Part shown: positions 1 through 42,125 of the stretch, one piece after another
How the letters are laid out: every line of letters starts with the position of its first letter
Position numbering within the stretch: position 1 is the first letter of the stretch
Source of the DNA: an uncultured Clostridia bacterium
Lineage (GTDB): Bacteria; Bacillota; Clostridia; Lachnospirales; CAMVHY01
Reading direction: 5' to 3'
Assembly: GCA_946415665.1 (NCBI GenBank)
Contig: CAMKTI010000002.1
Span: 1-42,125 of the forward strand
Length of the DNA stretch: 42,125 nt
Made by a program: the position numbers and the translations under genes
Notes under the pieces: model-generated
The model's input: only the letters and a program-made list of their open reading frames with translations
Told to the model about the DNA's origin: nothing
The model's database searches: none

Positions 1-41
1 GTTTTCCAGTTTTGACACTGATTATTTATTTGTTTACTCAT
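1..41 (-). CDS. 5' end of a further small ORF (MSKQINNQCQNWK...) running off the window
   Basis: ATG at 41-39, 3 nt after the stop of the upstream ORF, with AGGTG about 14 nt upstream. Only 13 codons are visible. Confidence 0.25.
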   Translation of the reverse strand, partial: MSKQINNQCQNWK

Positions 42-44
42 AGC

Positions 45-470
45 CTATTTGATTGCACCTATAATGCTATCTTGATCGAACTGCAACTGACCAAGATTTC
101 CCAAATTTGTCAAAGTGTCATCTATTAATTGATTAAAATTAAATCTAACATCATTTACTTTTCGTGGTTGTTGTTCATTGTTAAACAAAATTTCTATGCC
201 ATTAAAACCTATCGAATAGTTTTTATCATCAAATATTAGACTATTATTTTTCATCGATTGGCATGCTTGCTTACATACTAAATTATATATTAATTCTCGC
301 AACTCTTTTTGCCGTTCGCTCCATTTTTCTTCCAATCTTTGTTTAACAGCGGCAATATTATCTTTAATCTGTTGTTGATTTCCTGAAAATAATATTTCTC
401 CGTCTCTGACATCAACGACATTAATTGTTTTTTCATCCCACTCAACAATTTCTGATACAGCTCCATTCAT
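45..470 (-). CDS. hypothetical protein, 141 aa
   Basis: Uninterrupted ORF in a tightly packed same-strand string of small genes. RBS is weak and no family was recognised. Confidence 0.45.
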   Translation of the reverse strand: MNGAVSEIVEWDEKTINVVDVRDGEILFSGNQQQIKDNIAAVKQRLEEKWSERQKELRELIYNLVCKQACQSMKNNSLIFDDKNYSIGFNGIEILFNNEQQPRKVNDVRFNFNQLIDDTLTNLGNLGQLQFDQDSIIGAIK

Positions 471-500
471 AAAATACAGTATGTCTCCGTGGTAATCCGT

Positions 501-776
501 TCATGTATGGACAACAGTTTCATTATTATTAGGTTCTTTTTTTATTTTTTGTTTTTCATCTTGAATTTGTTTTGTCGCTTGGATAATGCGATCAAGTTTA
601 TCAAATGATTGCGTGAGTTGATTTTTAAAATTGGAATCATTCAAATCCATAAAAGTTGAAAGATTTAAATTATACGCCTCATTAATATCCTGATGGTTCT
701 GTATTTTAAAATTACCTCCTAAATTTTTTAAAAATCCACCGCTTTTATTATAACATACATTTATTTCAGAATGCAA
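501..776 (-). CDS. hypothetical protein, 91 aa (start uncertain)
   Basis: ORF begins at TTG directly after an in-frame stop, with no clear RBS. The C-terminal half is helical and Gln/Lys-rich. Confidence 0.35.
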   Translation of the reverse strand: MHSEINVCYNKSGGFLKNLGGNFKIQNHQDINEAYNLNLSTFMDLNDSNFKNQLTQSFDKLDRIIQATKQIQDEKQKIKKEPNNNETVVHT

Positions 777-836
777 ATTAATATTTTTATTATCATAAAG
801 ATTTTTATCGTTCTTGCCAATATTAACATTCTTTAA

Positions 837-1082
837 TTATTTTTCACTGTCATCTTTGTATTTATTTAACTCTTTTTCTTTAAAACCCGGCAAATTGGCA
901 ACAAAAAGTAAACCAAATCTTTTTAAATCACTTAAATCACGAAACGCGATTTTATGAATATCTTTATAGACTTCGATAACTGCGATATATCTATCCGGAC
1001 GATCTTTATTCTGTTCCGGGTCAATAATTTTGCTGAAATATACTGCATGATCTCTTGTTATCATCCGGATAAAGTTCCTCAT
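837..1082 (-). CDS. hypothetical protein, 81 aa
   Basis: ATG preceded by AAGGAA. Same-strand operon context. Confidence 0.45.
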   Translation of the reverse strand: MRNFIRMITRDHAVYFSKIIDPEQNKDRPDRYIAVIEVYKDIHKIAFRDLSDLKRFGLLFVANLPGFKEKELNKYKDDSEK

Positions 1083-1130
1083 AAGATTCCTTATTTTGTT
1101 TTACCTCACTTTGATTAAAATATTTGTCCT

Positions 1131-1304
1131 CTACAAATATTTCGGGAACTGTTTTGGTTTCGTTAAACTCCTATTATCTGGATTTGGATCATTTTGATGT
1201 CTTTCAATACATTTTTTCTTAGTGTCGAGCTCCCCTTCATAAGTTTTTAATTTAATGTCTTTCGTATCTCTGATAAAAAAATCCAAGTTATCTTTTTTTT
1301 TCAT
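1131..1304 (-). CDS. hypothetical small protein, 57 aa (below the ORF-track cutoff)
   Basis: Hand translation gives MKKKDNLDFFIRDTKDIKLKTYEGELDTKKKCIERHQNDPNPDNRSLTKPKQFPKYL. ATG at 1304 is preceded by AGGTGGTG. It is the first gene after the promoter at 1419-1447. Confidence 0.4.
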   Translation of the reverse strand: MKKKDNLDFFIRDTKDIKLKTYEGELDTKKKCIERHQNDPNPDNRSLTKPKQFPKYL

Positions 1305-1418
1305 AAATCACCACCTCATTAAAAAACACCAAACAGATAAAAATTAAATATTTTCAAATTACCTGTTTTCATAAGTAAAATTTTTATTCCCAAAAAATTT
1401 AAACACTGCAACACAAAC

Positions 1419-1447
1419 ATTCTAAAACAAAAAATATTATCAGTCAA
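1419..1447 (-). promoter_or_regulatory. sigma-A-type promoter for the small-ORF operon
   Basis: Minus strand reads TTGACT, a 17-nt spacer, then TAGAAT. It lies about 105 nt upstream of the ATG at 1304. Confidence 0.55.
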
Positions 1448-1825
1448 GCGTTTTATTTGAAATTTAGATAAAAAAATAACATGGCGTGATTATTTTTAAA
1501 ACAAATTTATAATCTAGACAATTAAAAAATATTTTCTTAAAACAAAAGTAAAATTAGAGAGTGTCGATAAAGACGAGAAAAAATTAAAGAAAGTAACGAA
1601 GCAATAAATGATGAACAAGAAGTAAAGTATTTAACCCGATACTATTTAATCCATCTTCTGCTATGAGTAAGCACTAAATTATCGCTTGTCAAGCTAGAAA
1701 AAAATCTCATAAGCTTGATTGTATTACTAAAAATCAAAACTCATTGTCGATGTTAAACCAAAACTTTTTTAAAGAAAATAATTTTAGAAAAAAGAAAATG
1801 GTAACAAAAAAATTAAAGAAAAACA

Positions 1826-1875
1826 AAAGACAGGTCAAAAACTGTAATTTAATTCACAGTTTTAATCTGTCTTTT
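1826..1875 (-). terminator. long interrupted hairpin with U-run downstream of the 259-aa membrane protein gene
   Basis: Outer arms are aaaagacag and ctgtctttt, inner arms aaaactgt and acagtttt. T/A runs flank both sides, and it begins 10 nt past the stop at 1885. Confidence 0.6.
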
Positions 1876-1884
1876 TTGATTTTA

Positions 1885-2664
1885 TTATTTTGTATTAATT
1901 TCTTCTCCTTTTTTATTCAATGTTTCTATTCTATTCTCTTTATCTCCGGCTTCTTTACTATTTTGTTTTTGCATTAGTGACTTATTTCTTGTGAGGTAAT
2001 CGCCTATTTTTCTAAACATTGGATAAAACATAGTGTTGTTATAGTTAATTGATTGCTTATTTTTGAAAATATTTTTACCGATAAGAATAGCAAAAATAAT
2101 TCTAAGTACAAGCGAAACCATAGTTGCCACTATCACCGGCACAGAAAATAGTGAAGCACTAGCAATTAAAGAATATACAATAAACCCACAAGCAGCTGTA
2201 TCAAAAATGCCGGCAATGATATTTGCAAAAAATTTCAGTTTAGGTTTTTGTTTTTGGATTGCAACCATAAAATAACCAATTCCAACCCAAGAAATAACGA
2301 AAATAAAACCTAAGACAACTTTGAAAATGTGCCAATTCGGAAAAGAAACCCAATGGTTGCTTTGTATATTGTTGTATCTATTAACTAAAATGCTATAACA
2401 ACTTCCACAATATTTTGATGTTTTTCTATTTTCATCGAGTGCATACATTGTCATTTCTTTATCGAGGTTATTAAACATTAATTTAATTACCTGTATAAAA
2501 TAATCATCATGTTTTTGCTTATCATTATGATCAATTTTTTTCAGTTCTTTTGGAATAAAATCAGCCTCGTATACACTTTGCCTCCAAAAACTGTCATCAT
2601 ATTCAAAAAAAACTTCAGCCCAATTTTGAAATTCATTTTCATCTGGGAGAAGCTTATTTTCCAT
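1885..2664 (-). CDS. orphan membrane protein, 259 aa (soluble N-domain of about 120 aa plus about 3 TM helices)
   Basis: Start moved to the ATG at 2664 (MENKLLPDENEF...), which has GGGAGG 7 nt upstream. The track start at 2805 reads through the promoter and tandem repeats. Hydrophobic segments include VVLGFIFVISWVGIGYFMV, IIAGIFDTAACGFIVYSLI and VPVIVATMVSLVLRIIFAILI. Confidence 0.7.
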   Translation of the reverse strand: MENKLLPDENEFQNWAEVFFEYDDSFWRQSVYEADFIPKELKKIDHNDKQKHDDYFIQVIKLMFNNLDKEMTMYALDENRKTSKYCGSCYSILVNRYNNIQSNHWVSFPNWHIFKVVLGFIFVISWVGIGYFMVAIQKQKPKLKFFANIIAGIFDTAACGFIVYSLIASASLFSVPVIVATMVSLVLRIIFAILIGKNIFKNKQSINYNNTMFYPMFRKIGDYLTRNKSLMQKQNSKEAGDKENRIETLNKKGEEINTK

Positions 2665-2722
2665 AAAATCTACCTCCCATAAAATAATTACAATAAAAAA
2701 TAATAATTTTAAACAAAAAAAT

Positions 2723-2767
2723 GACGTCATCCAACGCGACGTCATCCAACGCGACGTCATCCAACCC
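2723..2767. repeat. 3 x 15-bp tandem repeat GACGTCATCCAACGC (third unit ends ...AACCC), GC-rich, each unit with a GACGTC palindrome
   Basis: Read directly from the sequence. It lies between the -10 box at 2777-2782 and the start codon at 2664 of the minus-strand gene. Confidence 0.95.
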
Positions 2768-2776
2768 TCCCCAACA

Positions 2777-2805
2777 ATTCTAAAGCAAAATTTTTTATTT
2801 GTCAA
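2777..2805 (-). promoter_or_regulatory. sigma-A-type promoter, copy P1 of a conserved promoter cassette
   Basis: Minus strand reads CTTGACAAATAAAAAATTTTGCTTTAGAAT, which is TTGACA, 17 nt, TAGAAT. Confidence 0.65.
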
Positions 2806-2987
2806 GATCTTATCAAAATATTTTTATAAACTTTGTATACATTTTAATATGTATCTAGATTTTTTTGGTCGAATTAAAAATTGTCCGTGTAGTTGTTTGT
2901 ACTGTTTTTTATCGTTTTTGTCAATATTTTTTAGTAATGAGATAAAATTTAATGTGGGTAAAAATAATTGTTCGGAGGCAAATTTTT

Positions 2988-4025
2988 TTGAAAATAATTT
3001 TAACAGGCGGTGGAACTGCCGGACATGTCACTCCAAATTTTGCATTACTTGAAGATTTAAAAAAAAATAATTTTGAGATCGAATACATAGGAAGCAAAAA
3101 TGGCATGGAAAAAAAATTAGTCATGGAAAAAGGAATTATTTATCACGGGATTTCGTGTGGAAAATTGAGAAGATATTTGAGCATGAAAAACTTTAGCGAT
3201 CTTTTTAGAATTTGCAAAGGGATTTTTGAAGCCGATAAATTTATAAAAAAAATAAGGCCAAATATTATTTTTTCGAAAGGCGGTTTTGTTAGTGTTCCAG
3301 TGGTTATTGCCGGATGGAAAAATAAAATTCCAATCGTGATTCACGAATCCGATATGAGTCTTGGATTAGCAAATAAAATTTGTTTGCCGTTTGCAAAAAT
3401 TATGTGTAGCTCGTTTGAATTAAAAAATATAAAAAAAACTGTTTGGACGGGCGCACCAATTCGTAAAGAATTATTTTTGGGAGATAAAGAACGTGCGCGC
3501 AAAAAATTAAATTTTGATACAAGAAAAGTTTTGATGATTATAGGCGGTAGTCAGGGCAGTAAAAAAATAAATGATTTTATAAGAGCTATTTTAAATAAAT
3601 TAAGAGATTTTCAGATTATTCATGTGTGCGGAAAAAATAATTTAGCTGGAAATATAAAACAAGAAAATTATCGTCAGTTTGAATATCTTGATAAAGATTT
3701 GGCCGATTTTTTTGCGCTTGCAGATGTAATTATTTCTCGTGGCGGTTCAAATTCGATTTTTGAATTTTTGGCGCTGAAAAAATTAAATTTATTAATTCCG
3801 TTGTCAAAAAAATCAAGTCGCGGAGATCAGGTTTTAAACGCAAAGTTTTTTAAAGAAAATGGATTTAGTGAGATGATTTTAGAAGGAGATTTGTCAGAAG
3901 ATTTATTTTTAAACACGCTAAAGAGTCTTATTAGCAAAAAAAATTTTTATTTAAAAAATATGCTAGCGGCAAATTTTTCTAATGGTACAAAAAAAATAAT
4001 CGAGCAGATAAAAAAATATGTTTAA
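2988..4025 (+). CDS. murG: UDP-N-acetylglucosamine--N-acetylmuramyl-(pentapeptide) pyrophosphoryl-undecaprenol GlcNAc transferase
   Basis: N-terminal KIILTGGGTAGHVTP glycine loop and overall MurG-like sequence. Start set to the TTG at 2988, 9 nt after GGAGG. The track ATG at 2952 has no RBS. Confidence 0.9.
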   Translation: MKIILTGGGTAGHVTPNFALLEDLKKNNFEIEYIGSKNGMEKKLVMEKGIIYHGISCGKLRRYLSMKNFSDLFRICKGIFEADKFIKKIRPNIIFSKGGFVSVPVVIAGWKNKIPIVIHESDMSLGLANKICLPFAKIMCSSFELKNIKKTVWTGAPIRKELFLGDKERARKKLNFDTRKVLMIIGGSQGSKKINDFIRAILNKLRDFQIIHVCGKNNLAGNIKQENYRQFEYLDKDLADFFALADVIISRGGSNSIFEFLALKKLNLLIPLSKKSSRGDQVLNAKFFKENGFSEMILEGDLSEDLFLNTLKSLISKKNFYLKNMLAANFSNGTKKIIEQIKKYV

Positions 4026-4053
4026 AATTTTTTTTTGGTAAGAAAACAAAAAA

Positions 4054-4079
4054 ATATGGTGGGCGACCATATTTTTTTG
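4054..4079 (+). terminator. rho-independent terminator after murG
   Basis: Stem atatggt / accatat with loop gggcg, followed by a T7 run. Confidence 0.75.
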
Positions 4080-4526
4080 TGTGTAGTAATTTAAGCTAAA
4101 AAACTACTTCTATGAGATTTTTTCGAGCTAAAACAAAAAATGCCATTAACCTTTGGGCTTTTCTTTCGCTTTATATAAAAGTTCTATTTTGATTCTTCTT
4201 CGATCTTTACAAAACAATCATTCATATCTGACACTTGTATAATACTGCATCGACTTGTTTCTGACATCACTAACTTAGGAGTATCAAATTTTTCTTTCAT
4301 AAATTTAGGCAATTTGGTTTTGCGTCGTCCATACTCGATCTCTCTGAACGCCAATTGAAATTTCATATTCCCATATAAGAATACGTTTATTGTAATTTAT
4401 TATTTTTAAATAAAACAGGATTTTTGTGTGCTTTTTTTGGTTAAAAAAATGTATTTTGGAATTATGTATAAAAATACTTATGGCTGTCAAAGATGAATTT
4501 AAATATATAAAAAAAGGAGAATGCAA

Positions 4527-4709
4527 ATGTCAGATTTTACTGTAGCGGAATTAAATTCTATCCGCGAAATTGTTTTTGCGCATATTTTAAGTTCAAAGAA
4601 ATTAACTGAATATGCGGAAAAATGTAGTGATAGCAAGATAAAAAAAATGTTTGCGGACGCCGCGCAAGAAGCGCAAAACAGCGCAAACAATTTAATTTCA
4701 ATGATATAA
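4527..4709 (+). CDS. small CotF-like spore coat protein, 60 aa
   Basis: Helical pattern ...KKLTEYAEKCSDSKIKKMFADAAQEAQNSANNL is typical of Coat_F-domain proteins. AAGGAG sits 7 nt before the ATG at 4527. Confidence 0.55.
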   Translation: MSDFTVAELNSIREIVFAHILSSKKLTEYAEKCSDSKIKKMFADAAQEAQNSANNLISMI

Positions 4710-4731
4710 AAAAATTTGGAGGCATTTATTT

Positions 4732-4986
4732 ATGGATGAAAAAAATATGGTTTTAGATGTTTTAAATAATTTAAAGTCTGGGGATGCAAATTATGCAAAA
4801 ATAATATCGGAGTGCAATAATCAGAAACTAAGAAAAACTTTTCAACAAATGCGCGATGGTGACGAAAAGTTTCAGTATGATTTATATCAGGTTGCTCACG
4901 AAAAAGGTTATTATCGTCCAGCAAAAAAGGCTGACCAACAAGAATGCAGCGAAATGAAAAAATGTTTATGCGAATGTGAATCATAG
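4732..4986 (+). CDS. CotF-like spore coat protein, 84 aa
   Basis: Coat_F-like pattern: DVLNNLKSG..YAKIISECNNQKLRKTFQQM...DLYQVAHEKGYYRPA. A GGAGG RBS is present. Confidence 0.6.
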   Translation: MDEKNMVLDVLNNLKSGDANYAKIISECNNQKLRKTFQQMRDGDEKFQYDLYQVAHEKGYYRPAKKADQQECSEMKKCLCECES

Positions 4987-4987
4987 T

Positions 4988-5353
4988 TTATTTTTTCTTT
5001 TTAGACTTTTTCTTGCGTTTTGGTTTTTTGAGTGAAATAAGACGATTATTTAATAATTGTTTCATGAAAGCAAGTACACGTTTGTAAACAGGTTCGGCTT
5101 TTTTGCCGAACTTTTCTTTTGTTAACTTTATTATTTCCATGATGTTTTGTCGACCGTCCATGTTTTGCCAAACAAAACTTCCAAATTCATCAAGATCAAC
5201 GTCAAATTTTAATGGCAAATTCATGGATTGACATAAATATTTTTCGATTAATCCGTTACGCCAAATGGTTAATTTTATTATCCCGTCAGAATTTTTTTGC
5301 CAAGTTACTCTTTTTTGAGTAACTGGAATTAATTCATGAGCATCACGTTTCAT
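4988..5353 (-). CDS. PqqD-family (RRE-like) protein with polybasic C-terminal tail
   Basis: Motif LDEFGSFVWQNMDGRQNIMEIIKLTKEKFG...VYKRVLAFMKQLLNNRLISL matches the PqqD winged-helix pattern. The tail is KKPKRKKKSKKKK. Confidence 0.65.
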   Translation of the reverse strand: MKRDAHELIPVTQKRVTWQKNSDGIIKLTIWRNGLIEKYLCQSMNLPLKFDVDLDEFGSFVWQNMDGRQNIMEIIKLTKEKFGKKAEPVYKRVLAFMKQLLNNRLISLKKPKRKKKSKKKK

Positions 5354-5559
5354 TCTTAATATAATTGATCACCGCCAAAAATTTTTTTTCCTACATGAAT
5401 AAATTATAACACACAAATTTTATTTAATGTGTCTTGGAACATAATTGCATGATTTTTTTTACACTCATAAATATTTTTTGAGTTATATTATTAGAGCTGT
5501 TTTGGCAAAATCAGCAGGATATTAAAAAAAAAATAAAAAACTGGGAGCGAATTTTTTTT

Positions 5560-7326
5560 ATGACTTTAAGAAGCGAGATTGATAAAAAATTTAAATGGCA
5601 TTTGGAAGATTTATTTGAAAATGATGATTTGTGGCAAAAAGATTTTGATGAAGTTAAACAAAAAGTTGATGCGATAGAAAAAAATTTTAAAGGTAAATTA
5701 AATGATTTGGACGTTTTAAAAAAATGTTTAGACGAATCGCGTGGTATTGGAGAAAAATTAGGACGTTTGTATGTTTATGCTTTTATGAGATTACACGAAG
5801 ACATGAATAATAATTTTTACAATGGAATGTCTCAAAAAGTTACGGAGCTTGAATCACAAGTTTCAGCAAAAATGTCTTTTATTGAGCCGGAAATTTTAAA
5901 TATTTCGGAAGAAGAGCTTAATAAGTTCGTCGCAAAAAATAATTTATATGAGTTTTATATAAAAAATATATTGCGCATGAAAAAACATATTTTAAGTCCT
6001 GAAGAAGAAAAAATTTTAGCGGATGCAAAAAATATAGCTGTCGGTCCAGATAATATTTTTGGAATGTTAAATAATGCGGATATAAATTTTGGAAAAATAA
6101 AATTGCCAGATGAAAATAAAGCAGTTGAGTTAACACACGGAAATTTTATTTCGTTTATGGAATCTAATAATCGTGAATTTAGAAAAAATGTGTTTGAAAA
6201 ATATTATGCTGAGTATTTAAGACAGAAAAATACGATTCAGGCAATTTATGCAGCGAGTGTAAAAAAAGATATGTTTTTTGCTAAAACGAGAAGATTTAAA
6301 TCATGTTTGGAAAGTAAATTATATGGAAATAATATTCCTGAGAGCGTTTATTTTAATTTAATAGAGACGGTGCATAAATATTTGCCAGTATTGCATGATT
6401 ATATGGGATTACGAAAAAAAGTTCTTGGTGTTTCAGAATTGTATATGTATGATATTTACGTGCCTTTGGTTCATGAAATGGATAAAAAAATTGAATTTGA
6501 TGAAGCAAAAGAAATTGTAAAGAAAGCTTTATTGCCGTTGGGAAAAGATTATGTAGAAAAGCTGGACGAGGGATTAAATAGCGGATGGATTGATGTTTAT
6601 GAAAACAAAGGCAAAAGATGTGGAGCATACCAATGGGGTTCTTATGGTTGTCATCCGTTTGTTTTATTAAATTATGATAATAAACTCGATGATGTGTTTA
6701 CGTTGGCACATGAAATGGGACACGCAATGCATAGCTTTTATTCTTGGGGAAAACAAGAAAATTTGTATGCGGATTATACGATTTTTTTAGCTGAGATAGC
6801 TTCGACAGCAAATGAAACGCTTTTGATTAAATATTTATTAAAAAATAATAGTGATAGTAAATTTAGAGCTTATTTGTTAAACTATTTTATAGAGCAGTTT
6901 AGACGGACTTTATATAGACAAACGATGTTTGCCGAATTTGAATTAAAGGCACATGAATTTGTAGAAAATGGTCAGCCGTTGACGCTTGAATTATTAAATA
7001 AAACTTATCATGATTTGAATTTAATGTATCACGGGAAAGATATCGTTTTTGATGAAAATTCTGATATTGAATGGATGAGGATTCCGCATTTTTATAAGCC
7101 GTTTTATGTTTATCAGTATGCAACAGGACATTCGGCAGCAATTGCTTTAGCAGAAAAAATATTAGCTGGCAAAAATAATTATCGCGAATTTTTGGAAAGT
7201 GGATCGAGTAAATATTCGATTGAGATATTAAAAAATGCTGGAGTTGATATGACAACACCTGAACCAATTGAAAATGCTTTGAAATATTTTAAAGAGCTCG
7301 TTGATGAATTTAAAAATTTGGTTTAA
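5560..7326 (+). CDS. pepF: oligoendopeptidase F (M3B metallopeptidase)
   Basis: HEMGH zinc motif within TLAHEMGHAMH. The 588-aa length and sequence are PepF-like throughout. Confidence 0.92.
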   Translation: MTLRSEIDKKFKWHLEDLFENDDLWQKDFDEVKQKVDAIEKNFKGKLNDLDVLKKCLDESRGIGEKLGRLYVYAFMRLHEDMNNNFYNGMSQKVTELESQVSAKMSFIEPEILNISEEELNKFVAKNNLYEFYIKNILRMKKHILSPEEEKILADAKNIAVGPDNIFGMLNNADINFGKIKLPDENKAVELTHGNFISFMESNNREFRKNVFEKYYAEYLRQKNTIQAIYAASVKKDMFFAKTRRFKSCLESKLYGNNIPESVYFNLIETVHKYLPVLHDYMGLRKKVLGVSELYMYDIYVPLVHEMDKKIEFDEAKEIVKKALLPLGKDYVEKLDEGLNSGWIDVYENKGKRCGAYQWGSYGCHPFVLLNYDNKLDDVFTLAHEMGHAMHSFYSWGKQENLYADYTIFLAEIASTANETLLIKYLLKNNSDSKFRAYLLNYFIEQFRRTLYRQTMFAEFELKAHEFVENGQPLTLELLNKTYHDLNLMYHGKDIVFDENSDIEWMRIPHFYKPFYVYQYATGHSAAIALAEKILAGKNNYREFLESGSSKYSIEILKNAGVDMTTPEPIENALKYFKELVDEFKNLV

Positions 7327-7339
7327 AAAAATTTAAACG

Positions 7340-7762
7340 GTGATGTTTATGAGTGAAAATTGTATTTTTTGTAAGATAATAGATAATAAAGTTGATTGCT
7401 ATAAAATTTATGATGATGATGATTTAATTGTGATTTTGGATAAGTTTCCAAATAATATTGGGCATTCGTTGATTATTCCTAAAAAGCATATAGAAAATAT
7501 TTTTGAACTTGATGATGGTTTGTGTGAAAAGATTTTTAAGATGGTAAAAAAAGTGGCTTGTGAGTTAAAAAAAAATTTAAAGGCTGATGGAATAAATATT
7601 TTACAAAATAATAATGAGGCGGCAAGTCAAACTGTGAATCATTTTCATATGCATGTGATTCCAAGATTTTTTGGTGACACGGTAGAAATAAAATGGGTTA
7701 ATAATAAATTCAGCGATGATGATTTTAATTTGGTTTTAGAAAAAATTAAACGCGGTTTTTAG
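7340..7762 (+). CDS. HIT-family (histidine triad) hydrolase
   Basis: Contains the HFHMHVIPR histidine triad and CIFCKII near the N-terminus. The exact start is ambiguous (GTG 7340, ATG 7343 or ATG 7349). Confidence 0.88.
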   Translation: MMFMSENCIFCKIIDNKVDCYKIYDDDDLIVILDKFPNNIGHSLIIPKKHIENIFELDDGLCEKIFKMVKKVACELKKNLKADGINILQNNNEAASQTVNHFHMHVIPRFFGDTVEIKWVNNKFSDDDFNLVLEKIKRGF

Positions 7763-7782
7763 TTTTGTTTTGGAGGATAAAA

Positions 7783-8193
7783 ATGTCTGTTGTAAAAGAA
7801 ATTATTAAGATTGAAAACGATAGTTTGTGCTTTGGAAATTATTTGCTAGAAGAAAAAAATAAGGTGGATAATTTTATTTTTGAAAATGATAAATATAAAG
7901 TTAAGACTTATAATAAAATTACTCGGTTGGAAAAAAATGATAAGTTGATAATGGAAACGATTCCGGGAAGTACGATTAGGAATTTTAATATGAGCGAAAA
8001 AAAAATTTATTTTAGTGCCGAAGGATTAGATGACACGCAAATAACTTTTGATTTGCAGGTAAACAAAAATTATGAAATAGAAATAGATAATATTTTGATC
8101 GGCACAGAAAAATCAAGTGCGTTTGGTAAGCTTTGTTTTAGCGTAAATTTGTCAGATACACCGAAAGATATTAAAATAAGGCTAGTTGATTAA
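7783..8193 (+). CDS. hypothetical protein, 136 aa
   Basis: Start moved to the ATG at 7783, 7 nt after GGAGG. It is co-directional with pepF and the HIT gene. No family was recognised. Confidence 0.6.
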   Translation: MSVVKEIIKIENDSLCFGNYLLEEKNKVDNFIFENDKYKVKTYNKITRLEKNDKLIMETIPGSTIRNFNMSEKKIYFSAEGLDDTQITFDLQVNKNYEIEIDNILIGTEKSSAFGKLCFSVNLSDTPKDIKIRLVD

Positions 8194-8201
8194 ATAAAAA
8201 G

Positions 8202-8238
8202 CTCCTGATAAACAAAAATTTACCGGGAGTTTTTTTTA
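8202..8238 (+). terminator. terminator after the pepF-HIT-hypothetical string
   Basis: Stem ctcctg / cgggag (one G-U pair) followed by a T8 run. Confidence 0.55.
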
Positions 8239-8267
8239 AATAATTTTTCGCGTTGAATCTAAATCTA

Positions 8268-9119
8268 GGCAACGTTTGCATAAAAAGCAAATCACAAATA
8301 AAAGCAAAGGATATGGTAAAAATAAAAATAAAATCAAGCTTATCATAACGAGTAAAAACTTTTTTAAAATATTTCAATCTGAGAAAATATCGCTAGGTAT
8401 TGTTGCGCTGTTTATAAAGTTTTTTATTATGGAGCTAAGGGATTTTACAATTTTTCTTTAGGTGGACAACTGTGAAGAAACAGTGATCCTTAGCTAAAAC
8501 TAAAGTTTTATCATTTTCGTAATCTCGGTCCATCAAGAGATAATTATTATTTTTGGAATATATGGATTCAATCAACCTTCTTCTTTCAGGATCATTGTGA
8601 AGGTTGCCGTGAGACAAGCAAAAAACCACTGGATAAGGAAATGTGCAATGTGGGCGTCACTTTGTCGTTAATCCACATTTTGAACATCCGATTTTTTGTT
8701 TCTGATTACTTTTATTCTTGTTTGCATATGGATTTACCTTTATGTTTGCACTATCAATAAAGAGTATATAATCTCCTTCATTAAACGCTTTTTGCTTTTT
8801 CATGGCTTTCAAAACAAGGTTTTAAAAAAAAGCAATAGCTTTTGGCAATCGTAACGTTCTTCGACTATCTACTAAATTTCATATAAACTGCATGTCACTT
8901 CCCATATTTTTTTGATAGCGACATACATTTGCAACCGTTCTCTATTATGTAAAACATTGTACACATGAATTTGTAGTTTGATACCTTTGCTGTTTTTTTG
9001 CTATCGATATTAATCCCTCTAGTTTTTTTATTGCGTTTTTGCCAATTTCGTATCTCTAACCTATCACTTTTTTCTTTTTACTCAATCCATTTTTATTTTT
9101 ATTTTATGTGAATGATACC
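8268..9119 (-). mobile_element. IS5-family element type A, copy 1, with decayed transposase
   Basis: Fragments read ...LLMDRDYENDKTLVLAKD... and ...KKVFTRYDKLDFIF... in different frames. The ends, ggcaacgtttgcataaaa and ttttatgtgaatgatacc, are related to the copy-2 IRs. Confidence 0.8.
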
Positions 9120-9472
9120 TAATTACTTTTGAGGTAAAACAACTGAGAATCGATTTAAACGCTTCTGGTTTTATTTTGTAATGTTGCTAAACAAACACAG
9201 AGGCAGAGGATAAATTTGGCGCTGCAGCAAATGCATTAATGATTTCATTTGTTAAATTATTGCTTTCTATACCTATAATTGTTTTAACTATCATACGGAA
9301 TAGCAGCTTCAATTCCAGACAATAAAAGTTTCTTAAGATATTTTGGATTCATATATGACTTTCTTGCAAATGGAATTTCTCTAATTACAAGGCTTGCTTT
9401 TGTTTCATTATAAGATTTCAAGGTGAAAGCGGGCACACATATGAAAGGCTCTGTCAGTCACTTATATCAACA

Positions 9473-9521
9473 AAAAGACCCCTATACCATTTCTGATATA
9501 GAAGTCTTTTTGTTGTCATCT
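9473..9521 (-). terminator. rho-independent terminator of the 1050-aa gene
   Basis: Minus-strand RNA forms a GACUUCUAUA / UAUAGGGGUC 10-bp stem (2 G-U pairs) followed by UUUUUGUUG, 14 nt past the stop. Confidence 0.7.
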
Positions 9522-9534
9522 TAATTTAATAACA

Positions 9535-12500
9535 TTAAATATCACTTTTTTCATCTTCAACTTCAGTAATTCCAGGCATTTGATTTGATTGATTTAATTC
9601 AGTACCTTTATTTTTAGATAGACCAAGAGTTTTCTTTTGATGTTTTTCATATCCACTATTTATATTTTTATTTGTATTTTTTGGTTCTTTACAGATTGTT
9701 TTATATTTAATTTTATATGCAATGACAACAAAACAAAAAAAAAGAATACATGATAACATCGCCAAAAACCAAAACGCTTTTATTATGCTAAAAATCAAAA
9801 CGGAAAAAGCAATAACAGTTAACGCGTATAAAACAATTTTTGCTATTAATTTAAGATATGAAATTTTTGTGGTTGATGTAAAAGTAGTTTTAGAATCTTG
9901 ATCTTGTAAATTTTTTTGTGCTGAATCAATCGGGATGAATGTATTATTTATTTTTAGTACATTGTTGTTTCTGTTATCATTTAAGCCGATTTTTGTTGTT
10001 GAATTTGCGTTTAACTCGCCTTTATTATTTGTTGGTACATATTCGATGTTTATTTTATTTTTTTCTTTGTTTTTGATTTTTTCATCTTTGGTTCCTGTGT
10101 TTTTGCTCGATTTATTTTGTTGTAACTCGGGTATATTTATATTTTTCTCAGTTAATACTTTTTCCAGTTTGCCAAAGTTGCCACAGAACTCAAAATGTTC
10201 AGACCAAGAAAAATTTTTTTGTTTAAAATATAATTTTTTCGCATAAGCTAAAATCTTGTTTACAAACTTTTCATGAGTCATATCTATATCATCTTCATCA
10301 TCCGCCTCATTATCCGCCTCATTTGGATCATTTTCGTTTTTATTTTTAAGATCAGCATTACTTACAAAAATAATCAACAATCCCAAAAAACAACCCACAT
10401 CCTCCGAGATATCTTTCTTGTTTTTATTTGCAAAACCATATTTCAAAAATTCTTTTATTTGATCAAAATTCCATTTGGAACCATCTTTTATTTTTTGACA
10501 ACATTTTAAAAGAGTTGTTAGTTTCAATTTATCTTTTGTACCTTTTTTTTGCCCAGATTTTTCATCTTTTTTCGCTAGAAAGCGTGTTAAAACTTTGAGC
10601 ATATCACTTATATCAACAGCGCCATCAACAATTAGATTTATGACAGAGTTCATAAAAGAGTCACAATTTGAAATATCAATGGGATTATCTACAACTTTAT
10701 TAATATTTTCCAAAAAAATCTTTATATCATCTGATGATTTAATTATACCAGGCGCAATATTTTTGATAAAAAGCTCTATAGATTTTGACTCGCGTACTCT
10801 CAACGCCTGTTTTAAATCTTTTTCATAACCGGCTTTGATCACTTTCTGTATACGTGTCGGATCAACTTGTTTACTTTTCAAAAATTCATCTATAAGAGTG
10901 TCACATGCTTTTGAAAGCTCATTTAAATCTTGATATTTTGTTGCTTTTTGCTGAACAAAAGATTCAAACTTTTCCTGAAGAGCAGAAAAATCAGCCTCAA
11001 GCTTATTGTTACCGGAATCGTTAAATCTTACCCATCTATGTTTGAGCGCATTCTTTAAGTCAGAGCTTTTAATTGTTCCTTTTAAAAATTCAACCTCAGG
11101 TATATTTTCAGCGACCCAATCAAAAACATTCTGTTCAAATTTTATATACTCAGTTTCGTTTTCATCGACACGGCTCAAAAAATACACCAACAAATCGCAA
11201 AATGCCTCAACATCATCTTTCTTATATTTTTTTTCTTTTTTACCATCTTTAGATTTTTTTGATTTAGTAAAACGATTTTTAGCAACCAATAAAAATTTAG
11301 TTATGTCGTCAAATCTATATTTTTGTCCAGTACCAATTTTATACCTTAGAAAACAACTAATATCACTGATAGATAAACTGTTATTTTTATCTAACTTCAA
11401 AAATTTATTCATATCACTCATATTCAACCTATAATCGATAATCAATAGACGAAATTTATTAGAAGTAATATCGATATCCTTGGTTTTTGACTTTATGAAT
11501 TCAATAAGTCCATTAAAATCATCAGATGACTTAATTATATTATTATTTATTTTTTCTAAAATTTTATCAAACGAATCCCGATTAAGTACCAGTTCTTTTT
11601 TTATATCTTCTGTAATATCTATACCATATTTTTTTATTTCATTACTAAAATTTAAAACAAATGTATCATATAGTTTATTCAATTCATGAATGCCAGCACA
11701 ACTATAACTATTTACGAGAGCCAGATCATTATATAACTTGTTTAAAATAATTTTATTAAACCACACAAAATAGTCAATTGCAACTTTGATATCGCTATCA
11801 TCAGAGTTTTTCTGGAAAACAAATTTTATACAATGTTCATTAAGATACTTTGAGAGTTTAACTCCGCTTTTGTGTTTATCGATTTCGCTTAATAAATGTT
11901 TGAATTTTGGCGTACTTTTGTTTATAGAAGCAAAAATTTTTTGAGCTATGCTAAATTCTTTAGCTATATCATCTGATGCGATATTATAATAGGAATGAAA
12001 AAGCACCCACCACATTAAATTAAACAAAGCCTCTACTTGTTTATTGTGATCTTTTTTTTTACTTTTTGCATCGGGTAATATAAAATTTTCCGCGCAAGAT
12101 AATAATTTTTCAAAACAACTATAATCTAATTCAAATTTGTGTGCACAATTTGAAAGCGTGGATAGAGATAATTTTTTTCCTTTGTTCAAATCAAGGACCC
12201 AAAATAAATTATCTTTTGTTAACGTTGATTTCTCACCAACTTTAAGCAAATCAATAATATAAGACATAAAATAGTCATCATAAAAATCATCTTTAAACTT
12301 TAGATCGTTTTTTGTGAAATTAATTAGCTTTTCTAATTTTTCTGATGAATCGATTGTTTCCTCTTCAAAAGCCTCTAAAAAATACAACGGGAAGTTATCA
12401 TCCGTTAATTCCCAACTATCTTCATATTTCTTAAACTGATCATCATAAAATTTTTTAACTTCATTTTCGTCCACCTTTTTGTCGCTTGTCTTGGATTGGA

Positions 12501-12687
12501 TAACTTTTTCACATTTTTTATTCAACATCTTTTTCCAAATTTTTTTTACCTTAGCCAATTCATTTTTAATATTGTATTCATCATCCCAAGTTATTTGGCC
12601 TTCTTTTGATTGGTAGTAATCACATACTTTATTATTAAATTCATTATTTAATTCATTTATATCAAGCTGGATTTTTTCATTTTCCAT
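9535..12687 (-). CDS. orphan 1050-aa helical-repeat protein with C-terminal TM hairpin anchor
   Basis: Start moved to the ATG at 12687 (MENEKIQ...), 9 nt after AGGGGTG. The N-terminus is hydrophilic with no signal peptide. There are three internal repeats, and two TM helices at track aa 948-997 (nt 9709-9858). Confidence 0.85.
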   Translation of the reverse strand: MENEKIQLDINELNNEFNNKVCDYYQSKEGQITWDDEYNIKNELAKVKKIWKKMLNKKCEKVIQSKTSDKKVDENEVKKFYDDQFKKYEDSWELTDDNFPLYFLEAFEEETIDSSEKLEKLINFTKNDLKFKDDFYDDYFMSYIIDLLKVGEKSTLTKDNLFWVLDLNKGKKLSLSTLSNCAHKFELDYSCFEKLLSCAENFILPDAKSKKKDHNKQVEALFNLMWWVLFHSYYNIASDDIAKEFSIAQKIFASINKSTPKFKHLLSEIDKHKSGVKLSKYLNEHCIKFVFQKNSDDSDIKVAIDYFVWFNKIILNKLYNDLALVNSYSCAGIHELNKLYDTFVLNFSNEIKKYGIDITEDIKKELVLNRDSFDKILEKINNNIIKSSDDFNGLIEFIKSKTKDIDITSNKFRLLIIDYRLNMSDMNKFLKLDKNNSLSISDISCFLRYKIGTGQKYRFDDITKFLLVAKNRFTKSKKSKDGKKEKKYKKDDVEAFCDLLVYFLSRVDENETEYIKFEQNVFDWVAENIPEVEFLKGTIKSSDLKNALKHRWVRFNDSGNNKLEADFSALQEKFESFVQQKATKYQDLNELSKACDTLIDEFLKSKQVDPTRIQKVIKAGYEKDLKQALRVRESKSIELFIKNIAPGIIKSSDDIKIFLENINKVVDNPIDISNCDSFMNSVINLIVDGAVDISDMLKVLTRFLAKKDEKSGQKKGTKDKLKLTTLLKCCQKIKDGSKWNFDQIKEFLKYGFANKNKKDISEDVGCFLGLLIIFVSNADLKNKNENDPNEADNEADDEDDIDMTHEKFVNKILAYAKKLYFKQKNFSWSEHFEFCGNFGKLEKVLTEKNINIPELQQNKSSKNTGTKDEKIKNKEKNKINIEYVPTNNKGELNANSTTKIGLNDNRNNNVLKINNTFIPIDSAQKNLQDQDSKTTFTSTTKISYLKLIAKIVLYALTVIAFSVLIFSIIKAFWFLAMLSCILFFCFVVIAYKIKYKTICKEPKNTNKNINSGYEKHQKKTLGLSKNKGTELNQSNQMPGITEVEDEKSDI

Positions 12688-12772
12688 AAGCAAATACACC
12701 CCTAATCAAAATTTTTTCATGGCATCAAATAAAAACTAAAAATCGATTTTACATAACAAACAGTCGTTATTT

Positions 12773-12801
12773 ATATTAACACAAAACTTTTTATTTGTCA
12801 A
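12773..12801 (-). promoter_or_regulatory. sigma-A-type promoter, copy P2 of the conserved cassette
   Basis: Minus strand reads CTTGACAAATAAAAAGTTTTGTGTTAATAT, which is TTGACA, 17 nt, TAATAT. It lies about 85 nt upstream of the ATG at 12687. Confidence 0.65.
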
Positions 12802-12865
12802 GAGTTAATTCAAAAATTTTTGTAATAATCCCTATAGCAGAAATTATTTAGCTTTGTTTTTTTTA

Positions 12866-13617
12866 TATAGTGTCGATAAATTCAAAATCGAGAAGAAATA
12901 GAGATGGAAATAGCATGAACAAAAAAGGAAACACGGAAGGCAACAAAAGTTTTGAAATAGCGGATAGCAATGCCATGCCAACGCTTAAATTTAAAAAATA
13001 TATTTTAGACAATATGCCGCAAACAATATAAGTCAGGAGCAAAATTTTGTTTAGATTTCCAATTGCACTTTGGCGTAATAACTGTCTTAATGCCAAGTTT
13101 TTCAGCGTAATTAATAATTGGATTTATATCGTAAGCCAGATCACCAAACGAAATACTAAGCTTAATTTTCTGTATTAAATCTAGTGCAACACTGCAATCA
13201 GCCGTTGTTCCAGCGGTCGTTTTAGATTGATCATTCTTCCCTTTATTGCCACAATATTTTTTAACTCTATGCTTTGATTTAAGATTTTAGCCAATTTCTC
13301 CATTTTCCGTTTTTACCCATCTCAAAAATCTTTTATGTCCCGTATATCATTTCCCGTAGTCCGGCAGTAAATCTCTCCATAGTTATCCTGTCTTAAGATC
13401 CAAAATATTCCGTTTAAAAAATTTATATCATCTTTCTCCTCTCTTCCTTTCCTTTCTTTTCTTTCATATAATCTTTTGTTTTTTACCGCCTTTCATCTCT
13501 CATATCATTCCTTTGATATCTTTTTTTCCTGTTTTCTTACACATCTTTCCAGCTTCTTAGTTTCATTTCTTTTTTATTTCCTTATGCTTATATATCGTTT
13601 GATTTTATCTGCACTGT
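12866..13617 (-). mobile_element. IS5-family element type B (divergent copy D), decayed; boundaries approximate
   Basis: Hand translation gives ...NGIFWILRQDNYGEIY... and ...FKFKRWHGIAIRYFKTFVAF..., broken by stops and frameshifts. The left end tatagtgtcgata resembles the type-B ends. Confidence 0.6.
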
Positions 13618-13832
13618 TTAAAAGCAAAAAAGACATTCTCCACGATATATTGAAAGAAAACAAGGTTAAAAAAAATGCTTATGAGAACAAAAACAAAATT
13701 TAATTTATCAAACTAAACATATGCATATTTAATCTACAAAAATGAGACCAAAAGAGATTGTTGGCTTTATTTTTTTTACGGTAAAATAATTTTTGACGAT
13801 ATTAATTATTCTAAAACGATTTGAATTATCTC

Positions 13833-13861
13833 TTGATAAATAAAAAATTTTGTTTTAAAAT
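13833..13861 (+). promoter_or_regulatory. sigma-A-type promoter, copy P3 of the conserved cassette
   Basis: Plus strand reads CTTGATAAATAAAAAATTTTGTTTTAAAAT, which is TTGATA, 17 nt, TAAAAT. It lies about 80 nt upstream of the ATG at 13941. Confidence 0.6.
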
Positions 13862-13940
13862 TACCACTGGATAATGATGATTGCTTTTGGCAAATAATAA
13901 ATTTACTTTTAAAATAAACAAGGAGTATGTGAAATAAAAC

Positions 13941-15803
13941 ATGAACGAGAATAATTTAGAGTGTAATTTGGATTCTTTGAAGGATATTATTTTAGATGTG
14001 CTGCTTGCAATAATGATTGGAGATTGGACTGGATCCAATATAGAAAATTTTACGGATGGAAATGAACATTTATTAAAATGGGATTTGTACCATGTACAAA
14101 TGTTACCGCCGGCCGGAATAAAAAAACAACAAGACTATAATTTAAACTTAGCTCAAAATTGTATAGAAGATGATGGAGCAAGAGCGGCAAAAAATTATAT
14201 ATTGAAGGCACCAAATCGATTGACTGACGATACAATGTTTTCAATGGCACTTGCGCTTACATTAATTTTAAATAGAGAAAAATATAAGTTAGATCAGGAA
14301 TTTGACGAAAGGACTTATAAAAAAAATTTAGAAGAACTTATGGCTGATTATACTGAAATGCTAATGAAGTTTTATCGTTATTATAATTCAATAAGTGTTT
14401 GTGGACCAATGATGCATAAATTACTTAGTACAAAATTAGCTAACGTTCCGAAAAATAAATTAATAGAAACTATAAAAAAAATCAAACAACAAAACAAATT
14501 AAGCGGCGAACATTTTTGTGAGAGTTATGCAAACGGTTCGGCAATGCATAGTGCTCCCGGTGCATACGTTGCGCGAACTATGGAAGAATTAGATTTTATA
14601 ATTGAACAGACGGTTAAAAATACACATGATAATCCTGATGCGATAAAAGGCGCAAAAGTTGTTGCACAGTTTATTTTTTTGGCAAGGCTCGGATGGGACA
14701 AAGAAACGATAGCCAAATGGATAAGTTATAAATTTAAAGTTAAAGGCGAACACCCTTGCGCAAGTTATGATACAAGTTTAACACTTGAAGATATTAAAAA
14801 ATCATATTTTAGGACATTAGAATGCAAATACACAGTTCATCCGGCATTGATTGCCGTGCTTAAGGCAAATAGTTTTGAAGAAGCGGTAAATAATGCGAGA
14901 TCGATTGGAGGAGATTCTGATACTATTTGTGCAATTGCAGCACAAATGGCTGTGGCTCTTTGGCCAATTCCTAATAAATATAAAGATACGATAAAAAAAT
15001 ATTCGCTTGATGTCAAAACAGAGGGTACTCTCAAATTAGATCTTAAAAACCCAACAGCGCAAGAATTTTTATCTTGTAATCGCAATGGGAAAAATAATTT
15101 ATTTATAAAAATTAATGATGAATTTAATAAGAAATTTGTTGCACGTTATAAAAATAATGATTTGATAATTTGGCAGTTAAAAAATACGTTGTCGATTGTT
15201 AAAAATTTAGAAACCGATTTACAAAATATTGTGATTGAAGAAAAAAAGAATGATTTAATTGCTTTGCTTGATGGAATAGAAAAAGATTTGCAAAATAAGT
15301 TTGCTAAAGTAGGAAACAATATTTCAAAAGAAATAGCTGAGTTTGTGGAAAAAATAAAATCGAAAACAACAGAAATAAAAAATAAAGCAAAAACATTAAA
15401 TATCCAAGTAAACAATGATAATTGTATGGCAGATAATTATGTAACACCAGAAGGTTTTATCGAGGAAAAACCAAAAGTTATTTTTGTGCCGTATATTACA
15501 ATCCTAAAAAATGTTTTTGTACACGAACTCAACTTAGTAGTTATTTTTATTTGTGTGCTCGCGGTAATTATATGCGCAATAAAGGCATTATGGCTATTTT
15601 CCGGAATTTCAGCTGGTATATTTTTATTAATCATCATGATTGATTTTGTGGCAAGCATAATCAAATTTAAGTGTGTTAATAAAGAATATTATTTATCGCA
15701 AAATAACACTGATCAGAACTCTAAAACTTTAGAATTACCACCAAAAAATACAGTCGGAGAACAACATTTAAAAATAGATTTAGATTATAAAGAAAAAGAT
15801 TAA
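13941..15803 (+). CDS. ADP-ribosylglycohydrolase (ARH/DraG family) domain fused to a coiled-coil spacer and C-terminal TM hairpin, 620 aa
   Basis: ARH signature motifs are AIMIGDWTG (aa 23-31), LTDDTMF (aa 94-100), GSAMHSAPG, THDNPDAIKGA and GGDSDTICAIAAQMA (aa 323-337). TM helices fall at aa 528-575 (nt 15522-15665). Confidence 0.85.
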   Translation: MNENNLECNLDSLKDIILDVLLAIMIGDWTGSNIENFTDGNEHLLKWDLYHVQMLPPAGIKKQQDYNLNLAQNCIEDDGARAAKNYILKAPNRLTDDTMFSMALALTLILNREKYKLDQEFDERTYKKNLEELMADYTEMLMKFYRYYNSISVCGPMMHKLLSTKLANVPKNKLIETIKKIKQQNKLSGEHFCESYANGSAMHSAPGAYVARTMEELDFIIEQTVKNTHDNPDAIKGAKVVAQFIFLARLGWDKETIAKWISYKFKVKGEHPCASYDTSLTLEDIKKSYFRTLECKYTVHPALIAVLKANSFEEAVNNARSIGGDSDTICAIAAQMAVALWPIPNKYKDTIKKYSLDVKTEGTLKLDLKNPTAQEFLSCNRNGKNNLFIKINDEFNKKFVARYKNNDLIIWQLKNTLSIVKNLETDLQNIVIEEKKNDLIALLDGIEKDLQNKFAKVGNNISKEIAEFVEKIKSKTTEIKNKAKTLNIQVNNDNCMADNYVTPEGFIEEKPKVIFVPYITILKNVFVHELNLVVIFICVLAVIICAIKALWLFSGISAGIFLLIIMIDFVASIIKFKCVNKEYYLSQNNTDQNSKTLELPPKNTVGEQHLKIDLDYKEKD

Positions 15804-15820
15804 TACATATCTTTTTTGAC

Positions 15821-15849
15821 ACAAAAAAATCGGATGTCTCCACCCGATT
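15821..15849 (-). terminator. terminator after rplQ, between convergent genes
   Basis: Minus-strand stem AAUCGG / CCGAUU with a 10-nt loop, followed by a U7 run. Confidence 0.55.
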
Positions 15850-15875
15850 GCAAAACTATTAAAAACAAGATAAAA

Positions 15876-16403
15876 TTATACCAACTCAATTATTGCCATT
15901 TCAGCTCCATCGCCATTTCTTTTTCCAATCTTAATTATTCGTGTATATCCGCCGTTTCTCTGTGTATATCTTGGAGCAATCTCATCAAACATTTTTTTTG
16001 GCAAATCAACAAATTTTCGAGATCTCTTTTTTTTGTTTCCCTTGGGAAATTCTGATATACGACAAGTATTCGCTAGTATTTTTCTACGTGCATTCAATCT
16101 TCCCGGATTATCCTTTTTTATACTTTTATCAACAACATCAAAAACATTAACTGTTTTTCCATTTTCATCTTTTTCTTTAACGCGATTTCCATTTTCGTCT
16201 TTTCGCGCTTTTTTAGTCTGTATATTAACCTCTTTGTAATCATCAGAATTTTTCTTTGCGACAGTAATTAATTTTTCAGCTTTTCTTCTTATTTCTTTTG
16301 CTCGATGCAACGTCGTTTTTATCTTGCCATAATAAATCAAACACGTAACACCCGATTTTAAAAAAGCTTTTCTCGTATCAGACTTAAAACCTATTTTTTT
16401 CAA
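15876..16403 (-). CDS. rplQ: 50S ribosomal protein L17 (long form with Lys-rich insertion)
   Basis: Contains ...[21 protein letters not shown]... and ...[35 protein letters not shown]. It is the last gene of the alpha operon. Confidence 0.93.
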
Positions 16404-16409
16404 TTAAAC

Positions 16410-17453
16410 TCACTCTCCCACATATTCATTATTTTCACCATTATCATTATTGCCATTATCTTCATCATCTTCATTTTTCAATTTCAAGCCAAGCGAATCC
16501 AACTTACACATAATTTCATCATATGATTTTTTACCCAAATTTCGCATCTTAAGCATTTCGTCATTTGTTTTAGCTAATAAATCACCAACCGAACCTATAC
16601 CAGAACGTCTTAAACAGTTATAAGCTCTTACGGACAAATCTAAATCTTCTATCGACATTTCAGAAAAATTCTCATCACTTGAATATACGACATCTTCGAA
16701 TATATTGCTTGTATTTTCTTCGATGCTTTTAAATTCAGAAATATCAATAAAACTTTCTAATTGCGTTCTAATTATTTTGGCAGCATAAGCAAGTGCCTCC
16801 GTTGCTTTCATTGCCCCATTCGTCCAAATTTGAAAAACCAACTTATCATAATCCGTAACATTCCCAACACGCACATCTTCAATATAAAAATTCACGCGTT
16901 CTACCGGCGTATAAATGGAATCAATCGCAATCACGCCAATTTCATTATTTATTTTTTTATTCTCTTCCGCTGAAACATATCCTTGCCCTCTTGTCAAAGT
17001 CATTTCCATTCGCAAACTACTATCATTCGAACTCAACGTTGCTATATGCAAATCTTTATTAACTATTTCAAACTCCGAACTTAATTTAATATCACCGCCG
17101 GTAACTTCTGTTTGTCCAGAAATTTCTATAAATGCCTTGTTACTTTCAAAACCATCCAGATAATTATTATCTAGATTACCCATGTTATCTTTTATAGCCA
17201 ATTTCTTTAAATTTAAAATAATATACATAGTGTCTTCTTTTACATCTGGTAAATTACTAAACTCATGTAAAACACCATCAATTTTAACATTACTTACTGC
17301 TATTCCAGGTATCGACGACAACATAACTCTTCGTAAAGTATTCCCTAAAGTCGCTCCGTAACCACGTTCCAACGGTTTGACACTGCATGAAGCATATTTC
17401 CCGTCATCACTCATCTCAATAATTTCTATGTGAGGTTTATTAATTGCTAGCAC
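16410..17453 (-). CDS. rpoA: DNA-directed RNA polymerase subunit alpha
   Basis: PLERGYGATLGNTLRRVMLSSIPG motif. Start set to the GTG at 17453, 8 nt after AAGGAGG. The C-terminal tail is acidic and Asn-rich. Confidence 0.95.
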   Translation of the reverse strand: MLAINKPHIEIIEMSDDGKYASCSVKPLERGYGATLGNTLRRVMLSSIPGIAVSNVKIDGVLHEFSNLPDVKEDTMYIILNLKKLAIKDNMGNLDNNYLDGFESNKAFIEISGQTEVTGGDIKLSSEFEIVNKDLHIATLSSNDSSLRMEMTLTRGQGYVSAEENKKINNEIGVIAIDSIYTPVERVNFYIEDVRVGNVTDYDKLVFQIWTNGAMKATEALAYAAKIIRTQLESFIDISEFKSIEENTSNIFEDVVYSSDENFSEMSIEDLDLSVRAYNCLRRSGIGSVGDLLAKTNDEMLKMRNLGKKSYDEIMCKLDSLGLKLKNEDDEDNGNNDNGENNEYVGE

Positions 17454-17503
17454 AAACAAAACCTCCTTATACTTTTTAATATCTTCACCAGAAATTATCT
17501 AAA

Positions 17504-18130
17504 TTACTTGGAATACAACTCAACTATAAGTGTCATGTTAACATCAGAATCTATCTGCTCACGCTTTGGCTCGCTAACAATACTACCCTTATAATTATCC
17601 TTATTGCAATTTAACCATTCCGGAACGATTCGATCGCCCGTTTCTTCTAAAATCATTTTAAATAATTCTAACGGCTCACCATCGTGCTTAATTTCTATTA
17701 TATCCCCAACTTTAACCAAATAAGACGGAATATTAACTTTACGACCATTAACCAAAATATGATTATGTCTCACTAACTGTCTTGCCTCCGAACGCGACCT
17801 AGCAAATCCCAATCTATAAACAACATTATCCAAGCGTTTTTCCAACAAAATTAATAGATTATCACCAGTTATGCCCTCCATTCCGTCAGCTTCGCGATAA
17901 TAAATTCTAAATTGCCTTTCCAAAACTCCATATACTCTTTTTGCTATTTGCTTTTCTTTTTGTTGAAGTCCATATTCAGACAATTTTACTTTATTTTTAC
18001 CATGTTGTCCCGGCGGATAATTTCTTCTATCAATTGCACACGCCGCACATGAACAGCGTGAGCCTTTTAAAAATAATTTTTTACCTGCTCTTCTGCAAAA
18101 TCTACACTTTGCTCCTATATATTTTGCCAC
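17504..18130 (-). CDS. rpsD: 30S ribosomal protein S4
   Basis: N-terminus is AKYIGAKCRFCRRAGKKLFLKG. Start set to the GTG at 18130, 6 nt after GGAGGG. Confidence 0.95.
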   Translation of the reverse strand: MAKYIGAKCRFCRRAGKKLFLKGSRCSCAACAIDRRNYPPGQHGKNKVKLSEYGLQQKEKQIAKRVYGVLERQFRIYYREADGMEGITGDNLLILLEKRLDNVVYRLGFARSRSEARQLVRHNHILVNGRKVNIPSYLVKVGDIIEIKHDGEPLELFKMILEETGDRIVPEWLNCNKDNYKGSIVSEPKREQIDSDVNMTLIVELYSK

Positions 18131-18158
18131 AATCAACCCTCCATTTATTTATAAATTA

Positions 18159-18560
18159 CTAAACTCTTCTGCGTTTCGGTGGCCTACAACCATTATGTGG
18201 CATAGGTGTCACATCTTTTATAACAGTAACTTCTAATCCACTCACTTGCAATGCTCTAATTGCCGACTCACGTCCACTTCCCGGACCTTTTACAAATACG
18301 ACAATATATTTTACTCCATAATCCGAAACTTTTTTTGCTGCTGCTTCTGCTGCCATTTGTGCGGCATACGGTGTTGATTTTTTCGATCCCTTAAAACCTA
18401 ATTCGCCTGCACTCGCTTGCGCCAAAACATTTCCATGCTCATCCGTAATTGCCACAATCGTATTATTAAAACTGGACTGAATATGCGCCTGTCCATTAAT
18501 AACGGATCTTATTTTACGACGTTTTTTTTTCGTTTGCGCCAATGTCTTTGCTTTTGGCAT
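18159..18560 (-). CDS. rpsK: 30S ribosomal protein S11
   Basis: Contains ...[22 protein letters not shown]...[14 protein letters not shown]...CRPPKRRRV. Confidence 0.96.
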
Positions 18561-18584
18561 TAATCAATTACACCTCCATTAAAT

Positions 18585-18968
18585 TTATTTTTTCTTATTC
18601 GCTATAGTTCGTCTTGGTCCTTTACGTGTTCTAGCATTAGTCTTTGTTTTTTGACCACGAACTGGAAGCCCTTTTCTGTGGCGAATTCCGCGATAACAAC
18701 CAATTTCGATTAAGCGCTTTATATTAAAAGCAACCTCTGCTCTTAATTCACCTTCAAATTTTTCGCCATGTTCACCAAGCTTATTTATTACATTTCTAAT
18801 TTTTGCAACATCTGCATCGGCTAAATTTTTTACTCTTATATCAGGATCAACATCTGCTTTTTTTAATATCATTTGTGATTTTTTTAGTCCAATTCCATAT
18901 ATATAAGTCAATGCAATTTCAATTCTTTTTTCTTTCGGCAAATCAATATTCAAAATACGCGTTGTCAT
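18585..18968 (-). CDS. rpsM: 30S ribosomal protein S13
   Basis: Contains [10 protein letters not shown]...[29 protein letters not shown]. Confidence 0.96.
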
Positions 18969-19010
18969 TTAATTTAATTTCTCCCTCCCTAAATTAATAA
19001 ATAAAAATCA

Positions 19011-19124
19011 TCAACCTTGTGCTTGTTTATGCTTAGGATTTTCACAAATTACCCTTACCCTTCCTTTGCGTCTTATAATTTTACATTTATCACATATTTT
19101 TTTTACTGAAGGGCGTACTTTCAT
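19011..19124 (-). CDS. rpmJ: 50S ribosomal protein L36 (not in the ORF track)
   Basis: Hand translation gives [48 protein letters not shown] is present. Confidence 0.93.
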
Positions 19125-19145
19125 AGCAAATCACCCCCAAAAAAA

Positions 19146-19364
19146 TTATTTCTCTCGCCATACAATTCGCCCTTTTGTCAAATCATACGGAGACATTTCA
19201 ACCCGAACTTTATCTCCGGGAAGTATCCTTATAAAATTCATTCTCAAACGACCTGAAATATGTGCAACAATTTTATGGCCATTAGACAATTCTACTATAA
19301 ATTCAGCATTCGGTAATTTTTCCACAACTGTCCCTTCCATTTCTATAACATCACTCTTGGACAA
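19146..19364 (-). CDS. infA: translation initiation factor IF-1
   Basis: Contains [21 protein letters not shown]...[18 protein letters not shown]. Start set to the TTG at 19364, giving the canonical 72 aa. Confidence 0.93.
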
Positions 19365-19365
19365 A

Positions 19366-19635
19366 TTACCCACTCTCCCTGCTTTTTATATTTACATAAT
19401 TTTTTATCGCCATTTTTATATCTAAGTCCAAACAGTTTCCTTTCGATATTTTTTTTATAATCTCATCACAAATATAATTCGTAACTTGCACATGCTTTAT
19501 TTTTTTTCTCTTTGGATTTTTAAATAATCTTTTACTGCCGTCGACCAAATATAAATATAAATCATTTTCAGCTATAACAACAAATATTTTTCCTTTGTCA
19601 TGTCCACATTTAGAATAAACTATATGCCCAATCAA
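19366..19635 (-). CDS. KOW-domain RNA-binding protein (conserved map-infA spacer gene of Clostridia)
   Basis: Contains [19 protein letters not shown], which is KOW-like. Sits in the conserved position between map and infA. Confidence 0.7.
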
Positions 19636-19651
19636 AAAATCACCTTTTTTC

Positions 19652-20401
19652 TCAAACCATCGTCAAAATTTCAGGCTCGCCATCACAAATCAAAATAGTA
19701 TTTTCATAATGTGCCGAACATTTTTTATCAGCTGTTATAACTGTCCAACCGTCATCCAAAGAAATAACACGATCAGTTCCAATATTAACCATAGGCTCTA
19801 TCGCTAAAGTCATGCCGGCACTTAATTTTGGCCCGCGTCTATTTTGCTTATAATTCGGAATCTCAGGTGCTTCGTGCATATTAGTTCCTATGCCATGACC
19901 AACATAATCCTTAACCACAGAAAAACCATTTTTTTCAACATAATCCTGAACTGCTTCAGAAATTTCAAACAAGTGACATCCAGATTTAGCAAATTTAATT
20001 CCCTCAAAAAAACTCTGTCTAGTAACTTCTACTAACTTTTTATTTTCATCACTAGTTTCGCCCAAAATAAATGTCCTTGCAGCATCTCCGTAATAACCGT
20101 CAAAAATCGCCCCAACATCAATACTTACAACATCGCCAGCTTTTAATTTCCTTTCTCCAGGAATTCCGTGTATAACTTCTTCATTTATAGAAATACAAGA
20201 CGATGCAGGATATCCTCTGTAATTTAAAAAACCCGGCACAGCGTTACGAGACCTAATATAATTCTCGATAATTTTATCTAGTTCGCGCGTTGTTATGCCT
20301 ACACAAATATTTTTTTCTGCAACTTCTAAGGCTTTTCCAGTAATTTCTCCGGCCACACGCATTTTTTTAATTTCACTTTCGCTTTTTATTGTTATTGGCA
20401 T
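19652..20401 (-). CDS. map: type I methionine aminopeptidase
   Basis: Contains ...VIHGIPG...GDVVSIDVGA..DGYYGDAARTF...GHGIG..MHE...LAIEPM.... Confidence 0.95.
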   Translation of the reverse strand: MPITIKSESEIKKMRVAGEITGKALEVAEKNICVGITTRELDKIIENYIRSRNAVPGFLNYRGYPASSCISINEEVIHGIPGERKLKAGDVVSIDVGAIFDGYYGDAARTFILGETSDENKKLVEVTRQSFFEGIKFAKSGCHLFEISEAVQDYVEKNGFSVVKDYVGHGIGTNMHEAPEIPNYKQNRRGPKLSAGMTLAIEPMVNIGTDRVISLDDGWTVITADKKCSAHYENTILICDGEPEILTMV

Positions 20402-20424
20402 ACAAAAATCCCTCCAGACTAATT

Positions 20425-21666
20425 TTAACTTAAAAAACCTTTATAATTGCGTACTAATAACTGCGAATCTAATTGCTTTATGATTTCAAGAGCAACGCCT
20501 GTCACGATCAATAAAGTCGTTCCACCAAATCCAACTTTAATTTTAAATACCCATTCAAGAATTACTGGCATAATCGCAACGATTGCGTAAAAAAGTGCTC
20601 CGATCCAAGATAATTTATTAATCGAATTTTGAATATAATCTGAAGTTGGTTTTCCTGGACGAATCCCTGGAATAAAACCGCCGCTCTTTTTTATATTTTC
20701 AGCAATCTCAACCGAATTAACCGTAAACGACGTATAAAAAAACGTAAAGCAAAATATTAAAAATACATAAATAAGCGTTCCCCACGGATTAGTAATATCT
20801 AAAAACTCAACAATTTTTTTTAACTTATCCGAATGCCATATCTGATAAACAGTCGCAGGAAATTGCATCAATGAAATCGCAAAAATTATCGACATTACTC
20901 CAGCAATATTTATCTTAATCGGAATATAAGAATCTTTGGCGCTAAACACCCCTACCGTTTTTTTTGAATACTGAACCAAAATTCTTCTTTCTCCATCTTG
21001 CACCCAAATAACAAACGCCATAACAATTATAAATAACAGTATCAGTGATCCAATTTTAATCCAAGAATAAATATCACTATCATTTTGGGGATATAAATTC
21101 ATAATTCCATTTGGCAATCCAGATAAAATATTTGCAAAAATAATAAACGAAGATCCGTTTCCCATTCCATATTCATTCAACATTTCGCCAAGCCACATAA
21201 CAAATATCGAACCTGTTACTAAAGCAATTAAAGCAACGGCATAAACAAAAAAGTTTTGGTAAATAAACAAGCCTTTTAACATATAAATATATCCAGCGCC
21301 CTGCATCAACGACAATAAAATTGCCATTAACCTTGTATACTGATCAATTTTTTTTCTGCCTTCTTTACCATCTTTTTTTAATTGCTCCAAACTTGGAATC
21401 GCAACTGTTAATAATTGCAAAATTATCGACGCGGTTATATACGGACCAATTCCTAAAGCAAAAATTGACGCATAACCTCCACCGGATATAATCGCAAACA
21501 ACGACTGTTTCGAAGCTGCCTTAAACAAACTTATTAACTTTAAATTTAAAGCCGGCAAATAAATATGTGCCCCAAGCCTGTAAACTAAAAGCGCAATAAA
21601 AATATTAAATAATTTCCTGCGTACATCTTTTAATTTTAAAGCTTTGGCAAAAGTTTTAAAAAACAT
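20425..21666 (-). CDS. secY: preprotein translocase subunit SecY
   Basis: Multi-TM protein with SIFALGIGPYITASIILQLL and other SecY signatures. Its start overlaps the rplO stop (TAATG). Confidence 0.95.
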   Translation of the reverse strand: MFFKTFAKALKLKDVRRKLFNIFIALLVYRLGAHIYLPALNLKLISLFKAASKQSLFAIISGGGYASIFALGIGPYITASIILQLLTVAIPSLEQLKKDGKEGRKKIDQYTRLMAILLSLMQGAGYIYMLKGLFIYQNFFVYAVALIALVTGSIFVMWLGEMLNEYGMGNGSSFIIFANILSGLPNGIMNLYPQNDSDIYSWIKIGSLILLFIIVMAFVIWVQDGERRILVQYSKKTVGVFSAKDSYIPIKINIAGVMSIIFAISLMQFPATVYQIWHSDKLKKIVEFLDITNPWGTLIYVFLIFCFTFFYTSFTVNSVEIAENIKKSGGFIPGIRPGKPTSDYIQNSINKLSWIGALFYAIVAIMPVILEWVFKIKVGFGGTTLLIVTGVALEIIKQLDSQLLVRNYKGFLS

Positions 21667-22121
21667 TAAACCACCTCTGCTTTTCCACCCGAAGCTTCAA
21701 TTTTTTCTTTGGCCGACTTACTAAAAGCATTTGCCTTAATAAAAATTTTTTTATTAAAATCGCCGTTAGCCAAAACTTTAAAACCATCATATTTTTTACT
21801 AAAAATACCTTTTGATTTTAATACCTCAAAATCAACATTTGCTCCATCATCAAATAATTTATTTACTAAGCCTAAATTTATAATCAAAATTATTTTCTTA
21901 TTTCTATTTTTAAAACCCCGTTTAGGAACTCTTCTAAACTGTGGCATCTGTCCACCTTCAAAACCTAATCTTACACCGCCACCGCTTCTTGCATTTTGAC
22001 CTTTATGTCCGCGTCCTGCAGTTTTTCCATTTCCTGATCCGTGTCCACGTCCTTTACGAAAAGATTTCCGTTTACTCTTGGGATTTACAACCAAATTACC
22101 AATCCTAATTATACTTTTCAT
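21666..22121 (-). CDS. rplO: 50S ribosomal protein L15
   Basis: Contains [25 protein letters not shown]. Confidence 0.95.
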
Positions 22122-22235
22122 CTAATCTCACCTCTCAATATTTATTTTTAGCTTTTCAAATTTTTTTCAACACATTAGCTATCGATTTATTATTCTTTTC
22201 CACTTGCTACTCTTCACAATCAACCAAAACTATTC
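22122..22235 (-). pseudogene. rpmD: possible decayed remnant of rpmD (L30) in the rpsE-rplO spacer
   Basis: The spacer is only 114 bp. Hand translation gives LIVKSSKWKRIINR* in one frame and QVEKNNKSIANVLKKI* in another. These weakly resemble the L30 segments I.LVKS.IG and ....T...LGLKKI. Confidence 0.3.
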
Positions 22236-22868
22236 TTAATCTTCATTTTTTTTCGTGTGTAATTTTAATATATCTTCTGGTGATTTCAAATTCTTAAACG
22301 CTTCGATTACAGCTTTCGTAATATTATGCTTATTTCTCGAACCAATCGATTTGCTTCTAACATTTTTTATTCCAGCAAGTTCCATAATAATTCTCACAGG
22401 ACCACCAGCAATAATACCAGTACCTTCTTTCGCTGGCTTTATTAATACACGTGAAGCACCAAATTTTCCAATAATCTCATGATAAATACTTTCGTTATCA
22501 TTCATTTTCACAAAAACCAAATTTTTTTTAGCATTACCCGTTGCTTTACGAACCGCTTCACTTACTTCAGAAGCTTTTCCTGAACCTAATCCAATATAAC
22601 CTTTTCCATCTCCGACAGCAACAAGCGCAGCAAATCTAAAGATTCGTCCACCTTTTACAACTTTCGTAACGCGATTAACAAAAATTACTTTATCTTTAAG
22701 TTCAAGCTCATTTATAAATGCAAATTTTTTTCCCAAGAACTCAATTTTTTTCTTTTCATTTCTGCGTTCTCGTTCTCTATCTCGTTCTCTCTTTTGTCTG
22801 TTATTTCCAAATCTTGACCTTTTATCATTTCTATTTTTTTGCATCGCATTCATATTTTCTTTTCCCAA
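22236..22868 (-). CDS. rpsE: 30S ribosomal protein S5 (with Arg/Glu/Lys-rich N-terminal extension)
   Basis: Contains VNRVTKVVKGGRIFRFAALVAVGDGKGYIGLGSGKA. Confidence 0.95.
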   Translation of the reverse strand: MGKENMNAMQKNRNDKRSRFGNNRQKRERDRERERRNEKKKIEFLGKKFAFINELELKDKVIFVNRVTKVVKGGRIFRFAALVAVGDGKGYIGLGSGKASEVSEAVRKATGNAKKNLVFVKMNDNESIYHEIIGKFGASRVLIKPAKEGTGIIAGGPVRIIMELAGIKNVRSKSIGSRNKHNITKAVIEAFKNLKSPEDILKLHTKKNED

Positions 22869-22903
22869 AACTTTTCCTCCTCTATTAATTATTTATTTTA
22901 CTC

Positions 22904-23260
22904 TTAAAAAATTACTCCAACACTTCTCATAGCATCAGCAAATGCTTCAACTCGTCCGTGATACTTATAGCCACTTCTGTCAAAAACTATTCTTTTTATA
23001 CCTTTTTCTAATATCCGCTTGCCGAGTATTTCACCCAAAAGTTTTGCTGCCTCTAGATTCTTTTTATTATCGCAATCAAAATTTTTTTCAAAACTCGATG
23101 CCGAAACAATAGTCACACCCTTCATATCATCTATTACTTGCGCATAAATATATTTATTCGACATAAACATACAAGCTCTCGGCTGCTCTGGCTTGCCAAA
23201 TACTCTCGATCTTAAGTGACGCTTTAATCTTAATTCTTTTTTCGTCTTTGTCTTTATCAT
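22904..23260 (-). CDS. rplR: 50S ribosomal protein L18
   Basis: Contains ...RLKRHLRSR...YAQVIDD...FDRSGYKYHGRVEAFADAMR. Confidence 0.95.
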   Translation of the reverse strand: MIKTKTKKELRLKRHLRSRVFGKPEQPRACMFMSNKYIYAQVIDDMKGVTIVSASSFEKNFDCDNKKNLEAAKLLGEILGKRILEKGIKRIVFDRSGYKYHGRVEAFADAMRSVGVIF

Positions 23261-23302
23261 AATTAATTATAAACCCCTCCTATTTATATTCTTAGCAAAA
23301 AT

Positions 23303-23845
23303 TTATTTTTTGCCTGTCTTTCCCACTTTACGCCGTACTTTTTCTCCAAGATATCTTATTCCTTTTCCCTTATACGGCTCAGGTGGCTTCTTTGCTCTTA
23401 TATTCGCAGCATACTGTCCAACAGCTTCTTTATCAATTCCAGACACAATAATTTTATCTCCATCAACAGCAGTTTTGATTTCATCATTATCAAACATTAA
23501 TACCGGGTGTGCATATCCTAAACTAAGAGTTAATTTATTCCCGGCCTTAGCTGCTCTATACCCAACACCTTTAATTTCTAACGTTTTACTAAACCCTTGG
23601 GTAACTCCCGTAATCATATTACTAATTAGAGTTCTGCTTAATCCGTGTAAAGCTCTTGCTTCTTTCGAATTATCACAACGTTCAACTATAACTTCGCCAT
23701 TTTCTATTCTAACCTTTATTCTCATGCTAAATTTTTTTTCTAGTTTGCCTTTGGGTCCCTCTACAACAATAAAATTATTTTCTTCACTTTTTATTAATTT
23801 AACATTTTGGGGAACACTTATTTTTCGCTTGCCTATTCTTGACAA
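23303..23845 (-). CDS. rplF: 50S ribosomal protein L6
   Basis: Contains MSRIGKRKISVPQNV...EIKGVGYRA...PEPYKGKGIRY. Confidence 0.96.
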   Translation of the reverse strand: MSRIGKRKISVPQNVKLIKSEENNFIVVEGPKGKLEKKFSMRIKVRIENGEVIVERCDNSKEARALHGLSRTLISNMITGVTQGFSKTLEIKGVGYRAAKAGNKLTLSLGYAHPVLMFDNDEIKTAVDGDKIIVSGIDKEAVGQYAANIRAKKPPEPYKGKGIRYLGEKVRRKVGKTGKK

Positions 23846-23877
23846 ATTTTCTCACCTCCAAATTTAAAGACAATTCA

Positions 23878-24264
23878 TTACCAAACAAACGCCAAAACTT
23901 CTCCGCCGATCTTTAACTTGCGCGCCTGTTTATCCGTGATAATTCCCTGATTGCTAGAAATAATAGCAATACCCAAACCGTTTAAAACTTTTGGCAATTT
24001 ATCGTACCCTGAATATACTCTTAATCCAGGCTTCGAAATTCTTTTTAAACCATTTATAACTTTCATATCATCTCTTAAATAAATGCGAATAATTTTAGCA
24101 ACACTATCCCCAATAACTTCATATTTATCTATATAACCTTCATTACATAAAAGTTTCGCGATATTAATCTTAACATTAGACGCTGGGATATCAACACTTT
24201 TATGTCTTCGTTTATTTGCATTTCTAATCCTAGTCAACATATCCGCAATTGGATCAGTATCCAT
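23878..24264 (-). CDS. rpsH: 30S ribosomal protein S8
   Basis: Contains [13 protein letters not shown]...GGEVLAFVW. Confidence 0.96.
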
Positions 24265-24287
24265 AATATAAGCCTCCTATTTTAAAT

Positions 24288-24473
24288 TTACCAACTTGCT
24301 TTTTTCACTCCTGGAATTTGTCCGTGATATGCTAATTTCCTAAAACATATACGACAAATACCAAATTTTTTTAAAACCGCATGCGGACGTCCACAAATAT
24401 TACATCTTGTATACGCTCTCGTAGAAAATTTAGGCTCTCTTTTTTGCTTAGCTATCATCGATTTCTTAGCCAT
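24288..24473 (-). CDS. rpsZ: 30S ribosomal protein S14, type Z (zinc form)
   Basis: 61 aa with CNICGRPH...CRICFR zinc knuckles. Confidence 0.95.
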
Positions 24474-24508
24474 TGCAACCTCCCATTTAAATATTTTTCT
24501 TTAATCTA

Positions 24509-25054
24509 TTAATTTTTTTTAAAAGGCATACCATACAAACTTAATAATTCTTTTGCTTCCAAATCATTTTTCGCTGTCGTTACAATAACTATATTCATAC
24601 CGCGAATTTTATCTATTTTATCATATTCAATTTCAGGAAAAATCAATTGCTCTTTTATCCCAATCGAATAATTTCCTCGTCCGTCAAAAGAATTTGCACT
24701 TACACCATGAAAATCACGTACACGTGCTAAACTTACGTTAATCAATTTATCAAGAAAATAAAGCATTTTTTTGCCTCTGAGCGTAACTTTACAACCTAAT
24801 TTCATTCCTTTGCGCAACTTAAAAGTCGCAATAGATTTTTTAGCCATCGTAAAAATTGCTTTCTGCCCAGTAATTAATAATAAATCTCGCTTTGCATTTT
24901 CAAGTGCTTTCGAAATATCTTTTTCTGCCGTACTCATTCCAATATTTAAAATAACTTTAACTAACTTTGGCACCTGCATTTTATTTTTATATTTAAATTT
25001 CGATATCATACCGGGCACAATTTTTTCAACATAAACATCATGAGATACACTCAC
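24509..25054 (-). CDS. rplE: 50S ribosomal protein L5
   Basis: Contains [14 protein letters not shown]...[20 protein letters not shown]. Confidence 0.95.
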
Positions 25055-25086
25055 TCAAAATTACACCTCCTTGCTCAAAAATAATC

Positions 25087-25452
25087 CTAATCTATAACTT
25101 CGCCAGTCTTTCTGGCTATTCTTTTTTTTATTACAACTTTTTTTCCATTCTCTTCTTTTATCTCAATCTTATAACCAATTTTCGTTACAACTCCGTTATG
25201 CAAATACATAACATTCGAAACATCAATCGGAAATTCTTTTTTTATCAGTCCGCCCGGGTTTATTCCATTCGACTTTTTACTCATAGTTTTTATATTAACT
25301 TGCTCAACAATAACAGTTCCATTTTTTCGATTTACCAATAAAATTTTTCCTTCTTTACCCTTATCTTTTCCAGCGACAACTCTAACTAAATCGCCTTTTT
25401 TCAATTTTATTTTATAATCTATTTTTATTTTTTTTCTTCTGTGTCTTAGCAA
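25087..25452 (-). CDS. rplX: 50S ribosomal protein L24
   Basis: KKGDLVRVVAGKDKGKEGKI KOW motif. Start set to the TTG at 25452, 9 nt after GGAGG. Confidence 0.9.
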   Translation of the reverse strand: MLRHRRKKIKIDYKIKLKKGDLVRVVAGKDKGKEGKILLVNRKNGTVIVEQVNIKTMSKKSNGINPGGLIKKEFPIDVSNVMYLHNGVVTKIGYKIEIKEENGKKVVIKKRIARKTGEVID

Positions 25453-25497
25453 TAAAAAACACCTCCACAAAAATCTTCTTTATAATATATCTGTCTT

Positions 25498-25869
25498 TTA
25501 TAAAACTTCCGGAGCCAAAGAAATTATTTTTAAAAATCCACACTCTCTTAATTCGCGTGCAACCGGACCAAAAATTCTAGTTCCTCTAGGATTTTTATCT
25601 TCTTTTTTTATTATCACAGCGGCATTTTCATCAAATCTTATAAACGAACCATCATCACGACAAATTTCTCTTGTTGTTCTAACTATCACTGCTGCTACAA
25701 CATCTTTCTTTTTTACCATTCCGCCAGGAATCGCATCTTTTACAGTCGCAATAATAATATCTCCAACTCCTGCATATCTTCTTTTTGTTCCACCTAAGAC
25801 GCCTATACACAATAATTCACGCGCTCCTGAATTATCTGCAACTTTTAATCTTGTCTCGTGCTGTATCAA
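25498..25869 (-). CDS. rplN: 50S ribosomal protein L14
   Basis: Begins [22 protein letters not shown]. Confidence 0.97.
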
Positions 25870-25896
25870 AATATCATCTCCTTTTATTTTAACTAA

Positions 25897-26175
25897 TCAT
25901 TCATTCTTTTTTAAAATCTCCGTCAATCTCCAACGTTTTCTTTTAGACAATGGTCGTGTTTCCATAATTCTGACAAAATAACCGTTTTTGCATTCATTAT
26001 TTTCATCATGAATCATAAATTTTTTGCTACGAGTTATAATTTTTCCGTAAACAGGATGTTTAACTCTATAGCTTACTTTTACAACGGCTGTTTTATCTGT
26101 CTTATCACTAACGACAACGCCCTCAAGAACTTTTTTCATGTTTTTTTTTCTTTTTACCAATTCAGATTCAGACAT
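25897..26175 (-). CDS. rpsQ: 30S ribosomal protein S17
   Basis: Contains [16 protein letters not shown]...[23 protein letters not shown]. Start set to the ATG at 26175, 8 nt after AGGAG. Confidence 0.94.
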
Positions 26176-26192
26176 TTTATTCACTCCTTTTT

Positions 26193-26405
26193 TTATTCTT
26201 CGGCTTTTCTTTGTTTTTGAGTAATAAGAGTCTGTATTCTCGCAATATTTTTCCTAACCATTTTAATTTCGCTTGTATTTTTTAACTGATTAGTTGCCTG
26301 TTGAAAACGCAAATTAAACAATCTTTTTTTCATATCAACAAGTTCTATCTTTAATTCATCAATAGACTTTTGATTTAAACTCTTTACATATTCTTTAACT
26401 CTCAT
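26193..26405 (-). CDS. rpmC: 50S ribosomal protein L29
   Basis: Contains [31 protein letters not shown]. Start set to the ATG at 26405, preceded by AGGTGA. Confidence 0.93.
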
Positions 26406-26829
26406 TACGCTCACCTTCCTGTTCATTGCGCGAAACTATTTTGCATTTCAAAGGCAATTTATGAATAGCAAGCCTCAATGCCTCACGAGCAACTTCTTCA
26501 GAAACTCCTCCAACTTCAAACATAACTCTTCCAGGTTTTACAACAGCTACCCAAAATTCCGTTGCACCTTTACCGCTACCCATACGAACTTCCGCCGGTT
26601 TTTTAGTCACAGGTTTATCCGGAAAAATAGTAATCCAAACAACTCCACCACGTTTCATATATCTAGTCATAGCTATACGAGCGGCTTCTATTTGATTCGA
26701 TTTAACCCAATGTGGCTCGCAAGCAACAATTGCATATTCACCATGAACTATTTTATTACCGCGTGTTGCTCTGCCTTTCATGCGACCTCTAAATTGCTTT
26801 CTATACTTAGTTCTTTTTGGTATTAACAT
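26395..26829 (-). CDS. rplP: 50S ribosomal protein L16
   Basis: Canonical N-terminus [19 protein letters not shown]. Start set to the ATG at 26829, preceded by GGGGGAG. Confidence 0.95.
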
Positions 26830-27487
26830 TTTTATCTTCTCCCCCTTGTTTTTTATCAGGAAGAATTTCACCTTTATATATCCAAACTTTTACGCCGATT
26901 TTCCCATAAGTCGTGTTTGCTTCGGCAAATCCATAATCTATATCGGCTCTTAAAGTCTGCAACGGAATCATTCCTTCATTACAATGCTCAACACGTGCCA
27001 TATCTGCTCCGCCAAGACGTCCGGATACACAAATTTTTATTCCTTTAACTCTTATCGATTTTAATGCGCGATTAATCGATTGCTTCATTGCTTTTCTAAA
27101 AGCGATTCTGGCTTCTAATTGCTTTGCAACTTCTTCGGCAACTAATTGCGCACACGAATCATAATTTTTTATTTCTTTAATCTCAATCGAAAGCTTTTGC
27201 TCAGAAAACGTTTGCAATTTTTCAGTTAATTTAGCTATCGCTTGCCCGCTTTTTCCAATAATAACACCAGGTCTTGATGCAAAAATAACAACACGAACAC
27301 GATTGCTCGAACGATATATTTTTATATTTCCTATTCCTGCGCCATACAGCTTATCTTTTATAAACTTTCTTATCTTATAATCTTCTAATAAATATTTGGG
27401 AAACATTTTTTTATCAGCAACCCAAACCGAACCCCAATCTCTTATAAATCCAACACGCATCCCATAGGGGTGTACTTTTTGTCCCAT
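26807..27487 (-). CDS. rpsC: 30S ribosomal protein S3
   Basis: Contains [13 protein letters not shown]...[17 protein letters not shown]. Confidence 0.96.
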
Positions 27488-27489
27488 GT

Positions 27490-27891
27490 TTAACCTCCTG
27501 TTTTTTCATTCAAAACTAACGTAATATGACAAAATCTTTTTTTTATTCCATATGCTCTGCCTTTAGCTCTTGGTCTTATTCTTCGCAAAATATTTGCTCG
27601 ACCAGCATATGCTTCTTCTATAAATAATTTTTTTGGCTCTAAATTTAAATTATTTTCTGCATTTGCCATCGCCGACTTTAAAACTTTTAATATCACTTTA
27701 GAAGCATGATGCGTAGAATAATCTAATAAAGCACAGGCATACATAACATCACAATTTTTTATTTGTCTTAATATAACTCCTGCTTTCGACGCCGAAATCG
27801 AAACAAATTTTACGCTTGCTTTCGGACGCATATCCAATCTTGCATTTCTCAGGCGCTTTTGCTGACTGCGACTTATATAATCCTCTTGCAT
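27490..27891 (-). CDS. rplV: 50S ribosomal protein L22
   Basis: Contains ...[24 protein letters not shown]. Operon position fits. Confidence 0.93.
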
Positions 27892-27933
27892 ACAATTTTT
27901 CCTCCTTTTGCTTTTTAATTTAATCTCACGATT

Positions 27934-28209
27934 TTACTTTTTATCGTTTTTATTATTTCCACTGTGTCCTTTATAAGTCCGAGTTAAAACAAATTCACCT
28001 AGTTTATGTCCAACCATATCTTCTGTCACATAAACCGGAACATGTTTTCTCCCGTCATAAACAGCAAAAGTATGACCAATAAATCCCGGAAAAATCGTCG
28101 AACGCCTTGACCAAGTTTTTATAACTTCTTTTTTGCCACTTTCATTTAAAGCCTTTACTTTTTTTAATAAATGCTCATCGGCAAACGGTCCTTTCTTTAA
28201 AGATCTCAT
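27934..28209 (-). CDS. rpsS: 30S ribosomal protein S19
   Basis: Contains MRSLKKGPF...[29 protein letters not shown]. Start set to the ATG at 28209, 6 nt after GAGGTG. Confidence 0.95.
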
Positions 28210-28247
28210 TTTTTTCACCTCGATATTAATAATTACTCTTGGTCAAA

Positions 28248-29096
28248 CTATTTTTTTCTGCGATGCAAAATATATTTATTAGAACTCTTATTTTTCTTAC
28301 GAGTTTTATAACCAAGTGCAGGTTTTCCCCAAGGAGTACATGGACCCGGACGTCCAACAGGACATTTTCCTTCACCACCACCATGTGGATGATCATTTGG
28401 ATTCATAACTGATCCACGAACCGTCGGTCTTATACCCATGTGTCTTTTTCTACCGGCTTTTCCTAAATTAACAAGAGCTTGATTAACATTTCCAACTTGT
28501 CCAATCGTTGCGTAGCATTTACTTAAAATTAATCGCATTTCGCCCGAAGGTAACTTAATAGTTACAAATTTTCCTTCTTTTGCGACCAATTGCGCCGCAT
28601 TTCCTGCTGAACGAACCAATTGACCGCCCTTTCCGATTTTCATTTCGATATTATGAATCTCAGAACCAACAGGCATATTCCCCATAGGCAAAGCATTTCC
28701 AATTTTTATTTCTGCTGACTCGCCACTCATTAACTTATCGCCAACTTTTAATCCGACCGGTGAAACTATATATCTTCTTTCTCCATCTTCATATAACAAC
28801 AAAGCAATATTAGCTGTCCTATTCGGATCATATTCAATACTCTGCACCGTTGCGAAAACATCACGCTTATCTCTTTTAAAATCTATTATTCTATACTTTC
28901 TTTTATTTCCACTGCCTCTATGCCTTACAGTAATCTTGCCTTGATTATTTCGGCCTGATTTCTTTTTCACAAAAGCAATTAATTTGTTACACGGCTTATT
29001 CTCTCTACTCGAAAGTTCACTTGAGCGAAAAACTGTCATTTTACGTCTCGACGGTGTATACGGCTTAAACTTTTTAATTTCATCTGTTTTTGCCAA
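28248..29096 (-). CDS. rplB: 50S ribosomal protein L2
   Basis: Contains ...[18 protein letters not shown].... TTG start sits 7 nt after AGGAGGG. Confidence 0.96.
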
Positions 29097-29113
29097 CCTA
29101 TTTCCCTCCTTTT

Positions 29114-29410
29114 TTATTTTTTAAATAACTCTATTTCTTTGCTTTCGCCACTTAAAAAAATTATGGCTTTTTTTCTTTTATTCGTTTTTCCAACGATTCT
29201 TCCACGTCTTTTTGTTTTGCCCTTTAAATTCATAATATTTACTCGTTTAACTTTTACGCCGTCAAACAATTTTTCTATTGCTTCTTTGACTTGCACCTTA
29301 TTAGCATCCGGATGCACATAAAAACAATATTTTTTATCCGCAAACATTTTCATTGCTTCTTCAGTCATAATCGGCTTAAAAATAATATCATAATATTTTA
29401 AATCAGCCAT
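29114..29410 (-). CDS. rplW: 50S ribosomal protein L23
   Basis: Contains [15 protein letters not shown]...KKAIIFL. Operon position fits. Confidence 0.94.
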
Positions 29411-30054
29411 TATGCAAACACCTCTTGAATTTTATTTACGGCATCAATCGTTAAAACTAAATATTCATGATTTAACACCGCATAAGTGTTTATCAAATCC
29501 GAAGCAATCGTCTTCACGTTAAATAAATTTCTAGCTGACAAAATAATATTTTTGCTTGACTTTAAATCCTGCTGATTATTATTTATAACAAACAAAATTT
29601 TTTTGTCGTTTAAATTAATATTCATAACAATTTTTGCAAATCCTTTTGTCTTAATCTCATCAAGCTCAAGTTTATCCATTACAATTAATTTTTTTTCGCT
29701 TAGTCTCGTACTTAATGCAGACTTTATAGCCAAACGTTTAAGCTTCTTATTGATTTTAAAAGAAAAATCTCTTGGCTTTGGCGCAAAAACAACTCCACCT
29801 TTTCGCCACTGTGGTGAACGAATTGAACCTTGTCGTGCGCGTCCTGTACCTTTTTGTCGCCAAGGTTTTCTACCGCCGCCTCGAACTTCAGCTCTTGTTT
29901 TCGTACACTTTGTTCCCTGTCTTTGATTTGCTAAATAATATACTACCGCTGTATGCATTGCATGTTGATTCGCTTCAATACCAAATATATTATCTTTTAA
30001 ATCAATTTCGCCTGTTTTTTCACCGTTCATATTTATAACTTCGACTGTTGCCAT
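29410..30054 (-). CDS. rplD: 50S ribosomal protein L4
   Basis: Contains ...[34 protein letters not shown]. Confidence 0.96.
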
Positions 30055-30079
30055 TTCTAATCTCCTTTCTCAAAAATTT

Positions 30080-30712
30080 TTAAACTTTTGCTTTCACACT
30101 GTTTTTTATAAAAACCAGCGAATTTTTTGGTCCCGGAACAGATCCTTTTACGAATAATAAATTTTTATCAGAATCAATTCGCATAATTTTAAGATTTTGA
30201 ATCGTAACTCTTTCGTGCCCCATATGTCCCGGCATTTTTTTCCCTTTTTTTACTCTTCCCGGCGTTGTTGTCGAACTCATTGAACCTACTCCGCGATGAT
30301 ATTTTGAACCGTGCGCCATTGGACCTCTTTGATGTCCATGACGTTTTATCGAGCCTTGAAATCCTTTGCCTTTCGAAATTCCAGTTGCATCAATAAATTC
30401 TCCAACAGAAAATTCATCAACTTTTATTTCGTCGCCAACTTTATAATTTTTAGCCTCAGCAAATCTAAACTCACGAAGATATTTTTTTGGGGAAACGCCC
30501 GACTTCGAAAATATACCTTGCAACGGCTTTAAAACATTTTTTGCTTTATCCCAAAAACCAACTTGGATCGCATTATATCCATCAGTTTCATCAGTTTTTA
30601 TTTGCGTAACATAACACGGACCAGCTAATAAAACAGTAATTGGAATAAGTTCGCCATTATCAAAAAAAAGCTGAGTCATACCAACTTTTTTAGCAAGTAT
30701 GGCCTTTTGCAT
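30080..30712 (-). CDS. rplC: 50S ribosomal protein L3
   Basis: Contains [14 protein letters not shown]...[12 protein letters not shown]. Confidence 0.96.
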
Positions 30713-30796
30713 AATTATCTTTACACCTCCCGTAATTAAATCAAATCGTTTATATCACGACCATGAAAAAATTTTTAAATCTTTGGTGATCACAAA

Positions 30797-31108
30797 TTAC
30801 AAGATTTTGATATTAATCTCGACACCATCCGGCAAAAACAATTTTGTCAGAATTTCCATTGTTTTCGGACCGACCGATACGATATCAATCAAACGTTTAT
30901 GTGTGCGACGCTCAAATTGATCACGCGAATCTTTATGCTTATGCACACTACGCAAAATCGTTATGATTTCCTTTTTACTTGGCAAAGGTACCGGTCCAGA
31001 AATTTTGCCTCCAGTTTTCGCCACGCTGTTTAATATTATCAGTACCGCTTCATCAATTAATCTGTGATCGTAGGATTTTAAAACAATCCTGATTTTTTGT
31101 GCAGACAC
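30797..31108 (-). CDS. rpsJ: 30S ribosomal protein S10
   Basis: Contains [16 protein letters not shown]...RTHKRLIDI. Start set to the GTG at 31108, 7 nt after GGAGG, giving 103 aa. Confidence 0.95.
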
Positions 31109-31153
31109 ATTTTCACCTCCATATTTTGTTTTCACAAAGCAAAAGCATCAGGC

Positions 31154-31183
31154 AGCATATCATAAAAAAAATATAATAATCAA
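31154..31183 (-). promoter_or_regulatory. candidate promoter of the S10 superoperon
   Basis: Minus strand reads TTGATT, an 18-nt spacer containing a TGn extended -10, then TATGCT. It lies about 45 nt upstream of the rpsJ start. Confidence 0.4.
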
Positions 31184-31423
31184 TACACTGTTCCGCGTGT
31201 TTAATTTTTTATAGAAAACAAAACAAGGGAAAATCGCCTGATTTCATGAATCAAGCTCGCTCCACAAAAATTTTCCGCTCGAAAATTTTTTTTCAACGGT
31301 AACTTTTTGTATCATAGCTCCAATTCACAATCTGTTCATTGTATCAAAAAAAAAACAAAGTGCAAAATTTTTTTTCGCAGACAAATTTTTTATCCTAAAT
31401 TTTTACAAACGAAAACTGTTTTA

Positions 31424-31452
31424 ATAACAAATAAAAAGTTTTGTTTTTAGAT
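31424..31452 (+). promoter_or_regulatory. copy P4 of the conserved promoter cassette (degenerate -35)
   Basis: Plus strand reads AATAACAAATAAAAAGTTTTGTTTTTAGAT. A perfect TATAAT also lies at 31466-31471. Confidence 0.4.
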
Positions 31453-31537
31453 AGTATTGTGTTTTATAATACCAATAAAATATCATCGAATTAGATTTTG
31501 ATAATATTTTATACCTAAATATTTGTGAGGAATAAGC

Positions 31538-32794
31538 ATGCATAAGCAAAATGAAAATAAATCTCAAGATTATAATGAACAACCTTCGGTTTATATTAGA
31601 TCGTTATATTTCGAAGGTAATGGATACGAAAATAGAAATTTAAGATTAAAAATACGAGAATTAGAGATATACAATGAACAGCTAAAAAAAGTTACCTCAA
31701 AAACAATAAACGAAAATCAACAATTGTTTGATGAAATAGATAAAAAAAATGATGAAATACGTAAAAAAGGTTGGGAATACTTGGAATCATATTCGAAATA
31801 CTACAAGGAGAGTCTTAAAAACTACCACTTAACAGATGAAATAGGTCGTTTAAAACAAGAACTGAAAGATGCGAAATCAGAATTAGAAAAAACAACAAAA
31901 GAACTGAATGAACTTAAAGAAAACCATGAAAATACAAAAAAAGAAGCGGAACATAAAGACAAGAAAATAAAAGAACAAGAAGAAGAACTTAATCAAACAA
32001 AATTAGAATTAAACGAGACAAACAAAACAAATAAAAATCAAACAGTAGAAATTAACGAGTTAAAAGAAAAACTGCAGAATAAAGAAAATGAACTGAACAA
32101 TGCGAAATCAGAATTAGAAAAAACAACAAAAGAACTGAATGAACTTAAAGAAAACCACGAAAAAAACCTAGAAGACCTGGAAAGCAAAACAAATAAAATT
32201 AGCGCGTTAGAAAAATCAGTGAAAGAGCAGTCAAAAATGTTTTTGTTGGTATCAGCTAACACTAACGTTACGGCACGAAAATTGTCTTTAATTTATTTTT
32301 TTGCATGGGCGTTGAGCTGGCTCTCCACTGGTTGTAAAAGTTATGTTGATCGAATTCGTACGATCAGAAACTTAAATCAAGAATTTAATGCCCTGAGAGA
32401 AAATTTAGATCTTCAAAGCACTGGTGTTGATTTTATCGAAAACGATGAAAATAAATTAATAAATAGTAATGCTACTGGCGAAAATATAGAAGATAATATA
32501 TTTAACATTTTGGATAATTTTTTGCCACAACTTGAAGGTGAGTTGTTTGATAAATACGCTTGCATTTATTGGAATATGTTGCATTTGTATAATCATAATA
32601 CGAATAAAATATATAACGCATTGCAAGAAACTCATATACAAATTCCGTCATTTAGAATGTTAAAATCCAAAATAGAACTAAAAATACATAAAAATCTTCA
32701 AACAAATAAAAACAAAGATACTAAACTTACAGATTTATTTTCAGACAATATAAAAATGGATACATGTAGGCAAATTTTTAACAATAAAAATTAA
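31538..32794 (+). CDS. orphan coiled-coil protein, 418 aa, with a central hydrophobic segment
   Basis: GAGG-type RBS before the ATG. Heptad-rich Lys/Glu/Asn region at aa 40-230 with a duplicated AKSELEKTTKELNELKENHE block. Hydrophobic segment is LSLIYFFAWALSWLSTG. Confidence 0.75.
   Translation: MHKQNENKSQDYNEQPSVYIRSLYFEGNGYENRNLRLKIRELEIYNEQLKKVTSKTINENQQLFDEIDKKNDEIRKKGWEYLESYSKYYKESLKNYHLTDEIGRLKQELKDAKSELEKTTKELNELKENHENTKKEAEHKDKKIKEQEEELNQTKLELNETNKTNKNQTVEINELKEKLQNKENELNNAKSELEKTTKELNELKENHEKNLEDLESKTNKISALEKSVKEQSKMFLLVSANTNVTARKLSLIYFFAWALSWLSTGCKSYVDRIRTIRNLNQEFNALRENLDLQSTGVDFIENDENKLINSNATGENIEDNIFNILDNFLPQLEGELFDKYACIYWNMLHLYNHNTNKIYNALQETHIQIPSFRMLKSKIELKIHKNLQTNKNKDTKLTDLFSDNIKMDTCRQIFNNKN
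31870..31926 (+). repeat. 57-bp perfect direct repeat, copy 1 (inside the coiled-coil gene)
   Basis: tgcgaaatcagaattagaaaaaacaacaaaagaactgaatgaacttaaagaaaacca is identical to 32101-32157. Confidence 0.9.
32101..32157 (+). repeat. 57-bp perfect direct repeat, copy 2
   Basis: Identical to 31870-31926 and in frame (231 bp apart, equal to 77 codons). Confidence 0.9.
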
Positions 32795-32897
32795 GTAACC
32801 GGACTAATAAATATTTTAAGCAGGGATTTGAATTTTCACTTCGATTATAAAATTCACAAAAAAACGACTGCCGAAAAGCAATCGTTTTTTATTAAAT

Positions 32898-33527
32898 AGT
32901 GTCTACATGAAAAAAAAATAAAAGAATAACAAAGATATAAAGATACAACGGAAATAAACAGAAGCGATAAAACCATCGAGCGCTTTAGTGTATCTGTTGG
33001 CAATACCGCGCCAACGTTTAAAAGCAGGAAAAGTATTATCGATAATATAAATGTGCCTAAAGAGATAAAGTTTACGGTGAGACTACTGTCTTTTTTCTTC
33101 AAAGCCATTTATAAGCACATTATTCAAGTCTGTTGCGTTTTTGAGGAATAACTGATTTTATATTTCGTTTTGCTATATAATACAAAACTTCGTTGGTATT
33201 ATAAGTTTTGTCTGCAAATAATAATTCTGCATTGAGATTTTTGATCAAGTAAATACCTTTTTTGCAATCGACTCATGATTCTTCTATAACGATAAATTTT
33301 ACAGTCACTTTGCGCTCATTGACTGATAAGTATACTTTAGAATTAAATCTTCTTTTGTTTTTTTGATATAGCCCGATTTTCGCCGCAAGCGACAGCTGTA
33401 TGCTGATGATTCTTTACATAAATTAAACTTATCACTTTTTTATTCTTTTCCATTATACCTTAATTTTATAGATCATTTTTTTCTTGTTTCGTTGCTCGTT
33501 TTTCTAGTGTAGACAGTTGTAGACAGT
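32898..33527 (-). mobile_element. IS5-family element type B, copy B, internally deleted and decayed; boundaries approximate
   Basis: An alternative frame of ORF 32854-33108 carries an ...RWRGIANRY...-like motif. The ends are agtgtctacatg and a tandem tgtagacagt-tgtagacagt. It is homologous to 34254-35151. Confidence 0.65.
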
Positions 33528-33838
33528 ATCTAGACTGCATTAACAAACTTTCTATTGTTTTTGGTTATTCCACTGTGTTGATCCAATTCCACGCTAAATT
33601 CAGCTCTACTGTTTCCAATGTTTTACCGCGGCTATAAAACCTACCATACGTTTTTTTCATTTTCATTTTACTTTTTTTCTATTTTTTCCCATTATATTTC
33701 TTTTTATAGCTTGTTTTTATATTTTTTGCATAGGCAGTATCTAAGGAAATGCAACTTTTTTGCTTCGGTGGCTTTCACTTTATTCTTCCAGATTCAGAAA
33801 TATTTGACCAACAAAAAAGCATCCACTTTTACACAAAA

Positions 33839-33911
33839 TGAGCTAAGCGAGACTCGAACTCGCGACCCCTTGATTAAAAGTCAAGTGCTCTACCGACTGA
33901 GCTACTAGCTC
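33839..33911 (-). tRNA. tRNA-Lys (anticodon UUU)
   Basis: Hand-folded cloverleaf: acceptor GAGCUAG/UUAGCUC, anticodon stem CUUGA/UCAAG with loop CUUUUAA, T-arm GCGAG-UUCGAGU-CUCGC. No CCA is encoded. Confidence 0.9.
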
Positions 33912-33934
33912 ACAAAAAAGAATAATAAGCAACG

Positions 33935-34009
33935 GGTGAATGGTGGGATTCGAACCCACGACCTCCAGAGCCACAATCTGGCGCTCTAACCAACTGAACT
34001 ACACCCACC
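33935..34009 (-). tRNA. tRNA-His (anticodon GUG)
   Basis: G-1 pairs with discriminator C. Anticodon loop is UUGUGGC and T-arm is GUGGG-UUCGAAU-CCCAC. Confidence 0.9.
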
Positions 34010-34015
34010 ACAAAG

Positions 34016-34089
<74 letters not shown>

Positions 34090-34098
34090 AAAAATGTA

Positions 34099-34173
34099 TC
34101 GGGGTAACAGGATTTGAACCTGCGACCTCCTGATCCCAAATCAGGCGCGCTAGCCAAGCTACGCTACACCCCG
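34099..34173 (-). tRNA. tRNA-Pro (anticodon UGG)
   Basis: Acceptor CGGGGUG/UACCCCG, anticodon stem CCUGA/UCAGG with loop UUUGGGA, T-loop UUCAAAU. Confidence 0.9.
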
Positions 34174-34205
34174 CCATGTTTCAAACTTAAAACCACTTAG
34201 TTTTT

Positions 34206-34234
34206 AGTTTAACACACAAAATTATGTTTGTCAA
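34206..34234 (-). promoter_or_regulatory. sigma-A-type promoter of the tRNA cluster
   Basis: Minus strand reads TTGACA, a 17-nt spacer, then TAAACT. It lies about 30 nt upstream of the tRNA-Pro 5' end. Confidence 0.6.
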
Positions 34235-34253
34235 TAGCAAAAAAAAATTTTTT

Positions 34254-35151
34254 TAGATAGTATTTACACAGTATTTACACGAGGAAAAATAAAAAACAAA
34301 AAGTAAATCAAAACAATATAAAGATACAACACACAAAAACAGAAGTAATGGAGACATCCAGAGTTGTTTAGCATAACGAGTGGCAATACTGCGCCAGCGT
34401 TTAAAAACAAGAAAAATATTCTCAATAACATATCGAAAACAGTAAAGTGTACAATTGTAATTATATTGTTCAAGTTTGTTGCATTTTGGAGGAATAACTG
34501 ATTTTATATTTCGTTCAGCTATATAAGACGAAATTTCGTTAGTATCATAAGTGCGATCCGTAAGGACTAAATTTGTATCGACATTTTTTAGCAAGTTAAT
34601 ATCTTCTTTACAATCGGCCCGTGTTTCTTCTGTAACGATGAATTTTATGGGTTTTCCGTGTACATTGATGGCTAAATGTGTTTTCGCATTGAATTGATAT
34701 AGCCCCGATTTTCACCGCGAGCCCTAGCTGTATGCTGATGTACTTTTACATAATTCGAGTCGATAATTAGCCATTCAAAATTTATATCACATTTTAATAT
34801 TTTAAATATTTTTTTCAGACGCCTCTCATAGCCATCGAATAAATCTTCGATGAACGGTCCGCTTTTCATAATCAAACTGCAAATCCACCAACGAAAATTC
34901 TATTTTAAGTATCCAAACAACCGCACTGATAAATTTTCGATCATCTTTGGCTATAACTTAATGTTGTCCAACTTGACTTGTCACGCGTAATTTTATTTGC
35001 TTCCGCTCTGCATTGCTTATATCAAATTTGTAATGCATCCTTTGCTTCGTTTTTATTTTTGCTCCTTTTTTATTCCTCTCCATTACATTTTATTTTATAT
35101 ATTATTTTTTCCATCATCTCATTGCTCGTTTTTTTCGCGTAGACATCATCT
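34254..35151 (-). mobile_element. IS5-family element type B, copy C, near full length but with broken transposase
   Basis: Fragments read ...RKFISAVVWILK..., ...LIIDSNYVKVHQHTARARGENRGY..., ...VLTDRTYDTNEI... and ...FKRWRSIATRYAKQL... in different frames. The left end has a tandem agtatttacac x2. Confidence 0.8.
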
Positions 35152-35152
35152 G

Positions 35153-35985
35153 GGTAGCGTTCACATAAAAAGCAAGTCAAAAATAAAAACAAGGGAACTG
35201 GTAAAAATAAGAATAGAATCAAGCTTACCATGACGAGTAAAAACTTTTCTAAAACGTTTCAATCTCAAGAAATATCGCTCGATATTATTGCGTTGTTTAT
35301 AAAGTTGTTTATCATAACTCCAAGGCAACTTACGATTTTTTTTTAGGTGGAACAACTGTCTTAAACCCGTGATTCTTAGCTAAAGCTAAAGTTTTATCAT
35401 CTTCGTAAGCTCGGTTCATCAGGAGATAATTATTATTTTTGAAATATATGGCCTTCTTCCTTCGGGAGAATTGTGAGAATTGCTAGGAGACAAACGAAAA
35501 TCCACTGGACATGAAGATGTGAAAAATAAATACAACTTGGTTGTCAGGTCCCTTTTGAACGTACGATGCTTTGTTTCTGATTGTTTTTATTCTTGTTTGC
35601 ATCTGGACTTACCTTTATGCTTGTACTATCAATAAAGAGTATATAATCCTCTTCATTAAGCAGTTTTTGTTTCTCTATAGCTTCTAAAATAAAGGTTTTA
35701 AAGAAAAAAAACAACAGCTTTGACAATCGTACCGTTTTGACCATCTACTAAATTTTATATAAACCGTGTGCCAATTTCCATATTCTTTTGATAATGTCCT
35801 CCATTTGCAACCATTCTCTATTATGTAAAGATTGCACACATAAATTTTTAGTCTGATATCTTCATCGGATTCCTCGCTATCGACATTAATTCCTCTAGCT
35901 TCTTATATTGTGTTTTTGTAAGTTTCATATCTCCATCTTATCACTTTTTTTGCTCAATCTATTTTTATTTTATGTGAACGCTACC
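35153..35985 (-). mobile_element. IS5-family element type A, copy 2, with perfect 18-bp IRs and decayed transposase
   Basis: The IRs are ggtagcgttcacataaaa and ttttatgtgaacgctacc. The ORF begins MKLTKTQYKKLEELMSIARNPMKISD* and is then broken by multiple stops. The C-terminal fragment reads ...YKQRNNIERYFLRLKRFRKVFTRHGKLD.... Confidence 0.85.
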
Positions 35986-36168
35986 TAAAATAGAAAAGAG
36001 ACATGCTTTGAGGCATGTTTTTTTTGCAAAAATTTTTATACACAGAAATAATAAATTTAGCTTGTAAGAAAAATATTTTTAACCAAAAATCAACCAGTTT
36101 ATATTTTTGTAACATAAAACAAAATAAATTATCTTACGAAGAAAGGACATAAAAAAAAGGCAAAACCC

Positions 36169-36197
36169 TTGACAAAAGCAAAAAAATATGATACTCT
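36169..36197 (+). promoter_or_regulatory. sigma-A-type promoter with extended -10
   Basis: Reads TTGACA, a 17-nt spacer with TG at -15/-14, then TACTCT. It lies about 110 nt upstream of the AAAGGAGGGG at 36305. Confidence 0.55.
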
Positions 36198-36409
36198 AAA
36201 ATTGGATATTGTTTTTAAAACAACATTTTGCCCGATCGAATTTTTTTAATTTTTTATGCGCCAGTAAAAAAATCGATTGGTTTTTGATTTATTTTTTGCT
36301 TAAAAAGGAGGGGAAGAAAGCCTCAAAAAAGAACTAACCAAAAAGCAAAATCCAAAGCAAGAGAAAACGATAAAAGCATTTAAAACCCATCAAATACCAA
36401 ATACCAAAT

Positions 36410-36884
36410 TTGATTTTGTTCAGCTTGGCCATTTTGTTTGGTGCGGCTTTGATTATTTCTTCGGGGTTTGCGTTGTCTTTGCCGTTGCTTTTAGGACATC
36501 AGAACAGGAATATTAGGAGTTTTGTTAGTTGTTTCTCCGATTTAGTTGCCGTTTTTACCGTTGGTCTGAATAGGAATTGCTGCTTTATCAGTTTTTGGTG
36601 TTGTAAAATCAGTTTTACATCTGTTTCTTGACAATGAAGCTTCACATGTAAAATGCTACAAGGCTGCGAAATATTTTAAATGCGGAATGTTTATTCTTGG
36701 CGGCGTAGCACTAATTATATTGACATTTTTGCCGATTGCTACAGCTTTAGCTGGCATTATCGGGACACCCGCAATTCTGTTAAAAATTTTTTGTTTTGCG
36801 TTGGGTGGTTTTATGGCTTTAAAAGACGGAATATCAATGAAGCAAGATTATTCAGTTGTAGAATACATTTTAGTTTCAAGATAA
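36410..36884 (+). pseudogene. frameshifted small membrane protein gene, truncated by an IS fragment
   Basis: Hydrophobic reading frames ...ILFSLAILFGAALIISSGFALSLPLLLG... and ...GIAALSVFGVVKSV...FILGGVALIILTFLPIATALAGIIG... lie in different frames. No in-frame ATG follows the strong RBS. The 3' end abuts IS type-A copy 3. Confidence 0.4.
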
Positions 36885-36889
36885 TGTGA

Positions 36890-37222
36890 ATATATATGTG
36901 AAAATAGTGATGACAATAGCTGGCGAGAAGATCGTGCAAGCTGTGTATAGCCAGAAATAGAAGGCGATATTATTTGTAAAACTGTGGATGAGTGTTCCGG
37001 GAATCTGAAGAGTGGTGATTTGTAATACCGTCCATTTGCAATCATTATTTATTATATAAGGTATTGCACACATGGATTCGTAGTTTGATATTTTCACCAG
37101 TTTCCTTGCTATCGGTATTAATCCCTCTACCCTTTTTATATTGTGTTTTTGTAAGTTGCATATCTCTATCTTGTCAATTTTTTTCTTTAGTCGACCGATT
37201 TTTATTTTATGTGAATGCTACC
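36890..37222 (-). mobile_element. IS5-family element type A, copy 3, a 5' fragment only; left boundary approximate
   Basis: Right end ttttatgtgaatgctacc. The N-terminal transposase fragment reads ...MKISNYESMCAIPYIINNDCKWTVLQITTLQIPGT.... The sequence aligns with 35800-35985. Confidence 0.7.
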
Positions 37223-37282
37223 TAGTCAACAATATTTTTTTGCCATGAAAAATAATCAAATATATTTTTTTCTTTTGGAGTG

Positions 37283-37316
37283 CAAAAAAAACTCCTGCCG
37301 ATTTTTTTTACGACAG
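37283..37316 (-). terminator. terminator after the radical SAM gene
   Basis: Minus-strand stem CUGUCG / CGGCAG (one G-U pair) followed by GAGUUUUUUUU. Confidence 0.55.
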
Positions 37317-37367
37317 AAGTTTTTGATTATAAGCAAGTAAATAAATTATCTATGTTAAAACGAAATC

Positions 37368-38198
37368 TTACTCAAGATTTGTGTTTTTATTTTTAATAAA
37401 TCTATCGTGATGAAAACAATTAACATAATCTATCGAATTTCTTTCACAATAATTTTTTATTTCTAATATTAATTTACCCCAGAAATCAGAATTTTTATGT
37501 ATATAAATTTGCTGGTAAAGATTAAAGTACTGTGGGTAATAATTTTTTATGTATTTTAATATAGGAAATTTATAACTGCCACGCAAATTAAGATTTTCAA
37601 ACCAATATTCATTTACAAAATATTTTGTCCGCTCAATAATCAAATGATAATCCGTAATTTTAGGAAATATCGGCGACATAAATAAAACAGTATTTATATT
37701 ATTTTTATAAAGCGTCTGCAAAGTTTTAAGTCTATCAAAAATATTGCTAGCTTTATCCATATCTTTTCTAAAATTTTCATCCAATGTATTAATACTTACA
37801 GCTACAGTTAATTTTTTTAATCTCTTTAAAATATCAATGTCTCTTAAAATCAAATCAGATTTTGTGCAAATTATTATTTTACAATCAATATCAACCAACT
37901 GTCTTAAAATATTTTGAGTCACGAAATATTTTTTTTCGAACAGGTTATAACAATCTGTAACCGAAGATAAAAATACTGTTTTGCCATTTAAAATTTTTTT
38001 ACTGATTGCCTTGTCACAGATTTTAATATCTATAAATTTCCCCCATTCTTCACCGTGACCTGTAAAACGTTTCATAAAACTCGCATAACAATATTTACAA
38101 GCGTGTGGACAACCTACATATGGATTTATAACATAATCACTCGCCGGAAGTTTTGACTTTACAACATAATCATTTACGTTTATAAATTTTTCTTTCAT
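37368..38198 (-). CDS. SPL-family radical SAM protein (SplB/COG1533-like, DNA photolyase-type)
   Basis: CxxxCxxC cluster within NPYVGCPHACKYCYASF. Start set to the ATG at 38198, 6 nt after AGGGGA. Confidence 0.75.
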   Translation of the reverse strand: MKEKFINVNDYVVKSKLPASDYVINPYVGCPHACKYCYASFMKRFTGHGEEWGKFIDIKICDKAISKKILNGKTVFLSSVTDCYNLFEKKYFVTQNILRQLVDIDCKIIICTKSDLILRDIDILKRLKKLTVAVSINTLDENFRKDMDKASNIFDRLKTLQTLYKNNINTVLFMSPIFPKITDYHLIIERTKYFVNEYWFENLNLRGSYKFPILKYIKNYYPQYFNLYQQIYIHKNSDFWGKLILEIKNYCERNSIDYVNCFHHDRFIKNKNTNLE

Positions 38199-38256
38199 AC
38201 TCAATCCCCTATTAAAAATTAATTTTTATTTATAGCCTCAATAAAATTTTTACACG

Positions 38257-38970
38257 CTACATATTTTGCCTGATTTTGTTTAAAATTTTTTTTTCGAGAC
38301 GTGAAACTTGTACCTGAGATAAATTTAATTTTTTGGCCACTTCTGATTGTGTTTTATCACAGAAATATCGCTGCTTAATAATTTCTTTTTCAATGTCATC
38401 TAATTTTTCTATTATGGAATGAATCGCGATTTTATTTATTATTTTTGAATGCCCATTATCTTTCGAATTTAATTTATCCAATAAAAAACAAGTGCTCCCA
38501 TCTGATTGATTTATAGTTTGATAAATCGACTCGACATTTTTGTTTGCGTCCATCGCAATTATTAATTCTTCGAGCGAAATATTTAATTCGTTTGCCAAAT
38601 CATTTAAAGTTGCTTGACGGCCATATTTTTTTAAAAAATTTTCCTGTGCATATCTAATTTTTCCAGCAATTTCTTTTATCGGTCGCGAAATTTTTATTAA
38701 ACCGTCATCGCGTAAAAATCTTTTTATTTCCCCGATTATCATTGGCACAGCATAAGTCGAAAATTTGACATTAAATTTATTATCAAATTTATTTATGCAT
38801 TTTAATAAACCAATAACACCAATCTGAAATAAATCTTCGAGTTCATAACCGCGATTCGAAAATTTTTTCACTATGCTCCAAATCAAACCTTTATTATCCA
38901 AAATTAATTTTTCTTTTGCGTTTTTATCTCCGTTTTGTGCAAGAATAATCAAATTATTTATCTCGTCCAT
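38257..38970 (-). CDS. sigF: sporulation sigma factor SigF
   Basis: Sigma-70 regions 2-4 are present (DLFQIGVIGLLKCINKFD, FSTYAVPMIIGEIKRFLRD, SQVQVSRLEKKIL). It lies directly downstream of spoIIAB. Confidence 0.9.
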   Translation of the reverse strand: MDEINNLIILAQNGDKNAKEKLILDNKGLIWSIVKKFSNRGYELEDLFQIGVIGLLKCINKFDNKFNVKFSTYAVPMIIGEIKRFLRDDGLIKISRPIKEIAGKIRYAQENFLKKYGRQATLNDLANELNISLEELIIAMDANKNVESIYQTINQSDGSTCFLLDKLNSKDNGHSKIINKIAIHSIIEKLDDIEKEIIKQRYFCDKTQSEVAKKLNLSQVQVSRLEKKILNKIRQNM

Positions 38971-39017
38971 AATTTTTCACCCGTTTTTCTTAGCCAAATT
39001 TAATTCAAAAAAATTTT

Positions 39018-39434
39018 TTAAGCCAAGTTTTTAATCATAATTACTTTTGTTCCAAAATTTTTTTTCGACTTGACTATAACTTTACTCATAAAACTTTGCA
39101 TCACCGTAAAACCTAAACCTGAACGTTCCATATCAGGCCTTGAAGTATATAACGGCTCCATCGCTTTTTTTATATTTTCTATTCCAAGTCCATAATCTTT
39201 TATTATTATTTTTACCCGTCGCTCAAAAATTTCGCATGTTAAAATAATTTTTCCCGTTTTTTCTTGATACGCGTGAATAATCGAATTCGTAACCGCTTCC
39301 GAAACCGCTGTTTTTATATCATTTAATTCTTCAACTGTAGGATTTAATGGCGCAATAAAAGCTGCAACTACAATTCGTGCAAAAGATTCGTTTTCAGATT
39401 TGCTTTGCATGACTATATTTATTTTATTTTTCAC
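39018..39434 (-). CDS. spoIIAB: anti-sigma F factor (serine kinase) SpoIIAB
   Basis: GHKL N-box [11 protein letters not shown] and G-boxes DYGLGI and RSGLGFTVM. Confidence 0.9.
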
Positions 39435-39440
39435 TTTTCA

Positions 39441-39791
39441 TCACTCCGCTTTTGATTTTCTTTGACTTTTCAAAACAGATTCTAAATCACAATCAAAATT
39501 AATTATTTTTTTTAGCCCCGACATTTCAATTATTGGTTTTAAATTCGGATTTAAATTAATCACATATATCTTTCCGCCAATTTTATCTACAAATTTATAT
39601 CTGCCAATTAACATTCCAATCCCTGAACTATCCATAAAATCAACTCTTTCAAAATCAAAAATTATATTTTTAAGATTCAATAACTCAAGCTTGCGCTCGA
39701 TTTTCTCTTTTATTTTATCTGTTACATGGTGGTCTATATCACACTTGATTTTTACAATTAAATTTTTGTCAAGCACATCTAATTGCATCAT
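39441..39791 (-). CDS. spoIIAA: anti-sigma F factor antagonist SpoIIAA (STAS)
   Basis: STAS domain with the phospho-serine motif FMDSSGIGMLIG. Confidence 0.9.
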   Translation of the reverse strand: MMQLDVLDKNLIVKIKCDIDHHVTDKIKEKIERKLELLNLKNIIFDFERVDFMDSSGIGMLIGRYKFVDKIGGKIYVINLNPNLKPIIEMSGLKKIINFDCDLESVLKSQRKSKAE

Positions 39792-40030
39792 TTAAAATCA
39801 TCCCCGCTAATTTTTAAATCTTTAATCAAAAATAATATACCTAGCAAAAAAAATTTTTTGTCGCAGTAAAAATCAATATTTTTAAATCAATCGACAAATT
39901 ATTTTTTCGCCCACAAAAAAACTAAGCCCAAAATTTTTTAATAACAAAATCTCAAAGGCAAAAAAAAAATTAGCTGGAGATTTTATTTTTATGTCAAAGA
40001 AATTAGCTGCATAAAACAAACTGCAAAAAC

Positions 40031-40075
40031 AAAAAAAAGACCGTGAATTAAAATTAACTCACGGACTTTTTATTT
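40031..40075 (-). terminator. bidirectional-looking terminator after the 474-aa gene
   Basis: Stem ccgtgaatt / aactcacgg (one mismatch), flanked by an A-run and T-runs. Confidence 0.6.
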
Positions 40076-40117
40076 TTATTATATATTACAAATTCTCTTC
40101 TTTCTCTACTTTAGGCC

Positions 40118-41542
40118 TTAGCCTTTTTGTTCTTCGATGACAATGATCTCTTCTTCTTTTTCTTCGTTCTGGACTTTGATTTTACCTTTGAGGGTGTTGA
40201 TGTTGTTATTATTTTTATACCCACCTTCTTCGATATCGATATCTTCTTTTCCATCATAGATATTTTTGTTCTTGTTTTCTTCTTCATTTTCTGTGCTATA
40301 TTTTATTCCGTTTAAGTTGTTTTTTATTGTTTTCTCCTGGTTTTGTTCATGCTTCTTCCAAAACAAAATCACAAGTGCAAAAATACACACTACTGCACTC
40401 CCGCCAGGGATTGTCATAGACAAAATGGTTACCGTTTTTGTTGCCGCCGCTGGCCAAAATGCAACCACAAAATAATTCACTGCTGATCCACCGGCGATTA
40501 ATACTCCCAAACCGCTACCAGTACCAAAAATCCAAAGCCATTTTTTTATGCCATTTGATGATTTGATCTCCAAAGGTTCATTACACTTACAAGGCTTTAA
40601 TGCGACGCTACCATTTTCTACTACTAAATTTCCTTTTGCATCTCCCAAGAAACCTAAAAAATCATTAAATTCTTGATCACTACACTTAATATTGCCAATA
40701 TTTTCAAAGTAGTCTCTGATGTTTTCAATTAACCCTATTGCTTTAAAAAATTCTTTGTTATTCTGAATGCAAGCACTGATACTAGTATAATTAACAACAT
40801 TCCTCGCTACAGTATTGAAATAAGGTTGATTACCATAATTATTAAACGCTCGGTACATAATTTTACAGATCTTTATAAAATCATGATCTGAAGCCAATTC
40901 TTTTTTGTTTTTGCTTTCTAGTAGTTCGGAAGCATTTTTTATTGTTGTGCTTGGTTCAAATTTTTCTAATTTCGTTTTTTGTAACAGTTTAGACATCGCC
41001 AATGCGTTGATAATCGATCTCTCTAGATCTATTGGAATTACTAATTTATTTAATTGTTTTTGTATATCGTATTTTTTATCTCGCGGTGATTTTTTTGCAT
41101 TTGTATTATTTATATTACCATTTGGTAATTCTTCTACATTTATCTCCATTTTTTTCTCGAACTCTTGCAAAGATTCCTTTAGCGATGTCAATGAACAATT
41201 TTCAATGGTAACTTTATTTTTATCAAGAATATGAGGACAAAGTTTACAAACCAAATTATATCTAAAACTCAAAACTATATCTAGATTCATTGCCTCACTA
41301 TTAAAATCAATTCCAAAATTGTTTTGGACGTCTTCTGTATTATTGTTGTCTTCTATATTCTCAACATTAGGCTCAAGCTTTTTTTTTATCGCTTTTGCAT
41401 ACCCTTGCAGTAATTTATTTCCTTTCTCATTTTGGTTCAAATACTTAATAAAAGTTTCTAAATCTGTTTTTTCTGTATTTGCCTTTTCTTTCTCTGCTAT
41501 TTTTTCTTCTATCATGTTCTCTTCCATAATTTTATTCTCCAT
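40118..41542 (-). CDS. orphan 474-aa protein with C-terminal Gly-rich TM cluster and Lys/Glu-rich tail
   Basis: Hydrophilic N-terminus MENKIMEENMIEEK with no signal peptide. The TM cluster at aa 333-396 (nt 40355-40546) begins IKKWLWIFGTGSGLGVLIAGG. Confidence 0.8.
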   Translation of the reverse strand: MENKIMEENMIEEKIAEKEKANTEKTDLETFIKYLNQNEKGNKLLQGYAKAIKKKLEPNVENIEDNNNTEDVQNNFGIDFNSEAMNLDIVLSFRYNLVCKLCPHILDKNKVTIENCSLTSLKESLQEFEKKMEINVEELPNGNINNTNAKKSPRDKKYDIQKQLNKLVIPIDLERSIINALAMSKLLQKTKLEKFEPSTTIKNASELLESKNKKELASDHDFIKICKIMYRAFNNYGNQPYFNTVARNVVNYTSISACIQNNKEFFKAIGLIENIRDYFENIGNIKCSDQEFNDFLGFLGDAKGNLVVENGSVALKPCKCNEPLEIKSSNGIKKWLWIFGTGSGLGVLIAGGSAVNYFVVAFWPAAATKTVTILSMTIPGGSAVVCIFALVILFWKKHEQNQEKTIKNNLNGIKYSTENEEENKNKNIYDGKEDIDIEEGGYKNNNNINTLKGKIKVQNEEKEEEIIVIEEQKG

Positions 41543-41680
41543 ATTTTAAAAACAAACAAAAAATATTTTTTTAGCAACAAAATACTCCGACAGGCCAGTA
41601 AATTTTTATAGCTATGTAATAAAAATTATCCAGAAAAATGAAATTAACAGGCCAAAAACAAATTTACCAAACGGTCTATT

Positions 41681-41710
41681 TTTAGTCTAACACAAAAAAA
41701 AACACCTGTC
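41681..41710 (-). promoter_or_regulatory. candidate promoter of the 474-aa gene
   Basis: Minus strand reads TTGACA, an 18-nt spacer, then TAGACT. The spacer end TTTTGTGT resembles P2. Confidence 0.35.
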
Positions 41711-42012
41711 AAGTGTTTTTAAGTATTTTTTTTGAAATTCGAGGGGGTAGAGCCTTTTAACAAGAGAAGCTTAAGTGATTTTATTTCTAATTTTAAATAA
41801 AAGTTAAACTCATAAATTAAAAATCTAAGATTTTTTTGGAGGTAAAAATAGAAAAACGATTTTTTTTATACCGTCTTTTTTATACAATCTTCTTGCAAAA
41901 ACAAAACAAGTGTTTGTTTTCTTCTCAAAACAGCAACTTGATTTTCTTGCATGAAAGAGTAATTGTACCACAAAAATATTAATTTCAACTCTTATTTTTT
42001 TCACATCAATTA

Positions 42013-42125
42013 GGTAGCGTTCACATAAAGTAAAAATAGATTGCCCCAAAAGAAAAAAGTGATAAGATAAAAATATGAAACTGGAAAAAACACAATATAA
42101 AAAAACTAGAGGGATTAATGCCTAT
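42013..42125 (+). mobile_element. IS5-family element type A, copy 4, 5' end only, continuing beyond the window
   Basis: IR ggtagcgttcacataaa at 42013. The transposase ATG at 42075 reads MKLEKTQYKKTRGINAY.... Confidence 0.75.

Follow-up and report, generated by a model that had tools for sequence, protein, structure and literature searches.

A divergent BIG-ARH gene pair in an uncultured Clostridia bacterium: probable IS-driven juxtaposition with promoter replacement

The two large genes described here, one encoding a 1050-aa protein (BIG) and the other an ADP-ribosylglycohydrolase (ARH), stand back to back in the window, i.e. the whole 42,125-nucleotide stretch of DNA that was analysed. We consider, with a probability of roughly 0.7, that this pair is a strain-specific juxtaposition driven by IS activity and accompanied by promoter replacement, and not a conserved system. 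Both the adjacency and the copied promoter would have arisen because IS activity rearranged this one genome, and a conserved ADP-ribosylation system is therefore not indicated. This DNA belongs to an uncultured, spore-forming Firmicute of low GC content (~30%), with many IS5-family elements in its genome; its lineage is known from rumen/gut metagenome contigs only, and both the BIG family and the ARH family are restricted to one narrow set of such contigs.

Locus structure, neighbourhoods and promoters

The features of the locus are as follows.

8240-9122 (about), minus strand: second IS5-type remnant, flanking the 3' side of BIG
9468-9515, minus strand: inverted repeat just 3' of the BIG stop codon, terminator candidate
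9535-12687, minus strand: BIG gene, 1050 aa from its ATG (from the listed GTG, the ORF reaches 12699)
9715-9855, minus strand: BIG C-terminal anchor, aa 945-991, from a hydropathy scan
12688-12772, minus strand: BIG 5' leader, conserved in the alignment to the BIG upstream regions of contigs L001, L004 and L010
12773-12850, minus strand: native BIG promoter region, the original copy, with TTGACA-17-TAATAT, the palindromic core ACAAATAAAAAGTTTTGT and ~50 nt further upstream
12885-13620 (about), minus strand: decayed IS5-family element, a transposase remnant with stops in all frames of a six-frame translation
13784-13861, plus strand: BIG promoter region copied in inverted orientation (~78 nt), with TTGATA-17-TAAAAT, upstream of ARH
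13887-13915, plus strand: second promoter-like site, TTGGCA-17-TAAAAT, from a consensus scan only, past the copied promoter and before the first codon of ARH
13941-15803, plus strand: ARH gene, ORF of 620 aa
15528-15671, plus strand: ARH C-terminal anchor, aa 530-577, from a hydropathy scan (helix 530-587 in the AF2 model)

The preliminary description of this DNA had reported two large divergent genes separated by a dead IS5-type element, and both observations held: the two ORFs are present and divergently oriented, and the decayed element between them shows 41-43% identity to annotated IS5-family transposases in tblastn (best E 1e-19) and a weak match to Pfam DDE_Tnp_1 (E 2e-4). It is a remnant with no intact ORF, and terminal repeats were not identified. 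The remnant on the other side of BIG has 69% amino acid identity to a DDE_Tnp_1 gene of contig L006, and belongs to a repeat family with DNA matches in L006, L007 and L011 and further copies in the window (35553-35988, 37106-37224 and 42008-42119). The inverted repeat after BIG has 22-nt arms with 86% complementarity; since no T-run was scored after it, its terminator role is putative.

Gene neighbourhoods in related contigs did not bear out the proposal of a two-gene module, because BIG and ARH are adjacent in no related contig recovered. BIG homologues are found in the order pgsA -> BIG <- pdp (L001, L002, L003, L004 and L010), and ARH homologues in the order PPDK <- -> ARH (L005-L009, L011 and L012); the partner gene was beside BIG in none of the former five loci with flanks and beside ARH in none of the latter seven. 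The window itself contains none of pgsA, pdp and PPDK. L012 carries rplQ, the last part of the ribosomal/rpoA operon, downstream of ARH as the window does, and its positions 829-3276 correspond to window 13937-16380 at 88% identity, with PPDK upstream in L012. Homology of the window ARH to its relatives ends 4 nt before the start codon, the rplQ side being retained, and the upstream homology of BIG to its relatives ends at about 12866-12885. BIG, together with its promoter and leader, is now located upstream of ARH and bracketed by the two IS5 remnants. Direct evidence of IS activity in this clade comes from the nearest ARH relative (93% identical in nucleotide sequence), whose reading frame is broken near codon 423 by an IS of this type.

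Each gene had been said to follow the same cassette of about 30 nt, and both copies are real, but the cassettes (12773-12801, minus strand, and 13833-13861, plus strand) are the core of a longer inverted duplication of ~78 nt. Segment 13784-13861 on the plus strand is ~80% identical to 12773-12850 on the minus strand, with a local score of 74 against 25 +/- 3.5 for shuffles (maximum 41), and it also matches L001 9841-9916, upstream of BIG in that contig. The promoter region is conserved 5' of BIG in L001, L004, L010 and L013, none of which has an IS there, and in ARH relatives another spacer stands where the window ARH has the copied promoter. The ~75 nt from the copied promoter to the ARH start (13862-13936) include the second promoter-like site. 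An IS-mediated rearrangement would thus have cut ARH off from its native promoter, and a leftover or copied BIG promoter would now drive it. With a BIG-type promoter driving ARH, both genes are probably transcribed alike in this strain; their co-expression in this genome is plausible, as judged from near-identical sigma-70-type promoters. BIG and ARH may also occur together in one genome across the clade, and if they always did, the two could still be functionally linked in trans.

The cassette turned out not to be a mark of the pair, since copies also precede two other orphan genes:

1885-2664: 259-aa membrane orphan, downstream of the third cassette copy
2777-2805, minus strand: third cassette copy, TTGACAAATAAAAAATTTTGCTTTAGAAT, upstream of the 259-aa orphan
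31427-31444, plus strand: fourth copy (18-nt palindromic core), at a distance of 93 nt from the ATG of the 418-aa orphan
31538-32794: 418-aa coiled-coil orphan, downstream of the fourth copy

The two-copy cassette consensus with up to three mismatches gave 3 sites in the window and 0 in 100 shuffles, and the 18-nt core with up to two mismatches gave five matches against 0.3 expected. The core precedes the ATG by 87-93 nt in three cases (BIG, ARH, the 418-aa orphan) and by 120 nt in the fourth (the 259-aa orphan). Because the core ACAAA-N8-TTTGT overlaps the promoter (-35 box and spacer) and precedes these two other orphan genes as well, it is likely an operator/promoter type shared by a group of genes peculiar to this lineage; in ~113 kb of related loci, it was found before BIG only.

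The two proteins and their C-terminal anchors

BIG gave no match in Pfam, NCBIfam and PDB sequence searches, and among 1.84 billion representative proteins it has just 18 relatives, fragments included, all 18 of which are members of the BIG family or fragments of them. The protein evolves rapidly (dN/dS 0.55-0.74), with a mosaic pattern of divergence. It consists, in order, of an N-terminal domain, a weak repeat, a linker rich in N and K, and a hydrophobic hairpin at the C-terminus. The designation "repeat protein" is correct to the extent that one internal repeat exists (aa 360-508 versus 623-779, 31.5% identity, E 7e-7), but this repeat is weak and is the single one detectable. In one homologue (P0005) the N-terminal domain is duplicated, and the overlapping ends of the BIG-bearing contig L013 suggest tandem BIG copies there. 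The AlphaFold2 model is all helix with a mean pLDDT of 56 and no strands of at least 3 residues; the hydrophilic N-terminal domain (aa 10-280) is confidently modelled, and confidence is low past residue ~280, with pLDDT below 60 across most of residues 280-860, so a small cryptic domain in that part is possible. Foldseek with this model returned generic alpha-solenoids only (E > 3e-3, TM < 0.2). The suggestion that BIG is a cryptic writer, i.e. an ADP-ribosyltransferase of the R-S-E or H-Y-E type, was rejected on these grounds, with no split beta-sheet and no profile or fold match. The earlier statement that no ADP-ribosyltransferase is recognisable agrees with our scan of orphan ORFs, in which no ART domain was found. 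We infer that BIG would be a fast-evolving, duplication-prone helical scaffold, anchored to the membrane as ARH is and having no catalytic signature.

ARH scored E 2.9e-19 against Pfam PF03747 (70.3 bits; cut-off 26.2) and 1.2e-22 against phrog_6572, and homologues are present in phages. The catalytic core of its AF2 model has pLDDT values mostly of 70-95, and Foldseek matched it (probability 1.0; target-normalised TM scores of 0.52-0.65) to MJ1187, ARH3, a TTHA-type ARH, Lmo0067 and DraG, at 13-17% sequence identity to the solved structures. The ARH domain covers about aa 14-351, has a ~60-aa insertion after the first motif, and is followed by a helical stalk of ~130 aa (about aa 370-485). 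The metal motifs GDWTG..E35, T95-D-D-T98 and G323-G-D-S-D-T328 are intact, and E35, T95-D96-D97-T98 and D325-S-D327-T328 are kept in close homologues; they are degenerate in a distant anchored homologue (P0014). The acidic and Thr ligands of the two metal ions were assigned from published DraG and ARH3 structures (review PMC8120803). The dN/dS of 0.24-0.40 indicates purifying selection. With a bona fide ARH fold, intact motifs and this selection, ARH looks like a working enzyme on sequence and model grounds; it would act as a metal-dependent, DraG/ARH3-like hydrolase that its stalk and a tight two-helix hairpin keep on the cytoplasmic side of the membrane, stripping ADP-ribose from some membrane-proximal substrate.

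The hydropathy scan agreed with the preliminary description that both proteins have hydrophilic N-termini lacking a signal peptide, and hydrophobic segments at the C-terminus only; BIG and ARH are accordingly predicted to be membrane-attached by a C-terminal pair of hydrophobic helices, and this topology is a prediction. In BIG, the two helices are parted by an IIKAFW turn and followed by YKIKYK, motifs conserved in P0002-P0006; in ARH, the hairpin has an IKALW turn and IIKFK and is conserved in P0007, P0009, P0010 and P0012, the IxKxW turn recurring in P0014. Both anchors are stretches of ~45 hydrophobic residues with a one-residue (Lys) break, Lys-rich flanks on both sides and a long hydrophilic tail. 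A common C-terminal module had been proposed, and part of it stands: the two tails score 77 in a Smith-Waterman alignment, where segment-preserving shuffles give 37.6 +/- 7.7 (p <= 0.0005), and the IKxxW turn and IK(Y/F)K are conserved within each family at equivalent positions in both. The "KTLxL ... KN..GxE" elements, on the other hand, are unconserved among homologues of BIG or ARH. Nor does the likeness appear to be a special tie between the two. Two other tails in the window score 58 and 54 with BIG, below the 77 of ARH, but in hhalign the BIG and ARH tail profiles give P 3.8e-4 (probability 36%), and the BIG profile matches unrelated tail-anchored proteins of the clade equally well, with P 3.4e-4 for g474 and 6.8e-4 for a 605-aa protein of L009. 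The library-wide BIG profile search (1.84 billion representatives) retrieved no ARH protein via the anchor. Other tail-anchored proteins, in which a low-complexity linker joins a hydrophilic N-domain to two hydrophobic helices at the C-terminus, are encoded at window 40118-41542, L005 1495-3111 and L009 161-1978, and L014 encodes a further one, an 877-aa Metallophos protein paired with an anchored ARH-like protein; one anchored orphan adjoins spoIIAA-spoIIAB-sigF. The anchor thus appears to be an architecture recurrent in the clade, not a private link between BIG and ARH.

Alternative readings of the pair

A dedicated, co-regulated membrane ADP-ribosylation pair, with BIG as scaffold, target or cryptic writer for the ARH eraser, would be in keeping with the promoter duplicated before both genes, the similar tail anchors with IKxxW and IK(Y/F)K, and the limitation of both families to the same small clade. 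We regard this reading as improbable: adjacency recurs in no related contig recovered, only in this genome do the promoters match, BIG is modelled as all-helical without ART-like strands or matches, and the BIG tail profile matches the ARH tail no better than it matches unrelated tails. In addition, the closest ARH relative is IS-disrupted, the catalytic motifs of P0014 are degenerate, and no ART domain was found among the orphan ORFs scanned. Little weight is likewise given to ARH being a Tri1/Lmo0067-type immunity or anti-phage reversal enzyme that acts at the membrane against ADP-ribosylating effectors, with BIG an unrelated variable protein. Lmo0067 is indeed among the best sequence and structure matches of ARH, phages carry ARH homologues, and the mosaic divergence and high dN/dS of BIG resemble those of conflict-related genes; however, neither the window nor its relatives show an ART effector, secretion gene or defence gene next to ARH, PADLOC gave no match, ARH stays far under the cut-offs of the NCBIfam equivalogs for Tri1 and DraG, and its conserved neighbours, PPDK and rplQ, are housekeeping genes.

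A broader regulon, peculiar to the lineage, of proteins tail-anchored at the cytoplasmic face, with a common ACAAA-N8-TTTGT operator and common anchoring, perhaps concerned with the envelope or sporulation, is a tentative possibility that deserves more attention; the adjacency would then be accidental and the co-regulation meaningful. The core motif before BIG, ARH and the 418-aa and 259-aa orphans speaks for it, as do the several other proteins of the same anchored architecture, the L014 pairing of ARH-like and Metallophos proteins, and the anchored orphan beside spoIIAA-spoIIAB-sigF. What lowers its probability is that the motif stands only before BIG in the ~113 kb of related loci, was gained secondarily by ARH, and coincides in part with what is, for an AT-rich genome, an ordinary sigma-70-like promoter; no regulator was identified, and the anchors are not demonstrably homologous. 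A more far-reaching and rather unlikely reading is that the ARH hydrolase, the calcineurin-like phosphoesterase and the BIG family form an undescribed clade set of membrane-tethered "erasers" and helical scaffolds, with C-terminal hairpins of one kind and, in this genome, a common palindromic operator, as a layer of membrane-proximal ADP-ribosylation/dephosphorylation signalling or defence. IS-driven juxtaposition with promoter replacement is the reading that we prefer.

Comparison with known systems

Bacterial tail-anchored or C-terminal hairpin proteins resemble BIG and ARH in the hydrophilic N-domain, the lack of a signal peptide, the C-terminal-only helices and the Lys-rich flanks, but the stretch of ~45 residues with a one-Lys break and the long hydrophilic tail set BIG and ARH apart, and no described family was matched by their anchors. 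Rearrangements caused by IS elements commonly change how nearby genes are expressed, and IS-associated promoter capture is similar to the situation in the window, where two IS5 remnants bracket the relocated BIG and the ARH upstream region has been lost and replaced; the difference is that the new ARH promoter is an inverted copy of the promoter of a neighbouring gene, not an outward IS promoter or a hybrid -35 box.

ART-ARH pairs such as Tre1/Tri1 of Serratia and Lmo0067 of Listeria (PDB 8za7), the ARH of an effector-immunity pair, likewise have an ARH-fold enzyme, and the window ARH could, judging from its sequence and model, reverse arginine ADP-ribosylation. It differs in having no adjacent ART effector and in a partner, BIG, that is all-helical and came by rearrangement. 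A Tre1/Tri1-type pair was rejected (NF041672 32.1 bits, cut-off 490; no ART in the neighbouring ORFs scanned and no PADLOC match), as was a DraT/DraG nitrogenase switch (TIGR02662 29.5 bits, cut-off 337; no DraT, nif or GlnB-type context), the ARH neighbours being PPDK and rplQ in relatives and IS and BIG here, with neither draT nor nif among them. The closest known counterparts are the DraG/ARH3-type hydrolases (MJ1187, human ARH3 and R. rubrum DraG), which share with ARH the family, the all-helical fold and the motifs GDxxG...E, T-D-D-T and G-G-D-x-D-T. These characterised members are soluble, and the window ARH adds to their plan the ~60-aa insertion, the ~130-aa stalk and the two-helix hydrophobic anchor, its novelty being an ARH enzyme with a tail-anchored architecture.

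The divergent genes and their surroundings

Both long divergent genes of the preliminary description are present, BIG (a 1050-aa orphan gene) on the minus strand and ARH (a 620-aa ADP-ribosylhydrolase gene) on the plus strand, in a window with a G+C content of about 30%.

Genes and IS5-type remnants in the window (coordinates, strand where assigned, description)
~8240–9122: IS5-type remnant on the other side of BIG
9535–12687 (−): BIG, 1050 aa from the ATG also used by homologues (the mechanical GTG ORF extends to 12699)
~12885–13620 (−): decayed IS5-family transposase remnant between BIG and ARH
13941–15803 (+): ARH, 620-aa ORF
15876–16403 (−): rplQ, end of the ribosomal-protein/rpoA operon
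16410–17459 (−): rpoA, same operon
34253–34594, 35333–35988 and 37106–37224: IS5-type remnants in an ORF-poor stretch
38257–39791: spoIIAA-spoIIAB-sigF

BIG is a real gene, because a frame open over 1050 codons at 28% G+C is conserved in several genomes. The dead IS5-type element reported between the two genes is confirmed, because its six-frame translation contains many stops and tblastn finds annotated transposases of the IS5 family at 41–43% identity (best E 1e-19); its match to Pfam DDE_Tnp_1 is weak. Further copies of the 8240–9122 remnant lie at 35.3–36.0 kb, 37.1 kb and 42.0 kb. Intact ORFs are scarce in 32800–37300 and 42008–42119, where several IS5-type remnants are found; the genome appears to be rich in IS elements and in part decayed. 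Four tRNA genes (33839–34173, −) lie within the former stretch; an Rfam search of the window for known RNA elements in the leaders gave only these four tRNAs, located elsewhere.

Two other observations concern single genes. Ribosomal protein L17 (15876–16403, −) has 175 aa and the 97-position Pfam model is spread over residues 15–175, implying a long lysine-rich insertion. The stretch 276–659 (−) encodes a sequence 39% identical to residues 9–140 of an 877-aa phosphoesterase protein of the related metagenomic contig L014, and since the ORFs around it are short (45–470, 501–776, 837–1082), a paralogue that is fragmented or has diverged may lie here.

Promoter copies and a palindromic core

The two genes had been said to share a promoter of about 30 nt. 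Both 29-nt sites exist, with a sigma-70-type layout (TTGACA-17-TAATAT on the BIG side, TTGATA-17-TAAAAT on the ARH side), but the similarity is longer and a third copy lies elsewhere. The inverted similarity covers about 78 nt at about 80% identity, 12773–12850 (−) versus 13784–13861 (+), and ends at the −10 hexamer; its local score is 74, versus 25 ± 3.5 (maximum 41) for dinucleotide shuffles. The consensus of the two cassettes finds three sites in the window at ≤3 mismatches, versus none in 100 shuffles.

Additional cassette and core sites
2777–2805 (−): third cassette copy, upstream of a 259-aa membrane orphan (1885–2664)
2785–2802, 12781–12798, 13836–13853, 31427–31444: core ACAAATAAAAARTTTTGT (ACAAA-N8-TTTGT), the last preceding a 418-aa coiled-coil orphan, whose ATG is 93 nt away

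The core ACAAATAAAAARTTTTGT, a palindrome of 18 nt, has five matches at ≤2 mismatches versus 0.3 expected, and its distance to the ATG is near-constant, 87–93 nt, at three orphan genes and 120 nt at the fourth. Because the copy at 2777–2805 and the core at 31427–31444 precede other orphans, the cassette is not confined to BIG and ARH. The core, which overlaps the −35 box and the spacer, is a candidate operator.

We also considered whether the 78-nt inverted repeats are IS terminal repeats with outward promoters; this was rejected because the same region precedes BIG in four relatives without an IS, where the BIG upstream region follows pgsA by only 88–170 nt.

The leader of the 259-aa gene contains a perfect 15-nt tandem repeat of 2.9 copies, GACGTCATCCAACGC (2723–2765, −), which is G+C-rich within an AT-rich leader and includes the palindrome TGACGTCA. 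Its position, downstream of a cassette-type promoter and ahead of the start codon, suggests a possible regulatory element.

Synteny in relatives and the origin of the juxtaposition

Full-length BIG homologues number only five in 5.8 billion clusters, and ARH homologues about ten. Their contigs are metagenomic, several coming from rumen or ruminant-gut studies according to record names, and a source name is given for one homologue alone, of BIG, which NCBI lists as 'MAG: Firmicutes bacterium'. Scans of GTDB species genomes and JGI metagenomes found neither family, so the taxonomic placement is based on this name together with the sporulation genes seen in the window and the related loci. On the related contigs L001, L002, L003, L004 and L010, BIG stands in the order pgsA (CDP-OH_P_transf) → BIG ← pdp, and on L005–L009, L011 and L012 ARH is divergent from PPDK. 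No related locus carries both BIG and ARH, so the pair is not conserved as neighbours, and pgsA, pdp and PPDK are absent from the window, with no remnant of them beside either gene.

The contig L012, where ARH has PPDK upstream and rplQ downstream, aligns over 829–3276 with window 13937–16380 at 88%; this alignment and the flanks are decisive in showing that ARH is in its ancestral place beside rplQ and that everything upstream has been exchanged. Homology to L012 ends 4 nt before the ARH start codon. The homology of BIG to its relatives runs from the gene through leader and promoter up to about 12866–12885, where the IS remnant starts. Cassette and upstream flank are kept before BIG in L001, L004, L010 and L013, with no IS nearby. 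The promoter that ARH relatives carry at the corresponding position differs in its spacer, and the ARH-side copy in the window directly matches L001 9841–9916, upstream of BIG.

We therefore assign a probability of about 0.7 to an accidental, IS-driven juxtaposition of BIG and ARH with promoter replacement, as opposed to an evolved two-gene system. On the simplest reading, an IS-bracketed BIG cassette would have moved next to ARH with loss of the native ARH upstream region, and ARH is now preceded by the promoter region of BIG in inverted copy; a second, divergent BIG copy, later deleted, is one possible path. Genome flux of this kind is supported by several relatives. The 3.7-kb contig L013, carrying only BIG plus promoter, has identical 55-nt ends (1–55, 3683–3737), and the 3' end of BIG joins straight onto the region upstream of its promoter, as would be expected if BIG were present in tandem copies, if the molecule were circular, or from an assembly artefact. 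The BIG homologue P0005 has a second copy of the N-terminal ~400 aa. In the closest ARH relative (93% nt identity), an IS of the type seen in the 8240–9122 remnant interrupts the gene near codon 423 (L005 10001–11350; L006 3308–4657 and 4570–5183; four samples), and the insertion takes away stalk and anchor.

The dedicated, co-regulated two-gene module of the preliminary description does not hold, as the synteny of the relatives and the copied promoter stand against it, and without any supporting context we consider it very improbable. Since one promoter is a copy of the other, BIG and ARH may plausibly be co-expressed in this strain. A weaker view, compatible with juxtaposition but in our estimate rather unlikely, is that lineage-specific genes bearing the palindromic core are regulated together as a set. 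An immunity or defence role of ARH likewise lacks any supporting context and has little probability; a prophage or defence island was rejected, PADLOC giving no match and phage matches being only to generic ARH genes at 28–34% identity. Under accidental juxtaposition, the locus shows how a "divergent operon with shared promoter" can be mimicked when IS elements are active in a decaying gut or rumen genome rich in them, and synteny in relatives should be checked before function is inferred for apparent orphan-gene modules.

The two proteins, their tails and known ADP-ribosylhydrolases

BIG had been called a repeat protein and a possible cryptic ADP-ribosyltransferase (ART). Only one internal repeat is detectable (aa 360–508 versus 623–779, E 7e-7), and the ART, or any other enzyme, was rejected after negative searches with Pfam, NCBIfam, PADLOC, PHROGs, PDB profiles, AF2 and Foldseek. 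The AF2 model is all helical, without strands of ≥3 residues (pLDDT 80–90 for residues 10–280, low for the remainder), and Foldseek gives only generic alpha-solenoid proteins (E > 3e-3, TM < 0.2). An exhaustive HMMER search with the family profile over 1.84 billion representatives retrieved 18 proteins, all BIG-family members or fragments, and no ARH protein via the anchor. The dN/dS of BIG is 0.55–0.74, and its divergence is mosaic, in that segments of 86–91% nt identity adjoin segments without detectable nucleotide match. Nothing in BIG is suggestive of an ART; it is a narrowly distributed orphan.

The assignment of the second gene to the ADP-ribosylglycohydrolase family is borne out by the Pfam match (PF03747, 70 bits, E 2.9e-19) and by the fold. 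In the AF2 model (pTM 0.70) the catalytic core is well formed, and Foldseek finds MJ1187, ARH3, Thermus ARH, Lmo0067 and DraG (probability 1.0, target-normalised TM 0.52–0.65). All two-metal-ion residues of DraG/ARH3 are present (GDWTG...E35, T95-D-D-T98, G323-G-D-S-D-T328); they are kept in close homologues and lost in the 35%-identical anchored homologue P0014. The dN/dS against three relatives is 0.24–0.40 (catalytic domain 0.22). After the domain come helices (371–485), then a segment of poor model quality, and then a hydrophobic stretch (530–577), interrupted only by K549 (IKALW) and followed by IIKFK. As there is no signal peptide and the stretch is flanked on either side by Lys-rich sequence, its topology is most likely that of a hairpin whose two ends are cytoplasmic. 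Two ~800-aa matches from other metagenomes (P0015, P0016) unusually combine an ARH domain with the M subunit of a type I restriction-modification system (PF02384, PF12161), an architecture that has no relation to the locus described here.

The alignable C-terminal module ascribed to both proteins stood in part. The tails score 77, versus 37.6 ± 7.7 for shuffles keeping the hydrophobic/hydrophilic layout (p ≤ 0.0005) and 58 and 54 for two other window tails, and each family keeps its motifs (...IIKAFWFL...AYKIKYK in BIG; ...AIK(A/M)xW...IIKFK in ARH). However, the profile–profile comparison is weak (P 3.8e-4, probability 36%, 40 columns), and the BIG tail profile reaches P 3.4e-4 with the unrelated anchored orphan 40118–41542 and P 6.8e-4 with a 605-aa protein of L009; the distal KTLxL and KN..GxE are conserved within neither family. 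The two proteins thus have their architecture and two short motifs in common, which does not establish that the anchors descend from one ancestor. Recent gene conversion between the C-termini was rejected, because protein identity there is only about 25–30% and neither family conserves these distal elements. Other proteins of the clade show this architecture too: a hydrophilic domain is followed by a linker rich in N/K/E, a pair of hydrophobic helices and a tail that is again hydrophilic.

Examples of the recurrent tail anchor
Window 40118–41542 (−)
L005 1495–3111
L009 161–1978
L014, 877-aa calcineurin-like phosphoesterase

The first, a 474-aa orphan without family match, lies directly upstream of spoIIAA-spoIIAB-sigF; its N-terminal domain is hydrophilic, and at the C-terminus two hydrophobic helices are followed by an acidic tail, resembling BIG and ARH overall. 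On L014, the distant anchored ARH homologue P0017 (868 aa) and the 877-aa phosphoesterase (PF00149, E 3.6e-5; low-complexity linker and two hydrophobic helices at the C-terminus) form a divergent pair (6528–9161, −; 10001–12607, +), and could be membrane-tethered enzymes reversing protein modifications.

BIG is a new, very narrowly distributed and fast-evolving ~1000-aa protein, modelled as a helical membrane protein, and the stalked, tail-anchored ARH-family hydrolase is conserved, under purifying selection, in a small clade; neither alone opens a long-standing question. Scores of ARH against the NCBIfam equivalogs for DraG and Tri1 fall far under the cut-offs, so that, judged by these profiles, it is an ARH-family member and an orthologue of neither. 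Our literature searches turned up no membrane-anchored ARH; the ARH domain itself is known, and a protein in which it is joined to a stalk and a tail anchor is, as far as these searches and one review show, a new architecture.

Follow-up and report, generated by a model that had tools for sequence, protein, structure and literature searches.

The variable surface-protein families of Mycoplasma (vlp, vsp and vsa) and Borrelia (upstream homology boxes) are expressed from conserved 5' cassettes, in which a conserved promoter and leader, with 5' homopolymer or tandem-repeat tracts, precede fast-diversifying membrane or surface proteins; the genes behind these cassettes are paralogues with a common signal peptide. 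The promoter module that we describe here, in a window of 42,125 nt (the whole stretch of DNA analysed) from an uncultured Clostridia bacterium, differs from them in that its coding regions are unrelated and in that the length of its spacer homopolymer was invariant, the A6 and T4 tract lengths being identical in 14/14 copies; given this invariance there was no sign of spacer-length phase variation, which was rejected.

The UP element consensus of Estrem and Gourse is said to be AAAWWTWTTTTNNNAAA, and 'extended' Gram-positive σA promoters are reportedly described in the compilations of Graves and Rabinowitz and of Helmann. The module closely resembles the former in its AAAAAtATTTTGATAAG 5' of the -35 box, the UP-like tract being 1-2 nt nearer to the -35 box than the E. 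coli consensus places it, and it is like the latter in having TTGACA-17-TAnAAT with a T-rich, TG-containing -16 region. We know of no generic promoter model that requires the invariant AATAAAAAAT beside the -35.

Putative mobile promoters (PMPs) and promoter reuse have been reported in prokaryotes (Matus-Garcia, Nijveen & van Passel 2012, NAR 40:10032; commentary, PMC3575422). The cut-off quoted in the commentary requires a stretch of 50 nt or more to be at least 80% identical in the region from -150 to -50 relative to the start codon. Of the main copies in the window (P1, P2 and P3), P1 and P3 shared 54 nt at 80% identity, and P1 and P2 shared 49 nt at 80%, just under that length; their -35 boxes were 108-141 nt before the start codons. 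The downstream genes were non-paralogous, as in the PMP definition given there, since an all-against-all BLASTP of 11 downstream proteins gave only one related pair (L009/L017). As in the PMPs described in these sources, very similar 5' regulatory DNA stands before non-paralogous genes within a genome and is common to related genomes, and the module is another case of this known kind of reused or mobile promoter. It differs in having many members and being datable as pre-speciation, whereas the published families, as far as the commentary presents them, are mostly pairs of unknown age, and also in the peak of its conservation, which is on the -35 and the part of the spacer next to it, and in its consistent cargo of orphan, C-terminally anchored proteins. 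From the comparisons given below we infer that the copies probably form a family descended from one σA-type promoter module, which was propagated before non-homologous genes and has a spacer block under purifying selection.

The module and its copies in the window

The degenerate 21-mer CTTGAYAAATAAAAARTTTTG had three exact matches in the window, in P1 (2786-2806, minus strand), P2 (12782-12802, minus strand) and P3 (13832-13852, plus strand). When up to 3 mismatches were allowed four sites were found, as against 0.15 expected, and 0/100 shuffles reached this number. The initial annotation had described four sites near-identical base for base, all with σA-like -35 and -10 hexamers, within a conserved unit of about 30 nt. 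Both similarities were confirmed for P1, P2 and P3 (0 mismatches), but P4 had 3 mismatches and lacked such hexamers (ATAACA, TAGATA), and the unit proved to be longer, about 55-65 nt. It comprised an A7T4G UP-like tract, TTGACA, the 17-nt spacer AATAAAAAATTTTGTTT and TAnAAT, the UP tract and spacer repeating each other, in direct and in inverted orientation, around the -35, and the similarity among copies also took in the 25 nt 5' of the -35 box and, for one subclass, the leader. In a ranking of σ70-like sites P1, P2 and P3 were all at the top, with spacers of 17 nt each. The copies were as follows.

2777-2834, minus strand: P1 module, exact motif match, promoter-like site (TTGACA-17-TAGAAT, promoter score 11/12), 49.5 bits with the module profile; UP-like ATAAAAATATTTTGATAAG at about 2809-2829, -35 TTGACA at 2800-2805, spacer AATAAAAAATTTTGCTT at 2783-2799, -10 TAGAAT at 2777-2782
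12769-12831, minus strand: P2 module, exact motif match, promoter-like site (TTGACA-17-TAATAT plus TG, promoter score 10/12), 44.2 bits; UP-like CAAAAATTTTTGAATTA, -35 TTGACA at 12796-12801, spacer AATAAAAAGTTTTGTGT at 12779-12795, -10 TAATAT at 12773-12778
13804-13866, plus strand: P3a module (the main copy of P3), exact motif match, promoter-like site (TTGATA-17-TAAAAT, promoter score 10/12), 46.2 bits; UP-like CTAAAACGATTTGAATTA, -35 TTGATA at 13833-13838, spacer AATAAAAAATTTTGTTT at 13839-13855, -10 TAAAAT at 13856-13861
13884-13920, plus strand: P3b, degraded tandem second copy, TTGGCA-aataataaatttacttt-TAAAAT, 54 nt 3' of P3a
31423-31452, plus strand: P4 relic, 3-mismatch motif match (31423-31443), in front of the gene for the 418-aa coiled-coil protein (31538-32794)

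About 75 nt of the upstream flank of P3a matched the MAG copies L009 and L017. P3b was recognised from a 37-nt direct repeat at 78% identity, a promoter-like score of 10/12 and a spacer with 14/17 matches to the module consensus. P4 shared with P2 the exact 18-mer ACAAATAAAAAGTTTTGT in the spacer block, but its '-35' (AATAAC or ATAACA) and its poor '-10' (TAGATA or TTAGAT) failed the σA hexamer test, and it scored 14.2 bits (E 0.002) against 44-50 bits for P1-P3. As it kept the 18-nt spacer block without a good -35 or -10, we called it a relic.

Genes downstream of the module

The predicted targets of P1, P2 and P3 and the sequence between the divergent P2 and P3 were as follows.

1885-2664, minus strand: w259, a 259-aa multi-pass membrane orphan, predicted target of P1
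9535-12687, minus strand: w1050, an orphan of 1050 aa whose C terminus has a double hydrophobic helix (aa 942-995), predicted target of P2
12951-13178, minus strand: remains of a gene for an IS5-like DDE transposase, between P2 and P3
13941-15803, plus strand: ARH fusion, with an ADP-ribosylglycohydrolase domain, then a coiled region and, at the C terminus, a double hydrophobic helix (aa 519-580), predicted target of P3

An alternative in-frame ATG of w259 was present upstream, at 2760, which would give a protein of 291 aa. Only three homologues of w259 (46-54% identity) were found among 5.8 billion proteins and only five of w1050, and neither protein matched a Pfam family. The ARH domain was assigned to PF03747 (E 2.9e-19) and the C-terminal helices of the fusion by hydropathy; ARH orthologues with 72-91% identity were found in a ppdK-adjacent context without the module, and an exact look-up of the ARH and S10 proteins of the window returned no record. 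Most of the proteins encoded behind the module had a double hydrophobic segment of 50-60 aa at the C terminus, and an hhalign comparison of the C-terminal anchors of the w1050 and ARH families, made to see whether they are homologous, gave a probability of 23%. The transposase remnant was 42% identical over 76 aa (tblastn, E 1.5e-17) to the IS ORF at 34253-34594 of the window, which matched DDE_Tnp_1/DDE_Tnp_1_2. The genes behind the four sites had been described as exactly the lineage-specific ones, which was contradicted by a 474-aa C-terminally anchored orphan (40118-41542, minus strand) with a different promoter, CTTGACA-ggtgtttttttttgtgt-TAGACT.

Domains of eukaryotic type were present in some of the module-gene proteins, namely ADP-ribosylglycohydrolase and, as weak matches, ubiquitin-like and RasGAP-like ones.

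Conservation profile and comparison with other promoters

Identity between paralogous copies was 0.96-1.0 in the -35 and 0.94-0.98 in spacer bases 1-11, as compared with 0.67-0.82 in spacer bases 12-17, 0.70-0.78 in the -10 and 0.28-0.41, the background level, in the distant flanks, and copies found independently of the motif gave the same profile. The spacer had been proposed to be conserved in the module and in none of the other good promoters of the window. This was only partly so, because the spacers of those promoters also matched the module consensus, at 11/17 positions in the tRNA promoter and 13/17 in the promoter at 1419-1447 (background mode, 5-6/17), and only the 5' spacer block AATAAAAAAT was specific to the module, ten other strong intergenic promoters being without it. 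The 3' half of the spacer, TTTTGTTT, and the style of the A/T tracts were generic in the genome: AAAAAWTTTTG was enriched across the window (14 against 4.2) and co-oriented with genes, and the tRNA promoter, which scored 12.5 bits with the module profile, had a layout like that of the module (an A7T9 tract, TTGACAAA, TTTTGTGT and a -10). The motifs of CodY, Spo0A (TTTGTCAAG against TTTGTCRAA), Fur, ComK, CtsR, the sporulation sigma factors and TcdR-type factors gave no convincing fit when compared by eye.

Distribution and age of the copies

Outside the window the module was found in rumen metagenome contigs, in one related MAG and in two groups of sister species. Six exact matches were present in the related MAG, whose copies were retrieved with the 21-mer itself and thus carry an ascertainment bias, and elsewhere in 596 Gb there were single chance matches. 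In 248.5 kb of lineage DNA 14 unique copies scored 29 bits or more, each upstream of an orphan gene, and no module was found there before the r-protein, tRNA, murG, pepF, glyS, fba, pgsA, dnaG/sigA and ppdK genes. Scores of 29-52 bits occurred only before orphan genes and housekeeping promoters reached at most 12.5 bits in these approximately 250 kb, in agreement with the expectation of the initial annotation that the motif would not be generic before housekeeping genes.

Copies orthologous to P1 (39-41 bits) were located upstream of w259 orthologues in L044-L049, and copies orthologous to P2 (29-30 bits) upstream of w1050 orthologues in L033, L034, L036, L037 and L073. In these other species the module was kept with type-specific flanks and the proteins were 41-54% identical; MurG was 93-94% identical, with 0.70 at 4-fold sites. 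The orthologous intergenic regions were conserved throughout, at about 88-90%, and comparing orthologues is for this reason not enough to distinguish the spacer. Since orthologues in other species had type-specific flanks, the P1 and P2 paralogues split before those species did; P1 and P2 are old, older than speciation. P3 was not found upstream of the orthologous ARH genes in related strains, where the upstream region was different, which means that P3 was acquired. A P3b-like relic considered upstream of ARH in L038 and L042 was rejected, its local score of 113 being no better than shuffled sequences reached (mean 92, maximum 121). The initial annotation had offered a shared regulator site and a recent copy-paste of the module as alternatives, and each of them proved right in part. 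Common descent was supported by the likeness beyond the hexamers, by the non-homologous genes and by the lack of P3 before ARH orthologues, but 'recent' was wrong for P1 and P2.

The rumen metagenome contigs contained more copies, some of them alike only in the -35-to-+2 core and with unlike flanks. A scan of the metagenome_contigs collection with the 21-mer gave only chance matches in ordinary promoters of unrelated organisms, viral contigs contained no relatives (at most 20 bits with the module profile), and BLAST searches against plasmids and against phages gave no match. Unrelated bacteria and phages had the exact 20-mer in promoters of the ordinary kind, which indicates that it needs no special factor for promoter function.

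Origin and possible function of the module

The module has an UP-like A/T tract, a -35 of consensus sequence, a spacer fixed at 17 nt and a -10 close to consensus, and it would act as a strong promoter and give one common transcriptional input to its genes. These are fast-evolving and lineage-restricted, and for most of their products a pair of membrane helices at the C terminus is the predicted anchor. The host clade consists of uncultured, spore-forming Bacillota of the ruminant gut with 28-30% GC. The -35 and spacer bases 1-11 were 94-100% identical while the -10 was at about 75% and the flanks at background, which argues for purifying selection on the -35-proximal spacer TTGACAAATAAAAAAT, putatively for a sequence-specific protein contact. 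A shared contact of this kind would most simply account for the conservation of this part of the spacer, and the candidates are a repressor or activator common to the copies, with a site that overlaps the promoter, and a contact specific to the holoenzyme. The profile, with its peak on the -35 and spacer bases 1-11, is compatible with a shared regulator site overlapping the promoter, as had been suggested, and hints at a shared, putative control factor for the module genes.

It seems unlikely that the module is a generic, near-optimal 'extended' σA promoter of an AT-rich genome whose association with orphan genes is incidental. The module-like layout of the tRNA promoter, the spacer identities of 11-13/17 at other good promoters over a background of 5-6, the co-oriented AAAAAWTTTTG enrichment and the identity of the 20-mer to parts of ordinary TTGACA-17-TATAAT promoters of unrelated bacteria and phages are all in line with such an optimum; however, convergence would leave unexplained the likeness in the 25 nt 5' of the -35 and in the leader subclass, the ten strong intergenic promoters lacked AATAAAAAAT, and the gap between 29-52 bits before orphan genes and at most 12.5 bits at housekeeping promoters extended over about 250 kb. 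We also find it quite improbable that the copies arose by recent copy-paste (duplication or gene conversion) and are too young to have diverged, which would make selection on the spacer unnecessary. In its favour, P3 is present in the window and missing from the orthologous ARH loci of related strains, it is tandemly duplicated as P3b, its locus is rearranged and has an IS remnant, and IS copies are active in the lineage, one of them truncating ARH in L038 and L039. Recent copying nevertheless predicts uniform similarity, whereas the flanks had decayed to 0.28-0.41 around a core at 0.94-1.0, and the type-specific flanks of the P1 and P2 orthologues place the paralogue split before the species.

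It is very improbable that the module is the terminal part of a small mobile element whose promoter points outwards (a MITE, a Correia-like element or an IS end), or an invertible promoter switch for phase variation. IS-related sequence was found 60-160 nt upstream of it at P2, L008 and L004, weak A/T-rich inverted repeats (24 nt at 71%) surrounded P1, the UP tract and spacer repeat each other in both orientations around the -35, and several metagenome copies had sharp similarity limits at 13833 and 13863. In most copies, though, the similarity faded gradually on both sides, no shared terminal inverted repeats or target-site duplications were found in seven loci, 20/20 copies faced their gene without strand-switch joints (in contigs, where minor orientations may be hidden), and the plasmid, phage and viral collections gave chance promoters only.

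Descent of all copies from one σA-type module with a selected spacer block is the reading that we prefer. In a bolder version, to which we attach little probability, the module would define a regulon of its own, recognised through TTGACAAATAAAAAAT by a DNA-binding factor or sigma variant peculiar to the lineage; its targets would be a large and fast-diversifying set of proteins with a C-terminal bilobed hydrophobic hairpin, Inc-like as in chlamydiae, which would point to a so far unrecognised intimate interaction of this rumen Firmicute with eukaryotic cells or phages, and the variable tandem units of the leader would be a heritable expression dial. If the preferred reading holds, the module would be a compact and datable example of promoter reuse, near-unchanged across species while the proteins that it drives turn over fast. 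With the 16-nt block as a handle, one could search this uncultured rumen lineage for its co-regulated 'accessory membrane proteome' and for the regulator, and the module with its leader is a potential strong natural promoter for low-GC Firmicutes. No general principle is changed, promoter duplication and capture being already documented.

The P1 leader

One subclass, made up of P1 and the MAG copies L004, L009, L011 and L017, shared a leader with GGGGAG, GACGTC-containing units of 15-16 nt and a U-run. In the window it was arranged as follows.

2713-2772, minus strand: P1 leader, with SD-like GGGGAGGG (2765-2772), three tandem 15-nt units of the TTGGATGACGTCGCG type (plus-strand positions 2723-2767) and a U7 run (2715-2721)

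GGGGAG was located 8-14 nt 3' of the -10, and an ATG followed 5-6 nt later in P1, L011, L044 and L045. A conserved leader peptide (MT[LS]FFCL..., in the P1 orthologues and L011) was rejected as a general feature, because L004, L009 and L017 had no start codon after GGGGAG. Lying a few bases past the predicted start, GGGGAG may be a STAB-SD-type mRNA stabiliser or the ribosome site of a short leader ORF. The STAB-SD of Bacillus thuringiensis cry3A is a 5' mRNA stabiliser (Agaisse & Lereclus 1996, reviewed in PMC4113751). Set beside this element as the review presents it, the subclass has a similar G-rich SD-like motif (GGGGAG/GGGAGG) near the predicted 5' end, with no start codon after it in L004, L009 and L017, and differs in the ATG of P1, L011, L044 and L045, where the motif is possibly the ordinary ribosome site of the MT[LS]FFCL... 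ORF. Rfam covariance models at the gathering score detected only four tRNAs in the whole window, and no known RNA family in the module or leader.

A terminator scan of the P1 leader found an 11-bp stem with a 7-nt loop and a T-run (2747-2719, minus strand) that had the form of an intrinsic terminator, and the RNA fold of this hairpin had an MFE of -18.4 kcal/mol. The two-unit leaders of L045 and L017 folded with energies of -10 to -12 kcal/mol, whereas leaders with one unit gave no fold; two or more GACGTC units thus formed the terminator-like hairpin. Because of this dependence and because the number of units varied between strains, with three in the window, two in run X1, two in L045 and one in L044, the leader may tune read-through.

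Sites and anatomy of the promoter module

The 21-mer CTTGAYAAATAAAAARTTTTG was found without mismatches at 2786-2806 (-), 12782-12802 (-) and 13832-13852 (+), that is in P1, P2 and P3, which precede the 259-aa membrane orphan (w259), the 1050-aa orphan (w1050) and the ADP-ribosylglycohydrolase (ARH) fusion gene, and with three mismatches at 31423-31443 (+) in P4, upstream of a 418-aa coiled-coil gene. In shuffled sequence 0.15 matches were expected, and four matches occurred in 0 of 100 shuffles. P1-P3 were among the top sigma-70-like sites of the first 20 kb.

Sigma-70-like sites and the tandem copy
P1 (-): TTGACA-17-TAGAAT
P2 (-): TTGACA-17-TAATAT
P3 (+): TTGATA-17-TAAAAT
13884-13920: P3b, degenerate tandem copy, 54 nt after P3

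The initial annotation of four nearly identical sites was confirmed for P1, P2 and P3 and held only in part for P4, which has an exact 18-mer of the spacer in common with P2 but lacks an acceptable -35 or -10. Module-profile scores were 44-50 bits for P1-P3, 14 bits for P4 and 12.5 bits for the tRNA promoter. Because of its unacceptable hexamers and its score of only 14 bits, P4 is a decayed relic and not a functioning fourth copy. The 418-aa gene contains an internal 115-nt direct repeat (31854-31968 and 32085-32199; 82% identity, 231 nt apart) encoding a repeated 'AKSELEKTTKELNELKENHE' segment.

Alignment of all copies gave a module of about 55 nt, instead of the about 30 nt first proposed, with the group-weighted consensus TaTAAAAAAATTTTGATTAc.TC-TTGACA-AATAAAAAATTTTGTTT-TAaAAT. 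Its upstream part, where the A6T4G motif of the spacer is repeated 28 nt away, fits the A/T-tract pattern of an UP element (Estrem/Gourse consensus).

Distribution and age

Scanning one genome per species (596 Gb) with the 21-mer gave 17 loci, six of them in the single MAG CAMVHY01 ('uncultured Clostridia', 26-29% GC) and with extended flanks in common, the remaining loci being single, unrelated, ordinary promoters. A seventh copy was found in this MAG, 2 kb from another. Metagenome, viral, plasmid and phage collections yielded chance promoters only, or no match; rumen metagenomes and one metatranscriptome had 3-8 further core-bearing contigs each, and several of these contigs matched positions 13833-13863 only, with unlike flanks.

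The upstream regions of protein homologues offered a route independent of the motif. Five homologues of the 1050-aa protein were found among 5.8 billion proteins; those of another species group lie in a pgsA-gene-pynp context (L033-L037, L073), preceded by aTTGACAAATAAAAAATTTTGTGTCAATAT with the P2-type flank and 5' UTR. The 259-aa protein had three homologues, in conserved divergent synteny with murG and preceded by the P1-type module and leader (L044-L049). ARH fusion orthologues (72-91% identity) lie beside ppdK without the module, and their upstream DNA and first codons are unlike those of the window, alignment not exceeding the shuffle level; a distant ARH-hairpin homologue (L074, 35% identity) has cTTGACAAATAAAAtaataggtgaTAATAT, the -35-proximal block only.

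Since both the P1 type and the P2 type are represented in other species by orthologous copies with type-specific flanks, these paralogues must be older than those species. Over the same span MurG is 93-94% identical (4-fold sites 0.70), the 259-aa protein 46-54% and the 1050-aa protein 41-49%. Within one species, DNA identity is 84-91% for the 1050-aa-family gene versus 95-99% for the flanking fba, pgsA and pynp, and its length varies from 1009 to 1399 aa (L033/L036/L037; e.g. L033:10001-14200). The gene is hypervariable, and the promoter and 5' UTR in front of it are conserved.

Column identity between paralogous module types
-35 hexamer: 0.96-1.0
Spacer bases 1-11: 0.94-0.98
Spacer bases 12-17: 0.67-0.82
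-10 hexamer: 0.70-0.78
20 nt upstream of the -35: 0.53-0.67
Further out: 0.28-0.41 (background)

Restricting the comparison to copies identified independently of the motif left this profile unchanged. Uniformly recent copying of the module would not produce the identity peak at the -35 and proximal spacer, and convergence on a promoter optimum would not produce flanks in common; old common descent with presumed purifying selection centred on TTGACAAATAAAAAAT fits best. New placements are still occurring, as P3 shows. The initial interpretation was supported in part: copy-paste of a promoter module is supported, its recency is not for P1 and P2, and a shared regulator site would be compatible with the conservation profile. 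Among described phenomena, promoter reuse comes closest: putative mobile promoters are defined as sequences that precede non-paralogous genes and are at least 80% identical over 50 nt or more (PMC3575422), values reached by P1/P3. Promoter reuse is known; less common here are the spacer-level conservation across species and the consistent type of cargo, fast-evolving proteins with a C-terminal anchor. When tested for, neither a MITE or IS-end element nor an invertible switch was supported.

The data show how the module is built, where it occurs, how old it is and how its conservation is distributed. We infer that it would act as a strong sigma-A promoter, with its UP-like tract, consensus -35, optimal spacing and near-consensus -10, and would provide a common input for unrelated genes. 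The extra conservation beside the -35 suggests a sequence-specific contact, most simply by a shared regulator overlapping the promoter; alternatively, the contact could be holoenzyme-specific.

Module-specific and generic elements

In 248.5 kb of lineage DNA, 20 module copies (14 unique) scored at least 29 bits, all upstream of orphan genes, and none preceded ribosomal, tRNA, murG, pepF, glyS, fba, pgsA, dnaG/sigA or ppdK genes. Other good promoters had been described as lacking spacer similarity. This did not hold for the whole spacer, because the tRNA promoter matched the module consensus at 11/17 positions and the 1419-1447 promoter at 13/17 (background mode 5-6), but it did for the 5' block AATAAAAAAT, found only in the module. 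The tRNA promoter is also laid out like the module (A7T9 tract, TTGACAAA, TTTTGTGT). AAAAAWTTTTG was enriched across the window (14 observed, 4.2 expected), with 13/14 sites on the local gene strand, often in a promoter region or a short distance before a start codon; in this genome the motif could serve as a general UP-like or leader signal. Spacer matches and enrichment together indicate that the spacer is generic in its 3' half, which is T-rich and contains a TG.

5376, 12707, 30071, 31363, 39929, -, AAAAAWTTTTG example sites
40118-41542, -, 474-aa orphan with C-terminal double membrane segment, promoter at about 41682-41712

The promoter of this C-terminally anchored orphan (CTTGACA-ggtgtttttttttgtgt-TAGACT) has a module-like -35 and 3' spacer style without the 5' block, so that the claim that the module marks exactly the lineage-specific genes was overstated.

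Leader of the P1 subclass

P1 and the MAG copies L004, L009, L011 and L017 have a leader in common, in the order TAATAT-n-GGGGAG, 5-9 nt, (A)TGACGTY, T7-9. P1 has three tandem copies of a 15-nt unit (TTGGATGACGTCGCG; 2723-2767, -), whose palindromic GACGTC cores pair into a hairpin (11-bp stem, 7-nt loop) immediately before U7, a structure flagged by a terminator scan (predicted fold -18.4 kcal/mol). Unit number was 3 in the window, 2 in sequencing run X1, 2 in L045, 1 in L044 and 2 in L017; two-unit leaders (L045, L017) were predicted to fold and one-unit leaders were not. The leader units may act as a copy-number-dependent attenuator.

GACGTC-containing leader units of 15-16 nt in relatives
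L045:6590-6630
L017:7320-7360, period 16 nt

Each unit of the window translates as MTSRW in the reading frame of the 259-aa ORF, so that the product predicted by gene callers is 291 aa long. The GGGGAG close to the predicted 5' end is similar to a STAB-SD stabiliser (PMC4113751); in some copies it may instead be the ribosome site of a short leader ORF. No Rfam family matched module or leader.

Downstream proteins

The proteins behind the module are mutually unrelated, and most have at the C-terminus a double hydrophobic segment of 50-60 aa and then a charged tail. An ADP-ribosylglycohydrolase domain is present in one, and Pfam matches below threshold to ubiquitin (E 0.006, residues 10-40; L017, gene 98 nt after the motif end) and RasGAP (E 0.004; L008, gene 242 nt after it) hint at eukaryote-like domains in the MAG proteins. 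A similar C-terminal hairpin (TM1, I-K-A-x-W-[FL], TM2, I-K-[YF]-K) was seen in the w1050 and ARH families and in the distant ARH homologue P0014; profile-profile comparison (hhalign) of w1050 and ARH anchors gave a probability of only 23% for homology.

C-termini with the hairpin pattern
9535-9860
14060-14220

In five contigs of different samples (L045:6657-7464, L046-L049) a frameshift in an A8 tract (CCGAAAAAAAAGAG) splits the w259 orthologue into 43-aa and 232-aa ORFs; the gene may be a pseudogene or contain a slippage-prone tract. In the ARH orthologue P0011 (449 aa; L038:10001-11350, L039:3308-5183) an IS insertion cuts the protein before the membrane hairpin; its last ~26 residues match the window IS-end ORF (34997-35233), with a DDE_Tnp_1 fragment after.

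Host and insertion sequences

The GC content of 29% and the gene content (S10/spc/alpha ribosomal-protein operons, a tRNA operon, murG, pepF and the spoIIAA-spoIIAB-sigF operon) indicate a spore-forming low-GC Firmicute. Sequencing runs containing the window were sheep, cattle and goat gut metagenomes. An IS5-like DDE-transposase element is present as several diverged copies or fragments, with pieces 79-90% identical and frameshifted ORFs.

IS5-like DDE-transposase copies and fragments
8171-9124
12951-13178, gene remnant between divergent P2 and P3
32854-33450
34253-35990
37033-37224
42008-42125

In MAG locus L004 the same IS end is found 60 nt before the module, and L008 is preceded by related sequence.

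Follow-up and report, generated by a model that had tools for sequence, protein, structure and literature searches.

To our knowledge, the characterised erasers of the ARH (ADP-ribosylglycohydrolase) family, namely ARH1, ARH3, DraG, Tri1 and Lmo0067, are all soluble. ARH3 (ADPRHL2/ADPRS) is a eukaryotic hydrolase of Ser-ADP-ribose, PAR and O-acetyl-ADP-ribose. Tri1 of Serratia proteamaculans (6dre) and Lmo0067 of Listeria (8za7) are the products of accessory, conflict-associated immunity genes; 8za7 was deposited as 'ART-ARH type toxin effector-immunity protein pair', and our search found no relevant literature on Lmo0067. Tri1 carries an N-terminal extension which occludes the toxin (PMC8120803). 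DraG, an Arg-ADP-ribose hydrolase with ARH fold, is encoded together with draT in nitrogen fixers and is controlled by sequestration at the plasma membrane (PMC8120803). It is the only ARH whose membrane localisation is known to matter. This localisation is reversible and mediated by partner proteins, and DraG itself lacks a transmembrane segment.

Here we describe a gene from a stretch of 42,125 nucleotides of an uncultured Clostridia bacterium (referred to as the window). In its product, an ARH head is followed by a helical stalk and a C-terminal hydrophobic block which is predicted to anchor the protein in the membrane. The head has the fold and active-site motifs of Tri1 and Lmo0067, but these two are soluble and encoded beside their toxin, whereas no toxin gene adjoins the ARH gene of the window. 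An ARH with a membrane anchor is a rare, unannotated domain arrangement within a known enzyme family.

Results

The gene and its surroundings

The open reading frame of 620 codons is not a product of chance, given the 30% GC of the genome and the purifying selection on the head. The ATG at 13941 is supported as start codon because the N-terminus is conserved in homologues. The gene and its flanking elements are as follows.

13941..15803, plus strand: coding sequence of the ARH protein with its putative membrane anchor, complete (620 residues and stop codon)
13833..13915, plus strand: two sigma-70-like promoter matches (consensus matches only)
13921..13925, plus strand: AGGAG, putative ribosome-binding site 15 nt upstream of the ATG (from sequence)
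15828..15849, no strand assigned: GC-rich hairpin between the convergent ARH gene and rplQ (terminator scan)
12990..13460, minus strand: degraded IS5-like transposase remnant (from sequence; context, not part of the protein)

The promoter matches, TTGATA-17-TAAAAT (13833–13861) and TTGGCA-17-TAAAAT (13887–13915), are not more numerous than in shuffled sequence. A two-codon ATG-TGA (13927–13932) lies between the AGGAG and the start of the ARH gene. Upstream, the gene is neighboured by the IS5-like remnant, which sits in a 1.2 kb spacer, and by a divergent orphan gene; downstream follows the convergent rplQ gene, and the hairpin between the two was scored as terminator of the minus-strand gene. 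Neither the window nor the related loci compared contain a second copy of the IS5-like remnant. The ARH gene is monocistronic in the window and in every related locus compared.

A gene for an ADP-ribosyltransferase (ART) was not detected in the 42 kb window, nor an annotated ART in the related loci L001, L006, L009, L010 and L011, by searches which could miss very divergent ARTs. Neither an ART gene nor a toxin gene adjoins the ARH gene in the window or in any related locus. The window is also devoid of draT and nif genes. Among anti-phage defence systems, PADLOC reported only LeoBC with E = 0.024 over a low-complexity tail, which is not credible. The sporulation genes spoIIAA, spoIIAB and sigF are located at 38257–39791, and low GC, an expansion of IS elements and pseudogenes point to host restriction of the genome.

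The catalytic head

The preliminary description of this DNA had proposed an ARH domain with intact catalytic motifs, and our analysis bears this out. Pfam family PF03747 matches aa 59–339 (E = 2.9e-19, 70.3 bits at a cut-off of 26.2), and every catalytic and metal-ligand position is kept in alignment and profile. The GDWTG, LTDDT, THDNPDA and GGDSDT motifs listed there are present where they had been placed, starting at aa 27, 94, 228 and 323 respectively.

13983..14990, plus strand: ARH catalytic domain, about aa 15–350 (PF03747, Foldseek, dN/dS)
14019..14045, plus strand: motif 1, GDWTGSNIE, aa 27–35, with D28 and the catalytic Glu E35
14223..14234, plus strand: motif 2, TDDT, aa 95–98, metal ligands (alignment and profile)
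14907..14924, plus strand: motif 3, GGDSDT, aa 323–328, metal ligands (alignment and profile)

In the family profile, motif 1 aligns with GDCVGSFYE of ARH3, E35 corresponding to E41 of that enzyme. T95-D96-D97 correspond to T76-D77-D78 of human ARH3 (motif 2 aligning with YTDDT), and D325-S-D327-T328 to D314, D316 and T317 (motif 3 aligning with GGDTDT). ARH3 shares the catalytic Glu and each of the six metal-ligand positions. A substituted metal-ligand Asp or Thr, which the preliminary description had named as evidence against its claim, does not occur in the profile alignment. In alignment A2, comprising 20 sequences including canonical ARHs, the catalytic and di-metal positions (E35, T95-D96-D97, D325-S-D327-T328) are invariant or near-invariant columns. 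Twelve columns are invariant (G27, D28, G31, E35, D96, D97, N198, G199, H229, D325, D327 and T328), and all 12 are kept in this copy as well as in the relatives P0001, P0003, P0004 and P0011.

Three pairwise comparisons gave dN/dS values of 0.22–0.35 for the head. The contrast between 0.22 in the head and about 0.85–0.93 in linker and tail indicates that selection acts on the enzyme. From its sequence, the head is apparently an active, metal-dependent ADP-ribosyl hydrolase.

The full-length AlphaFold2 model is of moderate confidence, with a mean pLDDT of 60 and values of 70–94 in the C-terminal half of the ARH domain. Foldseek matched it to ARH3, MJ1187, 2cwc, DraG and Lmo0067 with a probability of 1.00 and target-normalised TM-scores of 0.55–0.63. 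ARH3 is also the best match of the family profile among solved structures (E = 7e-32), while the best PDB match of the single sequence is Lmo0067 (E = 6e-4). However, ARH3 is soluble, eukaryotic and without stalk or anchor, and with about 13–15% identity in the structural alignment it is too distant for a transfer of substrate. Assignment to a more specific ARH type failed for both equivalogs tried, that of Tri1 (NF041672; 32.1 bits, cut-off 490) and that of DraG (TIGR02662; 29.5 bits, cut-off 337). The head contains two lineage-specific insertions, at about aa 36–93 and about aa 110–190.

Stalk and linker

15108..15395, plus strand: conserved helical stalk, aa 390–485 (AlphaFold2, alignment A1)
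15396..15527, plus strand: low-confidence linker, aa 486–529 (pLDDT below 50)

The region following the head had been described as a coiled coil at aa 400–490. This could not be upheld: the AlphaFold2 model has three separate helices of 21–23 residues there and no single heptad register. A search for a continuous heptad register over aa 400–490 gave a best score of 0.18 compared with a mean of 0.16 for shuffled sequences, 43% of which matched it. As modelled, the supposed coiled coil is a conserved stalk of three short helices (407–427, 433–455 and 463–485), with a further helix at 387–403; pLDDT values in the full-length model are mostly 85–94, falling to 70 at aa 451–460. The first stalk helix comes with the motif INDEFNKKF...W411QLKNT, of which W411, N415 and T416 do not vary across alignment A1. 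The stalk is also found in a soluble relative, P0014. The linker evolves fast (dN/dS 0.85 over aa 426–528).

The C-terminal hydrophobic block

15528..15671, plus strand: 48-residue hydrophobic block, aa 530–577 (Kyte-Doolittle and insertion-energy scans)
15672..15800, plus strand: polar C-terminal tail, aa 578–620 (dN/dS 0.93)

The only strongly hydrophobic region of the protein is aa 530–577, where Kyte-Doolittle values of 19-residue segments reach 3.16. It is interrupted only by K548 and the invariant W551. Two non-overlapping 19-residue segments have negative insertion energies, −3.43 and −0.22, on a position-independent scale following the published table; P0001, P0003, P0004 and P0011 have two such segments as well. 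The motif IFAI(K/N)xxWL is conserved across subfamilies, and the mid-block turn, consisting of the invariant Trp together with Lys, Asn or Gln, is kept down to 35% identity.

The preliminary description had placed two transmembrane helices at aa 528–575. The hydrophobic block with its two segments agrees with this, but the turn between the helices is absent from the AlphaFold2 models, which show one continuous helix (533–587 in the full-length and 519–590 in the tail-only model; pLDDT 53–77, built on 7–9 sequences). Modelling of the tail alone was thus uninformative with respect to the hairpin. Since AlphaFold2 drew a single long helix, we infer the hairpin rather than regard it as demonstrated; the length of the block (48 residues), the central turn K548-A-L-W551 and the two segments of negative insertion energy all point to two transmembrane helices. 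The best reading is a predicted two-helix membrane hairpin, with helix 1 at about aa 530–547, the turn at K548-A-L-W551 and helix 2, which contains G555xxxG559, at about aa 551–575. Its loop of one to three residues would be unusually tight.

No signal peptide is present, as had been claimed: hydropathy in the first 60 windows peaks at 1.51, and the n-region has acidic character. The missing signal peptide, the N-terminal domain of 528 residues and the K-rich flank after the block put the head on the cytoplasmic side, in accordance with the preliminary description. A cytoplasmic location of the C-terminal flank fits the three K/R compared with one D/E within aa 575–590. In the basic cluster KFKCVNKE, the residues KFK (aa 575–577) close the block and CVNKE opens the tail.

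It had further been concluded that the tethered enzyme acts on a membrane-proximal substrate. This step is purely conjectural; in the case of DraG, membrane localisation is the off-state, in which the enzyme is kept from its substrate (PMC8120803).

Relatives and distribution

A search of 1.84 billion representative proteins yielded only four matches below 1e-30. We inspected 150 of the 2,369 ARH relatives at E < 1e-3, and any hydrophobic segment was present in only five of 146 further close relatives. A transmembrane-anchored ARH is not a common annotated architecture, in keeping with the preliminary description. None of the sources searched names these proteins, and a literature search, which was in part poorly targeted, returned no description of a transmembrane-anchored ARH.

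The layout of head, stalk and block recurs in P0011 (23% identity) and in P0008 and P0013 (35–42%). In the latter two the full layout persists, but E35, D97, D327 and T328 are no longer present. The nearest soluble relative is P0014, a metagenomic protein of 663 residues with 38% identity over aa 93–345 (E = 3e-27). It shares the family-specific insertions, the first stalk helix (...NDEF..F....W.L...) and intact catalytic residues, but lacks the hydrophobic block, and its C-terminal 250 residues are unrelated. Sequence comparison with this protein suggests that the anchor was added within the low-GC Clostridia lineage.

The closest proteins outside the family are short ARHs (about 260–290 residues) of bacteria, phages and plasmids, with 33–46% identity over aa 194–349. 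They have the GDxxGSxxE, TDDT, THxHP and GGDxDT motifs and are annotated as 'ADP-ribosylglycohydrolase family protein', but are biochemically uncharacterised and lack the insertions at aa 36–93 and 110–190, the stalk and the membrane block. Where relatives are fused to other domains, these are soluble modules: SseB, Macro, HD, kinase, NADAR and type I restriction-modification methylase, the last (HsdM) being found in P0009 and P0010. An origin from phages or plasmids was rejected: among 50,697 phage and 72,556 plasmid records the matches were confined to generic ARH halves, none covering at least 80% of the protein. A profile search with stalk and tail for proteins with other heads retrieved only family fragments (P0007, P0160, P0161 and P0005, the last a natural allele lacking the anchor), a negative result that is weak because low-complexity words swamped the word-based pre-filter.

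The ARH gene belongs to the accessory genes and has a narrow distribution; IS copies lie on its flanks, and many of its copies are pseudogenes. Its family is confined to a handful of metagenome bins and takes up at least four distinct genomic contexts. Of about nine loci examined, four are disrupted, being IS-truncated, frameshifted or deleted, and the window carries copies of the IS which truncates the gene at another locus. The frequent pseudogenisation and the catalytically dead paralogues may be a sign that enzymatic function is not essential.

Orphan genes with bilobed tails

The window and related loci code for many large orphan proteins with unrelated heads which have no signal peptide and end in one bilobed hydrophobic block of 48–56 residues.

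Window, 9535–12699 and 40118–41542: bilobed-tail orphans
Locus L001, 1495–3111: bilobed-tail orphan
Locus L006, 6528–9161 and 15865–22607: bilobed-tail orphans
Locus L009, 161–1978: bilobed-tail orphan

The tails of the ARH protein and of a neighbouring orphan of 1054 residues contain similar motifs (AIKALWLF and IIKAFWFL, respectively). A common tail module was nevertheless rejected: the neighbour is the best non-family hit of the tail HMM among 649 ORFs, but only with E = 0.13, and BLASTP found nothing. As the HMM does not significantly unite them, the bilobed tails are alike in architecture only. We also discarded a functional link between the ARH gene and this neighbour, whose homologues occur in a conserved pgsA-X-pdp context without ARH.

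The chlamydial Inc proteins, and other proteins with a bilobed hydrophobic hairpin as anchor, may offer a comparison. In these, a large soluble domain is held by one hydrophobic block of about 40–60 residues which a very short polar turn divides. Inc proteins are exported by the type III secretion systems of Gram-negative intracellular pathogens, and in most of them the block lies close to the N-terminus. The likeness to the ARH protein lies in the predicted hydrophobic hairpin, and no sequence relationship is known.

Discussion

We tentatively propose that the protein is a catalytically competent hydrolase which is held on the cytoplasmic face of the membrane by its hairpin and has a protective, immunity-like role. 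ADP-ribosyl hydrolysis would be carried out by the head (aa 15–350) with its complete Glu / Thr-Asp-Asp / Asp-x-Asp-Thr site. The conserved stalk of short helices (aa 390–485) and a flexible linker would lead to two closely packed membrane helices (aa 530–575), with a Lys-x-x-Trp turn between them that lies at the outer interface. With the short basic tail returning to the cytoplasm, the enzyme would stay permanently on the cytoplasmic membrane face. Encoded by a stand-alone accessory gene, which IS elements rearrange and which is frequently lost, such an orphan eraser could free targets on or close to the membrane from the ADP-ribose that a toxin has attached. By analogy with Tri1 and Lmo0067, which act in this way for their toxins, a protective role appears most likely. 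The shifting contexts, the disrupted loci, the IS copies and the short ARH relatives in phages and plasmids amount to a conflict-like behaviour which speaks for protection. Against this reading count the solitary position of the gene, with no transferase or toxin gene beside it, the Tri1 and DraG scores far under their cut-offs, the PADLOC result, the continuous helix of the AlphaFold2 models, and the frequent pseudogenisation with its dead paralogues; the search for a writer enzyme covered the 42 kb of the window.

Alternatively, the protein might belong to an endogenous reversible switch, the eraser being either anchored beside a membrane target (in division, sporulation, transport or signalling) or, like DraG, sequestered from a cytosolic one. 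DraG provides the precedent of sequestration at the plasma membrane (PMC8120803), the host has the genes for sporulation, and an intact active site under purifying selection as well as a stalk and anchor conserved across divergent subfamilies would suit such a function. We consider it unlikely all the same. In a core regulator one would not expect IS truncations, frameshifts or deletions at about half of the loci, nor hopping between contexts, nor confinement to a handful of metagenome bins; furthermore, no transferase gene adjoins the ARH gene, and a permanent anchor cannot give a reversible sequestration of the DraG type.

It seems improbable that the head clears small ADP-ribose derivatives at the membrane, such as O-acetyl-ADP-ribose, alpha-NAD+ or ADP-ribose-based signalling nucleotides. 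ARH3, the best solved match of the family profile, does hydrolyse O-acetyl-ADP-ribose in addition to its other substrates, and its nearest relatives commonly carry, as fusion partners, Macro, NADAR and HD modules that act on derivatives of ADP-ribose. Likewise, viral ARG, Macro and NADAR domains have been proposed to target soluble ADPr signals (PMC9503650). However, a permanent anchor makes little sense for diffusible substrates, the window has no signal-producing neighbour gene (no TIR, SIR2 or cyclase), and the sequence holds nothing that discriminates between substrates.

We give even less credence to a decaying or non-enzymatic membrane scaffold, that is a family turning into pseudo-enzymes in which this copy has kept the catalytic residues by accident. 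P0008 and P0013, with architecture but without active site, the disruption of four of about nine loci, the almost neutral evolution of linker, anchor and tail and the richness of the genome in IS copies would fit such a decay. The selection on the head, the 12 invariant columns intact in five family members, the full-length reading frame and the promoter-like and ribosome-binding signals argue against it.

Least probable of all is an Inc-like export, in which the bilobed block inserts into a foreign or specialised membrane (host, partner cell or forespore) and exposes the head there: the many orphans with bilobed blocks and the signs of host restriction would fit, but the window shows neither a secretion system nor a secretion signal, we know of no Gram-positive precedent for Inc-like proteins, and the tail HMM fails to unite the tails.

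A far-reaching extension, which we regard as a long shot, would see in the protein the first integral-membrane ADP-ribosylation eraser, as part of a lineage-specific repertoire of large, hairpin-pinned cytoplasmic proteins in uncultured, IS-ridden ruminant-gut Clostridia. The cycle of ADP-ribosylation would then run at the membrane, either endogenously or against the membrane of a partner or host, and the dead paralogues would be readers of ADP-ribose or decoys.

The significance of the anchored hydrolase with a protective role, the reading we prefer, is limited by its occurrence in a few uncultured gut bacteria, its frequent pseudogenisation and the lack of a known partner gene. Its natural variants, namely intact alleles, IS-truncated alleles missing the anchor and dead paralogues of like layout, could separate enzymatic from scaffolding roles. 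Should the protein prove to be an active enzyme inserted in the membrane, both the writing and the erasure of ADP-ribosylation would take place at the surface of the bacterial membrane, where a nearby target or toxin would exist.

The ARH head and its active site

The ARH protein (ADP-ribosylglycohydrolase, 620 residues) belongs to an ordinary enzyme family but has an unusual, rare and unannotated architecture. PF03747 matches aa 59–339 (E = 2.9e-19; 70.3 bits against a Pfam cut-off of 26.2), and the four motifs from which the preliminary description had recognised an ARH domain sit at aa 27, 94, 228 and 323. In an alignment of the head with members of its family and 15 short canonical ARHs (A2), the invariant columns were G27, D28, G31, E35, D96, D97, S195, N198, G199, H229, G237, A238, D325, D327, T328 and A337, with T95 nearly invariant; the metal-ligand Asp and Thr residues are thus unsubstituted, as had been claimed. 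The A2-derived profile finds ARH3 structures with E = 7e-32 and pairs GDxxGSxxE, TDDT and GGDxDT with GDCVGSFYE, YTDDT and GGDTDT of human ARH3, motifs which contain E41, T76-D77-D78 and D314-D316-T317. An equivalent E-D-D set is listed for DraG and Tri1 in a review (PMC8120803).

An AlphaFold2 model built from nine sequences has a mean pLDDT of 60, with 70–94 in the C-terminal half of the head. In a PDB search with this model the top matches were all of the ARH fold (ARH3, MJ1187, 2cwc, DraG, Lmo0067; target-normalised TM-scores 0.55–0.63). By motifs and fold, the head looks catalytically competent.

Stalk and hydrophobic block

The region following the head is conserved and helical (aa 390–485), W411, N415 and T416 being invariant across the family, and the motif of its first helix is common to the soluble relative P0014. 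The coiled coil proposed for aa 400–490 did not hold up: AlphaFold2 gives three separate helices of 21–23 residues each, and no single heptad register spans the region, which is better described as a helical stalk. A poorly conserved linker follows (aa 486–529); dN/dS of the linker and of the polar C-tail is almost neutral (0.85–0.93).

The sole hydrophobic region is aa 530–577 (Kyte–Doolittle maximum 3.16). It contains two non-overlapping 19-mers with negative summed insertion energy, found nowhere else in the protein, and only K548 and D568 are charged. Between subfamilies that are only 35% identical, conservation within the tail is highest in the turn motif IFAI-(K/N)-x-x-W-L, where W551 is invariant; for the block as a whole dN is 0.36 and dS is saturated. 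The proposed C-terminal TM hairpin is in part borne out by the two separate 19-mers, but both AlphaFold2 runs render the block as one uninterrupted helix, with low-to-moderate confidence from shallow alignments. As a 48-residue hydrophobic helix is far too long for one membrane span, a tight N-in/C-in hairpin would be the simplest reading. The flank C-terminal to the block is basic (KFKCVNKE). The acidic N-terminus shows no signal-peptide features, and their absence agrees with the preliminary description. Since the 528-aa N-terminal domain has no export signal, the head should remain cytoplasmic whatever the fold of the block. An ARH that looks catalytically competent and carries its own C-terminal anchor, which keeps it on the cytoplasmic side of the membrane, is a well-supported prediction from the sequence.

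Membrane anchoring among ARH relatives

A HMMER scan of the head against 1.84 billion representative proteins gave 2,369 relatives at E<1e-3 and only four at E<1e-30. Five (about 3%) of the 146 relatives listed from beyond the immediate family contain a strongly hydrophobic 19-mer:

P0020: kinase–ARH–single transmembrane segment–dockerin
P0089: Gly/Ala-rich C-terminal block
P0050, P0117, P0125: the other three

ARH domains have therefore acquired a membrane tether more than once; such tethering is rare in the relatives listed and unnamed in every source, and our literature search found no description of a membrane-anchored ARH. The fusion is thus not a common annotated architecture, and the feature is real. 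Fusion partners of the long listed relatives include SseB (8), Macro (4), HD (3), kinase (2), NADAR, patatin and others. Two metagenomic proteins, P0009 (800 aa) and P0010 (806 aa), carry a canonical short ARH at the N-terminus of an HsdM methylase (PF02384, PF12161), a type I restriction-modification fusion which hints at possible removal of ADP-ribose from DNA.

A small and decaying family

The members identified are:

P0001–P0007: close homologues, 72–91% identity
P0008, P0013: subfamily at 35–42% identity, same architecture, degenerate catalytic motifs
P0011: 868 aa, 23% identity, motifs intact, longer helical region, same kind of C-terminal block
P0012: family fragment
P0014: soluble relative

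P0008 (contig L012, 2428–4269) and P0013, paralogues or orthologues of the ARH protein, keep the full ARH–stalk–hairpin layout, but their catalytic Glu and several of their metal ligands are gone (e.g. LTDDT to ALSEIT, GGDSDT to GGDRHV or GGDQHV); they are likely pseudo-enzymes. Many copies are broken. In four contigs (L001–L004) an IS element truncates the gene at aa 425, the copy in L005 is missing codons 1–180 and contains an internal stop, that in L010 has lost the GGDSDT segment, and that in L011 is frameshifted. Only one of 185,579 GTDB species-representative genomes, an 'uncultured Clostridia bacterium' MAG, has a copy, and this is a pseudogene. The family is tiny, limited to uncultured gut Clostridia and often pseudogenised.

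Genomic setting

The window spans a whole contig of 42,125 bp with about 30% GC. Its source is a spore-forming Firmicute, as seen from the first three entries:

15.9 to 31 kb, minus strand: ribosomal-protein/secY/rpoA/rplQ operon
38.3–39.8 kb: spoIIAA-spoIIAB-sigF
elsewhere: murG, pepF, HIT-family gene
13941–15803, plus strand: ARH gene, 620-aa ORF
12990–13460: degraded IS5-like remnant, a separate element, filling part of the spacer 5' of the ARH gene
8261–8909 and 35148–35784: copies of the IS truncating the ARH gene in L001 and L002 (76–90% nucleotide identity)
34253–34594: DDE_Tnp_1 fragment

The ARH gene is monocistronic, with promoter-like and RBS signals just 5' and convergent rplQ as its 3' neighbour. 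A two-codon ATG-TGA start–stop (13927–13932, plus strand) lies between the AGGAG RBS and the ARH start, which gives an unusually long spacing of 15 nt. Elsewhere the gene adjoins PPDK (L001, L002, L009, L011) or follows cysS (L005) or a two-component system (L010). At least two copies or remnants of the element responsible for the truncation at codon 425 in L001 and L002 are present in the window; their position on both sides of the block formed by the ARH gene and its orphan neighbour suggests IS-mediated rearrangement beside the ribosomal operon.

Four tRNA genes (Lys-ttt, His-gtg, Arg-tct, Pro-tgg; 33838–34173, minus strand) lie directly beside IS fragments at 34.2–35.8 kb. In the ribosomal operon map comes straight after secY, 23 nt away, with no adenylate kinase gene between them (19652–21666, minus strand), the usual order in Firmicutes being secY-adk-map. 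A coiled-coil-like 418-aa Lys/Glu/Asn-rich protein (31538–32794, plus strand) has an internal duplication, AKSELEKTTKELNELKENHE occurring twice; its sole matches are weak ones to SMC, Rad50 and JetC coiled-coil regions. A 306-aa orphan without family match (1885–2805, minus strand) has several hydrophobic segments and the tandem peptide WMTSRWMTSRWMTS in its N-terminal region.

Orphans with a C-terminal block

The divergent neighbour of the ARH gene (9535–12699, minus strand; 1054 aa, no Pfam match) is laid out like the ARH protein: its head is large and polar, and it ends in a single bilobed block (54 aa, aa 948–1001). Its turn IIKAFWFL resembles AIKALWLF of the ARH tail; similarity between the two tails is not significant. 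Its family comprises six proteins, of which one carries just the label 'hypothetical protein, Firmicutes bacterium', and homologues elsewhere occupy a conserved pgsA-X-pdp context without ARH. Further large orphans, without Pfam match or evident signal peptide, end in a single hydrophobic block and a short polar tail:

window 40118–41542, minus strand
L001 1495–3111
L009 161–1978, minus strand
L006 6528–9161, minus strand
L006 15865–22607, minus strand, at least 2811 aa

The block is 48–56 aa long in five of the orphans and shorter in window 40118–41542. BLASTP found the heads of the block-ending orphans mutually unrelated; together they look like a lineage-specific class of putatively hairpin-anchored cytoplasmic proteins.

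Possible role

We infer the biological role, and favour the reading that the protein would be a protective, immunity-like eraser. This draws on the behaviour of an accessory conflict gene (mobile, patchy, often lost, with dead paralogues), on the nearest relatives, which belong to conflict architectures of phages, of plasmids and of multi-domain NAD/ADP-ribose proteins, and on ARH immunity proteins being an established class (Tri1, Lmo0067). The reading is weakest in that the ARH gene has no linked toxin or writer gene; across the window and some 100 kb of related loci, Pfam annotation included, no ADP-ribosyltransferase was recognised. The same anchored enzyme might instead serve an endogenous regulatory switch, being either targeted or sequestered by its anchor, which is possible and rather unlikely. 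That the head hydrolyses small ADP-ribose derivatives seems unlikely. Beside the degenerate paralogues, a decaying scaffold may be considered; the head itself is under purifying selection (dN/dS 0.22–0.35 in three pairwise comparisons), and we regard this as improbable. The orphan class with its single C-terminal hydrophobic block is reminiscent of Inc proteins, and Inc-like export of the signal-less ARH protein is very improbable.

The weight of the finding is limited by a tiny family, confined to uncultured gut Clostridia, with frequent pseudogenes and no known partner. A demonstration of ADP-ribosylation localised to the membrane would make it weightier.
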